Shown one piece after another: positions 1 through 64,000 of a DNA stretch of 64,000 nt. The stretch is from an uncultured Candidatus Saccharibacteria bacterium (GTDB lineage Bacteria > Patescibacteriota > Saccharimonadia > Saccharimonadales > Saccharimonadaceae), in contig CAUSOC010000003.1 of the NCBI GenBank assembly GCA_963533325.1, positions 2,305 to 66,304 of the forward strand, written 5' to 3'. Within the stretch, counting starts at the first letter, position 1; each line of letters starts with the position of its first letter. The notes beneath the pieces are model-generated. The model saw only the letters and a list, made by a program, of their open reading frames with translations, was not told the DNA's origin and did not search any database. The position numbers were made by a program, and so were the translations under genes.

Positions 1-1
1 C

Positions 2-847
2 CAAGTCACGATCCCAAGACCAACTCTGTACTGGTGAGTACTGTGCAACATTGATAGCTTTCATCGTGAAATTAGAGCCATCATCAGCCTGACGACCACC
101 AACAGAGAAAGCGCGTGCTCGGTTGGTAATCTCTGTAGTACCGCTAGATGGGTCAGAGCCAACATAATATGTCAAATCATCTTCTGTGCCGACGTTAAAG
201 CCTGCGCGATTGTTGGTAGGGTCTTTTAGGGTAGTTGGATTCTTGTCTTCAACATAGAATTTACCAGGGCCAACCTTGCTTTTTGCATCGACTTGTTCCA
301 GTGGTTGATCGTCGATAAACATCTGCTCTGGGTAAGCAGCCATACCTTCTTTGGATGGGTTGGGGTTGACCGTACAAACACGACAGAAATTACGGAATTT
401 ACCCGTAGTCTTCCACATGTTGCCTTCTTTAGTCCATCGATCTGCCGATACAATATCGCTACCCTTCATCCAGACTTCAGCATGAGGGGCAGCCTGGAAG
501 GTAATATTTTTCTTCGTGACAAAGAAATGAGGCTCTCGGTAAGCACCGCTCTTGGCTACAACCGTTCCTCCATCAGAAACGGCCTGTAAGCCTCGCCTAA
601 AGGTCGCGAACGGTCGCGCTTCGGTACCATTCCCAGAATTGTCATTACCATCTGGCGAAATCCATGCCACATTGGTTGTCGGCACAGAATAGTTAGTATC
701 CATTGCTTTATATTTTTTATGAACACTGGCCGCTTGTGCCATAAACGGATTTGTCAAAACCAACGCAAACACCATCACCACTGCAGCTGCTGGTATTGCT
801 ATCTTGGCGACACGTTGATTCCTTCTTGATATACGAAGACGTACCAT
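2..847 (-). CDS. Secreted right-handed beta-helix (pectin-lyase fold / DUF1565-like) protein, runs off the left edge of the window
   Basis: Hand-translated; absent from the ORF track. MVRLRISRRNQRVAKIAIPAAAVVMVFALVLTNPFMAQA (signal peptide, AQA site), then VAWISPDGNDNSGNGTEARPFATFRRGLQAVSDGGTVVAKSGAYRE, the typical start of such beta-helix proteins. Frame is open to the edge; purine-rich RBS upstream. Confidence 0.75.
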   Translation of the reverse strand, partial: MVRLRISRRNQRVAKIAIPAAAVVMVFALVLTNPFMAQAASVHKKYKAMDTNYSVPTTNVAWISPDGNDNSGNGTEARPFATFRRGLQAVSDGGTVVAKSGAYREPHFFVTKKNITFQAAPHAEVWMKGSDIVSADRWTKEGNMWKTTGKFRNFCRVCTVNPNPSKEGMAAYPEQMFIDDQPLEQVDAKSKVGPGKFYVEDKNPTTLKDPTNNRAGFNVGTEDDLTYYVGSDPSSGTTEITNRARAFSVGGRQADDGSNFTMKAINVAQYSPVQSWSWDRDL

Positions 848-966
848 CCCTATTTTTCTCCCTCTCCTCAGTTTTGTGTATTAAAACTACCTGCCACCAG
901 TGTAGCATGAGCGATTTCATCATGTCAAATTGTCAACTACTGTTTTTTGTCCTATAATGATTATCC

Positions 967-1641
967 ATGATGCACGCTTTTGTAGACTTTATTATTCACT
1001 TTGGCATTATCGCCGTTTTATTTGTTGTATTCGCCGAGTCAGGTCTATTGTTTGGGTTTATTTTCCCTGGCGATAGCCTGCTATTCACTGCTGGCTATAT
1101 GGTACAACAACACATTTTGCCAATCGACATTTCGATATTCGTACTTTTACTTATCATCGCAGCCATTGCCGGAGACTCAGTCGGTTACACCTTCGGTCAC
1201 AAGGTAGGCCGAAAATTATTTGAGCGAAAGAACTCGCGCTTATTCAAACGTAAGTATCTCATCCAAGCTGAGAAGTTTTATGAAAAACATGGCGCTATCA
1301 CGGTGATCCTAGCGCGATTTGTACCAATTGTGCGCACATTCGCCCCGATCGTAGCCGGTGCAGGCAAAATGCATTATCGAACCTTCTTGCTATTTAACGT
1401 CATCGGTGGCATCTTATGGGCGTCGCTATTTACCTACCTGGGCTTCTTTGCTGGCAAAGCGCTGACTGAAGCTGGCATCAATGTCGAGGTTGCTGCCCTG
1501 ATTATCATTTTCCTATCAGTCTTACCGATGGTTATTCATGCGCTCAAACAAGAATCCACCAAGGCAGCCATCAAAAAACAATTGTCTGTTCTATTTTCAA
1601 AGAACAAACAGCCGAAGTCGGCTACTAAAAAGCGCAAATAA
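967..1641 (+). CDS. dedA: DedA/VTT family membrane protein
   Basis: FAESGLLFGFIFPGDSLLFTAG, GDSVGY and ARFVPIVRTFAP motifs. Confidence 0.92.
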   Translation: MMHAFVDFIIHFGIIAVLFVVFAESGLLFGFIFPGDSLLFTAGYMVQQHILPIDISIFVLLLIIAAIAGDSVGYTFGHKVGRKLFERKNSRLFKRKYLIQAEKFYEKHGAITVILARFVPIVRTFAPIVAGAGKMHYRTFLLFNVIGGILWASLFTYLGFFAGKALTEAGINVEVAALIIIFLSVLPMVIHALKQESTKAAIKKQLSVLFSKNKQPKSATKKRK

Positions 1642-1665
1642 CATTCTTGCATCTAACGAGGCTGT

Positions 1666-4482
1666 CTATTTCAATAGTGGCTTGAGGTACTTACCAGTAA
1701 ACGACTCTGTGTTCTTGGTAATCTCTTCTGGTGTTCCGCTAGCAACCACCGTACCACCGCCCATACCGCCTTCTGGGCCCATATCAATAATCCAATCTGC
1801 TGACTTGATGACGTCCAAATTGTGCTCAATCACGATCATACTGTTTCCACCTTCAACAAGCTTATGCAAAATCCCCAACAATCGCTTAACATCAGCCGAA
1901 TGCAACCCGGTGGTTGGCTCATCCAAAATATACATAGTTTTGCCCGTTGAGCGTTTTGATAACTCAGTCGCTAATTTGATGCGCTGCGCTTCCCCACCAG
2001 AGAAGGTGGTTGCCGGCTGGCCCAAACGAATATAGCCCAGACCAACCTCCACTAACGTCTCAAGCTTCCGGTGAATAGATGGGATACTGTCAAAGAATTC
2101 GGCAGCTTGTTCCACCGTCATTTCCAGCACATCAGAGATAGTGCGGTCTTTATAGGTAATTTCTAGCGCCTCACGGTTGTACCGCTTGCCTTTACACTCG
2201 TCACACATCACATACACGTCTGGCAAAAAGTGCATTTCAATTTTTATCACGCCATCACCCTGACAATTTTCACAGCGACCGCCCTTGACGTTAAAACTAA
2301 ACCGACCCGCCTTGTAGCCACGAACATTCGCTTCTGGCGTGGCGGCAAATAATTCGCGAATTGGCGTAAAAATACCCGTATAGGTGGCTGGGTTTGAGCG
2401 CGGCGTGCGACCAATCGGCGACTGGTCGATGACGATAGCTTTGTCTAGTAGCTTAATGCCGTCGATGCGGTCGTGTTTACCCGGCACAACCTGTGAACGG
2501 TTGAGACGAGCCGCTAGTTCTTTCGCTACAATGTCATTAACCAGCGTCGATTTACCACTACCAGACACACCAGACACCACCGTCATCAGTCCCAACGGAA
2601 ACGCCACGTCAATATTCTTCAAATTATTTTCCCGAGCACCACGTACAATCAGTTGCTGATCCTGGTTTGGCTTTCTGCGCTTTTTTGGTACTGCAATTTT
2701 TTCTACGCCGCTCAAATAGCGACCGGTGATACTGTCTGGATTTTTCGCTACTTCTTCAGGCGAACCCATGGCGACAATTTGCCCGCCTTTCGAGCCAGCA
2801 CCCGGCCCCATGTCGACCAAAAAGTCACTTTGGCGGATGGTATCTTCATCGTGCTCCACCACCAGCACTGTATTTCCAAGATCACGCAGACGCTTCAGGG
2901 TATCAATCAGCCTATCATTATCTCGCTGATGCAAGCCAATGGACGGCTCATCCAGAACATACAGCACACCCTGCAAACCCGAGCCGATTTGTGTCGCTAG
3001 CCGAATGCGCTGCGCCTCACCGCCGCTCAGTGTGTTAGCCGCCCGACCCAGTTCCAGATAATTCAAACCGACATTACTCATAAATCCAAGCCGTGCCTTG
3101 ATCTCCTTTAATATCAGCCGTGCAATCGTCGTTTCCTGTTCCGTCAATTTGAGCTTGTTAGTAAATAAGTCCAACGCATCATCAACGCCCAAGTCACAAA
3201 CATCAACAATATTGAGCCCGTGAACTGTCACTGCCAAGACTACTGGCTTGAGGCGAGCGCCCTTGCAGACATAGCATGCCCGCTCGCGCATAAATCGTTC
3301 AATATCTTTGCGCATAAATTCACTATCAGTCTCACGGTGCCGGCGCTCTAAGTTCGGGATCACCCCTTCATAGGTTGTGTCATAATGCCGACCACTGCCA
3401 AGCTCGATGCGATACTTTTGCGCCCCTGTTCCATACAAAATTGTCTGCTTAGCTTCATCAGACAGTTTCTTAACAGGCGTTCGCACACTAAAGCCATGCG
3501 CCTCGGCAACGGCCATGATTTTTTTCATATAGAAATTGTCGACATTGACGCGGTTGTACGGTCTGATGGCTCCTTCAGCGATAGTCAAATTGTCATTAAA
3601 CACCAGCTCCGGATCAATCTCCATGCGACTACCCAAACCAGTACAGCTTGGACAAGCTCCCTGGGGCGCGTTAAAACTAAACAGTCGTGGTTCCAGCTCA
3701 GGAATATCCTCTTCGGGATGATCAACACAAGCATACCGCTGCGAAAACGTTCGTACCTGATCGTCATCGGCGTCCAAAACCTCCACAATCCCCTGACCTA
3801 ATTCTAAGGCTTGCTCCACACTCTGAGACAACCGACCAGTCAATTCACTGTTCAATGCCAAGCGGTCAACCACCAGCTCAATCGAGTGCTTGTAGCTCTT
3901 TTGTAGCTCTGGAAATTCGTCTAGGGCATACACCACGCCATCAACCCTAACGCGAGCATAGCCCAGCCGACGGTATTGCTCAGGGATGTGCGCAAATTCA
4001 CCTTTTTTATTTTTGACGATTGGCGCCAACAGTAAAATCCGGTGTCCGTCATACTGCTTGATGATTTCTTGGATGATGGCTTCGGTGGTACGCCGCGACA
4101 CTGCTTTGCCGCAAATTGGACAGTGCGGCACGCCGATGCGCGCAAACAACAGTCGCAAATAGTCGTAAATCTCAGTCACTGTCGCTACCGTTGAGCGTGG
4201 GTTACGGCTGGTTGATTTTTGGTCAATCGAAATAGCTGGACTCAAGCCATCGATGCTATCGACATCGGGTTTATCCATCGTTCCCAAAAACTGCCGAGCA
4301 TACGAGTTCAAGCTCTCCATATAACGGCGCTGGCCCTCAGCATAAATCGTGTCAAACGCCAGACTTGATTTGCCTGAACCACTCAGGCCAGTAATGACCA
4401 CGAACTTATCGCGCGGCAATTCCACGCTAACATTTTTCAGATTGTGCTCGCGAGCACCTTTAACTCGAATAACCTCCGGCAT
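1666..4482 (-). CDS. uvrA: Excinuclease ABC subunit A
   Basis: GAREHNLKN, two Walker A motifs ([16 protein letters not shown]), LSGGEAQRI, Zn fingers; start moved to MPEVIRV. Confidence 0.98.
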
Positions 4483-4604
4483 AGCCGCTCTATTATACCG
4501 GTTTTTTATATTTTTTTCCAGACATTGCCTAATTGTTGGATTATATATGAACACGTATTGCTTATGATTGCAAGTCAAGTTTTTATCTGTTACAGTTACT
4601 GTAT

Positions 4605-4988
4605 ATGCAAAGGTTGAGTGTTTACTTACTACTACTTGTTGGCGTGGTTTTCATCACACCAGTGCTATTTGACCAGCTTTGCATGTTCGTGTTTCTTGGC
4701 AAGCTTCCGTTTTTGAACGTCAATTTGTCAGCTACCTCCATGATCGTTTTCTGGCTCGCCCTTGTACCAGTCTGCCGCATCTTGCGAGCAGCCATTCCGG
4801 TATCATTTGACGACATCAAAGAACTCATCCAATACATTTCCCGAAAACACATAAATAACAGCGTGTTGTACCAGAGCCATGATCTAACCTTGCTGTTTGT
4901 CTATCTGGCACATGAAACCAAGAAAGCAAAAACGAGCGAGCCAGACACCCCTATGGGCGCCCAAAAGCTTGCTCCATCTTTAACCTAA
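4605..4988 (+). CDS. Hypothetical membrane protein
   Basis: 127-aa ORF filling the uvrA-sbcB gap; two hydrophobic segments. Confidence 0.6.
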
Positions 4989-6397
4989 ACGATAGGCAGC
5001 ACCGCTTCTACCCACAACTGTAGTTCCTGTAAAATGAACTGCTGTTCGTCGGTCGCTGTCGGCGCCAAACGCTGCAAGGCTGCCATAAATTGCGGTAGTT
5101 GCGTCTGCAGGCGCTGAGCCCGCCACGTTTCCCACTGCGCCAGGTCATCTTCGCTGAGTGAGCGCGGAAAGTTGCGGGCTTTGTAGTGGAGTAATAATGG
5201 CGTCAACCGCTCGTCCTGAAATTCTGGATGAAAATCAGCTAGCTCGCGCTCATCGGCATTGCGCACCGCTTCTACCCGCAGGCGGTCACGGTCGTTCAAA
5301 AAGCCATCGTATAATTGTGCTTCTGGATCAGGTAGCTTCTTGAAGGCTGGCTTGTTTTCAAAAATAGTCCGTAATTTTTCAGCAAAGTCTGGGTTGTCTA
5401 GCAGTATATTTTGGTGCTTTTGGACAGTCGCTATGCCAAGCGAAATCTTCTGCCAGCCATCACCCTGTTCCAACACACCCAGTGGCGCCACCGCCGGACA
5501 GCGATTATACTGCAATTCTTTGACTGGTAGTTTAACGAAGTCCTCAGCTTGCCGCTCCTCCCACGATGCAAATATTTTCTTCGCCAATTCCTCCGCACTC
5601 AACCCGACAAACGGCGTTGGATCATAGCGCAGATCATAGACAACCACGCCGCCGTTTCGACTGGTCGTCAGCGGAAAGGCTACTGTGGTTTTGGCAAATT
5701 CTTTATCGTAACGCCCACTGGCGTAAACAAACGGTTTTTTGTCGTCGACATTGACCAGCTGTTGGACTACTTTTTTGTCGCGCATTTTTAGTAAATAATC
5801 ATACAACTGCGGCTGCTTTTGCTTAATCAATTTCGTCACGGCAATCAGCGCCGTTACGTCCGCCAAGGCGTCATGGGCATTTTCGTGCGCAATACCGTTG
5901 GCGCTGGTGATCAATTCCAAGCGGTTACTTGGCTCACCTTTAGCATCAAGTGGCCAATTGATTCCTTCCGGCCTAAGTGCTCTGGTTAACCGAACCACGT
6001 CCAGCAAATCCCAACGCGAGCGGCCATCCCTCCAGCTCCATTCATACGGGTCATGAAAATTACGCCACAACAAATGGCGAATGAACTCATCGTCAAACCG
6101 AATATTATTAAAGCCAACCGCAATAGTATCCGGCGTGAAAATCTCCTCGCTGAGCATCCGCGTAAACTGCGCCTCAGTGTAGCCTTCCTCGACCGTTTTT
6201 TGCGGCGTGATACCAGTCACCATCAGCGCGTCAGGGCTCGGCAAAGTATCATCGTTCAGCGCCACCAGCAGATTATACGGCTCGCCAATCGGTTCGAGAT
6301 TCATGTCTGTCCGCTGCCCCGCAAACTGCATGATGCGGTCTTGTCGCGAGTTTAGTCCGCTAGTTTCGAGGTCGTAGAAGAAGAATGTTTGCGCCAT
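4985..6397 (-). CDS. sbcB: Exodeoxyribonuclease I
   Basis: DEDDh motifs FYDLETSG, GFNNIRFDDEF and HENAHDALADV; EAQLYDGF. Confidence 0.95.
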   Translation of the reverse strand: MAQTFFFYDLETSGLNSRQDRIMQFAGQRTDMNLEPIGEPYNLLVALNDDTLPSPDALMVTGITPQKTVEEGYTEAQFTRMLSEEIFTPDTIAVGFNNIRFDDEFIRHLLWRNFHDPYEWSWRDGRSRWDLLDVVRLTRALRPEGINWPLDAKGEPSNRLELITSANGIAHENAHDALADVTALIAVTKLIKQKQPQLYDYLLKMRDKKVVQQLVNVDDKKPFVYASGRYDKEFAKTTVAFPLTTSRNGGVVVYDLRYDPTPFVGLSAEELAKKIFASWEERQAEDFVKLPVKELQYNRCPAVAPLGVLEQGDGWQKISLGIATVQKHQNILLDNPDFAEKLRTIFENKPAFKKLPDPEAQLYDGFLNDRDRLRVEAVRNADERELADFHPEFQDERLTPLLLHYKARNFPRSLSEDDLAQWETWRAQRLQTQLPQFMAALQRLAPTATDEQQFILQELQLWVEAVLPIV

Positions 6398-6402
6398 GAC
6401 TA

Positions 6403-7308
6403 CTAATCGTTGTTAATTGCCGCTATCGCTTCTCGAGCAAGAAGTCGTTTAGCATACTCAGGACCAGGCATGAGATTTTTTTCTCCGTGCAACAAATTGT
6501 ACACATCCAGCTTCAATGCCTTTGCAGCATCCGAGCGCGTATCATCTCTCCATTCCCTAATGATAGGTGAACGAAGAGCCTTGTCCACTGGCGCCTGAGG
6601 GTCAACCCACGCTTCTTTCAGTACCTCTTCTGGCACATGAATCCTACCGTCTTTCCAGCGCGATTCCAGATGGTTTAATGCAATCAACTGTTCAACTTTC
6701 TCCCCAAAATCATCAGATACATCAGGAGTGCGCAGCTCAGCACCCGCCAGGGCCAAATGCACATTGTACGCCCCGCCCAGCTTACGATAAATTTTCTTCA
6801 ATTCTTCCGCGCTCAACGCAGGTTGTTCCTCTGGCCTCACATAGTCGGCCTTCGTTGCGTCAAGCCAGTCAGCATAATATCCAGCCGCTTTTTCAGAACC
6901 AAACTGTTTCTTCTTCAGGCCAGCCAATACATACTGTGTCAATTTGCCAACTGGCCCATCGAGCAGCGACTCAACATTTCCCTTACGAACTTCTACCGCT
7001 AGGCGCCCGACGTATTCTTTAGGCTGATTTTTCAAATAATGATCACCGCTGAGCGGCTCCTCACCTCTCAACGCTCTGAGAACATCGTTCTGTGCGTCCT
7101 TAAAAGCCACATGCATCCGGACGTTGGGACCAAAATGATAACGACGTACCGCAGGAGCAAGCGCACGTTCCACTAAGGTCAACCCGACAGCCCCAACTGT
7201 CCCTACGGTATCCTCTCGATTTGATTTATATGCAATTTTGTTTTCCAGTCGCCCGATCTCCCAATAGCTCGGTACAGTCATCTGCCGCTCTGTGTTGCTA
7301 CTACCCAT
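6403..7308 (-). CDS. Hypothetical protein, possible degenerate squalene/phytoene synthase fold
   Basis: RBS GAGGAGG; spacing of DWLDATKAD..EELKKIY and GRIHVPEEVL recalls class I isoprenoid synthases, but there are no Asp-rich motifs. Confidence 0.45.
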   Translation of the reverse strand: MGSSNTERQMTVPSYWEIGRLENKIAYKSNREDTVGTVGAVGLTLVERALAPAVRRYHFGPNVRMHVAFKDAQNDVLRALRGEEPLSGDHYLKNQPKEYVGRLAVEVRKGNVESLLDGPVGKLTQYVLAGLKKKQFGSEKAAGYYADWLDATKADYVRPEEQPALSAEELKKIYRKLGGAYNVHLALAGAELRTPDVSDDFGEKVEQLIALNHLESRWKDGRIHVPEEVLKEAWVDPQAPVDKALRSPIIREWRDDTRSDAAKALKLDVYNLLHGEKNLMPGPEYAKRLLAREAIAAINND

Positions 7309-7368
7309 GATACCTCCTCGTCTGATTAGCGATTTATACCTAATTATACCACTATTGACGATGTCAAG

Positions 7369-8751
<1,383 letters not shown>

Positions 8752-9864
8752 TTAATGAATATAATTATAAGCGCCTGGGTTGGTCAACTCACGGTGAGTG
8801 ATGACATTGTAGCCAGCGAAGTTCATGTCACTCACAAACACCCGACCGTTCTCAACCCTGTCAACGATTCCAACGTGTCCGTAGTAGCCACCTGAGCTCT
8901 GGAAGATAGCACCCGGAGCTGGTGTCTTGTTGACAGTGAATCCAGCAGCACGTGCACTCGCAGCCCAAGTATTGGCATTACCCCAGAAGCTACCAATCGG
9001 ACGACCAAGTGCCAAACGTCGCTCATATGAGTACCACGTACAGTTACCTGGTGCGTATCGGTTACCAACAGAAGCAGCAACATTGCCGTAGCTCACGCTA
9101 CCATAACTAGAATGACCACTACTTCGGCCACCACGCGGTGCAACATAACCTGGGCGTTCTGTCTCTGGCAGCTCACCACCAGGCAAGACGATACGCGTAT
9201 TGACTGTTGGCTGCGCTACGCGGTCCAGTGAGTTGTACAATAAAACTCGCTCAGCATCAACTTTGTATTTTGAAGCGATGGCTGCAATGGTATCGCCTTC
9301 CTTGACAGTGTAAACCACACCATCAACTTGTGGTACCAACAGTGTCCTACCCGGCTCAACGGCATCAGAGGTCATATTGTTTGCCCAACGCAGCGTTTGA
9401 GTTGAAATCTTGAACTTAGCAGCAATTTTAGCTAAATCATCACCCGGCTTAGTAACATATTCGGTAATACCACGCTGAGACGACGTTTCCGGTTGGATAA
9501 GCTGCGGCTTAGAGATAACCTCTGCGTCAGTTTGAGCTAACTGCTTCTGGATTTGCAAAGAAGTAGTTGCTTCGCGCAAGTCACCAGCAGATGGTAAATC
9601 AGTAGCCTCTGCTAAACTAGCGACAGCGTCAGCCACCTCTAATTGATCGACTGACATTTTTTCCTTACTTGTGGTTGTAGACTTTGGATTTGGGTTGGCA
9701 ACCTGAGACTCTTGAGCGGAGACTTCTACGCCGACAACCCCGGTTCCCTGATGATAATTATTAATAGTCAAAAATGAAACAATAAGTGCAAATAGGGCTA
9801 CATAGATAGAAGCTGACCGTACTCGCGCTAGACGACTCTGTCGAGTCTTTGATGTGTTACGAAT
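8752..9864 (-). CDS. LysM-LysM-CHAP peptidoglycan hydrolase with N-terminal signal/anchor (probable ATT start)
   Basis: Two LysM repeats (YVTKPGDDL, YTVKEGDTI); CHAP motifs GNCTWY, WGNANTW, YGHVGIV, SDMN. The frame extends upstream of the track start to ATT codons after AGGAGA. Confidence 0.9.
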   Translation of the reverse strand: MRNTSKTRQSRLARVRSASIYVALFALIVSFLTINNYHQGTGVVGVEVSAQESQVANPNPKSTTTSKEKMSVDQLEVADAVASLAEATDLPSAGDLREATTSLQIQKQLAQTDAEVISKPQLIQPETSSQRGITEYVTKPGDDLAKIAAKFKISTQTLRWANNMTSDAVEPGRTLLVPQVDGVVYTVKEGDTIAAIASKYKVDAERVLLYNSLDRVAQPTVNTRIVLPGGELPETERPGYVAPRGGRSSGHSSYGSVSYGNVAASVGNRYAPGNCTWYSYERRLALGRPIGSFWGNANTWAASARAAGFTVNKTPAPGAIFQSSGGYYGHVGIVDRVENGRVFVSDMNFAGYNVITHRELTNPGAYNYIH

Positions 9865-9867
9865 AAT

Positions 9868-10066
9868 CGTTCTCCTGCATTGACGTTACCGCCAGTGCTA
9901 CTACCATAATGAGTCTTTCTTCTCGCAATAGAACAGGATACGTTGTCGACCTAATAATTAGTGATATTTCATAAACGATTAGTTTTGTGCTGTATCCGTA
10001 CGACCGTTTTGGTAGGCTCAACCCTCGACAGTTAAAAACAGAGTTAACTGTTCACGGTTAAGCTGA
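9868..10066 (-). ncRNA. Structured 5' leader of the LysM-CHAP gene, candidate lysM-TM7-type cis-regulatory RNA
   Basis: Minus-strand helices: gcttaacc/ggttgagc enclosing acagttaa/ttaactgt; ctacca/tggtag enclosing ggatac/gtatcc; gcactggcg-GTAA-cgtcaatgc next to the RBS. Confidence 0.65.
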
Positions 10067-10071
10067 CATCT

Positions 10072-10100
10072 ATTATAGTCTATATTGACATTTAAGTCAA
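10072..10100 (-). promoter_or_regulatory. Sigma70-type promoter of the LysM-CHAP leader
   Basis: TTGACT-17 nt-TATAAT on the minus strand. Confidence 0.85.
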
Positions 10101-10124
10101 AACATTTTTAGAAAATACATTTTG

Positions 10125-11189
10125 TCAAGATTGCTGACACTTCTGATGACAATGCGCCTTGGTATTAGCAGTGTGCTCGGCATCTGTTTTAGCAAAATAG
10201 GTTACATTATCATCGCCACTGAGGAAAAAGAGGTAATCTGTCTGTGCCGGGTCAGCAACCGCATTCAGTGCACTTAGCCCAGGAGTAGCTATCGGCCCTG
10301 GTGGCAGCCCTTTGTGCACGCGAGTATTGTATGGGGAGTCAAGCTGCGTATCACGAGTGACACCCATCTTGTCAGCAGCATACTGATAGGTCACATCCGA
10401 CCCTAAGTTCATGCCGGCTTTCATCCTGTTATAAAATACGCTAGCAATCTTTCGCTGATCTTCACAGACTTCAGTGCCTACACCGCAGCCAATTGACTCT
10501 TTTTGGACGATGGAAGCGAGCGTTATACCCTGATAGAGCGTCAATCCGCGTTTTTTGAACTTTTCTTCCAAATTATTTTTTCTGGCTACTTGATCAAACT
10601 CTGCTAATGCTCGCTGAATTGCTGATTTGGCGGTTGCATCACCGCTCATAAAATACGTATCACCATAAACAAAACCTTCAAGATCAGCTCCTGCCGGGCG
10701 TGATTTGAAGACATAGCTATCGTAGTCAGCCTTAAAGGCGGATTCAATATCGGCGTCGTTATATCCAGCTTTTTTGAGAGCGCTTTCGACTGAGCGGTAA
10801 TCTTTTCCGCGTAACGTACCGTCAGGGTAGAAGCGAACAGCCATCTCATCAGATTGACCATTGATCAGATGTTTGATGATCTCAGGTGTTGACTGCGATG
10901 GCTTGACAGCATACACGCCGACGTTAAAACGAGCATCAATTCGCTTCAATTTGATATAGCCCAAAAATGCGTACCGACTGCGGATAAGTTTCTTTTCTTC
11001 CAGGGCAGATGCTACTTGAGGGGCTGTCATGCCGCTGGTGATATTGACCCGCGTTACGGTCTGGTCGCCTGTGTTTACCGCCGAAAGATTGTATATATAC
11101 CAACCAGCTCCAGCCGCAGCAGATAAACCGAGCACTGCCACCAAGCCAGCTACCACAATCATCCATTTTCTCGACTTACGAATCTGCAT
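10125..11189 (-). CDS. mltG: Endolytic transglycosylase MltG
   Basis: N-terminal TM; LASIVQKE, IASVFYNR, SPYNT, GLPPGPI; start MQIRKS after GGAGG. Confidence 0.95.
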   Translation of the reverse strand: MQIRKSRKWMIVVAGLVAVLGLSAAAGAGWYIYNLSAVNTGDQTVTRVNITSGMTAPQVASALEEKKLIRSRYAFLGYIKLKRIDARFNVGVYAVKPSQSTPEIIKHLINGQSDEMAVRFYPDGTLRGKDYRSVESALKKAGYNDADIESAFKADYDSYVFKSRPAGADLEGFVYGDTYFMSGDATAKSAIQRALAEFDQVARKNNLEEKFKKRGLTLYQGITLASIVQKESIGCGVGTEVCEDQRKIASVFYNRMKAGMNLGSDVTYQYAADKMGVTRDTQLDSPYNTRVHKGLPPGPIATPGLSALNAVADPAQTDYLFFLSGDDNVTYFAKTDAEHTANTKAHCHQKCQQS

Positions 11190-11586
11190 AGTGTACCTCC
11201 AAATAATCCTGCAAAATGATGCTGGCAGCCTCAGCGTCAATCTCACCTTTATCTTTAACGCGACCTAACCGGCGCTCAGCTTCAACACTACTGAGCGACT
11301 CATCTTGATAAACCAGCTCAGCATCAAGCTCAATCTCAGAAAAACCATCAACAAACTGCTCTACAAACGCTGTCTGTTTGGTTGGCTCTCCTGACTGATT
11401 GCGCGGATAACCAACGACAATGATGTCAATATCATGACGTAATACTGTTTCCGCCAACTTGGTAAAAATCTCATCGTTATTCTCCAGCCAACCAAACGGC
11501 ACAGCGATTCTGACTGAGGTATCAGCCATAGCCAAACCAATTCGTCGTTCACCGACGTCCAGTGCCAGCAAATTCTTACCGGCCAT
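11176..11586 (-). CDS. ruvX: YqgF/RuvX family nuclease
   Basis: LALDVGERRIGLA, VVGYP, DESLSS, IDAEAASIILQDYL. Confidence 0.95.
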   Translation of the reverse strand: MAGKNLLALDVGERRIGLAMADTSVRIAVPFGWLENNDEIFTKLAETVLRHDIDIIVVGYPRNQSGEPTKQTAFVEQFVDGFSEIELDAELVYQDESLSSVEAERRLGRVKDKGEIDAEAASIILQDYLEVHYADS

Positions 11587-13201
11587 TATCCAACTTAAAT
11601 TCTATACTAATATGTTTGTCATTGTTTGGCACGGTGCGCACCCAAAACGGTGAGAATTTCGTGTCAACATCTTGCACGCCTTCGATTGATTCGAGGCTCG
11701 ACTGAACATCACCATAGTTTCGGCCCTTGACCTGTTCTTTGACTTTGTGTTCATCAATTTCTGGGCCAATCTTTGCGTTGGCCGTTAAGCGAACCTGCAC
11801 GGCATTGTTGCGCTCACTGTATTGCGCAAATTTTACCTCATTTGACCCATCATTATAGATCTTTTGGTTTTTCTTGTTACCAATTTCTTTCTTGAGCGTA
11901 TCCTCCAAGAACTGCTTCATGTCAGAGCGGTCAATACCCTGCATACTGGCTGTCACTGTTGTTTTCAACTGAACTGTACCGCTGGCTTCATGGTCAACCG
12001 CCACTGAAGGAGTAGGGTTTGAGCGAGCCTCTTGGTAGCTTTCATTGATGACGATGCTTGAAGACGGGAAGAGTGCTTTGACTGCTGATTGCAGTGAAGC
12101 GTCTTTTTGGGCGTCAAGCTTAACTTTAGCTTTGGCAACATCATCAGCCGACACCACAGTCACTTCCCGACTCGAGCCGCCACTCATTGCGGTGCCCGCC
12201 GCCGAAAAGCCGCTCACATTTGAAGAGTAGCTTCGTGACGATAGATTGTATTCACTACCAACCTGAGTTGCTTGCACCTTGACGGTTGCCACCGATTGGA
12301 TGACACCGCCAGGACCAATTGAGGTGCCCGACAAGCTGGCTGGCTCTGTGCTGACAAACGTATAATCGCCCGACGAGAAGGACGTTCCAGCCGGAATTGT
12401 TAGCGTCAAGCTTGATACCGATGTTCGAACAAGGTGCATCGTACCACTTGCTTTTTCACCAACTTTCTTCTTACCCGTAGGGGTGAAATCGACGGAAATA
12501 TCTTTCTTTTGTTCTTGACGCAACGACTTGATGATATTGTTAGCAGCATCAACCTTTCCTTCCTGCTTTAATGTAACGGATTTATCAACCGTAGAAGTGG
12601 TCGTTTTAGCTGTAATCACGACTGTAGCATGTGGCGCAAACCAAATCGCCCAAACCATGAACAGAACAAATAGAACGATGCCGCCGCCAATCAAGACTAA
12701 TTTTTTGCGGAAAACATTAAAATCTGGGACTTTTGGCTTGCCTTTACCTGCTGGCTTAGCAGGTTTTGCTGGCTTTGTTGGCTTTTCATCCTCGGCTATG
12801 GCTGCATCGATAGCATCATCAGCCTTATTTCGTGCTTTTGGCGTCGCCTTATCAGCCAATTCACCGACCGGTATCTCACTACCGTCAATCACATCATCGC
12901 CATCATCAACATCGATGGCTGGAATTTCCGCAATCTCTGGGCGAGACTGCAATGTCTTGGCCACTGGGATACGGGCTGCGGCTGCCAAACCACTGAGCGC
13001 CTGGTCACTGGTAATCAACACGATGCGCTTCTCGGCATTCTCCGCCGCACGATTTAACAATCTCATATTGACCGCGCTCTGCAATATACCAACCCGTTTA
13101 GGAGGCACCAATGCAACGATGCGCGCCTTTGAATCTTTTATCTTGCTGACGATGTTGGTGATATCGTCTTCAACATCGATATAGATAACGTCTTTGTTCA
13201 T
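11576..13201 (-). CDS. Membrane-anchored protein with a baseplate-J-like extracellular region
   Basis: N-terminal alpha/beta domain, acidic linker, one TM, then KASGT..LTIPAGTSFS..FVST..VQATQVGSEYNL resembling the baseplate J/gp47 barrel. Confidence 0.6.
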   Translation of the reverse strand: MNKDVIYIDVEDDITNIVSKIKDSKARIVALVPPKRVGILQSAVNMRLLNRAAENAEKRIVLITSDQALSGLAAAARIPVAKTLQSRPEIAEIPAIDVDDGDDVIDGSEIPVGELADKATPKARNKADDAIDAAIAEDEKPTKPAKPAKPAGKGKPKVPDFNVFRKKLVLIGGGIVLFVLFMVWAIWFAPHATVVITAKTTTSTVDKSVTLKQEGKVDAANNIIKSLRQEQKKDISVDFTPTGKKKVGEKASGTMHLVRTSVSSLTLTIPAGTSFSSGDYTFVSTEPASLSGTSIGPGGVIQSVATVKVQATQVGSEYNLSSRSYSSNVSGFSAAGTAMSGGSSREVTVVSADDVAKAKVKLDAQKDASLQSAVKALFPSSSIVINESYQEARSNPTPSVAVDHEASGTVQLKTTVTASMQGIDRSDMKQFLEDTLKKEIGNKKNQKIYNDGSNEVKFAQYSERNNAVQVRLTANAKIGPEIDEHKVKEQVKGRNYGDVQSSLESIEGVQDVDTKFSPFWVRTVPNNDKHISIEFKLDNGR

Positions 13202-14448
13202 TTATATTTTAAGTAATCGATTAATTTTATCCATTAAGCCATGAGCATCTTGGCCACTTACCATTGTATCATATCCTACGCGTAGCAAGCCCATAGCAGT
13301 TACAAATGTGTGGTCGGTGATATCACCTGTTGTATCAGTAATACCAACCACCTCGGACGGTTTGATGCGCTGCACCACTGGTTTTTTCGTGAATGGTAAC
13401 TCTTTGTACCATGGTTCATTGCCCAGGGCGTCAACCAATTTTTCTAAGCTGGCGCCTCCACCACACAGTAAAATCCTATTTGGCAAATGATCAACACTAT
13501 CAAATTCGCTCAACGCCAATTCTACTCCAGATAGCCACACATCAAGCGTCTTATCAATCGCACTATCAAGTCGTTTCTTAACTGACGGTTTAACGTACTC
13601 GTGACCGAGGTTGAGCTTGAGTTTTTCAGCGTCTTTATAGCTGAGATCAAGCTCCGTGGCAATTGTTCACCGATGCCAAACATCCTGGTGCCTTCCACGC
13701 CACCGTCATTGACCACGGCAATGTCGGTCGTTCCACCACCAACGTCTGCTAAAATTGCAGTGAATGAACTATTGGCATCTGTTCCCAGCACGCTTCTACT
13801 GACCGCAAATGGCTCAGCCGCTACCGCTATCAGCTCTAGCGCCAACTCATCAGCCACCTTTTCCAGCGCACCGATATGCACCATTGGCGCAAACGCCGTA
13901 TAGATCTGCACTGCCACGTCTTTGCCCTGAAAACCGATTGGATTTGACACCTTATAGCCATCAATGTGCAAGCTCACCAGGGCCGAGTTGACCAATTTCA
14001 CTTCGACGTCTTCATTGCCAGTTTCCAGCGCGATCTGTGCTTGAGCTTTGCCTTGTGCTCGCTCCTGAACTTTTTCGATGATAAATTCCATCTCGGCAAC
14101 GTCCAACGCTCGTTCTGGCTGCGGACGACGATAGCGGATGGTGTTCGTCATACCTTTGACCAATTCTCCAGCGATGCCAATCACGACGCGTCGCGCTTGG
14201 ACACCCGCCTTTTCCTCAGCTTCCGCCAAGGCTGCTTCACAGTTGGCAACTACGCCAGATATGTCGGCGATCGCTCCAGAGTGCATATCACCCAATTCTT
14301 GCTGCTTGCGACCAACACCAATAACTTCAATGGCATCATTTCGCACTTCAGCGATCAAAGCCTTAACAGCTTCTGTACCAATATCTAGACTAACTAGTAA
14401 ATCTCGTTCTTCTTTGTCGGTTTTTTTGAGCAAGTCTTTTAGTACCAT
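13202..14448 (-). pseudogene. ftsA: FtsA-like actin-fold ATPase, frameshifted near 13667 (pseudogene or assembly error)
   Basis: LDIGTE, AAEPFA and DVGGGTTD in frame 1; after FGIG the FtsA-like text TIATELDLSYKDAEKLK..LCGGGASL..TAMGL continues in another frame. Confidence 0.85.
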
Positions 14449-14494
14449 ACCCTAAATTATATACTGCTGATGCTTTTTGAGCAAACTTTATAGC

Positions 14495-16399
14495 CTATTT
14501 TAGTACGGCTTTTACGCGTCGCACACCGGCAGAGCTGGATTCTTCTTTGATTATCTTAAATCGTTTACCGTTTGGTGTGCCGTCATCATCCTGAGCCAAT
14601 TGACCAGTGTGGTCCACGTGCGGACCACCGCAAATTTCGAAGCTGACTCGCTGGTCACCCTCTCCCATCTGATAAACCTTGACAGTATCGCCGTAGCGGT
14701 CACCAAAGGCACCAACCGCGCCCATGTTGAAAGCTTCCTCGGTTGGGTATTCAGTATAGCTAACAGGCAAGTCAGCGTCAATCCAAGTGTTAACTAGTCT
14801 CTCCACCTCGTCCAGCTGTTCACGCGTAACTTTGGCATCATTGTTAAAGTCAAACCGCAGACGTTCAGCAGTGATATTACTGCCGCGTTGCATGACGTGG
14901 TCGCCCAATACTCGCCTTAGTGCTGCGTACATCAGATGATTCGCCGTATGCAGTCGACGGTGTGCCATAGTCTGACCTTCCAGCCCACCTTTAAATGTAC
15001 CTTTGGCAGCAGTTTGAGAACGCTTACGCTGCTCCGCCATACAGGCATCAAATTCCGCCTTCCAATCTGCCGCGAGCTGAATATGATGACGCTTGGCAAT
15101 CTCGACACTCAGTTCATATGGGAAGCCATACGTATCATGCATGGTGAATATTTCTTGACCCGTCAATCCATCAGCAATAAAGCTCAACAAATGCTTCGTA
15201 CCCTTAAGTAACGTACGAGCAAAGGCTTTTTCTTCTTTCATCAGTGTAATGATAATCTTGTCACGCTGTTCGGCCACCTCTGGGAAATCTTGAATATACA
15301 AATCAGCGATGACCGGCACAATTTCCTCGAAAAATGCATCCTGAATGCCCAACTCGTGCGCAAAACGAATCGCCCGGCGTAATAAGCGGCGCATCACATA
15401 ACCTTGCTCTTTGTTGCTCGGCACGCAGCCATCAACCGCCAGAAACGTCGCCGCTCGCAAATGGTCAGCGATCACCCGCATAGCCTCAGTATGCTCTTCG
15501 TATTGTTTGCCGCTCAGGTCTTGTAATTTTTCAATGATCGGCCACATCAAGCTAATCTTGAAAACGTCTGGATCATCGATAGCCGCCGCCGCGATACGCT
15601 CCAAACCCGAGCCATGGTCGATATTTGGTTTTTCTAATGGCTCAAACACGCCATCAGCCACCTTTTTGTAGGCCATAAAGACGTTATTGCCAATCTCCAT
15701 AAAGCGTCCACAATCACAGTTTGGATGGCAATGCTCGCCAAAACGCGCGTCATGCTCAACCGAGGTGAACTCATAAAACATTTCGCTATCCGGCCCGCAT
15801 GGATCCCCAATTGGCGTAGTTTCCGGCCCGCCATTGCGACTCCACCAGTTTTTGCTGCCATCATAGTAAAAAATCCGCTCACCTGGTTTAATACCGCGTG
15901 CATAGCCAGCTTCTTCTGAACCAATATCAGCCTGGCCGCTACTCAAGCCTGCTTTTTCGTATAGCTCCGCCCAAATTTCCGCCGCCTCAGTGTCTTTAGG
16001 GATATTATAGCGTTCATCGCCGATGTAACACGTAACATAAACGCGGTTCATGTCTAGTCCAACCTCTTCCGACAAGAATTGCCACATCCAATTGATCTGC
16101 TCTTTTTTGAAATAATCGCCCAAACTCCAGTTACCGAGCATCTCAAAAAACGTCGTGTGACGGTTGTCGCCAATGTCATCGATATCTTGGGCGCGCAAAC
16201 AAGTCTGGCTGTCAACGATACGATTGCCCTCAGGGTGCTTGGCCTCGCCCAACAAATAGCTAATCATCGGCTGCATACCAGAACCAGTAAATAGCGTAGT
16301 TGGGTCGTTGTGCAACACCAGCGGTGCTCGATTGACAACAGCGTGACCATTGCTCTTATAAAAATCGAGGTATTTTTTGCGGATATCTTGAGCTTTCAT
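14495..16399 (-). CDS. alaS: Alanine--tRNA ligase (short form without C-Ala domain)
   Basis: DPTTLFT, HTTFFEMLGN, GSGLER, HTANHL, EICGGPHV, SAGVRRV. Confidence 0.97.
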   Translation of the reverse strand: MKAQDIRKKYLDFYKSNGHAVVNRAPLVLHNDPTTLFTGSGMQPMISYLLGEAKHPEGNRIVDSQTCLRAQDIDDIGDNRHTTFFEMLGNWSLGDYFKKEQINWMWQFLSEEVGLDMNRVYVTCYIGDERYNIPKDTEAAEIWAELYEKAGLSSGQADIGSEEAGYARGIKPGERIFYYDGSKNWWSRNGGPETTPIGDPCGPDSEMFYEFTSVEHDARFGEHCHPNCDCGRFMEIGNNVFMAYKKVADGVFEPLEKPNIDHGSGLERIAAAAIDDPDVFKISLMWPIIEKLQDLSGKQYEEHTEAMRVIADHLRAATFLAVDGCVPSNKEQGYVMRRLLRRAIRFAHELGIQDAFFEEIVPVIADLYIQDFPEVAEQRDKIIITLMKEEKAFARTLLKGTKHLLSFIADGLTGQEIFTMHDTYGFPYELSVEIAKRHHIQLAADWKAEFDACMAEQRKRSQTAAKGTFKGGLEGQTMAHRRLHTANHLMYAALRRVLGDHVMQRGSNITAERLRFDFNNDAKVTREQLDEVERLVNTWIDADLPVSYTEYPTEEAFNMGAVGAFGDRYGDTVKVYQMGEGDQRVSFEICGGPHVDHTGQLAQDDDGTPNGKRFKIIKEESSSAGVRRVKAVLK

Positions 16400-16423
16400 A
16401 TCTGTTAATTATAGCACAAATAT

Positions 16424-16449
16424 AAAATCGCCCCAAAGCGAGGCGATTT
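16424..16449 (-). terminator. Intrinsic terminator after rpsP
   Basis: aaatcgcc/ggcgattt stem followed by a T-run on the minus strand. Confidence 0.7.
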
Positions 16450-16465
16450 CAAATAGCTCATATGA

Positions 16466-16825
16466 TTATTCAGCGGATTCTTCTACTGGCTCTTCTGGAG
16501 CTTCTTCTTTTGGCTGGTTTTTGCGCAATTTTTCTGGGTTACGGATGGCTTTGTGCTTGTCAGCAGCTGGTTCTTTAACCCATTTTGGCAACTTGACACC
16601 AGCTTCTTTCAACAACTTAACAACACGTGGTGTTGGCTGAGCACCATTGTCCAAATATTTTTGTGCTAATTCAACCTGAATATTTGCTACTTTTGTGTGT
16701 GGATTGTAGCTACCAACATAGGCGACAACGCGACCGCTTGATGGGTGGCGCTGCGCTTCCTGTACAGCTAGACGGTAGACTGGGTAGCCCTTGCGACCCA
16801 AACGTTGCAAACGAATTGCTAACAT
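16466..16825 (-). CDS. rpsP: 30S ribosomal protein S16
   Basis: MLAIRLQRLGRKGYPVYR, VGSYNP, GAQPT. Confidence 0.97.
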   Translation of the reverse strand: MLAIRLQRLGRKGYPVYRLAVQEAQRHPSSGRVVAYVGSYNPHTKVANIQVELAQKYLDNGAQPTPRVVKLLKEAGVKLPKWVKEPAADKHKAIRNPEKLRKNQPKEEAPEEPVEESAE

Positions 16826-16903
16826 ATAATTATCTTATTCCTTCTCTTACACTCTTAGGTTAATTCTTATTCTGTACCAGTGTACACTATTTTACTCGAT
16901 GCG

Positions 16904-17956
16904 TCAATCTGTTTGGATAATCCCGCCGCCCAAACATTCCTCGCCGTCATATATCACGGCCGATTGACCTGGCGCGACGGCGCGCTGCGGCTCAAATAGC
17001 TTGACTGTCACCTTCTCGCCAGCATCGTTCATGCGCGCAACTTCCGCATCAATCAATGGCGCTCGGTGTCGCACCCGAACCTGATAGGCGCCGTCTTTTG
17101 GTGGTTCACCAATCCAGTGAACATCAGCTAAAGTTAACTCTTTCCGCCAGAGATTTTCATTATCAATTGAGCGTGACACGTAAACCTCATTCTTTGCCAT
17201 GTCCTTACCGACGACATAATACGGCAAGCCGCCACCAATATACAACCCATGTCGCTGTCCTAAAGTGTAAAATATTGCCCCGTCGTGCCTGCCAACAACT
17301 ACACCTGTTTGTTGATCGATGATATCGCCCGGACTCGTCTCGACATATTCTGACAAAAACTCACGAATTCCCACTTGCCCAACAAAGCAAATACCCATCG
17401 ATTCCTTTTTACTAGCAGTCCACAACCCCCGCTCTTTGGCCATCTCGCGCACCTCAGCCTTGGTAAAATCACCCAGCGGGAACATGGTCTTTGCGAGTGC
17501 CTCCGACGTCACCCGGTAGAGAAAATAGGTTTGGTCTTTGTTGTCATCGTGAGCCCGAAGCAAACGCCCCTCGTTCGTCCTGGCATAATGTCCCGTCGCA
17601 ATATACTCCGCACCCGCAGCCAACGACGCCTCTAAAAACAACTTAAACTTCACCTCTTGATTACACATCACATCAGGGTTTGGTGTGCGACCCGCTTGGT
17701 ATTCGCGGATCATATAGTCAACGACATTTTGCTTGTACTCTTTTTGAAAATCAAACACCTGAAAATCAATTCCCAGTCCCACCGCCACGCGTTTGGCGTC
17801 AGCCACATCCTCAGCCCATGGACAGTGCATACCCGGCAAATCTTCCGACCAGTTTTTCATATACACGCCAGTCACCTCGTGGCCTTGCTCGACTAGTAGC
17901 GCTGCCGCCACTGACGAATCAACGCCACCCGACATACCGACGAACACCCGAGCCAT
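16904..17956 (-). CDS. mnmA: tRNA 2-thiouridylase
   Basis: MSGGVDSS, TPNPDVMCN, ATGHYA, KDQTYFL, ESMGICF, PGQSAV. Confidence 0.98.
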   Translation of the reverse strand: MARVFVGMSGGVDSSVAAALLVEQGHEVTGVYMKNWSEDLPGMHCPWAEDVADAKRVAVGLGIDFQVFDFQKEYKQNVVDYMIREYQAGRTPNPDVMCNQEVKFKLFLEASLAAGAEYIATGHYARTNEGRLLRAHDDNKDQTYFLYRVTSEALAKTMFPLGDFTKAEVREMAKERGLWTASKKESMGICFVGQVGIREFLSEYVETSPGDIIDQQTGVVVGRHDGAIFYTLGQRHGLYIGGGLPYYVVGKDMAKNEVYVSRSIDNENLWRKELTLADVHWIGEPPKDGAYQVRVRHRAPLIDAEVARMNDAGEKVTVKLFEPQRAVAPGQSAVIYDGEECLGGGIIQTD

Positions 17957-18552
17957 CAGCGTGTTCCTCCGATGGTAAACAAGCCAATTTTGATCAATTC
18001 ACCAACTGCCAACCACCAACCCCACGGCGTCAGCCACCAGATATCACCCCAATGCTTATCACGACTGACTGGGTGTGACAGCACTTCCACCCCAGGCACC
18101 TGCGCCGCAAACTCAGACCGAGCTCGCTGCATATGATAACCACTAGTCACCAAAATGATACGCTTCATTTTGCGAGCAGTGATGACTGATTTTACTTCAA
18201 CTGCATTCTGTTTTGTCGTCTCAGAATGGTCTTCAATGATAATATGCTTATCTGGCACGCCCTGTGACAATGCTCGACGTTTCATAGCCTCAGCATTGGA
18301 CAAGCCCGTCTTATCAGCTGCTGCACCCGACATGATGAGTAATGACGACCATTTCTGCTTATATAAACGAATCGCTTCGTCAGTTCGTGCATCAGTATCG
18401 CCACCAGAAACCGCTACGATGGCATCAGCCGTCGCACACTCACCAGAGCCAGGGCTAGGACACTTCGCCAAATCGTCTGGCGCTAGATACATTGTCAAGC
18501 CAATGATAATCACCACCACAACAACAGCCAGTCCAATCAATCGATGAATCAT
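17956..18552 (-). CDS. YdcF/ElyC/SanA (DUF218) family protein
   Basis: N-terminal TM; DAIVAVSGG, SETTKQNA, LVTSGYHMQRA. Confidence 0.88.
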   Translation of the reverse strand: MIHRLIGLAVVVVVIIIGLTMYLAPDDLAKCPSPGSGECATADAIVAVSGGDTDARTDEAIRLYKQKWSSLLIMSGAAADKTGLSNAEAMKRRALSQGVPDKHIIIEDHSETTKQNAVEVKSVITARKMKRIILVTSGYHMQRARSEFAAQVPGVEVLSHPVSRDKHWGDIWWLTPWGWWLAVGELIKIGLFTIGGTR

Positions 18553-19706
18553 CGCATCCTCTCCCGCTCTTTTCGCACTGATTGGATGATCAGTTCGGCC
18601 GCTCGGATAACCGCTACTTCATCATTTAACCTTCCAAGGGTGATGCGTAAACTGCCATCAATATCTGAGTCACTCAAACCGATAGCCGATAGCACATGCG
18701 AACGCGTACCGGAGTTGGCGGCACAGGCACTACCCGTCGCCACCATCACACCATGCATTTCCAACAAAAAGACCAATCGTTCAGCATCCAAGCCCGGAAA
18801 AGAAATATTCAAAAAATTCGCCAACGACTTTTTGCGATCAGACGAAATGATCATTTCCGGTAGTTCAGCCTTGAGTTTCTGAATCATACCATCACGCAAT
18901 CCCTGTAGCCGCTTGACTTCAGCTTTGCGCCGTTTGGCAGCCAGCTCCAAAGCCTCAGCAAAACCAACCACCCCAGCCACATTTTCCGTGCCACTACGAA
19001 GACCCAGCTCTTGCCCACCTCCTACAATGGTCGGCGCAATATGTACACCCGGACGCACCCACAGCAGGCCGACTTGCTTTGGTCCGTAAACTTTCGCCGC
19101 ACTGAGCGTCAGCAAGTCAACACCCAATCGTTTCACTTTTACATCTAACAACGCTGCCGCCTGAGATGCATCAGTATGGAAGTATAGCGGTGTCTCCTCG
19201 CCAGCAGACTGGCGCCGCTCACGCTCTGTTTGAATGACGCGAGCAATCTCTTCAATTGGTTGCACATAGCCCAGCTCATGATTTGCCAGGGCGATTGATA
19301 CAAAACCGACATCTGGCGTAAGAGCTTGCTTCACTGCTTCTGGAGAAATTCTTCCTTTACGATCCGGCCGAATCAGCACTGGTTCTCGGTGGCGGCTAGC
19401 AGCCGACAAGACTGATGCATGTTCGATGGTCGCAACTGCGCAGGTTGCCCGCTGCGCCGCCTGAAATGCCAAATTGACTGACTCCGTAGCACCAGCCGTC
19501 ATCACCAATTCGTCAGCGACAACGCCCAAAGCTTGGGCAATGCGCGCTTTAGCAGCTTGATAGTCACGCTTAACTGCGACACCAGCAGCATATGGGCTGG
19601 ATGGATTGAAAAATTTCTCAGAAAAATAGGGCTGCATCGCCTCAACCACCAACGGGTCCATCGGCGTTGCCGCCGCATGATCAAGATATATCAAATTATC
19701 ATTCAC
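18549..19706 (-). CDS. iscS: Cysteine desulfurase (IscS/NifS group I)
   Basis: YLDHAAATP, HTDASQ, SAAKVYGPK (PLP lysine), RSGTENV, ATGSAC; located next to mnmA. Confidence 0.93.
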   Translation of the reverse strand: MNDNLIYLDHAAATPMDPLVVEAMQPYFSEKFFNPSSPYAAGVAVKRDYQAAKARIAQALGVVADELVMTAGATESVNLAFQAAQRATCAVATIEHASVLSAASRHREPVLIRPDRKGRISPEAVKQALTPDVGFVSIALANHELGYVQPIEEIARVIQTERERRQSAGEETPLYFHTDASQAAALLDVKVKRLGVDLLTLSAAKVYGPKQVGLLWVRPGVHIAPTIVGGGQELGLRSGTENVAGVVGFAEALELAAKRRKAEVKRLQGLRDGMIQKLKAELPEMIISSDRKKSLANFLNISFPGLDAERLVFLLEMHGVMVATGSACAANSGTRSHVLSAIGLSDSDIDGSLRITLGRLNDEVAVIRAAELIIQSVRKERERMR

Positions 19707-19715
19707 TGCTATCTA

Positions 19716-20159
19716 TTATACCACTTGCAAAGGTTTGCCAGTGTCTGGATCTTGTTTATACAATTTGCGCGAAACACGCTCATAATATTCTTTCACCGCC
19801 AAGACAAAGTTGTGTAATTCCTCGCCTTCCAGGTAGCTGTACTGATAGTTTGGCTGAACCTTCAACACGCCCTTTTCCTGGATCTCATATTTGGTTGTCA
19901 ATTCTTGCACTTTGCCGTCAGCATCAACCACTTCTTCGTACCAAATCCACGTTTTCTCATCCAAGTTGAAAAATTCTCGGCGCTGCACATGCTCGGGCTT
20001 GTCACCAAAAATCGTTGCACCAATTTGGCTTTCCATCTGAATCAATTGCCGCTCGGTCAGCGGCTTTGCTGGTCGGTCTTTGCGTCGAACTCGCATCAAT
20101 GGCTTAACTGATTCATCTGCAAAAACGAGGCTTGCAGCTTTTTTAAGAATCTTACTCAT
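19716..20159 (-). CDS. Hypothetical protein
   Basis: 147-aa ORF with an AGGAGG RBS, co-oriented in the operon. Confidence 0.75.
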   Translation of the reverse strand: MSKILKKAASLVFADESVKPLMRVRRKDRPAKPLTERQLIQMESQIGATIFGDKPEHVQRREFFNLDEKTWIWYEEVVDADGKVQELTTKYEIQEKGVLKVQPNYQYSYLEGEELHNFVLAVKEYYERVSRKLYKQDPDTGKPLQVV

Positions 20160-20172
20160 ATATCGAACCTCC

Positions 20173-20565
20173 TTATGCCGCTAACTCAAAATCGGTCTTA
20201 GTTATAGCATCGCTCTGTCGCATTTCAGTCAGGCGCTTACCAATATCGCTTGAATATTGTACTGCTTCGACGGGGTCTTTGGGATGTTTAGGAAATTCAA
20301 TCAATAATAGGCGTGGAGCTTCCATCGACTCGGCTAAGCTTGATGCCTCACTTTCACCGGTACTGCCACGCATGGCGGCACTTGATAGTGAACGAGTGTC
20401 AGCATTTTGATGCGTAGTAAGCTCGTCAGCAGTTTGATACGTAGCAAGCTCGTCAGCACGACCGACAGGAGTAGTCTCAAAACTCAGCGTCTTTGCCTTT
20501 TCCAAGGCAGCTTCCAACGCCGCATTAACTTCTTTGTCGTACGTACCCGTATTGTTTTCTCGCAT
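20173..20565 (-). CDS. Hypothetical protein with an internal 9-aa duplication
   Basis: GGAGA RBS; ADELATYQT/ADELTTHQN. Confidence 0.65.
   Translation of the reverse strand: MRENNTGTYDKEVNAALEAALEKAKTLSFETTPVGRADELATYQTADELTTHQNADTRSLSSAAMRGSTGESEASSLAESMEAPRLLLIEFPKHPKDPVEAVQYSSDIGKRLTEMRQSDAITKTDFELAA
20404..20457. repeat. Two 27-bp in-frame tandem repeat units
   Basis: attttgatgcgtagtaagctcgtcagc / agtttgatacgtagcaagctcgtcagc. Confidence 0.85.
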
Positions 20566-20577
20566 ATTTCTCCACTG

Positions 20578-21396
20578 TTACAAGCCAAAAAGTGTTACCG
20601 TGTTATCGATCGCTGCTTTTTCGAGGTCGTGAAGCGCTAGCTTGCGCTCCGCCGCCCAATACTTCGCCACCAACTCCACATATTCTGGCTTATTCATCTT
20701 ACCACGAAATGGCTTTGGTGTCAAGAATGGTGCATCAGTTTCTAACAATAATCGCTCCAGTGGGATAGAAGCGAATAATTCTCGCTGTGTTTGGTCTTTA
20801 GTGAAGGTGCTAATGCCGTTCAAACCAACGTATAATCCGCGAGCAAATCCCTTCTCTAAATTGGCGCGTGTATCAGTAAAACTATGTAGTACGCCGCGCA
20901 GCCCATGAAAATTATCAAAAATTGGCCAAAAATCATCCCACACCGACGGCTGGTCGGGCGCCCCATCGCGAATATGAAAGCTCACCGGCAAATCATAATC
21001 TACTGCCAGCTGCAGCTGCGCCTCCAGCGCCTGAATTTGCACCTCGCGCGGACTGTGATTGTAATAATAATCAAGGCCAATCTCACCAATCGCCACAATC
21101 GGCGAATTCTCTGACCTAGCTTTGAGTAGTTGCTCTACCTCACTCCAGCCATCTTTGCTATCATGCGGATGAACGCCAACCGCCGCCCACACACAGTCGT
21201 GGTTTGCGGCAAACTCTACTGCCTGTCGACTACTGCGTTCATCGGTGCCAATACAGATCATACCGATGCCCGCTGCGATTGACTGCTGATATAGCTCCTC
21301 ACGATTGTCCGCAAAAAATTCAGTGTCATGCAGATGACAGTGTGAATCGATCAAACGCAAAGCTGTCGCCGTGTGATGCTCCACTACTGAATTCAT
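20578..21396 (-). CDS. tatD: TatD family DNase
   Basis: IDSHCHL, GVHPH, IGEIGLDYY, LHSF, LETDAPFL. Confidence 0.96.
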   Translation of the reverse strand: MNSVVEHHTATALRLIDSHCHLHDTEFFADNREELYQQSIAAGIGMICIGTDERSSRQAVEFAANHDCVWAAVGVHPHDSKDGWSEVEQLLKARSENSPIVAIGEIGLDYYYNHSPREVQIQALEAQLQLAVDYDLPVSFHIRDGAPDQPSVWDDFWPIFDNFHGLRGVLHSFTDTRANLEKGFARGLYVGLNGISTFTKDQTQRELFASIPLERLLLETDAPFLTPKPFRGKMNKPEYVELVAKYWAAERKLALHDLEKAAIDNTVTLFGL

Positions 21397-21398
21397 AG

Positions 21399-22910
21399 TT
21401 ATTTACCTTGAGTCTCTACTTTTGGCGCCCGCGGATCAGCTGTGTGCAAATATTTACGCGGGAACAGTGGCGTTAATTGTGACGGGACAACACCGCTAGC
21501 GAACATCTCGTGAATTTTCTCGGCGGTCTGCGGCATAAATGGTCGTAGCATATCAGACACTTGCAGCAACGTACCACAAGCATACGCTAAAATCTCGCCT
21601 AAGTGTGCTTCCGCTTCTGGGTCCTTAGCGCGCTTTTTGGCAACCTGCCACGGCTGGACACGCTCAATGTATTGATTGAGCGCACGGATAATTTGCCAAA
21701 TTTCATCCATGGCCTGATTGAAAGCAAAGCTCTCCATGAAGTGGCGGTATGGGCCCATGTCGTGTTCAGCCTGCGGCGCATCGCCGATAACGCCGGCTTG
21801 GTATGACTGCACCATCTTGGCCACGCGCTGCACCAAATTACCCAGGTCATTACCCAGTTCGCCGTTATAGGCCGCTTCAAATTTCTCCCACGTAAAGTCG
21901 CCGTCATCCTGAGTTGGCACGTGACGCAGGAAATAATAGCGAAAGGCCTCGACACCGTAGTGCGGGATGATATCAGCTGGACCGACACCATTACCGAGGC
22001 TCTTACTCATCTTGGCGCCGCCAACGTTGATGAATCCGTGCACCAATAAAACTTTCGGCAGCGGTAAATCCAGCGCCATCAGCATCGCCGGCCAAATCCC
22101 AGCGTGGAAGCGAAGGATATCCTTGCCAATCACCTGCACATTTGCTGGCCAATAGCTCTGCCATTCTTCTGGGCGGTCAGGATAGCCGATGACCGTGATG
22201 TAATTACTCAGCGCATCCAACCAGACATACATCACCTGCGTGTCATCGCCTGGCACTGGCACGCCCCAGCTCAAATTCTTTCGCGGACGCGAAATTGACA
22301 CGTCTTTCAGGCCATCTTTCATCAATTCCAAAAACTCTTTTTTGCGAAATTCAGGCACAATTTTCATTTTGCCCGACTCAATGGATTGGCGAATGTTCTC
22401 CGAAAAAGCACTGGTTTTGAAATAATAATTTTCTTCGCTCAGTCGCTGGTACGGCGCTTGGTGGTCAGGACAAATGCCATTATTTTCAGCTGCTTCTTTG
22501 TCGGTGACGAATGCCTCACAACCTTGGCAGTACCAGCCCTCGTATGTGCTTTTGTAGATGTAGCCAGCCGCAGCCAGCTTCTGCCAAATATACTGCACCG
22601 CACTAACATGATGCGGGTCAGTCGTGCGGATAAAATCTGTCGCCGAAATATTCAGCTCAGCGATCATGTTCTGGAAATTGCCGTGCATTTGGTCAACATA
22701 GGCCTGCGGTGTTTGGTTTTGACTGGCAGCTTTGGCAGCAATTTTATTGCCATGTTCATCCACCCCTGTCTGAAAACGCACCTCACGGCCATTTTGTCGC
22801 TGATATCGCGCCCATACATCCGCCAGCATATAATCCATGGCGTGCCCGATGTGTGGCAAACCGTTGACATAAGGAATAGCAGTAGTGATGTAGGCGTGTT
22901 GTTTAGTCAT
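21399..22910 (-). CDS. metG: Methionine--tRNA ligase
   Basis: PHIGH, YVWLDAL, GKDILRFH, KMSKS; start MTKQH. Confidence 0.97.
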   Translation of the reverse strand: MTKQHAYITTAIPYVNGLPHIGHAMDYMLADVWARYQRQNGREVRFQTGVDEHGNKIAAKAASQNQTPQAYVDQMHGNFQNMIAELNISATDFIRTTDPHHVSAVQYIWQKLAAAGYIYKSTYEGWYCQGCEAFVTDKEAAENNGICPDHQAPYQRLSEENYYFKTSAFSENIRQSIESGKMKIVPEFRKKEFLELMKDGLKDVSISRPRKNLSWGVPVPGDDTQVMYVWLDALSNYITVIGYPDRPEEWQSYWPANVQVIGKDILRFHAGIWPAMLMALDLPLPKVLLVHGFINVGGAKMSKSLGNGVGPADIIPHYGVEAFRYYFLRHVPTQDDGDFTWEKFEAAYNGELGNDLGNLVQRVAKMVQSYQAGVIGDAPQAEHDMGPYRHFMESFAFNQAMDEIWQIIRALNQYIERVQPWQVAKKRAKDPEAEAHLGEILAYACGTLLQVSDMLRPFMPQTAEKIHEMFASGVVPSQLTPLFPRKYLHTADPRAPKVETQGK

Positions 22911-22967
22911 GCTACTCATTGTATCATTATCTGGAACAATTTTCACCGATATGCGTTCGCCGAGGGC

Positions 22968-23708
22968 TCATCCACGCATCATTGCTACCACTGCAATTCG
23001 CCCCGCCGTATCACCAGCTGAATGTGAAAAATAGTTCGGATCATCTGCCGTGTCGATTGGTGAGATGACAATATTATCGGCCGGAACGCCCACCTGGATG
23101 GCCAGCGAACAATTAAATCCTTGCATGTCCAGATAAATCCCGTCAGCTGTTTGACGATAGAAATTTTGCCAATTCGTATCATTTGTATGATCAAAATAAT
23201 CCATACGATAATTTTTCTGCGTGATGCTTGGCGACATCCAAATTTGCAAATCTTTTGCCTGGCTACCGCGCCTGGCAAAGTACTGAATCGCCCTTGTCAT
23301 CAACTGCGCAACCGTCGAATGCCGACCCAAATGCACCAGCATCAGCGCCCGACGCTTTGGGTCATAAATGACCGTAGCGATACAATCTGCCACTGGTAAA
23401 AACAAGCCGACGCCAGCCGCTTCGGTATAGAGTGCGTCAGCAAAAATGCCCTCGTTGTTGCGCTTGACCGTGTCAGTTTCAGTGACTTCGGCAATAGTAT
23501 CAAACGTTTGTACTTGATCATATGAAATCACGTGATAGACAGCGTCGTCATACTTAACACCAATCTGATCGCAAAACCGCCGCCGATTTTCCAGCACCTC
23601 AGCTACGTGGCGGCCGCGAATACGATTGAGCATAGTGCCGTCGTCTTTCGACGAAACCGCGACCAACAGGTCAGAAGGAAAACAAGTAGGCTGATCTGCC
23701 GCAATCAT
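22968..23708 (-). CDS. YfiH/PgeF (laccase-like) family protein
   Basis: ADALYT, PVADC, VHLGRH, YFSH motifs. Confidence 0.85.
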   Translation of the reverse strand: MIAADQPTCFPSDLLVAVSSKDDGTMLNRIRGRHVAEVLENRRRFCDQIGVKYDDAVYHVISYDQVQTFDTIAEVTETDTVKRNNEGIFADALYTEAAGVGLFLPVADCIATVIYDPKRRALMLVHLGRHSTVAQLMTRAIQYFARRGSQAKDLQIWMSPSITQKNYRMDYFDHTNDTNWQNFYRQTADGIYLDMQGFNCSLAIQVGVPADNIVISPIDTADDPNYFSHSAGDTAGRIAVVAMMRG

Positions 23709-24493
23709 TATGCCCGCCACGCTTTCAGTAGCCGCTGCCAATCATCAATCGCCAAATCTTCGGCACGAGCATCAGGTGAAATATCGGCTTTTTTTAGCAA
23801 CTGTTCAGCGATGTCTTTACTAACACCTAGTCCGCCGCTCAGACTAGAACGCAGTTTCTTACGCTTAGCCGAAAAACCAGCTTTGACGATGCGGAAAAAA
23901 TCTTTTTGGTCTTCAGTAGCAACGAGTGGTTCGGTGCGGGTTCTCAACACCACCACCTGTGAATCAACTTTTGGCGGCGGCGTGAAAAATTGCCGCGGCA
24001 CCTCAATATCGAGCTCCGCCTCGGCAAATATTTGCGCGCTAACCGCTAAAATACTCATTTCGCCAGGCTCCGCCGCGATGCGCCGGGCGACTTCTTTTTG
24101 CACCAATAACACCGCCAAACTCGGCTTATTTTCCGCCGTCATCAACTTTTCAACAATTTTACTGGTGATATAGTATGGCACATTGGCAACTACTTTATAG
24201 CCCTTCGGCAGCTGATTTAGATCAAATTGCAAAATATCTTCGTTAATCACGTCCAGGTTTTTACCAGGAAACTGCCCCGGCAATTTGCGCGCCAAATCCA
24301 CGTCAAATTCTACCGCCACCACGCGCCCGGCTCGCGCCAACAACCGGCTGGTCAACGTACCAAGCCCCGGCCCAATTTCCAACACCACATCACTCTTGCC
24401 AAGTTCCGCCGCCTCGGCGATCTCCGCCAAAATCTCCGGGTCACGCAGCCAATGCTGACCTAATTCTTTTTTCGGCCCACGAGTTGACGCCAT
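23708..24493 (-). CDS. rsmA: 16S rRNA m6,2A dimethyltransferase
   Basis: LGQHWL, LEIGPGLG, ANVPYYI, PPPKVDS. Confidence 0.97.
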   Translation of the reverse strand: MASTRGPKKELGQHWLRDPEILAEIAEAAELGKSDVVLEIGPGLGTLTSRLLARAGRVVAVEFDVDLARKLPGQFPGKNLDVINEDILQFDLNQLPKGYKVVANVPYYITSKIVEKLMTAENKPSLAVLLVQKEVARRIAAEPGEMSILAVSAQIFAEAELDIEVPRQFFTPPPKVDSQVVVLRTRTEPLVATEDQKDFFRIVKAGFSAKRKKLRSSLSGGLGVSKDIAEQLLKKADISPDARAEDLAIDDWQRLLKAWRA

Positions 24494-25195
24494 CTAGCGA
24501 CCATCTCCGTTTGTCCAATCAGTCGCCAGGTCAAATCCATGTGGATGCCGAGCCGCAAAACTGCCAGTATCATACACTTTGCCAGGCCCCATGCTGGTTT
24601 CCACCACCGAACAGCGCGGATAGTTACCATAATTTGCCGCTACTAAAATATAGCCATCTTTATCCACCTTGGCACCGTCCGCCCGCACCGTATAACCACC
24701 GACGCCGCAAGCATTGATGGCAACATTCATCGGTAGGTCGTAGTAGGTTTCGCGGTGCGATATGCCTTTGGAGTCGGTAAACTGCTGGGCGCTTTTGGCT
24801 TTGGTCAAGGCATTCGGTAGCCTAGCACCAACAATCTCTATCTGCGCCACAGGTTGATTGGTAATTTGTTCAGCAACTTTATTTTTCGCAACTTCCGTGC
24901 CGTCACCCTTCACCTTCACGCTATGCGTCACTTGCTTAGAACCGACAGCACCCGCCTGCTTCACCTGCTTAAAACCAACGGTGTGTGCGTAGCTTTTTGC
25001 TGACTGTACCTCAAACTGAACTGGCTCTTCGGTGATGACAGTATACTCGTGAATTGCTTCTCTTTCTGTAGCTTGGGCGAATTTTCTCTGGACTGACGAT
25101 ACCGCCAGAACGACAGTCAACGCTGTTGCAGCCATCAGCCCTGTTATCATCACTGCTACTTTTGGAGTTTTTAGTAAAAACCAATACCGCTTCAT
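24494..25195 (-). CDS. Secreted G5-domain protein with a 3D/MltA-like C-terminal domain
   Basis: N-terminal TM; G5-like VKQAGAVGSK..QPVAQIEIVG; C-terminal ETYYD..VYDTG..FDLATDW. Confidence 0.6.
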   Translation of the reverse strand: MKRYWFLLKTPKVAVMITGLMAATALTVVLAVSSVQRKFAQATEREAIHEYTVITEEPVQFEVQSAKSYAHTVGFKQVKQAGAVGSKQVTHSVKVKGDGTEVAKNKVAEQITNQPVAQIEIVGARLPNALTKAKSAQQFTDSKGISHRETYYDLPMNVAINACGVGGYTVRADGAKVDKDGYILVAANYGNYPRCSVVETSMGPGKVYDTGSFAARHPHGFDLATDWTNGDGR

Positions 25196-25219
25196 GTATC
25201 TCCTACAGATTACCTGATA

Positions 25220-26404
25220 TTACCGGTAGATGTCTTGTAGACCCATCCTTACCTTACAGCTTGGCCATGGCTGCCAGCCACGAGCTTTGTATGTCTGCCA
25301 TGCTTTCTCGTCTTGCACTGATGGTGGAGCGTCAGAAGCTACCGAATAACCACCAAAGCCTCCCCAGGTGCGCTTGTCAAACTGATACGCGCCATAATAA
25401 CCGTTTCCGGTGTTTGATGTATAACCTCCTTCACAACTTCTCAACCGTGCCAAGGCCTCAGAAAAACTACCAGAGAAGGTGTTAGCACTCTTAGCGCCCA
25501 CTAGCTCAACGCGCTTTTTTGGCTCAACAGTCGTAACACTGGCGATGATACGGCGTGAAATTTCCTGACCATTTCTCATCTCAATTTCATAGGTAACGTT
25601 CTTTTTACCCGGTGCGCCAGCTTCTTTGACCTGTTTGAAGCCAGTCTCTCGGTTGGCATCTTTAACCTGCTCAACAGGGACGGCAATTTCTTCCTCAACA
25701 GTAACCGTCTGCTTGCCATTACGCCAGACACTGAAGTGCATACCAGCAGTGATAGGTGTTGATTCAGGAACAGACATGCCGTCATCTTTACCGAGCGTTA
25801 TGTTTTTCTCACGCAACAATTCTCCGACCGTATGAGCCATCGTCCTGACCTCAGTGGTTTTGCCATAAAGCGTCAGTTGTAATGGTGTAGCTCGGTGAAT
25901 TTTCAAAATAACATCAGCACCATCCAGTAAAAAGTCGCTCGGCGGTTCAATGGTTGTCTTATCTTCAGGGTAAATAGTCACACCTGCGGCTTGTGCTATC
26001 AACGGTGTCGTCTGCTGGGCGGTCACCACACGAACTCGGTGCGTACCATCCGCCACTGTTACTGGTCGCGCACGATAGACGTTGACATTATATTTCGTAG
26101 ACACCAGCTGGGTATCAAGGCTCGGCTCAACGACATCATGCTTTTCATCAATCGAGACATCAGCCGCCTTCAAGGCCTCTTTGACCGTCCCGACAGTGGT
26201 GACGATGGATCGTTCCTGACCCCGATCATGAATAGTTACTACCTTTTCGCCATTTGGAGCAGCTGTTGTTGACTCATTGACCTGTTCTCGGGCCAGAGCA
26301 TTGTCAACTAACTTCACGCTCGCAATCCCAAAGATAGCAATCGCTACGACTATCATTATTCGCGCTGTACTGTGGTGAATTTTCAGTCCAAATTTCATAC
26401 TCAT
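25220..26404 (-). CDS. RpfB-like protein (three DUF348 repeats + G5 + Rpf transglycosylase domain)
   Basis: TVKEALKAA and TVGELL repeats, G5 domain, LRSCEGG..NTGNGYYGAYQF..TW..GWQPWPSC; lies upstream of rsmA like actinobacterial rpfB. Confidence 0.88.
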   Translation of the reverse strand: MSMKFGLKIHHSTARIMIVVAIAIFGIASVKLVDNALAREQVNESTTAAPNGEKVVTIHDRGQERSIVTTVGTVKEALKAADVSIDEKHDVVEPSLDTQLVSTKYNVNVYRARPVTVADGTHRVRVVTAQQTTPLIAQAAGVTIYPEDKTTIEPPSDFLLDGADVILKIHRATPLQLTLYGKTTEVRTMAHTVGELLREKNITLGKDDGMSVPESTPITAGMHFSVWRNGKQTVTVEEEIAVPVEQVKDANRETGFKQVKEAGAPGKKNVTYEIEMRNGQEISRRIIASVTTVEPKKRVELVGAKSANTFSGSFSEALARLRSCEGGYTSNTGNGYYGAYQFDKRTWGGFGGYSVASDAPPSVQDEKAWQTYKARGWQPWPSCKVRMGLQDIYR

Positions 26405-26456
26405 AGCGAAAAACGCTCTATTCATTATAGCAGAACTCGCTCATATTGGCAACCGA

Positions 26457-28562
26457 CTAGCACTTTTCTAATCGAGCAAACTCAACATTCAACTTCTTGG
26501 TTTTACCGTTTTCAAAAGCTACTACCACTGCTAAACCATCGACTTCTATGACCTCGCCGACGCCAAATTGCGGACTGCGCACCCTATCGCCGACATCCAG
26601 ACCGATTTCATCACTGTAAAATTCAGCCTCTGGCACAAAGCTTGGCAAAGCAGGTTTGTCCAATCCACCACTCAGAATTCCCATCTCATCCAAAAAGCGC
26701 GATGGCAGATTGTAGGCTATTTGTCCAAATTGCGTTCTGGAACTAGCACAGGTGATGAATAATTCTTGGCGAGCACGAGTGATGCCGACATAACAAAGTC
26801 GCCGCTCTTCTTCGACGTCCTCAGCTTTACCGCCGTCGAACACGCGGGAGTGCGGTAATATCCCTTCCTCCAGGCCAGTCAGAAATACCACCGGAAATTC
26901 CAAACCTTTCGCGGCGTGCAGTGTCATCAGGGTGATTTGCTCTTGTGCTTGATCATCGCTAGCAGACATCAATGCCATTTCCTCCAGGAACGTCGGCACA
27001 TCAACATAGGCTTTGGCTTCGGCCACCAGAACGCCCAGGTTTTCCATTCTCTCTTCTGATTGGACACTGCCGTCATTGATAAACATGCCATACCCTGTTT
27101 GATCAATAATTTTTTCAATCACGTCAGCTGGCGCCTCGTCAATCGACTTTTGTAAATCACTGAGCAACACCCCGAGCTCATGCAGTGAATGCTTGGCACG
27201 TGGCGTCAGCCCCTGCGCCTCGTTCACCGCCAACAGCCCGTCAACGATAGGCGTCCCTTGCTCATCATTCCACGCCAAAAATTTAGCCACGCTCACCGCG
27301 CCAATACCTCGTTTTGGCACGTTGACAATGCGTGAAAAACCCATCCTGTCGCTCGGCTGATAGAGCAGCCGCAAATATGCCAAGACATCTTTGACAACCG
27401 CTCGGTCCAAAAATCGCAATCCGCCCACAATTTTGTACGGCAAATAGTTTTGGCGCAGCGCCCGTTCAATTGCGTAACTTTGGGCATTGGTCCGATACAA
27501 CACAGCGATGTCATCTGGTGAGCGTCCGATACTCAATTGACGACGAATCTCATTGGCAATCACCTGAGCTTCTTCGGCTTCAGAGTACAGCTGCCACAGC
27601 TGCGGCTCCGCACCATCGCCACTGTTAGTCCATAGATTTTTGTCAGTCCGATTGACGTTATGTTGGATGAGACTATTTGCCAAATGCAAAATTGAGCCAG
27701 TCGAACGGTAATTTTGTTCCAGTTTGATGACTACTGCCCCAGGAAAGTCTCGTTCAAAATTGAGAATATTGGTATAGTCAGCGCCACGAAAACTATAGAT
27801 CGATTGCGCATCATCACCAACCACTGACAAATTGCGCTCCGGCCCAACCAATAATTTAATCAACGTGTATTGCACGGTGTTGGTGTCTTGATACTCGTCG
27901 ATCAGAATGTGCTGAAATTGCTGCTGCCATTTTTGGCGAATGTCAGGATGCGTCTTGAACAATTCAACAACCTTCAGTAGTAAGTCATCAAAATCAAGGG
28001 CCGCCGCCTGACGAAGTGCCTTCTCGTATGCCTGAAATAGCGCAGCGATGCGCTGCTGCACAGGGCTTGATGCTGACGCCGCATACGCCTCCGGATCTAT
28101 CATGTCATTTTTAGCGTGAGAGATGGCAGCCAGCACCGAACGCGGCTTAATGTCACGGTCGGTCAGACCTTGCGCCTTCATGATTTGCTTGATCAAGCTC
28201 AATTGGTCATCTGTGTCATAGATCACAAATCGTTTATCCAGCCCTAGAGCCATCCCATCCATGCGTAATATACGTACACAGATGCTGTGAAATGTCCCCA
28301 TCCACGGCATAAACCGACGATCATCTGGATTTTCGTGCAGCAACACGGCTAACCGCTGTCTCATCTCTTTGGCAGCCTTGTTCGTAAACGTCACTGCCAA
28401 AATATGACTCGGCCAAATATTCTTCTGTGACACCAAGTAGGCTATTCGGTGCGTCAGCGTCTTCGTTTTGCCACTACCAGCACCAGCCAAAATCAACAAT
28501 GGTCCAGATTCATGTTTAACTGCCCGGAGTTGCTCTGGATTCAGTTCCGTCAATATATCCAT
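26457..28562 (-). CDS. pcrA: UvrD/PcrA DNA helicase
   Basis: AGAGSGKT, IDEYQD, GDDAQSIY, QNYRS, HAAKGLEF, EERRLCYVG. Confidence 0.96.
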   Translation of the reverse strand: MDILTELNPEQLRAVKHESGPLLILAGAGSGKTKTLTHRIAYLVSQKNIWPSHILAVTFTNKAAKEMRQRLAVLLHENPDDRRFMPWMGTFHSICVRILRMDGMALGLDKRFVIYDTDDQLSLIKQIMKAQGLTDRDIKPRSVLAAISHAKNDMIDPEAYAASASSPVQQRIAALFQAYEKALRQAAALDFDDLLLKVVELFKTHPDIRQKWQQQFQHILIDEYQDTNTVQYTLIKLLVGPERNLSVVGDDAQSIYSFRGADYTNILNFERDFPGAVVIKLEQNYRSTGSILHLANSLIQHNVNRTDKNLWTNSGDGAEPQLWQLYSEAEEAQVIANEIRRQLSIGRSPDDIAVLYRTNAQSYAIERALRQNYLPYKIVGGLRFLDRAVVKDVLAYLRLLYQPSDRMGFSRIVNVPKRGIGAVSVAKFLAWNDEQGTPIVDGLLAVNEAQGLTPRAKHSLHELGVLLSDLQKSIDEAPADVIEKIIDQTGYGMFINDGSVQSEERMENLGVLVAEAKAYVDVPTFLEEMALMSASDDQAQEQITLMTLHAAKGLEFPVVFLTGLEEGILPHSRVFDGGKAEDVEEERRLCYVGITRARQELFITCASSRTQFGQIAYNLPSRFLDEMGILSGGLDKPALPSFVPEAEFYSDEIGLDVGDRVRSPQFGVGEVIEVDGLAVVVAFENGKTKKLNVEFARLEKC

Positions 28563-28566
28563 TGTA

Positions 28567-30129
28567 CTATTGTACCAGCAAGAAGTAATATGCGGCAGCT
28601 CCGCCACCCGCACCCAGCAGCAACAAGATCAAAATGACGATAAAGCTCATCACTCCAGATGGTTTCTTCTCTTCAATAGGCTGTGGTTGAGCTGCAGCCG
28701 CTTCAAACATTGGAGCAGGCTCTGGTGTTAATGACTCCGCTGGCTCATTTGCGTTCATTGCCACTGCTGCCTGTTGATTAAACACTGGTGTTGGCTGAGA
28801 AGCACTCTCACTGTCTCCATCCGCCGCAGGCTGACCATTCTCTACATTATCCTCTTCAGGCATGTCCGTCTCAGCAGTGCTAGGTTCATTGGTCAATGAG
28901 TCTAGCTCAGCAACCGTAGCGGCCACTTCTGGTGTTTGCTCTTCTTCAGAGGCGTCAGCATCGCCGTCAGCCAATTCGCTCTTAATCCCCATCTCCAGAG
29001 CCATGAGCTCTCGATCGAGGTCAGAATTCATGCCAACTGACTCTTCAGCTGCTACCTCTGAGCTTGGCTCAAGGCTCAGCCGTGGTTTACCGCCAAGATC
29101 ATTTTTCTCTGGCGCTGGCTGTGCATCATCCGTCGCTTCAGTGCCCATCAAGTCTGGGCTCACCATGGAGACTTCGCTATTTTCATCAGAAGCATTACCG
29201 GCACCATATGAACCCAATGGACGCTTTTCGATAGTCGCACTCGCGTTGCTCACAAACGGTGAAGCCAACGATGACGAGGCTGGCTGCTCTGCCGCTGTTT
29301 CGCCAAAGCTTGATGTATCTGCCGACTGGTCGGTTGATGACAATGATTGAGAAATAGTATTCGCTAACTCTGTGGTGTCTAAGGTCGGCGCTGCCGCCTC
29401 AGTTGGCGTGTTGCTTGATACTGACTCGTGACCGCCAGACATATCCATGCGTGGTGCCCGCACTGGATTTACCATTGGATCAGCCACCACTGTGTTGGTG
29501 CGAACTGCCGATGCTGGGCGCGTGCTCATGGCAGCTGTACTCACTGACGATGGCGCTACCACGTCCATGACACGACCCGTGTGCCGTGGAGTGACTGGTG
29601 GAACAAACACTGGTTTCTCCGTCTTGTCTTCAGCTTCGGGCGCTGGGGTTTCATCAACAGCCTGATCTGTCACAGCTGCCTCTGATGGCTCCGACTGAGC
29701 TGGCTCTTCTACGACAGACTCTGACTGAGCGCCGGTAGCTTCAGAACTGTGAGTAGCTTCTGATTCAGGCGTGATCTCAGGCTTCACTTCAGGCACAACC
29801 TCAGGCTTTGCTTCAGGCGCAATGAAAACGTGGCTAAATGTTGACGCTGGCGCCGTCGGTTCTTCAGCTGACGCTGGCTCTTTGGGTTCATCACTCTCAG
29901 ATATAGGTTTAATCTCAGTTTTCTCAACCTCAGCCGTAGGAGCAGCATCAGCCGCCTGGCTGTCAGCTACCGAAGCTGTTTCAGGTTTTTTATCATCAGC
30001 CACGGAAGCTATTTCGGTCTTTTTGTCATCAGCCGCTGGACTATCTGAAGCACGGTCGCTGTCCTGCTGGCGCTGATTCATCAGTGAATTCACCGCCCTG
30101 TCCAGTTCCTCAAAGTCAATATCTGTCAT
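28567..30129 (-). CDS. Acidic low-complexity protein with a C-terminal TM anchor
   Basis: 520 aa, A/S/E/P/T-rich, single hydrophobic helix at the extreme C-terminus; start overlaps the tpiA stop. Confidence 0.8.
   Translation of the reverse strand: MTDIDFEELDRAVNSLMNQRQQDSDRASDSPAADDKKTEIASVADDKKPETASVADSQAADAAPTAEVEKTEIKPISESDEPKEPASAEEPTAPASTFSHVFIAPEAKPEVVPEVKPEITPESEATHSSEATGAQSESVVEEPAQSEPSEAAVTDQAVDETPAPEAEDKTEKPVFVPPVTPRHTGRVMDVVAPSSVSTAAMSTRPASAVRTNTVVADPMVNPVRAPRMDMSGGHESVSSNTPTEAAAPTLDTTELANTISQSLSSTDQSADTSSFGETAAEQPASSSLASPFVSNASATIEKRPLGSYGAGNASDENSEVSMVSPDLMGTEATDDAQPAPEKNDLGGKPRLSLEPSSEVAAEESVGMNSDLDRELMALEMGIKSELADGDADASEEEQTPEVAATVAELDSLTNEPSTAETDMPEEDNVENGQPAADGDSESASQPTPVFNQQAAVAMNANEPAESLTPEPAPMFEAAAAQPQPIEEKKPSGVMSFIVILILLLLGAGGGAAAYYFLLVQ
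29968..30033. repeat. Two 33-bp in-frame tandem repeat units
   Basis: Encodes ADDKKTEIASV / ADDKKPETASV. Confidence 0.75.
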
Positions 30130-30899
30130 TTCCCCTCCCGATTGCTGTTATGTGCTTTTTCTATAATATCGATAAATTGATAGGCGTCCAAACTAGCACC
30201 ACCGATCAACAAACCATCGATTCCATCAATACGCAAATAATCACTTGCCTTTTCAACCGTTATACTACCGCCGTACAAGATTCTCACCTCAGTTGCAGCT
30301 TTTTTGCCAAATAGCTGCTGTATCTGACGACGAATCGTTTTAATGGCTCGTCGCACATCAGCTGGGTTGGCACTTTCTCCAGTACCAATTGCCCAAACTG
30401 GCTCATAGGCGATCACGATGCGGTCAAACTCATCAGCTGTCACATTCGCCAAACCGCTCAGCAGTTGATCGTGCAGCGCATCAGCTGTCTCACCAAGGGT
30501 TTTTTCTTGTAGCGTTTCGCCGATACACAGGATTGGTTGCAAATGATTACGCAGCGCGGCTTGAACTTTCAATCTGATGTCGCGGTCACGCTCCTGGAAA
30601 ACATAGCGCCGCTCCGAATGTCCAACAATGACGTAGTCGACCAGCCCGCGCAGATGAGCCGCTGGCACTTCGCCAGTATAATTACCATAGTCACGCCAAT
30701 AGCAGTTCTGAGCCGCCAGTTTGATGAGTCGGCGATTCACTTGCAGACTTAGGCTCTGAAGCGTCAAAATCGTTGGCGCGACTACCGTTTCTACATCACG
30801 ATGCGACGAAATCATCTTCATCAACTTATGCAGATAAAGACTTGCTTCTTGCATAGCTAGGTGCATTTTCCAGTTGCCAACGATTAACTTTTTGCCCAT
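30126..30899 (-). CDS. tpiA: Triosephosphate isomerase
   Basis: GNWKM, VGHSERR, AYEPVWAIGTG, LYGGS, LIGGASL. Confidence 0.98.
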   Translation of the reverse strand: MGKKLIVGNWKMHLAMQEASLYLHKLMKMISSHRDVETVVAPTILTLQSLSLQVNRRLIKLAAQNCYWRDYGNYTGEVPAAHLRGLVDYVIVGHSERRYVFQERDRDIRLKVQAALRNHLQPILCIGETLQEKTLGETADALHDQLLSGLANVTADEFDRIVIAYEPVWAIGTGESANPADVRRAIKTIRRQIQQLFGKKAATEVRILYGGSITVEKASDYLRIDGIDGLLIGGASLDAYQFIDIIEKAHNSNREGK

Positions 30900-30917
30900 A
30901 TATTCCCCTTATGCTTT

Positions 30918-32159
30918 TTAGTGTACCACTCCAAGCCCATATGCGTCTAGTAAACTCTCGATTCCTGGCAGTTTTTTTCCAGCCATCAGCGCCAAACTAG
31001 CTCCACCACCTGTGGAAACATGGCTAAACGCTGCGCCGTCATGACCATCCCATTTCAATACAAAGTCAGCTGTATCACCGCCACCGACTACTGAAAGCGC
31101 CTGCTTGTTTTGGGCAATCGCTAAACTGAGACGAGCAGAACCAATGGCAAAGGTCGATTTCTCAGCAAAACCAACTGGACCATTCCAGATGATCGTTCCC
31201 GCGTGTGCTAGCACTGCAGTATAGCGTTCAATGGTTTGCATACCTATGTCGAGCGCCATGTCAGTGGCGCCAACATGCGTCACACTAACTTCACGCCGCT
31301 TTTGGCTATCAGGATGTTCAGCCACCGCAACATCGGTTGGCAGCAACAGAAATTCATCCACATGTTCACGGCCAACTTTTTGCTCCACCGCTTGATAAAT
31401 CTGATAGATGACATCGTGCTGACCTGGCTCAACGCGGCTCTTGCCCAGGCTCAATCCTTTATACTCCAAAAAGGTATTTGCCATAGCGCCGCCGATCAAG
31501 ATCTGATCAGCCTTGTCGATAAACTCATGAATCATGCCAATTTTGTCAGACACTTTGGCACCACCGACGATGGCAACTAGTGGTCGTTTAGGCTTAAGCA
31601 TAGCGTGAGTGATGGCGTTATATTCAGCACAAACTAAATCACCCGCTAGCCCAGGCATATACATGGTAATTTCATGCGTACTGGCGTGTTTTCGGTGAAC
31701 CACTGCAAAGCCGTCTTGCACAAAATAATCAGCTTGACTGGCCCGAGCAATTGAGCGCGCAAACTGCGTGTCGTCGGCTTCTTCTTCAGGATAAAACCGC
31801 AAATTTTCTAACAAAATGATTGCGCCAGAAGATCGCCGCACTGTTTGACGAACTTTATCGCCGACACAATCATCAACAAATTTCACTGGATACTGCAACA
31901 GTTCTGACAAGCGCACCGCAACTGGCGCTAGACTGTATTTTTCGTCTCGGCCTTGCGGACGGCCCAAGTGACTGATCAGCACAATCTTACAATGCTGCGA
32001 CAACAGATATCTTAACGTGGGCAAACTGGCACGAATTCGTAGATCATCAGAAATCTCACCATTTTCGAGCAACGGCACATTATAGTCAACCCGCACCAAC
32101 ACTGTTTTATGGCGCAAGTCGACGTCATGAATTGTCTGTTTGAAAAATCGTTTGCCCAC
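30918..32159 (-). CDS. pgk: Phosphoglycerate kinase
   Basis: RVDYNVP, SHLGRP, LENLRF, GGAKVSDK, STGGGASL. Confidence 0.98.
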   Translation of the reverse strand: MGKRFFKQTIHDVDLRHKTVLVRVDYNVPLLENGEISDDLRIRASLPTLRYLLSQHCKIVLISHLGRPQGRDEKYSLAPVAVRLSELLQYPVKFVDDCVGDKVRQTVRRSSGAIILLENLRFYPEEEADDTQFARSIARASQADYFVQDGFAVVHRKHASTHEITMYMPGLAGDLVCAEYNAITHAMLKPKRPLVAIVGGAKVSDKIGMIHEFIDKADQILIGGAMANTFLEYKGLSLGKSRVEPGQHDVIYQIYQAVEQKVGREHVDEFLLLPTDVAVAEHPDSQKRREVSVTHVGATDMALDIGMQTIERYTAVLAHAGTIIWNGPVGFAEKSTFAIGSARLSLAIAQNKQALSVVGGGDTADFVLKWDGHDGAAFSHVSTGGGASLALMAGKKLPGIESLLDAYGLGVVH

Positions 32160-32185
32160 CCTTTGATATCCTATATACTAATCAT

Positions 32186-33607
32186 TTACTCCAGTGTCAA
32201 AACGCGTATCGTATCAGTTTTGCCGGCGCCTGGGCGGTGGCCATTAACCAACACCAACGTTGCCACACCATCACCAAAGTAGCCTTCATTTTTCAGATCA
32301 CGTGCTAGGTCAAGACCATGACAGTTCTCTGGTGGGCGCATGTACACACGAGTTGCGTAATTCAGCGCCAACTTCTGAGCTGTTTTGCGGTTGTCTGTCA
32401 GGCTGATGATCGGCATGTTTGGACGGAAAGCACCAATGTTGACGGCCGTAGCACCCGTGTCCGTCTCTGCCACGATAGCATCTGCGTTGAGGTCACGCGC
32501 CAAACGAGCAGCTGTGTAGCTGATGACAGCGTCATTTTTCTGGCGAGATTCACTCTTTGTCACCGACATGACATCACTGTGTTCCTGGGTGTAGAGAATG
32601 GTTTTTCGCATGGAATCAACCGCTTCAATTGGGTATTTACCATTGGCAGTCTCATCAGACAACATCACCACGTCAGCACCCTGGATGACCGCGTTTGCCA
32701 CATCGCTCACTTCAGCGCGGCTCGGCTCAGGATTGTCAACCATACTACCCATCATCTGAGTTGCTACGATCACCATCTTGCCGTGCTTGCGACACAATGT
32801 GATAATCCGTCGCTGCACGACCGGCACAATCTCGGCGCCAGCTTCCACCGCCAAGTCTCCTCGCGCCACCATGACACCATCGCTCAACTGCACGATCTTT
32901 TCCAGGTTTTCTGGAGAGATGGCAGATTTTGTCTCAATCTTGGCGATGATCTGCGCTTCAGAACCAAACGTCAACAAACGCTGCCGCAAGTCAACGATAT
33001 CAGATGCCGACTGCACGAAGCTCAAAGAAACATAATCAAAGTCGCGGCTAGCCCCCCACTCAATGTCTTCTAGGTCTTTCTGGGTCAAAATATCACCGCC
33101 AAAATCAGTGTCAGGCAAATTCAAACCTTTTCGGCTCATCAAAAAGCCGTCATTTTGAATCTCAACCTTGATGGCAGTTTCACTGACGATTTCACGAACA
33201 ATTGAACGAATTTTACCGTCAAACATGTACAACGGTTCGCCAACTTTCATCTTGCTGGCCAAGTTGTACTGCACTGGAAGATTGAAGCTTCCGTCATGTT
33301 CAGCAATTTCCGAGTCCAGCACCAACATATCGCCAGTTTTCACTTCCAACATGTTGTCTTTCAAAATACCCAGACGAATTTTTGGACCTTGCAAGTCTTG
33401 CAAGATCGCAACTGGCTTGTCTTGCTCACGGCTAGCGGTACGAATCCACTCAATCTGCTGCGTGCGCTCTTCGTAGCTACCGTGGCTAAAATTAAGACGG
33501 AAACCGTTGGCGCCAGCGGCCATCAGCTCCGATACTTTTTCCTGGCTCATGGTTGCAGGACCAATTGTTGCCAAAATTTTGGTACGTTTAAAAATAGGTT
33601 TACTCAT
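32186..33607 (-). CDS. pyk: Pyruvate kinase
   Basis: TKILATIGP, RLNFSHG, DLQGPKIR, IAKIE, MVARGDL, MLSDETA. Confidence 0.98.
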   Translation of the reverse strand: MSKPIFKRTKILATIGPATMSQEKVSELMAAGANGFRLNFSHGSYEERTQQIEWIRTASREQDKPVAILQDLQGPKIRLGILKDNMLEVKTGDMLVLDSEIAEHDGSFNLPVQYNLASKMKVGEPLYMFDGKIRSIVREIVSETAIKVEIQNDGFLMSRKGLNLPDTDFGGDILTQKDLEDIEWGASRDFDYVSLSFVQSASDIVDLRQRLLTFGSEAQIIAKIETKSAISPENLEKIVQLSDGVMVARGDLAVEAGAEIVPVVQRRIITLCRKHGKMVIVATQMMGSMVDNPEPSRAEVSDVANAVIQGADVVMLSDETANGKYPIEAVDSMRKTILYTQEHSDVMSVTKSESRQKNDAVISYTAARLARDLNADAIVAETDTGATAVNIGAFRPNMPIISLTDNRKTAQKLALNYATRVYMRPPENCHGLDLARDLKNEGYFGDGVATLVLVNGHRPGAGKTDTIRVLTLE

Positions 33608-33677
33608 TTTTAAAATTATATCACGAAATAACAGTGATGGAAAATGGTTGTGTTATCTGGGGTCTAATATCATCTAG

Positions 33678-33779
33678 TCAAGCTTTTATGTTGTCGTCTA
33701 GAGTTAATCCAGCATCAGATTTTTTAAAATCAGCATAAGCTAATGCCGACAAACTTAAGTACTCAATGGTTTTTACCAT
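33678..33779 (-). pseudogene. Truncated 5' stub C of a putative effector gene
   Basis: RBS GAGGAGG, then MVKTIEYLSLSALAYADFKKSDAGLTLDDNIKA*; overlaps the stop of 33773..34597. Confidence 0.7.
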
Positions 33780-34597
33780 CTATCGCCCTCCTCTACTGGC
33801 ATATTTTTTGACGTATCAATACAACCTTTTATCTCATTAATTGATGACAACTTATCTCTATTACAATATTCTCTTGAAATAAGCTTGCCATTCTTCGATA
33901 AGTATATATTTACAGATATATCTTTAGGGCTCACTCCCACGTTTTTCGCATACTCCATCATCTCGTGTATGCCACTAGCAAAACGACTCTCGTCTTTAAT
34001 GTCACCATCATACTTAAAATTTAATCCATAAGCTAAATTGCCACGCTGCCCGACTTTATTTTCAGCCAAAAACACCTCCTCAAAAGTTGGCTTTTTCAGA
34101 GTGAAGGTACGCTCTACGTCCGGATCTATTACGCCTAGTCTAACTTTGACATCAACGGGCATGTCTTTAAATATTTCTCTGACTTTGGGCTGAATTTTGG
34201 CAGTTTGTTCTTTTTGCCAAGTCCTTACTACATAGTCGTCGCTATATTTTGTCTGGTTGTCTACCCGAGAAATATGTATCTTTATACTTTTATCTGATTT
34301 AGGGTAGGCGTTAGTAGACCATACGCAAGAGATACCAAAAGCACCGCCATCGCAACTAGGCTTTTCTACATCAAAATCTTGATTGTATTTATTTTTTAGA
34401 TAGCTAGTTATATTAGCCTGCTCGATCGTATCACTAACCGAACGTTTATTAATTTCTCTATCTACTATAATTCCACCTACGATATACACTACCGTCATTA
34501 TCACAACTATCGACGACAGAATAATTAAAATAACTCGCCGGGCTTTTTTATTATTTATGCGTGACTTGTTAGTCCTTTTACTTTTACTCTTCGCCAT
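33773..34597 (-). CDS. Membrane-anchored YLxNKY-family protein, paralog C (immunity-like)
   Basis: Basic N-terminus, one TM, YLKNKYNQDFDVE..GAFGI..AY..SDDY..W. Confidence 0.8.
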   Translation of the reverse strand: MAKSKSKRTNKSRINNKKARRVILIILSSIVVIMTVVYIVGGIIVDREINKRSVSDTIEQANITSYLKNKYNQDFDVEKPSCDGGAFGISCVWSTNAYPKSDKSIKIHISRVDNQTKYSDDYVVRTWQKEQTAKIQPKVREIFKDMPVDVKVRLGVIDPDVERTFTLKKPTFEEVFLAENKVGQRGNLAYGLNFKYDGDIKDESRFASGIHEMMEYAKNVGVSPKDISVNIYLSKNGKLISREYCNRDKLSSINEIKGCIDTSKNMPVEEGDRW

Positions 34598-34633
34598 ACA
34601 ACACAGCCTCTTATTGCTTAGTTATTTATGATT

Positions 34634-34747
34634 TTATTTAAACATAGGCATGATACAACATGCTAGTGGTCTTATCTGTAAAAGCAACTCTGAGGTTGGT
34701 AATTGCTTTGAGATTAGTATCAGATATTCTAGAGTTTTTAATGCCAT
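34634..34747 (-). pseudogene. Truncated 5' stub B of a putative effector gene
   Basis: RBS AGGGG, then MALKTLEYLIL... (37 codons; similarity to stubs A and C only over about 11 residues), starting right after the stop of 34749..35477. Confidence 0.5.
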
Positions 34748-34748
34748 A

Positions 34749-35477
34749 TTATTCCCCTATCTTATTAATACAATCATCCAAGTCTTTTTCGGACCCCAAA
34801 TCTTTTTTATCTAGAAAAATTGTACATCTGCCAGTTGAACGATTTTTACTATTGGTATCTATTTTTATGCTGTAAATACTCTCTTCTCTCAATTTCTCTA
34901 CAATTTTGAATATATAAGAAGCCTTCTGTTTGTCATTCGGAGCGTCTATTATTAGCCTGTACAAGAAGCCTTCGTCTTTTGTTTTATTATCTTCATATTT
35001 AGATTGTTTATTTACAGAGTCTACCAAATCTTCAGATAAGACAATTTCTGCCCGTGCACTATCTGCTTTATAGCCATTGCTATTAGCGTTAACTTCTTTG
35101 ATGGTAGATTCTAACTCCCTGCTGGCTTGGACTGACCAGATGGCGGCGATGTATTGGTCGCTACAGTCAGAGGGGTTCAAATAGCTGCAATCGATGTCGA
35201 ATTTTAGTTTTGGGTTTGACACTAGGTATGCTTGCGACATCCATATACCGTTGACCCCAAAACCTCCGTGTTTATACTCAGGTCTCTCTACCTTAAAATC
35301 TTCGTTATATTTATTTTTTAGATACTCTGACATCCCATTCTGGGCATTGGATATTTTATTTTCATTTTTGATATGTAAGACAATCGCTATGGCAACAATC
35401 AATATAACCAGGCTACAGAGGGCTATCAATAATTTGTATACTTTATGCTTCTTTGTCTTACTAACTTTTTTTACCAT
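34749..35477 (-). CDS. Membrane-anchored YLxNKY-family protein, paralog B (immunity-like)
   Basis: Basic N-terminus, one TM, YLKNKYNEDFKVE..GGFGV..AY..SDQY..W; GGAGG RBS; TTGCAT-17-TAAAAT promoter. Confidence 0.8.
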   Translation of the reverse strand: MVKKVSKTKKHKVYKLLIALCSLVILIVAIAIVLHIKNENKISNAQNGMSEYLKNKYNEDFKVERPEYKHGGFGVNGIWMSQAYLVSNPKLKFDIDCSYLNPSDCSDQYIAAIWSVQASRELESTIKEVNANSNGYKADSARAEIVLSEDLVDSVNKQSKYEDNKTKDEGFLYRLIIDAPNDKQKASYIFKIVEKLREESIYSIKIDTNSKNRSTGRCTIFLDKKDLGSEKDLDDCINKIGE

Positions 35478-35654
35478 GACCCCTCCGGTCATTTGCTAGA
35501 TGATACTATTTTAGCTTAAGCATAACTTATATGCAAAGAAATTGATGCTATACACAATCCTAGGTTATAGGTTGTGAAGTTTCACATCCCAGGAGCAGAT
35601 AGGGTTAGCCCCTTTCTTAAAGGCAGAGAGCTAAATATCTGATGAATCAAAACC

Positions 35655-36089
35655 TCAGAGGCTATTCAGCTGATTAATAGATCCGACTACTGAGGCAATA
35701 CCCCATACTGTCCCATTCATATAAATTATTTCTTGATACTCCTTAGGATCTCCTAAGTCGTAGCCACAATGCTGTAGTTCATATTTACCGTCGTATATCT
35801 TTCTGCCACATAAGTCTGGTTTGCCGATAAGCTCCTCGACCGTATCCCTATCCATGCCGATCTGGACGTCGCTCATCTTCTCATAGAACTCGTCCTTAGT
35901 TGACCAAGGCCTACTGTTAGTATTGGAGCTAGCATTAGTATCAGAGACAGTATTAGGGCGAGGAGTGTGCTGCTGTAGATATAGGATTGTTACGACTCCA
36001 GCGGTAAAACATATAGCTACGTAAACTAGCACAATAGCCACAAGTTTAATTAACTTTTTACCTTTATAAGGATGACCGTTGTTTACCAT
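35655..36089 (-). CDS. Membrane-anchored SmpA/BamE/BLIP-like domain protein
   Basis: One TM, S/T/N linker, VQIGMDRDTVEELIGKP (IxxGMxxxxVxxxxGxP motif). Confidence 0.65.
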   Translation of the reverse strand: MVNNGHPYKGKKLIKLVAIVLVYVAICFTAGVVTILYLQQHTPRPNTVSDTNASSNTNSRPWSTKDEFYEKMSDVQIGMDRDTVEELIGKPDLCGRKIYDGKYELQHCGYDLGDPKEYQEIIYMNGTVWGIASVVGSINQLNSL

Positions 36090-36106
36090 AAGCTTATTCT
36101 ATTACG

Positions 36107-36238
36107 TTATACTGGACAGTTCAATCTACTTGGATATCTAGAAATAGTTGGAAGTTCGCCTAAAGATGAGCCTTCAAATTTTGTCAAGTCCGAGTAAGCT
36201 AAAGCACTCAGCGCTAAATATTGCTCAGTAGTTACCAT
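36107..36238 (-). pseudogene. Truncated 5' stub A of a putative effector gene
   Basis: RBS AAGGGG, then MVTTEQYLALSALAYSDLTKFEGSSLGELPTISRYPSRLNCPV*; overlaps the end of 36225..37052. Confidence 0.7.
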
Positions 36239-37052
36239 TATTTGTCCCCTTCATATTGCCATCTAGATACTTTTTTATATCCACCTCGCTATGAATCTTA
36301 TTAACAGAACCTTCGCTAAACCTTCGACAGTTTCTGTAACTAGTGTCACATGTGCGTAAATATAGACTATCTAATGATGTTTTCTGCAGGAGGGATACAA
36401 GTTTCCATAGTCTATTACTGTCGCGTATACTCATATCAAACACGATGAGCTCTATAGATATATGCTCCTTGTTACCAGTAGCTCTATATTCTTTGAAGCT
36501 TGGTATATACTTCTTATAATCCATTTTTCCAGCCTTGCTGCTATTAAAATAAACAGCCACCTCATATGCCACGTCATCATACAATATAGCCTTTATCTCA
36601 GGTTTTATTTCATCAAGATATTCCCTACTCCAAAGCTGATTAATGTAATTATCCCGATACTGATGAGAGCTTCCGTTAGGATCACCATAATCCCATACTT
36701 TGAATCTTAGATTATCTTTGTCAGATTTAAGATATGCGTCAGCCGTTGGATCACCCTCAACACCAATACCGCGTCCCTCAATTCTATAATTCTCTACTAC
36801 AAATTCTTTGCCATATTTATTCCTTAGATACCGAGCCATGTCATTTTGTCGTGCTAGATTATTGCTAGTACTGACAATAAACTGCACGACAACAGCAAGC
36901 AAGATGATAATAACAATAGCAATCCAAGGTCTTACATTTATGCTTTGCTTGGACTTAGGCTTTTTCAGTGTGGTTTTCTTGGGCAGTTTTTTGCTGACGC
37001 GAGTATTCTTATTGTTTGTCTGTCTTGTCTTTGTTATACCGTTTTTTGCCAT
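36225..37052 (-). CDS. Membrane-anchored YLxNKY-family protein, paralog A (immunity-like)
   Basis: Basic N-terminus, one TM, YLRNKYGKEFVVE..GIGV..AY..RDNY..W; TTGCAA-17-TAAAAT promoter. Confidence 0.8.
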   Translation of the reverse strand: MAKNGITKTRQTNNKNTRVSKKLPKKTTLKKPKSKQSINVRPWIAIVIIILLAVVVQFIVSTSNNLARQNDMARYLRNKYGKEFVVENYRIEGRGIGVEGDPTADAYLKSDKDNLRFKVWDYGDPNGSSHQYRDNYINQLWSREYLDEIKPEIKAILYDDVAYEVAVYFNSSKAGKMDYKKYIPSFKEYRATGNKEHISIELIVFDMSIRDSNRLWKLVSLLQKTSLDSLYLRTCDTSYRNCRRFSEGSVNKIHSEVDIKKYLDGNMKGTNNGNY

Positions 37053-37134
37053 TGAAGACCCACATTACTATTAGTTACTAATTACTTTTGATTTTATAGT
37101 AAGCATAAGCTTATTGCAAAACTAGAAATAAAAC

Positions 37135-37156
37135 AAAAAAGGCTCCAAATAGCCTC
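37135..37156 (-). terminator. Terminator after tRNA-Glu
   Basis: aggct-atttgg-agcct followed by a T-run on the minus strand. Confidence 0.55.
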
Positions 37157-37168
37157 TTGATTCCATAG

Positions 37169-37243
37169 TGGTGACCTTACCGGGAATCGAACCCGGATTG
37201 CCAGGATGAAAACCTGGTGTCCTAACCGTTAGACGATAAGGCC
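37169..37243 (-). tRNA. tRNA-Glu(TTC)
   Basis: GGCCTTATCG..CCAGG-TTTTCAT-CCTGG..GGTTCGATTCC..GGTCACCA. Confidence 0.96.
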
Positions 37244-37347
37244 AACGTCACGAATTATAGCAAATTATCAGTCAGTTGTCTACAAGTGGACAAAGCAATT
37301 TTCCGCTTCATTTCTCATTTGGCGTCGTTTCTTATATAATAATAGTC

Positions 37348-37560
37348 ATGGCAAAGCAAAAGAAGAAACGCAACAAAAAGTACACTGGTGTGGACGCTGC
37401 CACCAAGCGACCATCAATCACTCGCGTTAGTGCAGTCAACCGCTCACGGTTTGGGCAGTGGCGTCATGATCACCAACGACAACTCAGCATTGCGCGTACT
37501 GTCGCCATCATCATCGTTGCGCTCATCATCATTGTTTCGGGCGTCATGAGCTTATTCTAA
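37348..37560 (+). CDS. Small basic protein with a C-terminal TM
   Basis: MAKQKKKRNKKY.. directly after TATAAT; hydrophobic C-terminus. Confidence 0.7.
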   Translation: MAKQKKKRNKKYTGVDAATKRPSITRVSAVNRSRFGQWRHDHQRQLSIARTVAIIIVALIIIVSGVMSLF

Positions 37561-37566
37561 CGCCAT

Positions 37567-38859
37567 CTACTTCACCGGCAGACGAAACCCAAAGGTACTG
37601 CCTTTACTCTCTTTTGATTCAAATACCATCTGACCGCCGTGTGCCAGGACAACCTTGCGCGCCAAAAACAGCCCGATCCCCGTACCGTCTGGGCGTTTTT
37701 TGCGAGCGTTTGAGCCACGGAAAAACTTGCTGAACAAATTTGCTTTCTCCGCGTCAGGAACGCCGATACCAGTGTCTTTGACGGTAAACACCACATCGTC
37801 ATCATCTCTGGTCAGTTTTACTTTGATGGTCGTGTCGGGTTTTGAGTAGTACAGTGCATTTTCAATCATATTCATCATCACCTGTCGCAATTTTTCACCA
37901 TCCACCATGGGCTGTGGGATGTCTTTGTCGATGTCCACTGCTATTTTGACATGTCGCTGTTTGGACATGGTTTTTAGGAATGCAACCTCGTCTTTGACCA
38001 GTTGTACCAAGTCAGTCGCTTGACGGTTGATGACGAATTTGCCCGTTTGCAGCCTGGATACACTCAAAAAGTCACCAATGAGCTGCACCATTCTCTCGCT
38101 TGAGCCAAAGGCTTCGGTCAATACGGTGCGTTGCGTCGCGTTGATCGGCCCCAGGTCGCCCTCCAGCATCATGTCCAAATAGCCCTTGATGCTGGTCAGC
38201 GGGGTTCGCAACTGGTGTGATGCCATGGAGATGAATTCGTCTTTGGCAGCATCCAGTCGCTGTAGTTGGCGGTTGCTAATCCTGAGTTCCCTCGTTGCAT
38301 CGATGATTTTCTGTTGCAACGTTTCGTTAAGCTGCCGTACTTCAGCCATAGCGAGTGAGTTTTTGACTGCCACCACCAATTCACCGCTCATGGTTTCCAG
38401 GAGGGAAATATCTCGCCGCGTGTAGCGCTTGGCTCGTCTGCCAAACAACACACAACCAACGCATTCGTGGTCCATGGCTAACGGCAGGATGACTTCAATG
38501 TGATACATCGCCAAACTTTGCTGCAATGATTCATCCGCCAAATCTTTGACGAGCACCACTTCGTTGTAGCGATAATGCCGATGAATATGCTTTGTCAATC
38601 GTGCCACGTCAATCGCCGGAAGAACTCGTTTGCTGGTACTTTCTAGTCTAAAATTGTCACCAATCTTCACCGCTAGCGTCACGGACTCCGCCTGAAATGA
38701 CCGCCGCAAAAAACATTTCATGCGCTTTAAAAATACGTCCAAATCAGTGCTGCGCAGTAACAACATGCCCATCTCAGCAAAAAATTCTTGCTTGCGCATG
38801 CGACTGGTTTTCAAAACATGAGTCGCTTTTTTCAGAGATTGCCCATAGTCCCTATCCAT
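37567..38859 (-). CDS. Soluble sensor histidine kinase (GAF-like + HisKA + HATPase)
   Basis: ASHQLRTPL, NMIENALYY, DTGIG, GTGIGL; no TM segments. Confidence 0.93.
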   Translation of the reverse strand: MDRDYGQSLKKATHVLKTSRMRKQEFFAEMGMLLLRSTDLDVFLKRMKCFLRRSFQAESVTLAVKIGDNFRLESTSKRVLPAIDVARLTKHIHRHYRYNEVVLVKDLADESLQQSLAMYHIEVILPLAMDHECVGCVLFGRRAKRYTRRDISLLETMSGELVVAVKNSLAMAEVRQLNETLQQKIIDATRELRISNRQLQRLDAAKDEFISMASHQLRTPLTSIKGYLDMMLEGDLGPINATQRTVLTEAFGSSERMVQLIGDFLSVSRLQTGKFVINRQATDLVQLVKDEVAFLKTMSKQRHVKIAVDIDKDIPQPMVDGEKLRQVMMNMIENALYYSKPDTTIKVKLTRDDDDVVFTVKDTGIGVPDAEKANLFSKFFRGSNARKKRPDGTGIGLFLARKVVLAHGGQMVFESKESKGSTFGFRLPVK

Positions 38860-38918
38860 GTATATAAATATAAGCGATTTAGGCCTTCTCGTCCAGATAT
38901 CTGTGCTATAATGAGCCT

Positions 38919-39284
38919 ATGAAGAAGATTGCCATTATCGAAGACGATCCAGCTATTAGCCAGATGTACCGCATGAAATTTGAGGCTGATGATTTTGACG
39001 TACGACTCGCAGCCGATGGCAAAGTGGGCGTCGAATTAGTTGAGAAATTTACCCCAGATATCATTTTGCTTGATTTACAAATGCCAGAAATGGACGGATT
39101 GACTGCCTTGAAAAAAATTCGTTCGCACACGTGGGGTGAAACTGTGCCAGTCATCGTCCTAACTAACCTGAGCGAAGAAGAAGCGCCCGATGAACTGCGA
39201 GATCTCAACATTCACAGCTACATCGTCAAAGCGAACTTGACACCACGCCAAGTAGTCAGCAAAGTCAAAGACGTCATCGGCTAA
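38919..39284 (+). CDS. Single-domain response regulator
   Basis: IIEDD, LLDLQMPEMDG, VLTN, YIVK; no output domain. Confidence 0.93.
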   Translation: MKKIAIIEDDPAISQMYRMKFEADDFDVRLAADGKVGVELVEKFTPDIILLDLQMPEMDGLTALKKIRSHTWGETVPVIVLTNLSEEEAPDELRDLNIHSYIVKANLTPRQVVSKVKDVIG

Positions 39285-39289
39285 GCTGG

Positions 39290-40099
39290 CTAGTTCTGTT
39301 TTTGCTGATTGGCAATAGCCAGGCAAGCATTGATCAAATTGTCAAACAACGCCGTCACTGTTAGCGGTCCAACGCCGCCTTTTTCGGGCGTAATTGACAC
39401 GTCCCGTCGGTCACGCACTTCTTTGGCAACATCGCCAACTATTTTACCCTTGTCAGACGCGGTGCCTGCATCTACCACGATTGCACCAGGCTGCACCATG
39501 TCAGACGAAATAATACCGGGACTGCCCGTAGCGGTAACAATCACTTCAAAATCAACTAACCGCGCCAAGTCATCCCCCATGTCGAAGACGACTGGTTCTA
39601 AACCAGACCGACGCCACATATCTACCAGTGGTGCGCCCACCAGTCGACCATATCCAACCACAGCGATACGTTTTTTGGACAAATCAATACCATGGCCCGA
39701 CAATAGCCAATTGATAGCCGTTGGCGTTGCCGCTTCAAACGACGAACGAGGATTCAGCCCATCGACGTCTTTTTCTGGCGCAACCGCAGCCAATATTTCG
39801 TCCGTCTGAGTTGGATCTTTCAACGGCAGTTGGACGATGATTCCCTGCACATCTTCTCGCACACTCAGCTGCTGAACCGTCTCCAATACATCTTCCACGT
39901 GGTGAATTTCTGTATCGATCAAAATATCCGCACCATAGTTACGCTTCAAGCGCATGTAGGTTTCAATCACTGGATTATCGGTATTGGTGATAATTGCCAG
40001 ACGCGGCTGGATATGCCAGGCTTGACGCAATGCGCGAACTTGCTTAGCTTGACGCTCTTTGATAAAACTTGCCAAATCTGTACCAGTGAGTATTTTCAT
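39290..40099 (-). CDS. folD: Methylenetetrahydrofolate dehydrogenase/cyclohydrolase
   Basis: GIIVQLPL, KDVDGL, GRLVGAP, GGVGPLTV. Confidence 0.95.
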   Translation of the reverse strand: MKILTGTDLASFIKERQAKQVRALRQAWHIQPRLAIITNTDNPVIETYMRLKRNYGADILIDTEIHHVEDVLETVQQLSVREDVQGIIVQLPLKDPTQTDEILAAVAPEKDVDGLNPRSSFEAATPTAINWLLSGHGIDLSKKRIAVVGYGRLVGAPLVDMWRRSGLEPVVFDMGDDLARLVDFEVIVTATGSPGIISSDMVQPGAIVVDAGTASDKGKIVGDVAKEVRDRRDVSITPEKGGVGPLTVTALFDNLINACLAIANQQKQN

Positions 40100-40172
40100 C
40101 TCTATCATTCTACCAAATGAGTCTGCTTGAGTACAGGTATCAGCTATGGTATAATGCTAGAAGCTTGCGCAT

Positions 40173-40250
40173 GGCGGATGTAGCTCAGTTGGTTAGAGCG
40201 CTGGATTGTGGCTCCGGAGGCCGTGGGTTCGACCCCCATCATTCGCCCCA
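40173..40250 (+). tRNA. tRNA-His(GTG)
   Basis: G-1, CTGGA-TTGTGGC-TCCGG anticodon arm, GGTTCGA, CCA end. Confidence 0.96.
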
Positions 40251-40292
40251 AGCATTGATTTGTGGCATAATATGTGCTAAAATCACACGTAT

Positions 40293-40369
40293 GGGCCAGT
40301 AGCTCAGCTGGTTAGAGCACCTGCCTCTTAAGCAGGGTGTCGAGGGTTCGAGCCCCTCCTGGCCCTCCA
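40293..40369 (+). tRNA. tRNA-Lys(CTT)
   Basis: CCTGC-CTCTTAA-GCAGG anticodon arm, CCA end. Confidence 0.96.
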
Positions 40370-40403
40370 AAATAACCTCACACGCGTGTGAGGATTTTAT
40401 TTT
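40370..40403. terminator. Bidirectional terminator
   Basis: cctcacac-gc-gtgtgagg flanked by A/T runs between convergent genes. Confidence 0.75.
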
Positions 40404-40406
40404 GCC

Positions 40407-40829
40407 TTATGCATACGGATTGTACCGACGGGAAGGCGGTTCGTGAAATGATGACCTTGGTCTGTTGAGTCCCATCGGGCGAGCGTTGGCATTTGAAGAT
40501 TGCCGATTTGGCCTATCTGTTTCAGTCTTGGCAGTATGCGGTTTTCTGTTTGAAAGACTCTGCTCTGCCGACTGCTTGGATTTATGATCATACCCCGAAG
40601 CTACAACCCCCAATTCCATGCCAAAGCGACGCACATGCCCATGGCAGCTAGCCATGGCAGAGCTTTGATAATTATTGATGTATTGGCGATCTGAATTTGC
40701 CCGATGTTTTCTGTTGATGCTTCGTCCCGTATGTCCGTACGCCGTAAAACCGTCAATCGACCCTCGTCGAGGATCAGATAGTCTCATCATCAGTTCTCGA
40801 GACATGCGTGGTTTTCGACTCGCATCCAT
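40407..40829 (-). CDS. Hypothetical basic, probably disordered protein
   Basis: 140-aa ORF directly downstream of tRNA-Arg(TCT), ending at the terminator. Confidence 0.55.
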   Translation of the reverse strand: MDASRKPRMSRELMMRLSDPRRGSIDGFTAYGHTGRSINRKHRANSDRQYINNYQSSAMASCHGHVRRFGMELGVVASGYDHKSKQSAEQSLSNRKPHTAKTETDRPNRQSSNANARPMGLNRPRSSFHEPPSRRYNPYA

Positions 40830-40849
40830 ATTTGATACTCGTAATCCTA

Positions 40850-40926
40850 TGGCGCCCCGAGTAGGATTCGAACCTACGACCTTAGGCTTAGAAGTCCTCT
40901 GCTCTATCCAGCTGAGCTATCAGGGC
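40850..40926 (-). tRNA. tRNA-Arg(TCT)
   Basis: GCCCTGATAGCTCAG..GAGGA-CTTCTAA-GCCTA..GGTTCGAATCC..GCGCCA. Confidence 0.9.
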
Positions 40927-40969
40927 GTATTCACATTATAGCATCTTTCTGCTACAATGATACAAGCTT

Positions 40970-41044
40970 GCGGGTGTAGTACAGCGGTTAGTATGCAAGT
41001 TTTCCAAACTTGAGATCGGAGTTCGATTCTCCGCACCCGCACCA
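40970..41044 (+). tRNA. tRNA-Gly(TCC)
   Basis: CAAGT-TTTCCAA-ACTTG anticodon arm, CCA end. Confidence 0.95.
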
Positions 41045-41077
41045 AAGTTACGATAATTCCCATCCATAAAGGGCATC

Positions 41078-42835
41078 ATGGATCCATATTTTTACACAGA
41101 AAAACCAAAATACCGACCACACGACATCGAAGATGCCTCTGAGTTTTATGACATCATTGAGCGCAGCAGTTTGACGCATCAGCTGTCTGATTCCAGGCCG
41201 TACATCTACTGGACGATGGAAATTTACGACAAAGCCAACGGCATAAAAGGCGGCGGTGGTTTGGGCGTACTGGCAGCGGACACGCGGCGGGTGGCCGAAA
41301 AATTAGACGTGCCGTTTGTGGTGGTTACGCCATTTTACCGTAGTGAGTCACACCAAAAAATTACCAACCTAGAGCAGGAAGAATTTTCAGAAACTGTCTC
41401 ACCACAAGACTATGGTTTTGAGTATATTGACGAAGTATCCATCAGTTCACGCGGTTTTCCTGACGCCAGTTTGAGCATCTTCAAAAAGACACTTGGTTCG
41501 ACGCAGTTTGTTACCATCTCAGAGCCAAACTTTGGACAATTGTACGAAGGTGAGGGCTCGGGTGATCACCGGCTATACCAAGAAGTCGCGCTCGGGTTCG
41601 GCGGCTATAAAGCCCTGAAACTGCTCAGCATCAAGCCGGCCGTCATCCAGCTCAACGAAACCGCAACCATTTTTGCAGCACTAGCTAGGCTGGACGAGCT
41701 ATGCGCCAACGGCATGAACCTGTACGAAGCAATCGTTTACGTGCGCAAGCACACGCTCTACACCAACCACACGCTGCTCCAGGCAGCCGAACCAGAATTT
41801 CACCGCTCACAATTTGAAAAATTAGTGCTGCCAAATCTCAAAAGTAACGCCGTGCGCTGCTGGCTAATGGAGCAATTTCGTAACGACCGTTTGCGACCGA
41901 ACCTGCTAGCGATTGAGCTGACCGAAGCCAAAAATGGCGTCAGCAAACTGCACGCCCGCGTGGCGAATTTCCGCGACCGCAACAACGACAAAGTCAAATT
42001 CCACGCCATCACCAACGGCATCGACCTGGAAACATGGGTGCTACCGGAAATCATGCAGCTCTACACTGAAAGCGGAATTATCGATAAATTTGGATTGCCA
42101 ACAGATAATTTCCATGCCAAAATTGATACGTTAACTGCGTCAGACCTCCGCGCCATGCACCGCGCTGGTCGCGCCGCTTTAAACCGTGTGCTAGAGCACC
42201 GCAAAGATCAATACAACCGGCCTGTACAAATACCAGAAAACGCATTGTTGTTTGATTTCAAACGACGCTTTGCGAACTATAAGCGACCTTACATGCCGTT
42301 CACTAACCCAAAGGCTCTGCGACAGATTTTGGTGGATTATAATGCGCATTATATCTTGGCGGGAAAAGTCCACCAAGGCGACACTGTGATGTATCAACGG
42401 CTGCTTGAGATTTTACAATTGGTAGACGCTGACCCAATCTTGAAAGAGCGCGTTCATTATATTCAAGATTATGACGAAGAATTGGGGCGCGCATTGGCAG
42501 TTGGTTCAAACATCGCCATCAACGTGCCAGAAGTCGGCTGGGAAGCCTGCGGCACATCATGGGAAAAAGATATCGCCAATCTCAAATTGCTCATTTCCAC
42601 CAGCGATGGAGGCGTGGCGGACATCAAGCCAATCGCCTGCTTAGAAGTTAGCGGCAAAAACTACGACGAAGAAGTTCGTTCGCTGTATCTCAACATGCAC
42701 AAAGCTGCCCGTATCATGCAAAATGATTCACTGCTGGAAAAATTAACTCATCGCCAACTCAAAGCGTACCTGCCAATCATCTCTGGCGCGCGCATGATGA
42801 AAGATTATCTGCACTTTTTGTTCCCAAAGCGGTGA
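41078..42835 (+). CDS. glgP: Alpha-glucan (glycogen) phosphorylase, GT35
   Basis: GGLGVLAAD, LNE, YTNHT, NGVSKLH, ITNGI, RRFANYKR, EACGTSWEK. Confidence 0.88.
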   Translation: MDPYFYTEKPKYRPHDIEDASEFYDIIERSSLTHQLSDSRPYIYWTMEIYDKANGIKGGGGLGVLAADTRRVAEKLDVPFVVVTPFYRSESHQKITNLEQEEFSETVSPQDYGFEYIDEVSISSRGFPDASLSIFKKTLGSTQFVTISEPNFGQLYEGEGSGDHRLYQEVALGFGGYKALKLLSIKPAVIQLNETATIFAALARLDELCANGMNLYEAIVYVRKHTLYTNHTLLQAAEPEFHRSQFEKLVLPNLKSNAVRCWLMEQFRNDRLRPNLLAIELTEAKNGVSKLHARVANFRDRNNDKVKFHAITNGIDLETWVLPEIMQLYTESGIIDKFGLPTDNFHAKIDTLTASDLRAMHRAGRAALNRVLEHRKDQYNRPVQIPENALLFDFKRRFANYKRPYMPFTNPKALRQILVDYNAHYILAGKVHQGDTVMYQRLLEILQLVDADPILKERVHYIQDYDEELGRALAVGSNIAINVPEVGWEACGTSWEKDIANLKLLISTSDGGVADIKPIACLEVSGKNYDEEVRSLYLNMHKAARIMQNDSLLEKLTHRQLKAYLPIISGARMMKDYLHFLFPKR

Positions 42836-42837
42836 CG

Positions 42838-44361
42838 CTATTCGTTAATCACTTCAACTTGTGCACCCAATCGATTCAGGCGCTGTGCCAAATCTTCGTA
42901 GCCACGGTTGATGGAATATACGTCACGCAGGATTGACTGACCTGGCGCTGCTAACATTGCCAAAAAGACGACAACACTTGGTCGGAGCGCTGGTGGCGCA
43001 ATGACGTCGGCTGGCTTCCAATTGGTCGGACCGCTGATGTATACCCGGTGCGGATCGACCAGCTCAATTTGTGCATTCAGTTTGCTTAGTTCGGTAAAAT
43101 AAATCGCTCGATTTTCATAACTCCAGTCATGCACCAAGGTCCTACCTTCAGCCATGGTAGCGATGAGCCCCAAGAACGGCAAATTATCCATGTTAATCCC
43201 TGGAAATGGCAATGCATGAATCTTATCTTTTGGCGCAACCAGCTTGGAGTGTTTCAGCGCGATGTCCACCAAACGAGTACGGCCATTGTCGGCTGGGTAT
43301 TCCTCGCTCAGCTCATACTGTAAGCCCATTTCAGCCAAGGTTGCTAGTTCAATTTCCAAAAATTCAATTGGCGCTCGGCGCACTGTGATCTCCGAATCAG
43401 TCACCACGGCCGCCGCGATGAAGCTCATAGCCTCAATCGGGTCCTCAGACGGTGCGTATTCAACGGCTTGGTTGATCGATTTTTTACCGGTGATGGTCAA
43501 CGTAGTAGTGCCGATGCCTTCTATCTTCACGCCTAATTTTTCCAAGTAGAAACAGACGTCTTGCACCATGTAGTTTGGGCTGGCGTTGCGGATGATGGTC
43601 TTGGTTGGCGACAATGCCGCTGCCATGATGAGGTTCTCCGTCACCGTGTCACCACGTTCAGTCAGGACAATAGTGTGATCACCCGTCGTGACGTTAACTG
43701 TCGCATGATAGCTGTCTGGCTCTGCCTCTACCTGCATCCCAAAATGCTTCAGACCTGACAAATGTGGCTCTACGGTGCGCTTACCGAGATTACAGCCACC
43801 GGCAAACGGCAAACGAAAGTCATGGTATTGATGCAGTAGCGGACCGAGAAACATTAGTACAGTGCGAGTACGCTTGGCAGCAGCGATGTCCATGTCTTCC
43901 AACCTCAGCCGAGCTGGTGGCGTGATCTCCAAGTCATTGCCTGCTAGCCACCTTGTTTTGACACCGATGGAGTTAAGCACTTCGATGATGCGGTTAACTT
44001 CTTCGATGCGCGACACTCGCCGCAATGTCGTTTTACCTTTGTTGAGTAAACTAGCACACAGCAAAGCCACTGCAGCATTTTTACTCGTTTTGACGTCGAT
44101 ACTACCAGATAGTTTGTGTCCACCCGAGACGCGGAAATTGATCTTGCCAGTTTTGTTAAGCAGCATGATATTATGGCTCAATACCTCCGAGATACGCGAC
44201 AACATTTCGAGGCTCAGGTTTTGCTTACCGCTTTCAATACGATTGATGGCACTCTGAGACGTTCCCAAAGCATCGGCTAATTGGGCCTGCGTCAGATTTT
44301 TTCTTTGACGATTTTCCGCAATGAGCGTACCGATCTTTTGGATGTATCGATCTGTATTCAT
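42838..44361 (-). CDS. murA: Xre-HTH fused UDP-N-acetylglucosamine 1-carboxyvinyltransferase
   Basis: LTQAQLADALGTSQSAINRIESG, then SKNAA, GGCNLGKR, INRGYE. Confidence 0.93.
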   Translation of the reverse strand: MNTDRYIQKIGTLIAENRQRKNLTQAQLADALGTSQSAINRIESGKQNLSLEMLSRISEVLSHNIMLLNKTGKINFRVSGGHKLSGSIDVKTSKNAAVALLCASLLNKGKTTLRRVSRIEEVNRIIEVLNSIGVKTRWLAGNDLEITPPARLRLEDMDIAAAKRTRTVLMFLGPLLHQYHDFRLPFAGGCNLGKRTVEPHLSGLKHFGMQVEAEPDSYHATVNVTTGDHTIVLTERGDTVTENLIMAAALSPTKTIIRNASPNYMVQDVCFYLEKLGVKIEGIGTTTLTITGKKSINQAVEYAPSEDPIEAMSFIAAAVVTDSEITVRRAPIEFLEIELATLAEMGLQYELSEEYPADNGRTRLVDIALKHSKLVAPKDKIHALPFPGINMDNLPFLGLIATMAEGRTLVHDWSYENRAIYFTELSKLNAQIELVDPHRVYISGPTNWKPADVIAPPALRPSVVVFLAMLAAPGQSILRDVYSINRGYEDLAQRLNRLGAQVEVINE

Positions 44362-44429
44362 GCCGGCAGTATATCACAAATGATATAATAGTACAAATGG
44401 TATAATGAGGTCATATAGGAGAAATTGAC

Positions 44430-45707
44430 ATGAAAGATCAAGCAATTGAACGACTCATCACTGCGGAAATTGAGCGACAGCAAGCAGGGCTAGAGCTCAT
44501 CCCCAGCGAAAACTACGTTTCACCAGACGTGCTCAAGGCACTCGGTAGCGTATTTACCAACAAATATTCTGAGGGCTACCCTGGCCGGCGCTACTATGGC
44601 GGACAGCATAATACCGATCAAATTGAGCAGTTGGCGATTGACCGTGCCAAGCAACTATTTGGCGCTGACCACGCCAATGTTCAGCCACACTCCGGCGCCC
44701 AGGCCAATGAGGCGGTGTATTATGCGTGGTGTGAGCCTGGCGACACCATCCTGGCGATGGATTTGGCGCACGGCGGACACCTGACCCACGGTGCACTAGT
44801 CACCCGCTCAGCCCGCGAGTATAACTTTGTCCGCTACGGCATCAAAGATGTCGAGACGGGTGAGATTGACTATGAAGCAATTCGCGAGTTGGCACTGAAA
44901 CATCGACCAAAGATCATCTTGGCGGGCTTTTCGGCCTATCCGCGCGAACTAGATTACGCCAAGTTTGCCGAGATTGGCAACGAAGTTGGCGCTATGTTGA
45001 TGGCGGATATGAGCCACATCGCTGGACTGATCGTCGGCGGTCAAGCCAAAAATCCGTTTGACTATGGCTTTCACGTTATCACCACCACCACGCACAAAAC
45101 CTTGCGCGGCCCACGTGGCGGCTTGATCTTGTCAAAAGGCGTCGTCGGCAATCCTTTGAAACGGCCAGAAAAGACCCTGGAAAATCTGCCAACACTCATC
45201 GACCGGGCAGTCTTCCCTGGCACTCAAGGTGGTCCGCACATGCACACCATCGCCGCCAAGGCAGTGGCCTTTGGTGAGGCGTTACGCCCAGAGTTTGCAG
45301 CATACGCTCAGCAAATCGTAAAGAATGCGGCCGCACTGGCAGATGAGCTGAAACGCGGCGGCTTAAAATTGGTAACAGGTGGCACCAGTAACCACTTGGT
45401 GCTGGTGGATGTGTATGGCAGCTTCGGTATTGACGGCAAAACCGCCCAGGAGCGGCTGGAGGCTAGTGGCATCACCACCAACGCCAACGCCATCCCGAAC
45501 GACACCCTACCGCCTTTCCGCCCAAGCGGTTTGCGGCTGGGCACACCAGCAGTGACGACACGCGGCATGACAGAAGCGGAGATCAAGCAGATTACTGAGC
45601 TGATCATTGCAGCAATTCGAACCGATGACCCGAATGTCCATGCTGAACTCAAACAAAAAACTGGGTCTTTAGCGAAGAGTTTTCCGCTTCCTTACACTAA
45701 GAGCTAG
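44430..45707 (+). CDS. glyA: Serine hydroxymethyltransferase
   Basis: LIPSENY, YSEGYPG, TTTHKTLRGPRGG, SGLRLGT. Confidence 0.98.
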   Translation: MKDQAIERLITAEIERQQAGLELIPSENYVSPDVLKALGSVFTNKYSEGYPGRRYYGGQHNTDQIEQLAIDRAKQLFGADHANVQPHSGAQANEAVYYAWCEPGDTILAMDLAHGGHLTHGALVTRSAREYNFVRYGIKDVETGEIDYEAIRELALKHRPKIILAGFSAYPRELDYAKFAEIGNEVGAMLMADMSHIAGLIVGGQAKNPFDYGFHVITTTTHKTLRGPRGGLILSKGVVGNPLKRPEKTLENLPTLIDRAVFPGTQGGPHMHTIAAKAVAFGEALRPEFAAYAQQIVKNAAALADELKRGGLKLVTGGTSNHLVLVDVYGSFGIDGKTAQERLEASGITTNANAIPNDTLPPFRPSGLRLGTPAVTTRGMTEAEIKQITELIIAAIRTDDPNVHAELKQKTGSLAKSFPLPYTKS

Positions 45708-45729
45708 GCAACAAACCTAAGACTTAATA

Positions 45730-45759
45730 AAATACCCCAGGCTATACCTGAGGTATTTA
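45730..45759. terminator. Bidirectional terminator between glyA and the pilin gene
   Basis: aaataccccagg-ctata-cctgaggtattt. Confidence 0.7.
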
Positions 45760-45786
45760 TATTATTAGCGTGTTGCTAAGTTAAAA

Positions 45787-46230
45787 CTAGTTACATTTAC
45801 CAGTTGTAATCTCTTTCACGTGGTCAGTACCAGCATCAACGTCTTTCCAGTATTTAACCTTCACACCGGTTGCTTCAGACTGGTTTGTTGTTACACCACC
45901 GTCTTTGCAGAACTCGTAGCCATAGTGGTTCTTGTTAGATGGTGTTGGTGCAGTACCGTCAGTCGCGCTGATAACTGTAGCTGGAACCTTAATAGTACTG
46001 TAGCCACCTACCTCAGAAACAGTAGGCCACTTGTCGTCCTCTGCACTAGAGTTGAAAGATGCTGCTGCGTTGACGAGGTTGCGTGCGTTTGATTGACGTT
46101 CGTCGTCACGTGCTTTTTGTGTTACACCGTTGTAGGCAACGATTGAGATTGCTGCCAAAATCGCGATAACAACGATCACGATCAAGAGCTCAACAAGTGT
46201 GAAACCTTTAGTTTTGTTTGAAGAAATCAT
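45787..46230 (-). CDS. Type IV pilin (probable major pilin)
   Basis: KG|FTLVELLIVIVVIAILAAI prepilin motif; C-terminal Cys pair; own promoter and RBS. Confidence 0.92.
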   Translation of the reverse strand: MISSNKTKGFTLVELLIVIVVIAILAAISIVAYNGVTQKARDDERQSNARNLVNAAASFNSSAEDDKWPTVSEVGGYSTIKVPATVISATDGTAPTPSNKNHYGYEFCKDGGVTTNQSEATGVKVKYWKDVDAGTDHVKEITTGKCN

Positions 46231-46311
46231 TTCTGATTTGCCCCCTATTTTTGGTTAAGTTATTAACAATTTTGATTGTATCAGAGCGGTTTTAAAAACA
46301 CAAGCATTTTA

Positions 46312-46926
46312 TCATTGTGCGTTGAGTGACCTGGCATACATAATGCCAGTGTAGCTGATTTCGCTACCTGCAACTTGACGTTTAGCGGTCAATTTGATCC
46401 TAACAGCGCTCGGTTCAGAACTGGAAATATTGATATAATCAATCTGTAAATCAGTTGCAGAATTTGACGACATCACGGTTTCTGTCTTTGGACGCTGCCA
46501 AGTATTTGGCGACGTTTGACATGCATTCATGGAGACTTTTCTCATGAGCTTGGAGCCGGCAACTGAATACTCCAGGTTGTATGACAAGGCTTCTTCGAGC
46601 AGTAGCCCAGCGCTCGCCACTGAACAGTCCTTTTTAACCAGTCGCCGGTCGGTTGCTAGTGGGTTCTTGTTGGTGACAAAATTATTGGTACTTAGCGCAA
46701 ATGATGAGTCAGGGTTGATAACCAGACTAGTACGCACGTCTTCTTCCATACGATCCAGTACCGCCTGCACTTCGTTTTGCAGCTGAGAACGAGCAGTCGT
46801 GCGCATGGACTCCGTCGTCAAACTGATAACGATACCAACTATACCCGCCAAAATGATGATCACCAACGGCGATATCACCAACATCTCCACCAGCGTAAAC
46901 CCGCGCTGAGACTTACTGTGAGACAT
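46312..46926 (-). CDS. Minor pilin (PilW/GspJ-like)
   Basis: RG|FTLVEMLV. Confidence 0.85.
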   Translation of the reverse strand: MSHSKSQRGFTLVEMLVISPLVIIILAGIVGIVISLTTESMRTTARSQLQNEVQAVLDRMEEDVRTSLVINPDSSFALSTNNFVTNKNPLATDRRLVKKDCSVASAGLLLEEALSYNLEYSVAGSKLMRKVSMNACQTSPNTWQRPKTETVMSSNSATDLQIDYINISSSEPSAVRIKLTAKRQVAGSEISYTGIMYARSLNAQ

Positions 46927-47287
46927 AGACCGCATGAGAAACTTCCTTTGCTGGATTGTCATACTTGGCAGTGGCCGTCACGCGCATCACCCCGACGTTT
47001 GGCTGAACACGGCAACGTTTTAGTGTGATGTTGACTGTTCCGAGCAGCGCATTGGTACGAGTGATGGTCTGTTCAGGGTGAGACGAACCAAAGCAGAGTT
47101 GCGATATCTCTTGATAGGTGCCTTCAGACCGCAGCACTTCGTACGCCAAAGTGCTAGCCTCCGATAATTTGCGAGCATCACTACCGCGAAACACTACCAC
47201 CTGGTATAGCTGGTAACCACTGATGATGAAAAGTGACGCAACAAACAGTGTAATCATCAGCTCAACGACGGTAAAACCTTTTTTCAT
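46913..47287 (-). CDS. Minor pilin (PilV/GspI-like)
   Basis: KG|FTVVELMI. Confidence 0.85.
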   Translation of the reverse strand: MKKGFTVVELMITLFVASLFIISGYQLYQVVVFRGSDARKLSEASTLAYEVLRSEGTYQEISQLCFGSSHPEQTITRTNALLGTVNITLKRCRVQPNVGVMRVTATAKYDNPAKEVSHAVYVSQ

Positions 47288-47877
47288 CACCGACTCTTCT
47301 CCACTATTTTCCACTCAAGGGGCTGCCCCTCGAGATGATACATGATGATATAGCCCTGGCATTCGTCAGTCAAGGTGATACAGCGGTTGCCTGAACGGTT
47401 GATAGCAAAATACGCGTACGCACCGTTGGCGTAACCTGATGGTTTATGAGTATTGTAGTCGCTCGTATACGATATCAGCATTGAGCGATTTAGTGGGGTC
47501 GAGTGTGATCCATACTGCAAAACACCAGCGGAGACAAACTTCTCACCTGGCAGCGGACCCTTCTTTGCAGCATCTGGTAGTTCGGAAAATATTTGATCGA
47601 AAAGTGCGTCAGTCATGGCACTACCGCCCGCACCATTGACCGCATGCGCTGGATAGCTACCAGCAGATTTGATGATATTGTTTGACGAGTCGCGCAGTTC
47701 GCGAGGATATAATGATTCTAGATAATTTTGAATAGTCGTGATGTCACCCTCACGCGTTTTGTCACGAGTTGAAACTTGATATGACCGAAAACTAACGGTA
47801 CCGATGGCTAGCAAAATAGCCATGATAGCCATCACGATAATCACTTCCACAACCGTGAAACCAGTTCGTCGACTCAT
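47287..47877 (-). CDS. Type IV pilin-like protein
   Basis: TG|FTVVEVIIVMAIMAILL. Confidence 0.87.
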   Translation of the reverse strand: MSRRTGFTVVEVIIVMAIMAILLAIGTVSFRSYQVSTRDKTREGDITTIQNYLESLYPRELRDSSNNIIKSAGSYPAHAVNGAGGSAMTDALFDQIFSELPDAAKKGPLPGEKFVSAGVLQYGSHSTPLNRSMLISYTSDYNTHKPSGYANGAYAYFAINRSGNRCITLTDECQGYIIMYHLEGQPLEWKIVEKSR

Positions 47878-47914
47878 AGTATAAGCATAACCAGAAATGG
47901 TCGTCAGTGCAAGC

Positions 47915-48934
47915 CTATAATTCTAATGGTTCTTGCTCAATGCGGACATGAAATTGGTCATACACCGCTTGGATGATGGCTTGGCGAGCAGATTCGAGGT
48001 CATGATAGGTTGCGGCGCGAGGATTGGTCAGTACTAACGCGTTTTTGTCATGAATTTTCATGTTGTGAAGCTCTTTGCCGCGGAAGCCCGCTTGATCGAT
48101 CAGCCAACCAGTCGGAATTTTATAGGTCCCATCTGGCATAGCGTAGTTTGGTACATCAGGGTGAGTTTGACGAATCGCATCAAGCGTCTCTTGACTGACC
48201 ATGGCGTTCTTAAAGAATGAGCCGCTATTGGGCGTCACGGTCGGATCAGGCAGTTTGTCGTGTCGAATGGCAATTACTGCTTGGCGAATGGCTGCCGGGG
48301 TGTAATCGGTGATGTGGTGCTCATCGAGATATCGCTGCAAACCAGCGTAAAACGGCGGCTGTGGAGCGCGGCGCGACAAGCGAATGGTGATGGCCGTGAT
48401 GCAATAGCGACCCATCTGTGAGCCACGGAAAATACTGTGGCGGTAAGAAAAATGACATGCCTCAGCAGGCAACACAACCATGGCGTCTGTAGCTGAATCA
48501 TACGCTTCAACCTCCACTAACGTATCTGCTATCTCCTGCCCGTACGCACCAACGTTCTGCACCGGCGCAGCTCCAGCCGTACCAGGGATAGCAGACATCG
48601 CCTCAATCCCACTCAGGCCCATATCCACCGTTCGTGCCACCACTTCGTCCCAAACTTCACCGGCGCCAATTTTGAGCGTTACTGATTGCTCATCTTCTGA
48701 CACAACCTCAAAACCCTTGATACGATTGAGTAGTACAACGCCCTCAAAACCTTCGTCTTTAGCGATCACATTACTGCCGCCACCCAACACAAAAACCGGC
48801 AATTGTCGCGACTGGGCATCGTGATATATCTGTGGAACCTCCTCCACTGCCGTGGCTTCTGTCAAAAAACGTGCGTTACCGCCCACTTGCATGGTGGTGT
48901 ATTGTTTGAGAGAAATGTCTGTGGAAATATTCAT
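47915..48934 (-). CDS. murB: UDP-N-acetylmuramate dehydrogenase
   Basis: LGGGSNV, IPGTAGAAPVQNVGAYG, YRHSIF, GSFFKN, ALVLTN. Confidence 0.97.
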   Translation of the reverse strand: MNISTDISLKQYTTMQVGGNARFLTEATAVEEVPQIYHDAQSRQLPVFVLGGGSNVIAKDEGFEGVVLLNRIKGFEVVSEDEQSVTLKIGAGEVWDEVVARTVDMGLSGIEAMSAIPGTAGAAPVQNVGAYGQEIADTLVEVEAYDSATDAMVVLPAEACHFSYRHSIFRGSQMGRYCITAITIRLSRRAPQPPFYAGLQRYLDEHHITDYTPAAIRQAVIAIRHDKLPDPTVTPNSGSFFKNAMVSQETLDAIRQTHPDVPNYAMPDGTYKIPTGWLIDQAGFRGKELHNMKIHDKNALVLTNPRAATYHDLESARQAIIQAVYDQFHVRIEQEPLEL

Positions 48935-49011
48935 ATGGTGATATTATACCACCCTTGATATACGCTGTCATTTTCATCAAATGATAAGTATGGTATAATT
49001 TAACTCGGTAT

Positions 49012-49088
49012 GCACCCGTAGCTCAGCGGATTAGAGTACTTGGCTTCGAACCAAGGGGTCGCAGGTTCGAATCCTGCCGGGTGTACCA
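49012..49088 (+). tRNA. tRNA-Arg(TCG)
   Basis: CTTGG-CTTCGAA-CCAAG anticodon arm, CCA end. Confidence 0.95.
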
Positions 49089-49132
49089 TATTCGTCATCA
49101 TCACCTTGAAATCTTTACTGACGAGTTGACAC

Positions 49133-49209
49133 GCCCCGTTAGCTCAACTGGATAGAGCATCGGTTTCCGGTACCGAAGGTTGCAGGTTCGACTCCTGTGC
49201 GGGGTACCA
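49133..49209 (+). tRNA. tRNA-Arg(CCG)
   Basis: TCGGT-TTCCGGT-ACCGA anticodon arm, CCA end. Confidence 0.95.
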
Positions 49210-49224
49210 GAAATGATAATTACG

Positions 49225-49256
49225 CCTCTGTAGTATATAGACTACAGAGGTTTTTT
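49225..49256 (+). terminator. Intrinsic terminator after the tRNA-Arg pair
   Basis: cctctgtagt-atatag-actacagagg-tttttt. Confidence 0.9.
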
Positions 49257-49269
49257 GATATCTCACATC

Positions 49270-51696
49270 CTAACCAATTTGACGGTCGCTCGGGGCCTCA
49301 CCTACTGCCGCGCGAATCTGCTCAGCAGTGATGATGGTTGTACTGCCTGGCACAACTGTGCCTGCCAACAGCTGCTTGGCAACAGTATTTTCGACAGCGC
49401 GCTGCACGACGCGTCGCATAGGTCGCGCACCAAGGCGTGGATCATATCCAGCATCAACGAGTAGCTGCTTACCCTCAGGTTCGACAGCAACTTGAATCTT
49501 CTGAGGCTCCAGCGTACGGTTAACTCCCGCCAAAATCAAGTCGATGACTTGCAATAGTTCAGCTTTGCCTAGAGGACGGAACAACACAATTTCATCAAAT
49601 CGGTTCAAGAACTCGGGACGGAACAAATTGGCATTGATCAGTTCATTGATGAAGGTTTGTTCAAATTGTTCCAGCTGATAGCCACGCTCAATGTATTCAC
49701 GGATGCGGTCAGCACCAGCATTTGACGTCGCAATGACGATACAGTCGCGAAAACTAACTTCTCGGTTTTTCTCATCACGCAGAATACCTTCATCCAGCAG
49801 CTGCAGCAACGTCGTCAGTACTTGTGGATGCGCCTTTTCTATCTCGTCAAGCAGCACCACCGAAAACGGCGCTTTTTGTACCTGAGCTGTCAAACTCAGC
49901 GGATCATTAGCTCCGTCCGCGATCAAACGAGCAACGTCCTCGGCGCGAACAAATTCGTTCAGGTCCAACCGCACCAGATTACCCTCACCACCAAAATACA
50001 CCTCCGCCAAGGCCTTCGACAATTCAGTTTTACCGACACCAGTTGGCCCCAAAAACAGGAACGTACCGATGGGGCGATCGAGGTTTCTCACGCCAGCTCG
50101 CGCTCGACGGATGGCGTCGGATACCACTGACACAGCACGTGACTGGTTGATCATGCGCTGATGAATCAATGATTCAAGGTTTAATAATTTTTCACGTTCA
50201 TCGCCACCAGAGGCCGCAGCGATCTTGATGCCCATGGTTTTTTCCGCCGCATCATCCACTGACTGCGCGGTGATGAGACCACCCTTAGAGATGCTGGCGG
50301 TTGATTCCAATACTTTCAGCGCTCGCCCTGGCATAGCCAAATCTTGGACGTAGCGATCACCAACTCGATACGCTTCATTGAGCGCCTGCAACATGTACGT
50401 CACGCTAAATTGATGTTCAAAGGAAATCAATTGGTCGCGCATAATTTTCATGGTTTCAGCACGATCCGTCGGCTGGACTGCTAGCGTATTTAACGCATGA
50501 GCCAGCTGGGTGTTACGTTGGGAAATCTGCAAAAATCGCTGCTGATCTAGAGACAAAATGATACGCAGGCGACCGGCTTCTAAAACGGGCAATAGTAAAT
50601 TACTCATATCCACCGAACCAACGCCCTCTTCAAAAAATAGCTGAGCATTCTCCAAGCACAAAATAACATTTTTTGAGGCAAACGCTTCATTGAGCAGTCT
50701 CGTTACCAATTGTTCCAATTCACCACGACCGCCCGCCACAGAAATCAACGCCGACGCGTCCAGCAAGAACACTTGCTGATACAGCAAATTAGGCGGCACT
50801 TCCTTATGTCCATCGATCAGCATTTCTGCAAACGCCGCGATGAGCGTACTCTTGCCGACGCCATCTGGACCAACCAAGGCAACATTTTGACGACCGCCAG
50901 TATTGAAAATCTGCAGCATCTGATCTAGCACATCAGTATGTGCGTCCAGACGCGTCATAATCGTCCCGCCCGACACTTGCTGACTCAGGTTTTGAGCAAA
51001 TCGGCTGAGCAGCGGCGTATAACCAAACGACCAATCTCGCGCTATACCGCCAGTGCGCAGCGGTTTTTCTTTGAAATCTTCGACCAGCGCTTTCAGCCGC
51101 TCATACCAGCGAATTCCCTCCAGCACATCCTGAAAATCCAGCTTCAAACTTGCCAAAATAGCGTCGTGGCTCGGGAACACTTTAACGATGGCTGCTGCGA
51201 CGACCGCGCCCGTCACTTTGGGGCTATTGGTTTCCTGCCAGATGTCAATCGCCGCTTGCCAGATAGCGCCGGTCATCCGTGGATCATCGGACGCAATGTT
51301 ACTCAGGAAGTTCGGCGTCAGCCCAAGGCGCACCGCCAAAAATTGACCAGCCCGAGTTTTTGAGATAGCCATCACTAATTCTTGTGGCGTTGGGTTTTTG
51401 CTCAATTGACCCAGCAAATCTGCAGCCATGACATCATCAAGCGTCGTCGGATGTTTGCTCACTTCAGCGGTTTTGAGATCACCCTGCCACCAAATCGTCA
51501 GCATCACAAATGGACCGCTCATACCCACCAACAACCAACCGATTGGCCCGTGATGAATCACTGACCAGCAGCCCAACAAGATCATCGCTAGACTACACAG
51601 ACCCAGTAGTAAATGCCAAACATCACCAAAACGAACCGAAAATCGCGCCTTTTGCGACCGCTGGCTATCATAGCGAATTATCGGCTCGATATTCAT
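49270..51696 (-). CDS. Membrane-anchored ClpA/B-like double AAA+ ATPase
   Basis: Two N-terminal TM segments; NBD1 GPDGVGKS with degenerate Walker B (LCLENAQ); NBD2 GPTGVGKT, LLDEIEKAH, RPEFLNRFD, GARPMRR. Confidence 0.88.
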   Translation of the reverse strand: MNIEPIIRYDSQRSQKARFSVRFGDVWHLLLGLCSLAMILLGCWSVIHHGPIGWLLVGMSGPFVMLTIWWQGDLKTAEVSKHPTTLDDVMAADLLGQLSKNPTPQELVMAISKTRAGQFLAVRLGLTPNFLSNIASDDPRMTGAIWQAAIDIWQETNSPKVTGAVVAAAIVKVFPSHDAILASLKLDFQDVLEGIRWYERLKALVEDFKEKPLRTGGIARDWSFGYTPLLSRFAQNLSQQVSGGTIMTRLDAHTDVLDQMLQIFNTGGRQNVALVGPDGVGKSTLIAAFAEMLIDGHKEVPPNLLYQQVFLLDASALISVAGGRGELEQLVTRLLNEAFASKNVILCLENAQLFFEEGVGSVDMSNLLLPVLEAGRLRIILSLDQQRFLQISQRNTQLAHALNTLAVQPTDRAETMKIMRDQLISFEHQFSVTYMLQALNEAYRVGDRYVQDLAMPGRALKVLESTASISKGGLITAQSVDDAAEKTMGIKIAAASGGDEREKLLNLESLIHQRMINQSRAVSVVSDAIRRARAGVRNLDRPIGTFLFLGPTGVGKTELSKALAEVYFGGEGNLVRLDLNEFVRAEDVARLIADGANDPLSLTAQVQKAPFSVVLLDEIEKAHPQVLTTLLQLLDEGILRDEKNREVSFRDCIVIATSNAGADRIREYIERGYQLEQFEQTFINELINANLFRPEFLNRFDEIVLFRPLGKAELLQVIDLILAGVNRTLEPQKIQVAVEPEGKQLLVDAGYDPRLGARPMRRVVQRAVENTVAKQLLAGTVVPGSTTIITAEQIRAAVGEAPSDRQIG

Positions 51697-52067
51697 GACG
51701 CTACTCCCATCTGCCAAAAGATGATGCCTATCAGTGGCGCCAATGGCAGCAGCAGCCAAGCCGCAATGATCAGCACGCTCCACAACATTCTAACCAGAAG
51801 GCAAATAAGCCCAACTGCTATCAAGATTGTCCGCAAAAATGCGCCAAACACCCTGGAAAATGATCTATCAAGAAACGCTCGAAATTGCTCCGGCAATCCG
51901 CCCTGCACCACACCAGCAGATATTTGCCGAAATGGATTAAACAAAGTCTTGAGCAGTAAGCCAATTGAGAAAAAATCAGCTGTTTTTAATAGACCAACAT
52001 AGACTTGCCTGACGTGCTTATATAGTCCAGTTCCATACCACCACTGAAAGATTCCCACCAAAAACAT
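51693..52067 (-). CDS. Small membrane protein coupled to the Clp-like ATPase
   Basis: ATGA overlap; WWY and TLFNPFRQ segments; hydrophobic C-terminal half. Confidence 0.8.
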   Translation of the reverse strand: MFLVGIFQWWYGTGLYKHVRQVYVGLLKTADFFSIGLLLKTLFNPFRQISAGVVQGGLPEQFRAFLDRSFSRVFGAFLRTILIAVGLICLLVRMLWSVLIIAAWLLLPLAPLIGIIFWQMGVAS

Positions 52068-52115
52068 ATTATCAGTATATCACGACTCGCGCGGTTGGTG
52101 CTATAATATCTCTAT

Positions 52116-53378
52116 ATGATTCGACACATAGTGACAACCGCCATCGGCAAAGCTGTCCGTGGCGGCATGAGATTACGCGGCGGCGGCTCGGCCCTGCCAG
52201 GCCTAGTGGTAGAAAAAATTGACTCAGGTTTCATCCCTCGCGCGCTGCAAGATTTGCCCTACGGCGTGGTCGTAGTGTCAGGAACCAACGGCAAAACTAC
52301 GACAACAAAAATCGTCGTCGAGCTGTTGGAAGCGACAGGCCTCAAAGTCTTCACTAACCGCACTGGTAGTAATTTCTCTCGTGGCGTGGCAGCGGCACTG
52401 TTAGGCGCTGTTAGCCAGCGAGGCAAATTGGACGCTGATATCGCAGTCCTGGAACTAGACGAAGCCTGGGCTGTTAAATTTGTGCAACAGGTGCAGCCAA
52501 AATATTCGCTGCTGCTCAACGTCATGCGTGATCAGCTGGATCGATTTGGCGAGATAGACACTGCAGCGGGTTTTTTGGAAAAAATTGCAGCCGCTACTAC
52601 TGACCGCGTGGTCTTAAACCGTGATGATCCACGAGTCTTCCGCATCCATGAAAAGACTTCAGCGACGACATCCTATTTTGGCTTGACCACCGACCTACTG
52701 CGGCTCATGCCAACAGATGATTCCCTGAAAACCGGCGATGCTGTGGCGAATGAATCAGTCCACGCAGATGTGCTGTTGACAGCCGTGGCGGAACAAGGGG
52801 CTGAGTTTTTGATAGACGACACAAACTATAAAACCGAGATTGCTCTGAGTGGAGTGTACAATCTACTAAACGCGGCAGCGGCCATGACTCTGGTCAGAAC
52901 CATCGTGCCAGAAACGCCAATTCCTGTGCTACTAGATACGCTGTCAAAAGTCAAACCAGCGTTTGGTCGCGGCGAAGTCATCACCTACAACGGCACGTCC
53001 ATTGACCTCCTGTTGGTCAAAAACCCCAGTGGCTTTCGGCTCAGTCTGCTGTCTTTTGGTAAACGACAGCGTCATACTATGATCGCCATCAATGACAATT
53101 ACGCCGACGGTCGCGACATGAGTTGGCTGTGGGATGTTGATTTTTCTGTGCTGAAAAATGTCAGCATGGTCAGTGGCGTCCGAGCCTATGACATGGCACT
53201 GCGACTGAACTATGACGAGGTCACCGTTGGTGCTGTCGAACCAGATTTGGCAAAAGCGTTGGATGAGTTTTTGGCACAAGCACCCACAGAGCCAAAACAG
53301 ATCTTTTGTAGCTATACCGCCATGACCACCCTACGACGGTTGTTGAGCGAAAAAACAGATGTGGAGGATATTTCATGA
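52116..53378 (+). CDS. murT: Lipid II isoglutaminyl synthase, Mur ligase subunit
   Basis: GGSALPG, SGTNGKTTT, ELDE, RDQLDRFGE, LVKNP, DGRDMSWLWDVDF. Confidence 0.93.
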   Translation: MIRHIVTTAIGKAVRGGMRLRGGGSALPGLVVEKIDSGFIPRALQDLPYGVVVVSGTNGKTTTTKIVVELLEATGLKVFTNRTGSNFSRGVAAALLGAVSQRGKLDADIAVLELDEAWAVKFVQQVQPKYSLLLNVMRDQLDRFGEIDTAAGFLEKIAAATTDRVVLNRDDPRVFRIHEKTSATTSYFGLTTDLLRLMPTDDSLKTGDAVANESVHADVLLTAVAEQGAEFLIDDTNYKTEIALSGVYNLLNAAAAMTLVRTIVPETPIPVLLDTLSKVKPAFGRGEVITYNGTSIDLLLVKNPSGFRLSLLSFGKRQRHTMIAINDNYADGRDMSWLWDVDFSVLKNVSMVSGVRAYDMALRLNYDEVTVGAVEPDLAKALDEFLAQAPTEPKQIFCSYTAMTTLRRLLSEKTDVEDIS

Positions 53379-54100
53379 CAACGATCAAAATCATCCAACT
53401 ATACCCCAAAGACATGAACCTCTACGGCGACTGGGGCAACACCTTGACGCTCAAAAAACGGCTGGAATGGCGGGGCTTTGGTGTCGAAATCATTGACCAT
53501 AATCCAGGAGACACAACTGACTTTTCAACTGGAGATATCTTTGTCGGTGGCGGCGGACAAGACGCTGGGCAGTTGGCCATTCAAGACGACTTGCTGTCAC
53601 GCGGTGAGGAATTGAAAACTCTGGCAAATGACGGCGTTCCCATGTTGCTTATCTGTGGTATGTATCAGTTGTTTGGGCGACAATTTGTTACCAACGACGG
53701 CTCCATCATTCGTGGCATTGGTGTGCTGCCAGTGGAAACAACCGCCGGAGAGGAACGACTCATCGGCAACATCACCCTGGAAAGTGAAGAATTTGGCACT
53801 ATTGTTGGCTATGAGAATCACAGCGGTCAGACGTTCCTGGACGACACAGTCCAGCCACTGGGTAAGGTGGTACGCGGTGCTGGCAACAACAATACTGACG
53901 GCACTGAAGGGGTCAGGCTTCATAACACCATAGCGACCTACCTGCACGGATCGTTATTGCCGAAAAATCCAACGATAGCTGATTTTTTGATAGCCAAAGC
54001 CTTAGAGCGCCGCGGTATATCTGCCGAAGACCTCAAACCGCTTGAAGTTGATACTCTAGCGCAGACAGCGCAACAGGTTGCAGCTGAACGACCGAGATAA
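53375..54100 (+). CDS. gatD: Lipid II isoglutaminyl synthase, glutaminase subunit
   Basis: MNLYGDWGN, GGGQD, ICGMYQL, GYENHSG, TYLHGSLLPKNP. Confidence 0.93.
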   Translation: MTTIKIIQLYPKDMNLYGDWGNTLTLKKRLEWRGFGVEIIDHNPGDTTDFSTGDIFVGGGGQDAGQLAIQDDLLSRGEELKTLANDGVPMLLICGMYQLFGRQFVTNDGSIIRGIGVLPVETTAGEERLIGNITLESEEFGTIVGYENHSGQTFLDDTVQPLGKVVRGAGNNNTDGTEGVRLHNTIATYLHGSLLPKNPTIADFLIAKALERRGISAEDLKPLEVDTLAQTAQQVAAERPR

Positions 54101-54124
54101 ATATCTTATAAATTACAGGCTAGT

Positions 54125-54337
54125 TCAGTCTAGTACTACCCGTGCCTCATTAAAATCTATATGCATATCACTTGCATCCACTATTACTGGGAGAATTTCA
54201 GAAGCCGGCACCCAGTCTTCTCCTGGTAGAGTCATTTCCTCTACCAAAACAGCTATACTGGCTGTTCCACCCAATCTAGCTAAAGTTCTTCTGACGCGCC
54301 CAGTATATATATCATAGATAGAATTTGGGACTTCCAT
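54125..54337 (-). CDS. Small hypothetical protein
   Basis: GAGGAGA RBS before MEVPNSIY; TGGTATAAT upstream; AT-rich, located at the 3' end of tRNA-Pro. Confidence 0.55.
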   Translation of the reverse strand: MEVPNSIYDIYTGRVRRTLARLGGTASIAVLVEEMTLPGEDWVPASEILPVIVDASDMHIDFNEARVVLD

Positions 54338-54394
54338 AAAATAAAATCTCCTCACATTTGGCTACTACTTACTGGATATTATACCATTAATTAT

Positions 54395-54425
54395 AAAACA
54401 CGTCACGGACAATTCCATGACGTGT
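54395..54425 (-). terminator. Terminator after tRNA-Pro
   Basis: acacgtca..tgacgtgt stem followed by a T-run on the minus strand. Confidence 0.7.
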
Positions 54426-54441
54426 ATGTGAGATTACTTTA

Positions 54442-54518
54442 TGGTCGGGGTGAAAGGACTCGAACCTTCGACCTCACGGTCCCAAACCGCGCGCGCTAGC
54501 CAACTGCGCCACACCCCG
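54442..54518 (-). tRNA. tRNA-Pro(TGG)
   Basis: CGGGGTGTGGCGCAG..CGCGG-TTTGGGA-CCGTG..CCCCGACCA. Confidence 0.96.
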
Positions 54519-54604
54519 AAATGAGGTAACTACCTGCAAGGTATTGTAGCACATTGGCGCAGTAAAAGCTAGTCTTGTTGTAGCTATAATTGTATAGCTG
54601 GCGC

Positions 54605-55798
54605 CTACGCTTTGGTCGGTGATATATCGACTGAACGCTCAGCCTTGTCAACTGGTAACGCGTGGTCATGATCAAAGCTATAGACTAAGATTTTGCCAAA
54701 CGGCATTTCTAAGTCTGCGACCTTGTCGTCTGGGATTTGGTCAAGGTATTTGACCAAGGCGCGGATAGAATTACCATGCGCCACCAATAGCACATTTTCA
54801 CCGTCCTGCAGTCGTGGCAATATCTCGGTCTCAAAGTACGGCACAACTCGTGCATACACGTCTTTCAAGGTTTCGCCGTCTGGCACTGGATAATCCCAAC
54901 CGCGACGAATGCCATTGAATGCTTCTTCACCAATCTGATCTTTGACTTCCCATTTGTTGCTACCTGTCAATGTACCATAGTCGCGCTCGTTGAGTTCTGC
55001 TGCATGAATGGTCGGTAATGTGGTGATTTCTGCGCCTTTGAGCAACGCGTCAAGTGTCTGGTGAGTACGCTTCAACGCAGAGGTATACGCCACATCAAAC
55101 GTCGTGTCCTTTAGCAACTGACCAAGCCGCACCGTGTCCGAGATGCCTTTTTCCGTCAGACCGATGTCGGTCAAACCTGTCCATTTACCTTGTAAATTCC
55201 ATTCGCTTTCTCCATGACGGCTGATGAACAATCGCCCAGACGCGCCTTTACGGACTGGTGTGTCGCCACTACCACTATCACCGCCTGTTGTAGAGAAAAC
55301 AATCGTTTCCGTATCAGCATTGTCATCATCAGCGATTGCCGTTTCAAAATATCCCGACTGGTCGTGAGCCCAGGCTTTCAGTGACCATGGTAGCAGCAAT
55401 TCACCTTTTAGCACTTCCTGTTTGCTGATAAATCGCCACTCTTCGATCTCTGGATCGTGGGGACTAATGGCCTCAACCTGCGATTCTTTGATGGACGCTG
55501 TGAAGATGAATTGGTAGGTGATAAACCCATCACCCATGCGCTGCGCCACACCCATCAATGACACATCGCTTGGATTGATAACGATACCAACTTCATCCTT
55601 CACTTCTCGCAGTGCTGCCACTAGTGGTGACTCTTCAGTATCAACCATGCCACCTGGCAGAGCCCAATACGTCTTGTAGTTTGCCTTAACAATCAAAGCT
55701 CGACCTTCAACATCCTCCAACAAGACAGCGGCTCCGGATGGTCGGGCGTCCAAGCTTTCAAGCCATTGACGTCGTTCTGCTCTCATAAACCCATCCAT
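54605..55798 (-). CDS. gpmA: NUDIX hydrolase fused to 2,3-BPG-dependent phosphoglycerate mutase
   Basis: PGGMVDTEESPLVAALREVKDEVG; Gly/Ser linker; SRHGESEWN, LNERDYG, VAHGNSIRA. Confidence 0.88.
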   Translation of the reverse strand: MDGFMRAERRQWLESLDARPSGAAVLLEDVEGRALIVKANYKTYWALPGGMVDTEESPLVAALREVKDEVGIVINPSDVSLMGVAQRMGDGFITYQFIFTASIKESQVEAISPHDPEIEEWRFISKQEVLKGELLLPWSLKAWAHDQSGYFETAIADDDNADTETIVFSTTGGDSGSGDTPVRKGASGRLFISRHGESEWNLQGKWTGLTDIGLTEKGISDTVRLGQLLKDTTFDVAYTSALKRTHQTLDALLKGAEITTLPTIHAAELNERDYGTLTGSNKWEVKDQIGEEAFNGIRRGWDYPVPDGETLKDVYARVVPYFETEILPRLQDGENVLLVAHGNSIRALVKYLDQIPDDKVADLEMPFGKILVYSFDHDHALPVDKAERSVDISPTKA

Positions 55799-57288
55799 TA
55801 TTTTGCAAACTCCACTGCCCGCGTTTCGCGGATAACATTAACTTTGATAGTACCCGGATATTGCATGGTTGATTCGATCTTAGTGGCAATATCACGAGAC
55901 AATTTGATAGCACTCAGGTCATCAACCTTTTCTGGCTTGACAATCACCCGCACTTCTCGTCCGGCAGAAATTGCATAGGCCTTATCGATGCCCTCAAAGC
56001 TGGTAGCTACGTTTTCCAAGTCGCGCATGCGTTCAGCAAAGTTCTCCGCTGAGATGTTACGTGCACCTGGGCGTGCTGCTGAAGCAGCGTCTACCACACG
56101 AACCACCAATGCCTCTGGCGTTGTCGCTTCAATATCGTCATGGTGCGCCTCAATAGCATGTGCAATTCGCTCATCCATACCGTATTTACGTGCTAATTCT
56201 GCCGCAATGTGGTGGTGTTTACCTTCAATCTTGTGCGTCACTGCCTTACCAGAGTCGTGCAACAATGTCGCGATCTTTGATATACGAACGTCAGCGCCAA
56301 TTTCCTCAGCAATCATCCCCGCCATCTGCGCCATCTCAGTCGAGTGCTTCAGCACGTTCTGACCATACGAAGTTCGGAATTTCAATTCACCCAACAGACG
56401 CAACATTTCTTTTGGAATACCAACAACACCCGCTTCACGCATGGCATCTTCACCGGCCTGCTTCACTTCTTTGTCAATCTGTTTTTGCGCCTTAGCAACA
56501 ACTTCCTCAATGCGCGCTGGATGGATGCGTCCATCTTTCATCAGCATCTCCAAACTCAAACGCGCAACCTGGCGACGAACTGGGTCAAAGCTCGACAAAA
56601 CCACCATACCGGGTGTGTCGTCCACTAGAATGTCGACGCCAGTGGCACGTTGCAACGCCTGAATATTACGACCTTCCTTACCGATGATGCGACCCTTCAT
56701 CTCGTCATCAGTCAGCTTCACTGCCGTCACAGTACGCTCAGCGGTTACTTCGCTACTCATTCGCTCCATGGCGGTAAGCAAAATAGTCTGGGCCCGCTCC
56801 TCAGCATCGTCCATGGCCTCGTGCTGCAATTTTGCAACCAATTTGATGAGGTCGTCACGAATGTCACGCTCAGTCATCTGCATCAATTTTTCGGCTGCAT
56901 CTTTCTTTTTCAGGCCAGCAATTTTTTCCAATTTCTCCTGCTGACGAGTACGAATCTGCCGAATCTCATTTTTCAAATCATCGATCTCATCTTCGTGCGC
57001 CCGCAATTTTTCTGACCGACGGTCCAGCTCTTCAAGCTTGTTATCAAGCGTCTTTTCACGATCCGCCAGACGATTTTCCGTTTTTTGCCACTCTCGACGA
57101 CGTTCATTCTCAATTTTCAGTGCCTCATCTTTTGCCTTAAGAACGATGTCGCTCGCTTTGGTTTTTGCGTTCGCCAAATCTTTATCAATTTGCGACTTCG
57201 CCTGTGAACGGCGTACTGTTTGATACCCATAGAGCGCGCCCGCGCCTAAACTGGCCCCAACAAGTGCGCCAATGACAATTCCTGCCAT
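55798..57288 (-). CDS. rny: Ribonuclease Y
   Basis: N-terminal TM, coiled coil, KH domain (KGRIIGKEGRNI), HD domain (LLHDSGKA), AARPGAR. Confidence 0.97.
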   Translation of the reverse strand: MAGIVIGALVGASLGAGALYGYQTVRRSQAKSQIDKDLANAKTKASDIVLKAKDEALKIENERRREWQKTENRLADREKTLDNKLEELDRRSEKLRAHEDEIDDLKNEIRQIRTRQQEKLEKIAGLKKKDAAEKLMQMTERDIRDDLIKLVAKLQHEAMDDAEERAQTILLTAMERMSSEVTAERTVTAVKLTDDEMKGRIIGKEGRNIQALQRATGVDILVDDTPGMVVLSSFDPVRRQVARLSLEMLMKDGRIHPARIEEVVAKAQKQIDKEVKQAGEDAMREAGVVGIPKEMLRLLGELKFRTSYGQNVLKHSTEMAQMAGMIAEEIGADVRISKIATLLHDSGKAVTHKIEGKHHHIAAELARKYGMDERIAHAIEAHHDDIEATTPEALVVRVVDAASAARPGARNISAENFAERMRDLENVATSFEGIDKAYAISAGREVRVIVKPEKVDDLSAIKLSRDIATKIESTMQYPGTIKVNVIRETRAVEFAK

Positions 57289-57461
57289 ACTTCAGTATTC
57301 CTTTCCGACCAACTGCCCCTGAGTATTCGCCTCAAGGAAATATATCAACAGCCAATCAACTTCAAACTATCTAATCCGGCGAACCGCATCATACAAATCG
57401 CCGTAATTTAATTATACACGGTTTCTGGAGTTTTGACACGGAAAGCACGCAATGTCTCTAA

Positions 57462-58271
57462 TTACTTGCTTTTTACGAAAAATATAAGGCCAGCAATAAC
57501 AAACAGCACCCAAATCATAGAGGTAAAGAAGTAATCAAATGGTATGAGTATAAACCACACTATATCGCTGACATATAATGCTAAATAGCTCAGGACAACA
57601 GCAGTAATAATCCTCCCAATCAACATTATTGGCAGAATCGCCAATAATGTAAGACCAATCTTGCGATATTTTTTTGCACGTTCAGCCACCTCCTTATCGA
57701 CCTTACTGCTATTCCGAGATTTATTATATATCCAGACCAGCTTGTCTTTGCATGTCAGTAAATACCATAGATACATTGACCCAACCGCAGATATCCAAGC
57801 CGCTACTCCATAAGAATGTTTCATAGTCATCAATACATCATGCGCAATGACACATGATGCATTCATTACTTCACTACGTTCGCATCCATAAACCAGATAG
57901 CAAAAACCTAATATTTTGAGGACAATAAACATCAGTAGAGGTAAGGCTGTTACATATACTGCGATAATTCTTTGGCGATACCTATCAACTCGACGATCCT
58001 CCTTAATAACCCAAGCGCTCTGAGCTGCAAGATTAATGCCAAATACAAACAGCATAAAGCCAAGCCCCGCCGTATTACCACGGTTAGTATCGCCATTTGA
58101 GTTAACAATTCCCAATAAGAGCATAACGGCCGCATATAACATTATCCCCAAACTGCCAATAAAAATAGCTGCCTCTGCTGCGCTATTCGGCTGCGGAGTG
58201 CTCGTCTTTACAGTTTTTGCGGTTTTCTTGCGTTTTAGAGGTTGTTTTGGTTTCATGGCACGCTCTGTCAT
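57462..58271 (-). CDS. Multi-pass membrane hypothetical protein (AT-rich)
   Basis: About six hydrophobic segments after a basic N-terminus; start trimmed to avoid the tsaB overlap. Confidence 0.7.
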   Translation of the reverse strand: MTERAMKPKQPLKRKKTAKTVKTSTPQPNSAAEAAIFIGSLGIMLYAAVMLLLGIVNSNGDTNRGNTAGLGFMLFVFGINLAAQSAWVIKEDRRVDRYRQRIIAVYVTALPLLMFIVLKILGFCYLVYGCERSEVMNASCVIAHDVLMTMKHSYGVAAWISAVGSMYLWYLLTCKDKLVWIYNKSRNSSKVDKEVAERAKKYRKIGLTLLAILPIMLIGRIITAVVLSYLALYVSDIVWFILIPFDYFFTSMIWVLFVIAGLIFFVKSK

Positions 58272-58296
58272 GCCGTAAATTATACCATAGCCGTCA

Positions 58297-58683
58297 TCAT
58301 TTTTTTGGCGCAGTAATGTGTGCTGCAGCACCATACTCTGGCATGACAATTTTCTCGTCTTCACCAGAGCGTAATTTTTCCAACGCTTGCTCCTGCCAGT
58401 TCTCGCCCGTCGCGCCAACGATTGGCACCTGCAAACCGTCAGCCAGGGTATTGGCCACCGTCAACCCAATCCTCAACCCAGTAAAGCTTCCTGGACCTTT
58501 CATCACGCCAATACCAGTCAACGCGTGCATGTCGGCGTTTTGTTTGGCCAAGCTGTCTCTGAGAAAGCCCAACAGTCCTTTGGCTAAGGTGCGGTCAGCC
58601 TGCCACTCATACGACACCGTGCCTTCTTGACTGACAAGTGTCACGTAACAAACTGGGGTTGATGTATCAAGTAGCAATAACAT
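58297..58683 (-). CDS. tsaB: t6A biosynthesis protein TsaB (short form)
   Basis: LLLDTS, GPGSFTGLRIG, PEY; adjacent to tsaE. Confidence 0.93.
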   Translation of the reverse strand: MLLLLDTSTPVCYVTLVSQEGTVSYEWQADRTLAKGLLGFLRDSLAKQNADMHALTGIGVMKGPGSFTGLRIGLTVANTLADGLQVPIVGATGENWQEQALEKLRSGEDEKIVMPEYGAAAHITAPKK

Positions 58684-58684
58684 T

Positions 58685-59152
58685 TCATCTCCTCTCAAAA
58701 AACTCATCAACAGCACTAAGTAGCCGTTCGGAACGAACACCATTAGCGGTAACCTCCAGCTGTCGCTCCGTTTCAGTTGTAGCGGTAATTGTGATCACCA
58801 ATCGGTCACTCGGTAGCACCTCATTAACCGCGCCGGCCCATTCAATAACCGTGATGGTTGAGTCCTCTTGCATCATTTCAGAAATCTCATCGCCCATGAT
58901 GCCGGCTTCACCCAAGCGGTAAAAATCATAGTGACACAGGCGCAAACCGTCACGTGCATCATACACGCGCGAAATGGTAAATGTCGGACTTTGAATTGGT
59001 TCGGTAATTGCCAACCCTTCCGCCAAACCTTTAGTAAGCGTAGTCTTGCCAGCGCCCACATCGCCGATCAGCTCTATCACTTCACCGCCAGCCAGCGCCT
59101 GACCAATCGCCCGCCCCAGTGCTTTCATCTCCGTTTCATCATGTATCTTCAC
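58685..59152 (-). CDS. tsaE: t6A biosynthesis ATPase TsaE
   Basis: GDVGAGKTT, QSPTF, HYDFYRL, VIEW. Confidence 0.96.
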   Translation of the reverse strand: MKIHDETEMKALGRAIGQALAGGEVIELIGDVGAGKTTLTKGLAEGLAITEPIQSPTFTISRVYDARDGLRLCHYDFYRLGEAGIMGDEISEMMQEDSTITVIEWAGAVNEVLPSDRLVITITATTETERQLEVTANGVRSERLLSAVDEFFERR

Positions 59153-59210
59153 ACTTTTAGTATATCATTGTTTTTTCAATTCAACTGTTCTATACTAAAG
59201 CATAAGTGAT

Positions 59211-60989
59211 ATGAGAATCTCAGATAATACGATTGAGAAAATTCTGAAACAGGGTGGGATCTTAACAGAATCGCAGCTTGCTGATTTAAAGACGACCGCC
59301 GAACGTTCCAAGCGTACCCTGCAAGAGACCATCATTGAAGACAAGGTGCTAGAAGAACGCGAACTGGCTAAACTAGTTGGTGATTATATCGGGACGCCGT
59401 TTGTAGAAATTGAGCCAAAAGATATTCCTGATGAGGTCCTAAAACGCATCCCAGAGCATATCGCCCGGCAGTACAATGTCGTGCTGTTTGCGGTTGATGA
59501 AGATGGTGCGCCAATGCTGGCTATGGAAGACCCTGACGATGTGCAGGCTCTCAATTTTATCCAAAAAGAAATCGGCTATAACCTGCGCGTGTTCTTGGCG
59601 ACGAAAAGCAATATTCTGGATTGTTTGGAAAATTACCGCGGTGATGTGAACGACGAACTTGATGAAGTCATCGCCATCCAGAGGGACGATAGTGACGCCG
59701 AAAACGCCAAAGAGGAAGAATTTGCTGAAGATTCACCAATTGCGCAGACCGTCAACCTGCTGCTCGAGTACGCCATCAAATCACACGCTTCCGACATCCA
59801 CATTGAGCCACGCGAAGAGTTTGTCCAGGTGCGATACCGCATCGATGGCGTCCTCAGAGAAGTGAACAAGCTGCCCCACAATGTTCTGGGTGCGCTGGTC
59901 AGTCGCATCAAGATTTTGTCAAATTTGAAAATCGACGAACGCCGTGTGCCGCAAGATGGCCGCTTCAAAATCAAAGTCTCCGGTAAACAATATGCTTTGC
60001 GTGTATCAACACTGCCAATCGCTGACGGTGAAAAAATCGTCATGCGTGTGTTGGATGAATCAAATCAGGCGATTTCTCTGGATAAATTAGGCTATTGGGG
60101 GCTGTCTTTGGCTACCATCAAAAACGCCATGGCACAACCAAACGGTATGATTCTAGTGACCGGACCAACTGGTTCGGGAAAATCAACTTCCTTGTTTAGT
60201 GTGTTGTCAGAATTGAACACTCCTGACGTTAACATTTCAACCATTGAAGACCCGGTCGAATATAAAATCCCTGGCGTTAACCAGACCCAGACCAATGCCA
60301 AAGCCGGCATGACCTTTGCTTCAGGACTACGCGCACTGCTCCGTCAAGACCCAAACATCATCATGGTTGGAGAGATCCGTGATGGTGAAACTGCCAACCT
60401 CGGCGTGCAGGCGGCACTGACCGGACACTTGGTGTTCTCAACCCTCCACACCAACAATGCAGCCACCTGTTTGCCGCGTTTGCTCGACATGGATATTGAG
60501 CCGTTTTTGATCGCTAGTACGGTCAAGGCTGTCATCGGTCAGCGACTCGTCAGACGCTTGTGCCAATCCTGTCGCCAGGCCTACACCCCCAGCCAAGAAG
60601 AACTAAATTATATCACTCAAATGTTCAACATCACGCCAGAGTCAATGCCGCACCTACACGAGCTTGAAGAACAGGCCGCCTCAGAGAACATTGGCGGCGA
60701 TACACCAATGGGCACGACAGACGCAACCATCGTTCAGCTGTGGAAGCCATCGCCGGAAGGCTGTGACGAATGTGGGCACAACGGTTTCAAAGGTCGTGTT
60801 GGCATTTACGAAGTGCTGGGTATTTCCGTGGCTATCCAGAAAATGATCACCGCAAACGCCACCAGCAATGATATTCAAGAGCAAGCGATTAGCGAGGGTA
60901 TGATCACCATGCAGATGGATGGATTGATCAAATCATTCCGTGGCGTCACAACCATTGAGGAAATTTTACGTGCAACGAGGGAGCAATAA
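59211..60989 (+). CDS. pilB: Type IV pilus assembly ATPase PilB/GspE
   Basis: ASDIHIEP, GPTGSGKS, TIEDPVE, LRQDPNIIMVGEIRD, STLHTN. Confidence 0.95.
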   Translation: MRISDNTIEKILKQGGILTESQLADLKTTAERSKRTLQETIIEDKVLEERELAKLVGDYIGTPFVEIEPKDIPDEVLKRIPEHIARQYNVVLFAVDEDGAPMLAMEDPDDVQALNFIQKEIGYNLRVFLATKSNILDCLENYRGDVNDELDEVIAIQRDDSDAENAKEEEFAEDSPIAQTVNLLLEYAIKSHASDIHIEPREEFVQVRYRIDGVLREVNKLPHNVLGALVSRIKILSNLKIDERRVPQDGRFKIKVSGKQYALRVSTLPIADGEKIVMRVLDESNQAISLDKLGYWGLSLATIKNAMAQPNGMILVTGPTGSGKSTSLFSVLSELNTPDVNISTIEDPVEYKIPGVNQTQTNAKAGMTFASGLRALLRQDPNIIMVGEIRDGETANLGVQAALTGHLVFSTLHTNNAATCLPRLLDMDIEPFLIASTVKAVIGQRLVRRLCQSCRQAYTPSQEELNYITQMFNITPESMPHLHELEEQAASENIGGDTPMGTTDATIVQLWKPSPEGCDECGHNGFKGRVGIYEVLGISVAIQKMITANATSNDIQEQAISEGMITMQMDGLIKSFRGVTTIEEILRATREQ

Positions 60990-60992
60990 CAC

Positions 60993-62207
60993 ATGACTAG
61001 TTTTAGTTTTGTCGCGACAAAAAAAGATGGCTCAACGCTATCATCAACCATAGAGTCCAGTGATCGCGCGGCCGCCATCCGCTCAATCCAAGCGCAAGGG
61101 TTAAAATTGGTCAATCTCAAAGAAGCAGGTACAAAAACCGGTCGCAAACGTCGGCGCAAAATTAAGTCTGACGAATTGGTGATGTTTACTCGTCAGTTAA
61201 GCTCCATGGTCTCGGCTGGTGTGCCAATCCTCAGGTCACTGGAGTCAATGACAGAACATGCCGAAAGCGCATCATTCCGCTCAATCATTGGCGACGTCTC
61301 AAAAGACATCGAGAGTGGTTTGTCGTTTGCCGATGCACTGGCGCGACACCCCGACACCTTCAATGATGTCTACGTCAACATGGTTCGGGCTGGTGAAACT
61401 GGTGGTATTTTGGACGACATTTTGAAGCGCCTAGCCTTGCAGCAAGAAAAATCAGCCTCCATCAAGAAAAAGGTTAAAGGAGCCATGACCTACCCGATGG
61501 TACTAATCGTCATTACCATCGGTGCGTTCTTCGGCTTGATGATCTTTGTCCTACCAATGATTGGTAAAACCATCAAAGATTTGGCGGGAGAAGACGCCGA
61601 GCTACCAGCTTTGACCCAAGCCATGCTGGGGATCAGTGCCTTTATGGTCAATTTCTGGTATATCCTGCTGCCACTGGTTGGTGCAGCAATTTATGGTTTC
61701 TTGCGTTACATCAAAACACCTGGTGGCAAGAAAAAATATCATCACTTTTTGGTGCATGGACCAATTATCGGCAAAATCATGAAAAAAATCGCCATCGCTC
61801 GCTTCACTCGTACCTTCTCTTCCCTTATCGGCGCTGGTGTGGCGGTGTTGGAAGCACTTGAAGTGACCTCCAAAGCAGTTGGTAATAACGTCTATGAAGA
61901 ATCACTCAATAGTGCGGCCAAGCGCGTAAAAAACGGTGAGGTATTTTCAAAAATCATCGCTGAAGACGAGGTACTATATCCGCCAATCGTGGCACAGATG
62001 TTAGCAGTCGGTGAAGAAACCGGTCAAACCGATCAGGTCTTGGTTAAGGTGGCTGATTTTTACGAAGAAGAAGTCGATACCGCCATCGCCAGTATCAGCT
62101 CCACCATCGAGCCAGTGATGATTGTTTTCATGGGTGGCATGGTTGGCTTGATCGCCGCCAGTGTGATGATGCCAATTACCGGATTAGCAAATCAAATTAA
62201 GGGTTAG
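60993..62207 (+). CDS. pilC: Type IV pilus platform protein PilC/GspF
   Basis: FTRQLSSMVSAGVP, AGETGG, AMTYP, VGEETG, IEP. Confidence 0.95.
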   Translation: MTSFSFVATKKDGSTLSSTIESSDRAAAIRSIQAQGLKLVNLKEAGTKTGRKRRRKIKSDELVMFTRQLSSMVSAGVPILRSLESMTEHAESASFRSIIGDVSKDIESGLSFADALARHPDTFNDVYVNMVRAGETGGILDDILKRLALQQEKSASIKKKVKGAMTYPMVLIVITIGAFFGLMIFVLPMIGKTIKDLAGEDAELPALTQAMLGISAFMVNFWYILLPLVGAAIYGFLRYIKTPGGKKKYHHFLVHGPIIGKIMKKIAIARFTRTFSSLIGAGVAVLEALEVTSKAVGNNVYEESLNSAAKRVKNGEVFSKIIAEDEVLYPPIVAQMLAVGEETGQTDQVLVKVADFYEEEVDTAIASISSTIEPVMIVFMGGMVGLIAASVMMPITGLANQIKG

Positions 62208-62220
62208 CAAATCAAATTGG
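62181..62220. repeat. 20-bp tandem direct repeat at the pilC end / pilM promoter
   Basis: ggattagcaaatcaaattaa / gggttagcaaatcaaattgg. Confidence 0.8.
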
Positions 62221-62253
62221 TTATGGTATACTAAAAAAGAATTATATAAATGT

Positions 62254-63318
62254 GTGGGCAATATTGTGAGTTCTATATTTTACAAAAATAAACCAATCAT
62301 TGGATTTGATTTCAGCAAGGTAGGCGCCCGAGTCATGTCACTGGACGTCGCAAAAATGAGCGTTCACGGCTACGGTGCCATTGATTTCGATCCATCCAAG
62401 ATGTCTGACGATTTAGAAGTCTGCTCGGACTATATCGTTACGCGTATTAACGAATTGTTTGAAAAAAATCTAGTTGGCAAATTGAACAGTAACCGGGCGG
62501 TGCTTAGCCTGCCAACATCACGCACCTTCTCGCGTACCTTTACCGTGCCTAAAGCTCAGGAAGCATCTTTGCGAGACGCCGTCAACCTGGAAGTCGAACA
62601 GTATATACCGATGCCACCAGATCTGCTCTATGTTGACCACCAGATCATCAAGCGCGACAAAGATTCATTGACCGTACTGATGTGCGCTGCGCCGAAAAAA
62701 GACATCGAAGTGATGACGACCATCGCCAAACAATGTGGTATTGAAATTGCCATGATCGAGCCAAGCATCAACGCCATCGCTCGTATCCTAAAATCAACTG
62801 AAAGCGGCGGACTACCAACCGTCATTTTGGACATCGGACCATCGACCACAGACATCGCAATTTTAGACTCTGTTATACGCGTGACTTCTGGTGTTAACAT
62901 CGGCGGTAACACCTTCACTCTCAACATTGCCAAAAAACTCAATACACCACTGGAAGCAGCCCATCAGCTGAAAGTTCTGAGCGGTCTAAATTCTGGACCA
63001 AAGCAAGCGCAAATCACCAGTGCGCTTAAGCCAAGCTTGGAAACAGTCGTCAAAGAAACCCAAAAAATCATCCGCTACTACTCTGAACACTTCCCAAACG
63101 AGCCAAAGATGGAACAGTTACTCATCGTCGGTAGCGGCAGTAACATTCCAGGATTGGGTGATTATTTTACTAACGAGCTGATGATGCCAAGCCGTACGGC
63201 GAGCCCTTGGCAGGCATTGAACTTTAGCTCATTACAGCCGCCAACAAAGCAGCTGCGAACTCACCTAATGACAGTTGCAGGTTTAGCACTGGTTGATCCA
63301 AAGGAGATTTGGAAATGA
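62254..63318 (+). CDS. pilM: Type IV pilus assembly protein PilM
   Basis: IGFDF, EVEQYIP, LDIGPSTT, IGGNTFT, VGSGS, VAGLAL; follows pilC. Confidence 0.9.
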   Translation: MGNIVSSIFYKNKPIIGFDFSKVGARVMSLDVAKMSVHGYGAIDFDPSKMSDDLEVCSDYIVTRINELFEKNLVGKLNSNRAVLSLPTSRTFSRTFTVPKAQEASLRDAVNLEVEQYIPMPPDLLYVDHQIIKRDKDSLTVLMCAAPKKDIEVMTTIAKQCGIEIAMIEPSINAIARILKSTESGGLPTVILDIGPSTTDIAILDSVIRVTSGVNIGGNTFTLNIAKKLNTPLEAAHQLKVLSGLNSGPKQAQITSALKPSLETVVKETQKIIRYYSEHFPNEPKMEQLLIVGSGSNIPGLGDYFTNELMMPSRTASPWQALNFSSLQPPTKQLRTHLMTVAGLALVDPKEIWK

Positions 63319-63875
63319 TAAACTTATTACCTCAAGACGAAAAACGTCAAATCATCGCTGGACAAACCAACAGACTGTTGGCGCGTTATTGCATCATTTC
63401 GTTGGCATTGGCAGCACTACTGTTCATCTACATCGGCATATCTTACTTCATCTTGATGAAATCCAAGTCAGATGCTGAACAAACCATTGCTGAAAGTAAT
63501 CAACAATTGTCACAGTACAAAGAAGTCCAGCAACAAGCCAAGCAATTTTCGGACAACCTCAAAGTCGCAAAATCCATCTTAGACAAAGAAGTGCCATACT
63601 CAAAAATCGCAGTCAAAATAGCCCAGGCACTACCAAGAAACATTGTCCTACAATCTTTGGATCTGGACGCAACCACCTTTGGTAAACCAATCAGCCTTAC
63701 TACAAAAGGCAAAAGTTACAGTGACGCTCTGGAGCTAAAAACCGCCCTAGAGAACAAGAAAGACGTCTTCCAAAACGTCCATCTAGTGTCAGTAACCGCC
63801 AATGAAGCAAAGGACGGCTATCCAATGTCAATCGTCATCAGCGTTGTTATTCGCCCGGAGGTGATAAAATCATGA
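63315..63875 (+). CDS. pilN: Type IV pilus assembly protein PilN
   Basis: INLLP motif, TM, coiled coil; follows pilM. Confidence 0.87.
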   Translation: MINLLPQDEKRQIIAGQTNRLLARYCIISLALAALLFIYIGISYFILMKSKSDAEQTIAESNQQLSQYKEVQQQAKQFSDNLKVAKSILDKEVPYSKIAVKIAQALPRNIVLQSLDLDATTFGKPISLTTKGKSYSDALELKTALENKKDVFQNVHLVSVTANEAKDGYPMSIVISVVIRPEVIKS

Positions 63876-64000
63876 ATATACAAAAACTTCAACTAAACGC
63901 AACGTTGGCTCGCATTTTATTGTCATTAGCCCTCGTCTTGATATTGCTTGTTATGACCGCTGGGTTCTACATGGCGTACAATTTCATGAAAGATTCAGCT
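63872..64000 (+). CDS. Probable PilO, partial (runs off the right edge)
   Basis: ATGA overlap with pilN; GGAGG RBS; MNIQKLQLNATLARILLSLALVLILLVMTAGFY.. Confidence 0.6.
   Translation, partial: MNIQKLQLNATLARILLSLALVLILLVMTAGFYMAYNFMKDSA

Follow-up and report, generated by a model that had tools for sequence, protein, structure and literature searches.

Divergent membrane-protein paralogs beside likely scars of deleted RTX lipase genes: a candidate orphan immunity array in a Saccharibacterium

Three paralogous genes for predicted membrane proteins, each followed by a short open reading frame (stub), lie between tRNA-Glu and pyk in the window, the 64,000-nucleotide stretch of Candidatus Saccharibacteria DNA analyzed here. 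We consider it probable, at roughly 60%, that the paralogs are orphan immunity proteins and that the stubs are what remains, at the 5′ end, of deleted genes encoding giant, type I-secreted RTX lipases. Antitoxin activity and binding are properties that we infer from genetics only. The features of the locus, in their order on the coding strand, are:

37169..37243, minus strand: tRNA-Glu(TTC), bounding the variable locus upstream (ARAGORN)
37091..37120, minus strand: promoter-like site TTTGCA..TAAAAT upstream of P1 (consensus scan only; no evidence of function)
36225..37052, minus strand: paralog P1, ORF of 275 aa, predicted single-pass N-in/C-out membrane protein, immunity-like
36107..36238, minus strand: stub1, 43 aa, 5′ scar of a deleted lipase gene, with lipase-derived sequence confined to 36152-36238 (29 codons)
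35655..36089, minus strand: ORF144, ORF for a small membrane-anchored protein accompanying some cassettes
35508-35537, minus strand: promoter-like site similar to that of P1, upstream of P2 (consensus scan only; no evidence of function)
34749..35492, minus strand: paralog P2, ORF of 247 aa, immunity-like
34634..34747, minus strand: stub2, 37 aa, doubly deleted lipase 5′ scar, ~9 lipase codons plus the tail of an old junction
33773..34597, minus strand: paralog P3, ORF of 274 aa, immunity-like, the copy chosen for modeling
33678..33779, minus strand: stub3, 33 aa, 5′ scar of a deleted lipase gene, with lipase-derived sequence at 33694-33779 (~29 codons)
33660..33693, minus strand: deletion-junction sequence of 34 nt between lipase codon ~29 and the hlyD end (alignment)
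32186..33607, minus strand: pyk (pyruvate kinase), bounding the variable locus downstream (ORF; synteny)

The three paralogs share 22-24% pairwise identity with 21 invariant alignment columns, and each carries a K/R-rich N-terminal tail, a single hydrophobic helix and the motif YL.NKY...F.VE..G..AY..D.Y..W. Their resemblance is far above chance (E 5e-15 to 1e-8 between copies, tblastn within the genome), and no additional copy was found elsewhere in the window's genome by the same search. A first-pass annotation of this DNA had described these divergent paralogs with their basic tail, TM helix and YLxNKY motif, which the ORFs and alignment bear out. Its positions were correct for P1, P3 and the flanking tRNA-Glu and pyk genes, but P2 had been placed at 34749-35477, where 35477 is an internal ATG of the longer gene. 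ORF144, which has intact copies just upstream of a paralog in the loci of G015, G019, G124, G107, G116, G094 and G096, matched no Pfam or NCBIfam family above cut-off, and its dN/dS was 0.66-1.0, calculated from few changes.

The RBS-preceded short ORFs of 33-43 codons reported at the paralog 3′ ends were located at all three sites. Each follows a purine-rich RBS-like run and starts either 2 nt after the end of the paralog or overlapping that end by 7 or 14 nt. Stub1 is identical to the N-terminus of the G113 lipase over 29 residues, and its junction falls at a GGCGARCTT microhomology with the sequence preceding ORF144 in G015 and G107. Stub3 agrees with the lipase start of G074 and G079 through ..DAGLTL, with a deletion junction identical in G000, G015 and G019. 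For stub2, DNA homology to the G022 lipase gene stops 28 nt into the ORF; what remains is left over from an older deletion junction, a tail that orphan stubs in G107 and G094 also have, with ~93% identity to the end of the 88-aa G094 stub and to the G107 orphan stub. The mutual homology proposed earlier for the stubs therefore holds between stub1 and stub3 (65% identity over 20 residues, E 0.001) but extends to stub2 in its first ~9 codons only. Judged by alignment, the stubs are deletion scars that match intact lipase genes for ~29, 9 and 29 codons and end before the GHSLGG motif, so that none contains a toxin domain. The lipase was deleted from codon ~9-29 onward, and the last cassette lost hlyB and hlyD as well, up to the hlyD end: window positions 32000-33659 align (97%) to G027 sequence beginning at the hlyD stop codon, and the 34 nt at 33660..33693 could not be traced to any source.

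Intact versions of this arrangement are found in congeners among the oral Saccharibacteria, where the tRNA-Glu/pyk locus holds one paralog translationally coupled to a lipase gene of ~2060 aa, followed by HlyB and HlyD genes. ORFs beginning with the stub sequence follow paralogs in G027 (2063 aa), G009 (2056 aa), G018 (at least 1157 aa) and G022 (at least 911 aa), and the congener loci thus contain what had been anticipated, a YLxNKY gene directly before a long gene that starts ..YL.LSALAY.D and encodes GHSLGG. Each window cassette also matches a neighbor of a live lipase elsewhere. P1 is 97% identical to the G113 paralog directly before an intact lipase gene (open frame of 2063 aa), with 95% DNA identity between window 36152-39000 and the G113 locus; P2 is 84-86% identical to the paralogs immediately before the intact lipases of G022, G095 and G115; and P3 is 93% and 87% identical to the paralogs of G074 and G079, both followed by an intact lipase.

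The partner proteins measure 1150-2830 aa in congeners and consist of an N-terminal class-3 lipase domain followed by up to seven RTX+HCBP repeat modules (Pfam HCBP_related, 247.9 bits over 7 stretches; HemolysinCabind, 178 bits over 11 stretches). Across 43 aligned N-domains the TGHSLGGG motif is present with G179, S181, L182, G183 and G184 invariant, and the catalytic candidates are S181 and D240 (both invariant) with either H332 (invariant) or H255 (≥90% conserved) as the histidine. An AF2 model of G074 residues 1-527 (mean pLDDT 68.5, core 85-93) presented a class-3 lipase fold, with 2ory, 1usw, 3o0d, 9cys_A, 3ngm and the R. miehei lipase as best Foldseek matches at probability 1.0 (E 1e-4 to 1e-3 for 2ory, 3o0d and 9cys_A). 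The earlier suggestion of a Lipase_3/DUF2974-type hydrolase was right in kind. Lipase_3 (PF01764) is precomputed in 28/64 relatives, although the G027 N-domain falls below its gathering cut-off (17.3 vs 22 bits, E 0.0046), and Mbeg1-like/DUF2974 (PF11187) missed its own (11.9 vs 21.1 bits, E 0.15) and is precomputed in 2/64 relatives only. Directly downstream of the G027 lipase lie HlyB (TIGR01846, 931.6 bits, cut-off 725.55) and HlyD (TIGR01843, 325 bits, cut-off 208.65), and the gene order lipase-HlyB-HlyD is the same in G018. By these family and fold matches the partner is an RTX lipase predicted to be secreted through the type I genes behind it. In the window's genome, whose assembly is 86% complete and may therefore miss a lipase elsewhere in the strain, no lipase, RTX protein, HlyB or HlyD turned up.

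Each of the 23 intact lipase genes in the examined loci has a co-oriented paralog directly upstream, whose end lies -19 to +19 nt from the lipase start. A survey of 131 genomes of the genus (Nanosynbacter) detected paralogs in 50 and a lipase N-domain match in 22, every one of which (22/22) also carries paralogs. The reverse does not hold, as 28 of the 50 paralog-carrying genomes gave no lipase match, including one-contig genomes that are 98-99% complete. Among the matches listed, all but 3 paralogs are free of internal stops. P3 has a dN/dS of 0.09-0.15 across three lipase-less species representatives, and P2 of 0.06 between G015 and G019 (0.20-0.21 for the window copy against these orthologs). 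All three window paralogs are intact, and selection on the orphan copies is purifying (dN/dS 0.06-0.15). The first-pass proposal of an orphan immunity bank gains from the lipase partner, the linkage and this asymmetric distribution, but the type of paralog does not follow that of the lipase's catalytic body.

Variation in the paralog ectodomain follows lipase residues 1-~45 (Mantel r 0.86) much more closely than the catalytic body (r 0.42; discordant pairs are numerous), although related genomes are not independent in either comparison. Catalytic bodies that are ≥91% identical occur with ectodomains of 23-33% identity (e.g., G018/G022, G027/G009 and G079/G096a), and paralogs 92-98% identical with bodies of 41% identity (G079/G074 and G022/G095). 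Recombination breakpoints fell at codons 37-63 in 6/6 compared pairs, and the sole difference between G027 and G095 is a patch over the paralog C-terminus and lipase start. Simple cognate immunity would not have predicted such co-variation with the lipase's first 45-60 residues and does not accommodate it, and the pattern lends substance to an alternative that we regard as unlikely overall: that the paralog serves its own lipase as a docking, retention or chaperone partner and gives no protection from foreign ones. T1SS substrates emerge C-terminus first, and the ectodomain might accordingly grip the last-emerging ~45-60 N-terminal residues, holding the lipase at the surface or keeping it folded or inactive. 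A precedent is described for one T6SS lipase, which requires its immunity protein for activation (bioRxiv 10.1101/2023.03.28.534661). However, the partner of an absent protein would be expected to decay as the stubs did, yet the paralogs of the lipase-less genomes are intact and conserved, and the co-variation could be explained by the physical linkage of neighboring DNA alone.

The content between pyk and tRNA-Glu varies between genomes, as the first-pass annotation had proposed to compare, with tRNA-Glu(TTC) placed identically in all syntenic loci. Congeners that lack paralogs have restriction-modification and ThsB-TIR genes at this hotspot, which marks it as a conflict-gene island. It is also heavily mosaic: the first G024 paralog is chimeric, its join lying at the YLxNKY region, P3 and P2 have had their C-terminal halves swapped between genomes, and orphan units stand upstream of an intact paralog-lipase pair in G079, G074, G094, G096, G107, G116 and G143. 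These observations would also suit an array of donor cassettes for recombinational switching of the module before the lipase body, either in the cell's own intact locus or in one acquired by natural transformation, and such a function is compatible with an immunity role. We nevertheless judge it improbable. The silent cassettes postulated earlier would need a complete locus elsewhere in the genome, where the assembly yields no intact lipase to switch, and the stubs, which keep 9-29 lipase codons here and range unequally from 22 to 95 codons across genomes, look like products of decay and not like a maintained handle.

The AF2 model of P3 (pLDDT 89.5) showed a confidently folded ectodomain with a cystatin/PepSY-like and a prodomain-like subdomain, and the topology of basic N-tail, one TM helix and ectodomain with a conserved Cys pair agrees with an immunity role. 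The closest structure is the DUF5037 protein RUMGNA_01148 of Ruminococcus gnavus (4gl6; VIA Z 12.1, rmsd 4.5 Å over 204/241 residues, next match 7.5; Foldseek E 8e-5, TM 0.43-0.49). As neither the window paralogs nor 106 relatives gave a DUF5037 Pfam match, this likeness is one of fold and not of sequence membership, and the fold is not a known lipase-immunity fold. As a lead only, the Atlas feature matches (score 0.90-0.92) pointed to YfjL-like proteins of comparable length: P2 (14.9 bits) and P3 (13.3 bits) stay under the 27.8-bit YfjL_N (PF25425) cut-off that would join them to these Bacillota proteins, matches at E≤0.01 occurred in 3/106 relatives (best 6.7e-6) with none in the window's genome, and a pattern-limited scan of Bacillota, which the first-pass annotation had proposed to search, found no homologs. 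The paralog family was found only in this Saccharibacteria family, in which the lipase occurs (3/12 of its genomes outside the genus; 0/288 in the order's other families). Its great diversity, with 694 clusters at 50% identity (E≤1e-3), is in keeping with an immunity role. That the paralogs are variable surface proteins diversifying independently of the lipase under phage, host-bacterium or human immune pressure, with their position a matter of locus history, would likewise account for this diversity, surface exposure, the general hotspot and a C-terminal subdomain whose sole conserved residues are a Cys pair, but it is very improbable given the invariable proximity to intact lipases (≤19 nt), the presence of paralogs in every lipase-positive genome and the confinement of the family to the lineage that has the lipase.

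Overall, the array is likely best read as a raft of orphan immunity genes directed against a polymorphic lipase toxin of a T1SS, similar to TslA/TilA and TslM/TilM, with binding and neutralization as presumed functions. The S. aureus reverse lipase toxins TslA and TslM, which use the T7SS, are described with upstream or adjacent rafts of membrane-bound immunity paralogs (TilA, i.e., Til1, DUF576 lipoproteins; TilM, i.e., Til2, DUF1433, TM-anchored) that persist where the toxin gene is often lost or broken (PMC10730906, PMC13560087). Shared features, as far as these reports describe them, include an N-terminal phospholipase/lipase domain with GxSxG and a C-terminal secretion-targeting part, a raft of non-identical, membrane-bound and extracytoplasmic immunity(-like) paralogs, strain-variable copy number and, for TslA, paralogs upstream with the toxin at the cluster 3′ end (PMC10730906, PMC13560087). 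In contrast to the LXG-like helical domain with Lap partners of TslA/TslM (PMC10730906, PMC13560087), the Saccharibacteria lipases have HlyB/HlyD type I secretion and a giant RTX/HCBP carrier. The paralogs further differ from TilA/TilM in their two-domain DUF5037-like fold and match neither DUF576 nor DUF1433: Pfam at E≤0.01 listed 11 families for 106 members, these two not among them. The array occurs in a Saccharibacterium, its orphans retain 5′ toxin scars and the paralog co-varies with the toxin start in place of the catalytic body.

Orphan modules are also known from CDI (cdiA-CT/cdiI) and Rhs systems and from polymorphic toxin systems, in arrays of displaced modules that each pair a fragment of the toxin gene with an intact immunity gene. 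Recombination at a conserved junction swaps the cassettes, and toxin variants are polymorphic within a genus. The array resembles these in its displaced toxin-gene fragments with whole immunity-like genes, recombining cassettes and genus-level polymorphism, but as a mirror image, the immunity-like gene being upstream and the retained fragment a 5′ end without toxin domain. The T1SS signal is C-terminal, which places the toxin domain N-terminally and, therefore, the immunity gene upstream and the retained fragment at the 5′ end. To our knowledge, family I.3 lipases are of ~50-65 kDa and have no immunity partner or arrays. These RTX lipases of Pseudomonas/Serratia (e.g., TliA and LipA) likewise combine an N-terminal lipase with C-terminal RTX repeats and are exported through a T1SS with ABC transporter and HlyD-type adaptor, as described (PMC3430570); the Saccharibacterium proteins differ in their length, their repeat modules and the paralog always in front. 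As in T6SS Tle/Tli pairs, an alpha/beta-hydrolase lipase is predicted to attack membranes from the extracytoplasmic side with immunity in the same compartment, and the matches of the lipase model include 9cys_A, a chain of an E. cloacae T6SS lipase effector (E 9e-4). The present case differs in lacking a T6SS, in the fusion of the lipase to an RTX carrier and in an immunity candidate of another family and fold. In line with the first-pass annotation, which knew of no such account, we found no description of an array of this kind in Saccharibacteria in the literature.

If the paralogs are immunity proteins, the ectodomain would stand on the outer face of the epibiont's membrane, where it would bind and neutralize lipase domains released by competing Nanosynbacter strains. 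Recognition may involve the N-terminal segment of the lipase, as its first ~45-60 residues and the paralog form a single inherited module. A strain that no longer encodes a lipase would in this way retain a bank of three specificities.

The window locus lies between the genes for tRNA-Glu and pyruvate kinase (pyk) and consists of three divergent paralogs (P1, P2 and P3, taken from the ORF listing) and one additional small gene:
37169-37243, tRNA-Glu, one flank of the array
36225-37052, minus strand, P1, 275 aa
35655-36089, minus strand, ORF144, a fourth small membrane-protein gene, between stub1 and P2
34749-35492, minus strand, P2, 247 aa
33773-34597, minus strand, P3, 274 aa
32186-33607, pyk, the other flank of the array

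P1, P2 and P3 are 22-24% identical in pairwise alignment, and all three combine a basic N-tail and a single hydrophobic helix with the motif YL.NKY...F.VE..G..AY..D.Y..W; tblastn within the window's genome connected them with E values of 5e-15 to 1e-8 and returned no further paralog copy. Behind P1, P2 and P3 lie short ORFs of 43, 37 and 33 codons (stub1, stub2 and stub3) that start M..T.EYL.L and abut or overlap their paralog; ORFs, alignment and tblastn confirmed the arrangement described in the first-pass annotation. A candidate partner for stub3 on contig C26 (E 0.031) was discarded as a chance match inside an unrelated 441-aa ORF.

Long genes that begin with the stub sequence, carry GHSLGG and follow a paralog had been anticipated, and they exist in four loci of related genomes (G027, G009, G018 and G022). 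The ORF encodes 2063 aa in G027 and 2056 aa in G009, and extends past the contig end in G018 and G022; a single-protein query placed the paralog family in 10 of 61 related genomes, all of the same genus. The encoded giant lipase has TGHSLGGG about 170 residues from its start, along with seven HCBP_related and eleven RTX stretches. Its N-domain matched Lipase_3 weakly (17.3 bits, under the 22-bit cut-off) and Mbeg1-like/DUF2974 at E 0.15, and gave nothing at E<=1 against PDB sequences; among 64 lipase relatives, 28 carried a precomputed Lipase_3 match and two an Mbeg1-like match, and two of the 64 are named by source, one as 'TM7 phylum sp. oral taxon 353' and the other as 'Candidatus Nanosynbacter sp.'. 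Residues G179, S181, D240 and H332 are invariant in 43 aligned N-domains, and the AlphaFold 2 (AF2) model of this domain matched class-3 lipases, phospholipase A1 and a T6SS lipase effector with a probability of 1.0. The sole NCBIfam match of the G027 N-domain (L015 5038-6357), to 'SA1320 family protein' (E 5e-6, 25 bits, far below the family cut-off of 230 bits), hints at a possible distant link to a staphylococcal protein family.

Directly downstream of the G027 lipase lie an HlyB-type ABC exporter and an HlyD adaptor, both above NCBIfam curated cut-offs, and then pyk:
L022 (G027) 4987-7119, minus strand, HlyB/HlyD type I secretion pair

Such pairs are best known from Gram-negative bacteria. 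The intact order is therefore tRNA-Glu, paralog, RTX lipase, hlyB, hlyD, pyk, and it is flanked by the same two genes, tRNA-Glu and pyk, as the window locus. Lipase lengths range from ~1150 to 2832 aa, with five to six RTX/HCBP repeat modules that align with one another in tblastn. In some genomes (G094, G096, G132 and G142; loci L033/L034, L035/L036, L041/L042 and L030/L031), lipase loci occur in two places, either on different contigs or widely spaced along a single one.

DNA comparison with intact loci revealed how the array arose. Window positions 36152-39000 are 95% identical to the G113 locus, spanning P1 and exactly 29 lipase codons; 33694-34659 are 92% identical to G074, spanning P3 and about 29 lipase codons; and 32000-33659 are 97% identical to G027, where the match starts at the hlyD stop codon. 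It follows from the G074 and G027 matches that a terminal deletion took lipase codon ~29 through hlyD. It left 34 bases without an assigned source (33660-33693), which were not found in the downstream regions of G018 or G027. A GGCGARCTT microhomology marks the stub1 junction, and stub2 consists of ~9 lipase codons and an older junction tail common to orphan stubs of G094 and G107. The stub3 junction recurs in the genomes G000, G015 and G019, each representing a different species, and this deletion is therefore old. Each paralog is closest to the neighbor of a live lipase: P1 to that in G113 (97%), P2 to those in G022, G095 and G115 (84-86%) and P3 to that in G074 (93%). Searches of the window's assembly, which is 86% complete, yielded neither HlyD nor a lipase N-domain or a giant RTX protein.

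In G015 (L021 ~8397-8470) and G107 (L043 ~2972-3057), a 13-codon remnant (MAKSKSKRTKKRA-stop) upstream of ORF144 looks like the beginning of a paralog of the P3 type; truncation has therefore sometimes affected paralog genes too. The first paralog of G024 (L020 6715-7488) is chimeric, its N-terminus and YLQNKYRQEFVVE motif being of the type found in slot 1 of G015 and G019 and the remainder of the P2 type. Judged from its sequence, this chimera implies that two paralogs would have recombined at the conserved motif, with everything between them deleted. For one patescibacterium, natural transformation is on record (PMC11665869).

A family HMM run on 30 loci identified 51 paralog ORFs: 23 stand ahead of an intact or contig-truncated lipase, at a distance of -19 to +19 nt, another 23 ahead of stubs 28-95 codons long, four lead straight into the next paralog and the last is fragmentary. 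Genus-wide, 50 of 131 genomes (33 of the 79 of high quality) have paralogs and 22 a lipase N-domain match, all 22 being paralog carriers. They include G089, whose match is short, fragmentary and interrupted by a stop, and G093, where no open frame at the matches is longer than 333 aa. The other 28 carriers, several of them assembled in one to five contigs and 98-99% complete, have paralogs without a lipase match. Among records titled Candidatus Nanosynbacter, TM7-087 has an intact locus in which the third and last paralog leads into an ORF of at least 637 aa with GHSLGG, and TM7-075 one with a paralog followed by such an ORF of at least 1157 aa; orphan-only loci are found in TM7-008 (two paralogs, stubs of 43 and 58 codons) and TM7-076 (one paralog, an 88-codon stub). 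Beyond this Saccharibacteria family, none of 288 genomes of the order matched the paralog profile. A pattern-based scan of 185,579 species returned 39 loci, every one from a record with Saccharibacteria, Nanosynbacter or Saccharimonas in its title, and the absence of Bacillota among them is weak evidence because the scan (18-row alignment) depends on the pattern YL[KQ][NE]KY. The orphan paralogs are under purifying selection, with dN/dS of 0.09-0.15 for P3 (lipase-less genomes, dS 0.14-0.20) and 0.06 for P2 (G015 versus G019). That they are pseudogene debris is rejected by these ratios of 0.06-0.15 together with the intact frames.

The tRNA-Glu/pyk intergenic site is a hotspot for conflict genes, being either empty or occupied by other such genes in paralog-free congeners. 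Its contents elsewhere include:
L095 (G063), empty site, ~120 bp
L094 (G003) 80-4628, N6/N4 methylase and ThsB-TIR-like protein
L093 (G012) 4681-7906, HaeII-type restriction enzyme and C5 methylase
L018 (G013) 7339-10070, Dcm-like methylase and 559-aa protein behind a 66-codon lipase stub

ORF144 encodes a membrane-anchored protein of 144 aa that has weak BamE/DUF3192-like matches and nothing above cut-off in Pfam or NCBIfam. At least seven other genomes carry it intact, always just upstream of a paralog and, in G096, directly ahead of an intact paralog-lipase pair. Its dN/dS of 0.66-1.0 rests on very few changes, and it may be an additional component of some cassettes. Copies are located at:
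L021 7892-8326
L014 5954-6391
L043 3128-3562
L044 2263-2694
L041 3016-3429
L033 3174-3587

The AF2 model of P3 (pLDDT 89.5) consists of a long helix containing the membrane-spanning stretch and, after it, two alpha/beta subdomains. The whole modeled ectodomain, the part beyond the membrane helix, shares its fold with 4gl6, a DUF5037 structure of Ruminococcus gnavus (VIA Z 12.1 for 204 aligned residues, next match Z 7.5; Foldseek E 8e-5). The first subdomain is cystatin/PepSY-like and the second prodomain- or ring-building-like (Z 5-7.5), perhaps merely a common arrangement. All conserved residues of the paralogs lie in the first subdomain, apart from a conserved Cys pair in the second. The family forms 694 clusters at 50% identity, with no Pfam or NCBIfam family above cut-off, no informative protein names in a cluster look-up of ten distant representatives, and weak leads toward Bacillota YfjL-like proteins.

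Structural and evolutionary statements on the locus are close to certain. For function, we predict with a probability of roughly 0.6 that the paralogs confer immunity against the lipase, in what would be a toxin-immunity system whose immunity outlives its toxin. Such a system fits the strict upstream coupling of paralog to lipase, the extracytoplasmic, membrane-anchored topology of the paralogs, the extreme diversity of their family and their placement in a conflict-gene hotspot. It also fits the asymmetry by which the lipase never occurs without a paralog and the paralog often without a lipase, and the fact that orphans stay conserved through speciation events as the lipase shrinks to scars.

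Across the 23 intact pairs, paralog ectodomain identity followed that of lipase residues 1-~45 closely (Mantel r 0.86) and that of the catalytic body only weakly (Mantel r 0.42), the permutation p-values overstating this co-variation since related genomes are non-independent. Bodies at least 91% identical accompany ectodomains 23-33% identical in G018/G022, G027/G009, G079/G096a and G132/G096, and paralogs 92-98% identical accompany bodies 41% identical in G079/G074 and G022/G095. In all six pairs compared, the DNA identity profiles change over between +110 and +190 nt of the lipase gene (codons 37-63), and the sole difference between G027 and G095 is a patch from -210 to +88. The Mantel values, discordant pairs and switch points thus define the inherited module as the paralog plus the lipase N-terminal segment, and the catalytic-body mismatch does not fit the immunity reading simply. 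This module may reflect an involvement of the N-terminal segment in recognition by the paralog, or plain linkage and a recombination hotspot at the conserved PELSAL..NPLRS motif. Extending the immunity reading, the specificity unit would be a two-part module of paralog ectodomain and the first ~45-60 lipase residues, not the catalytic domain, shuffling independently of at least five lipase body classes, and the cell would recognize and disarm incoming giant RTX lipases via a variable N-terminal 'address' segment. We regard this extension as unlikely; if it is true, no earlier toxin-immunity weapon between bacteria would have been described in Patescibacteria, and this one would be delivered by type I secretion (T1SS) from an ultrasmall epibiont.

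The closest published analogues are the TslA and TslM systems of Staphylococcus aureus. According to two reports (PMC10730906, PMC13560087), these toxins combine an N-terminal phospholipase with a C-terminal targeting domain, their immunity proteins form rafts of membrane-bound paralogs (TilA lipoproteins; TilM, a TM-anchored DUF1433 protein), and the immunity paralogs are kept when the toxin gene is absent or frameshifted. The window locus follows the same logic of an immunity-like raft kept without its toxin; unlike in S. aureus, the carrier is a type I secretion RTX protein, the immunity-like family is unrelated and the host is a Saccharibacterium. In the main text of open-access literature, we found no published description of a lipase, RTX protein or T1SS with partner arrays in Saccharibacteria; none of six relevant terms occurs in PMC9040727, and PMC13622651 mentions polymorphic toxins in another context only.

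Under the same unlikely extension, the lipase may also be a means by which the strains carrying it breach or harvest membranes. Saccharibacteria are unable to make their own lipids. A 2024 perspective describes the mechanisms of lipid uptake and breakdown in Patescibacteria as unidentified, damage to host envelopes by phospholipases being no more than a proposal. About 1/6 of Nanosynbacter species representatives encode a giant secreted lipase together with a T1SS of its own, ~1% of a 0.7-0.9 Mb genome, and the membrane-anchored partner family is present in more than 1/3 of them, often as orphan arrays. The mirror-image orphan layout, with the immunity-like gene upstream and a 5' toxin scar, carries the 'reverse' lipase toxin principle over from T7SS to T1SS. 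This distribution of lipase and partner family points to lipase-based warfare among epibiont strains competing for the same mouth hosts, as well as to an immunity-like family, without a name until now, whose fold is DUF5037-like.
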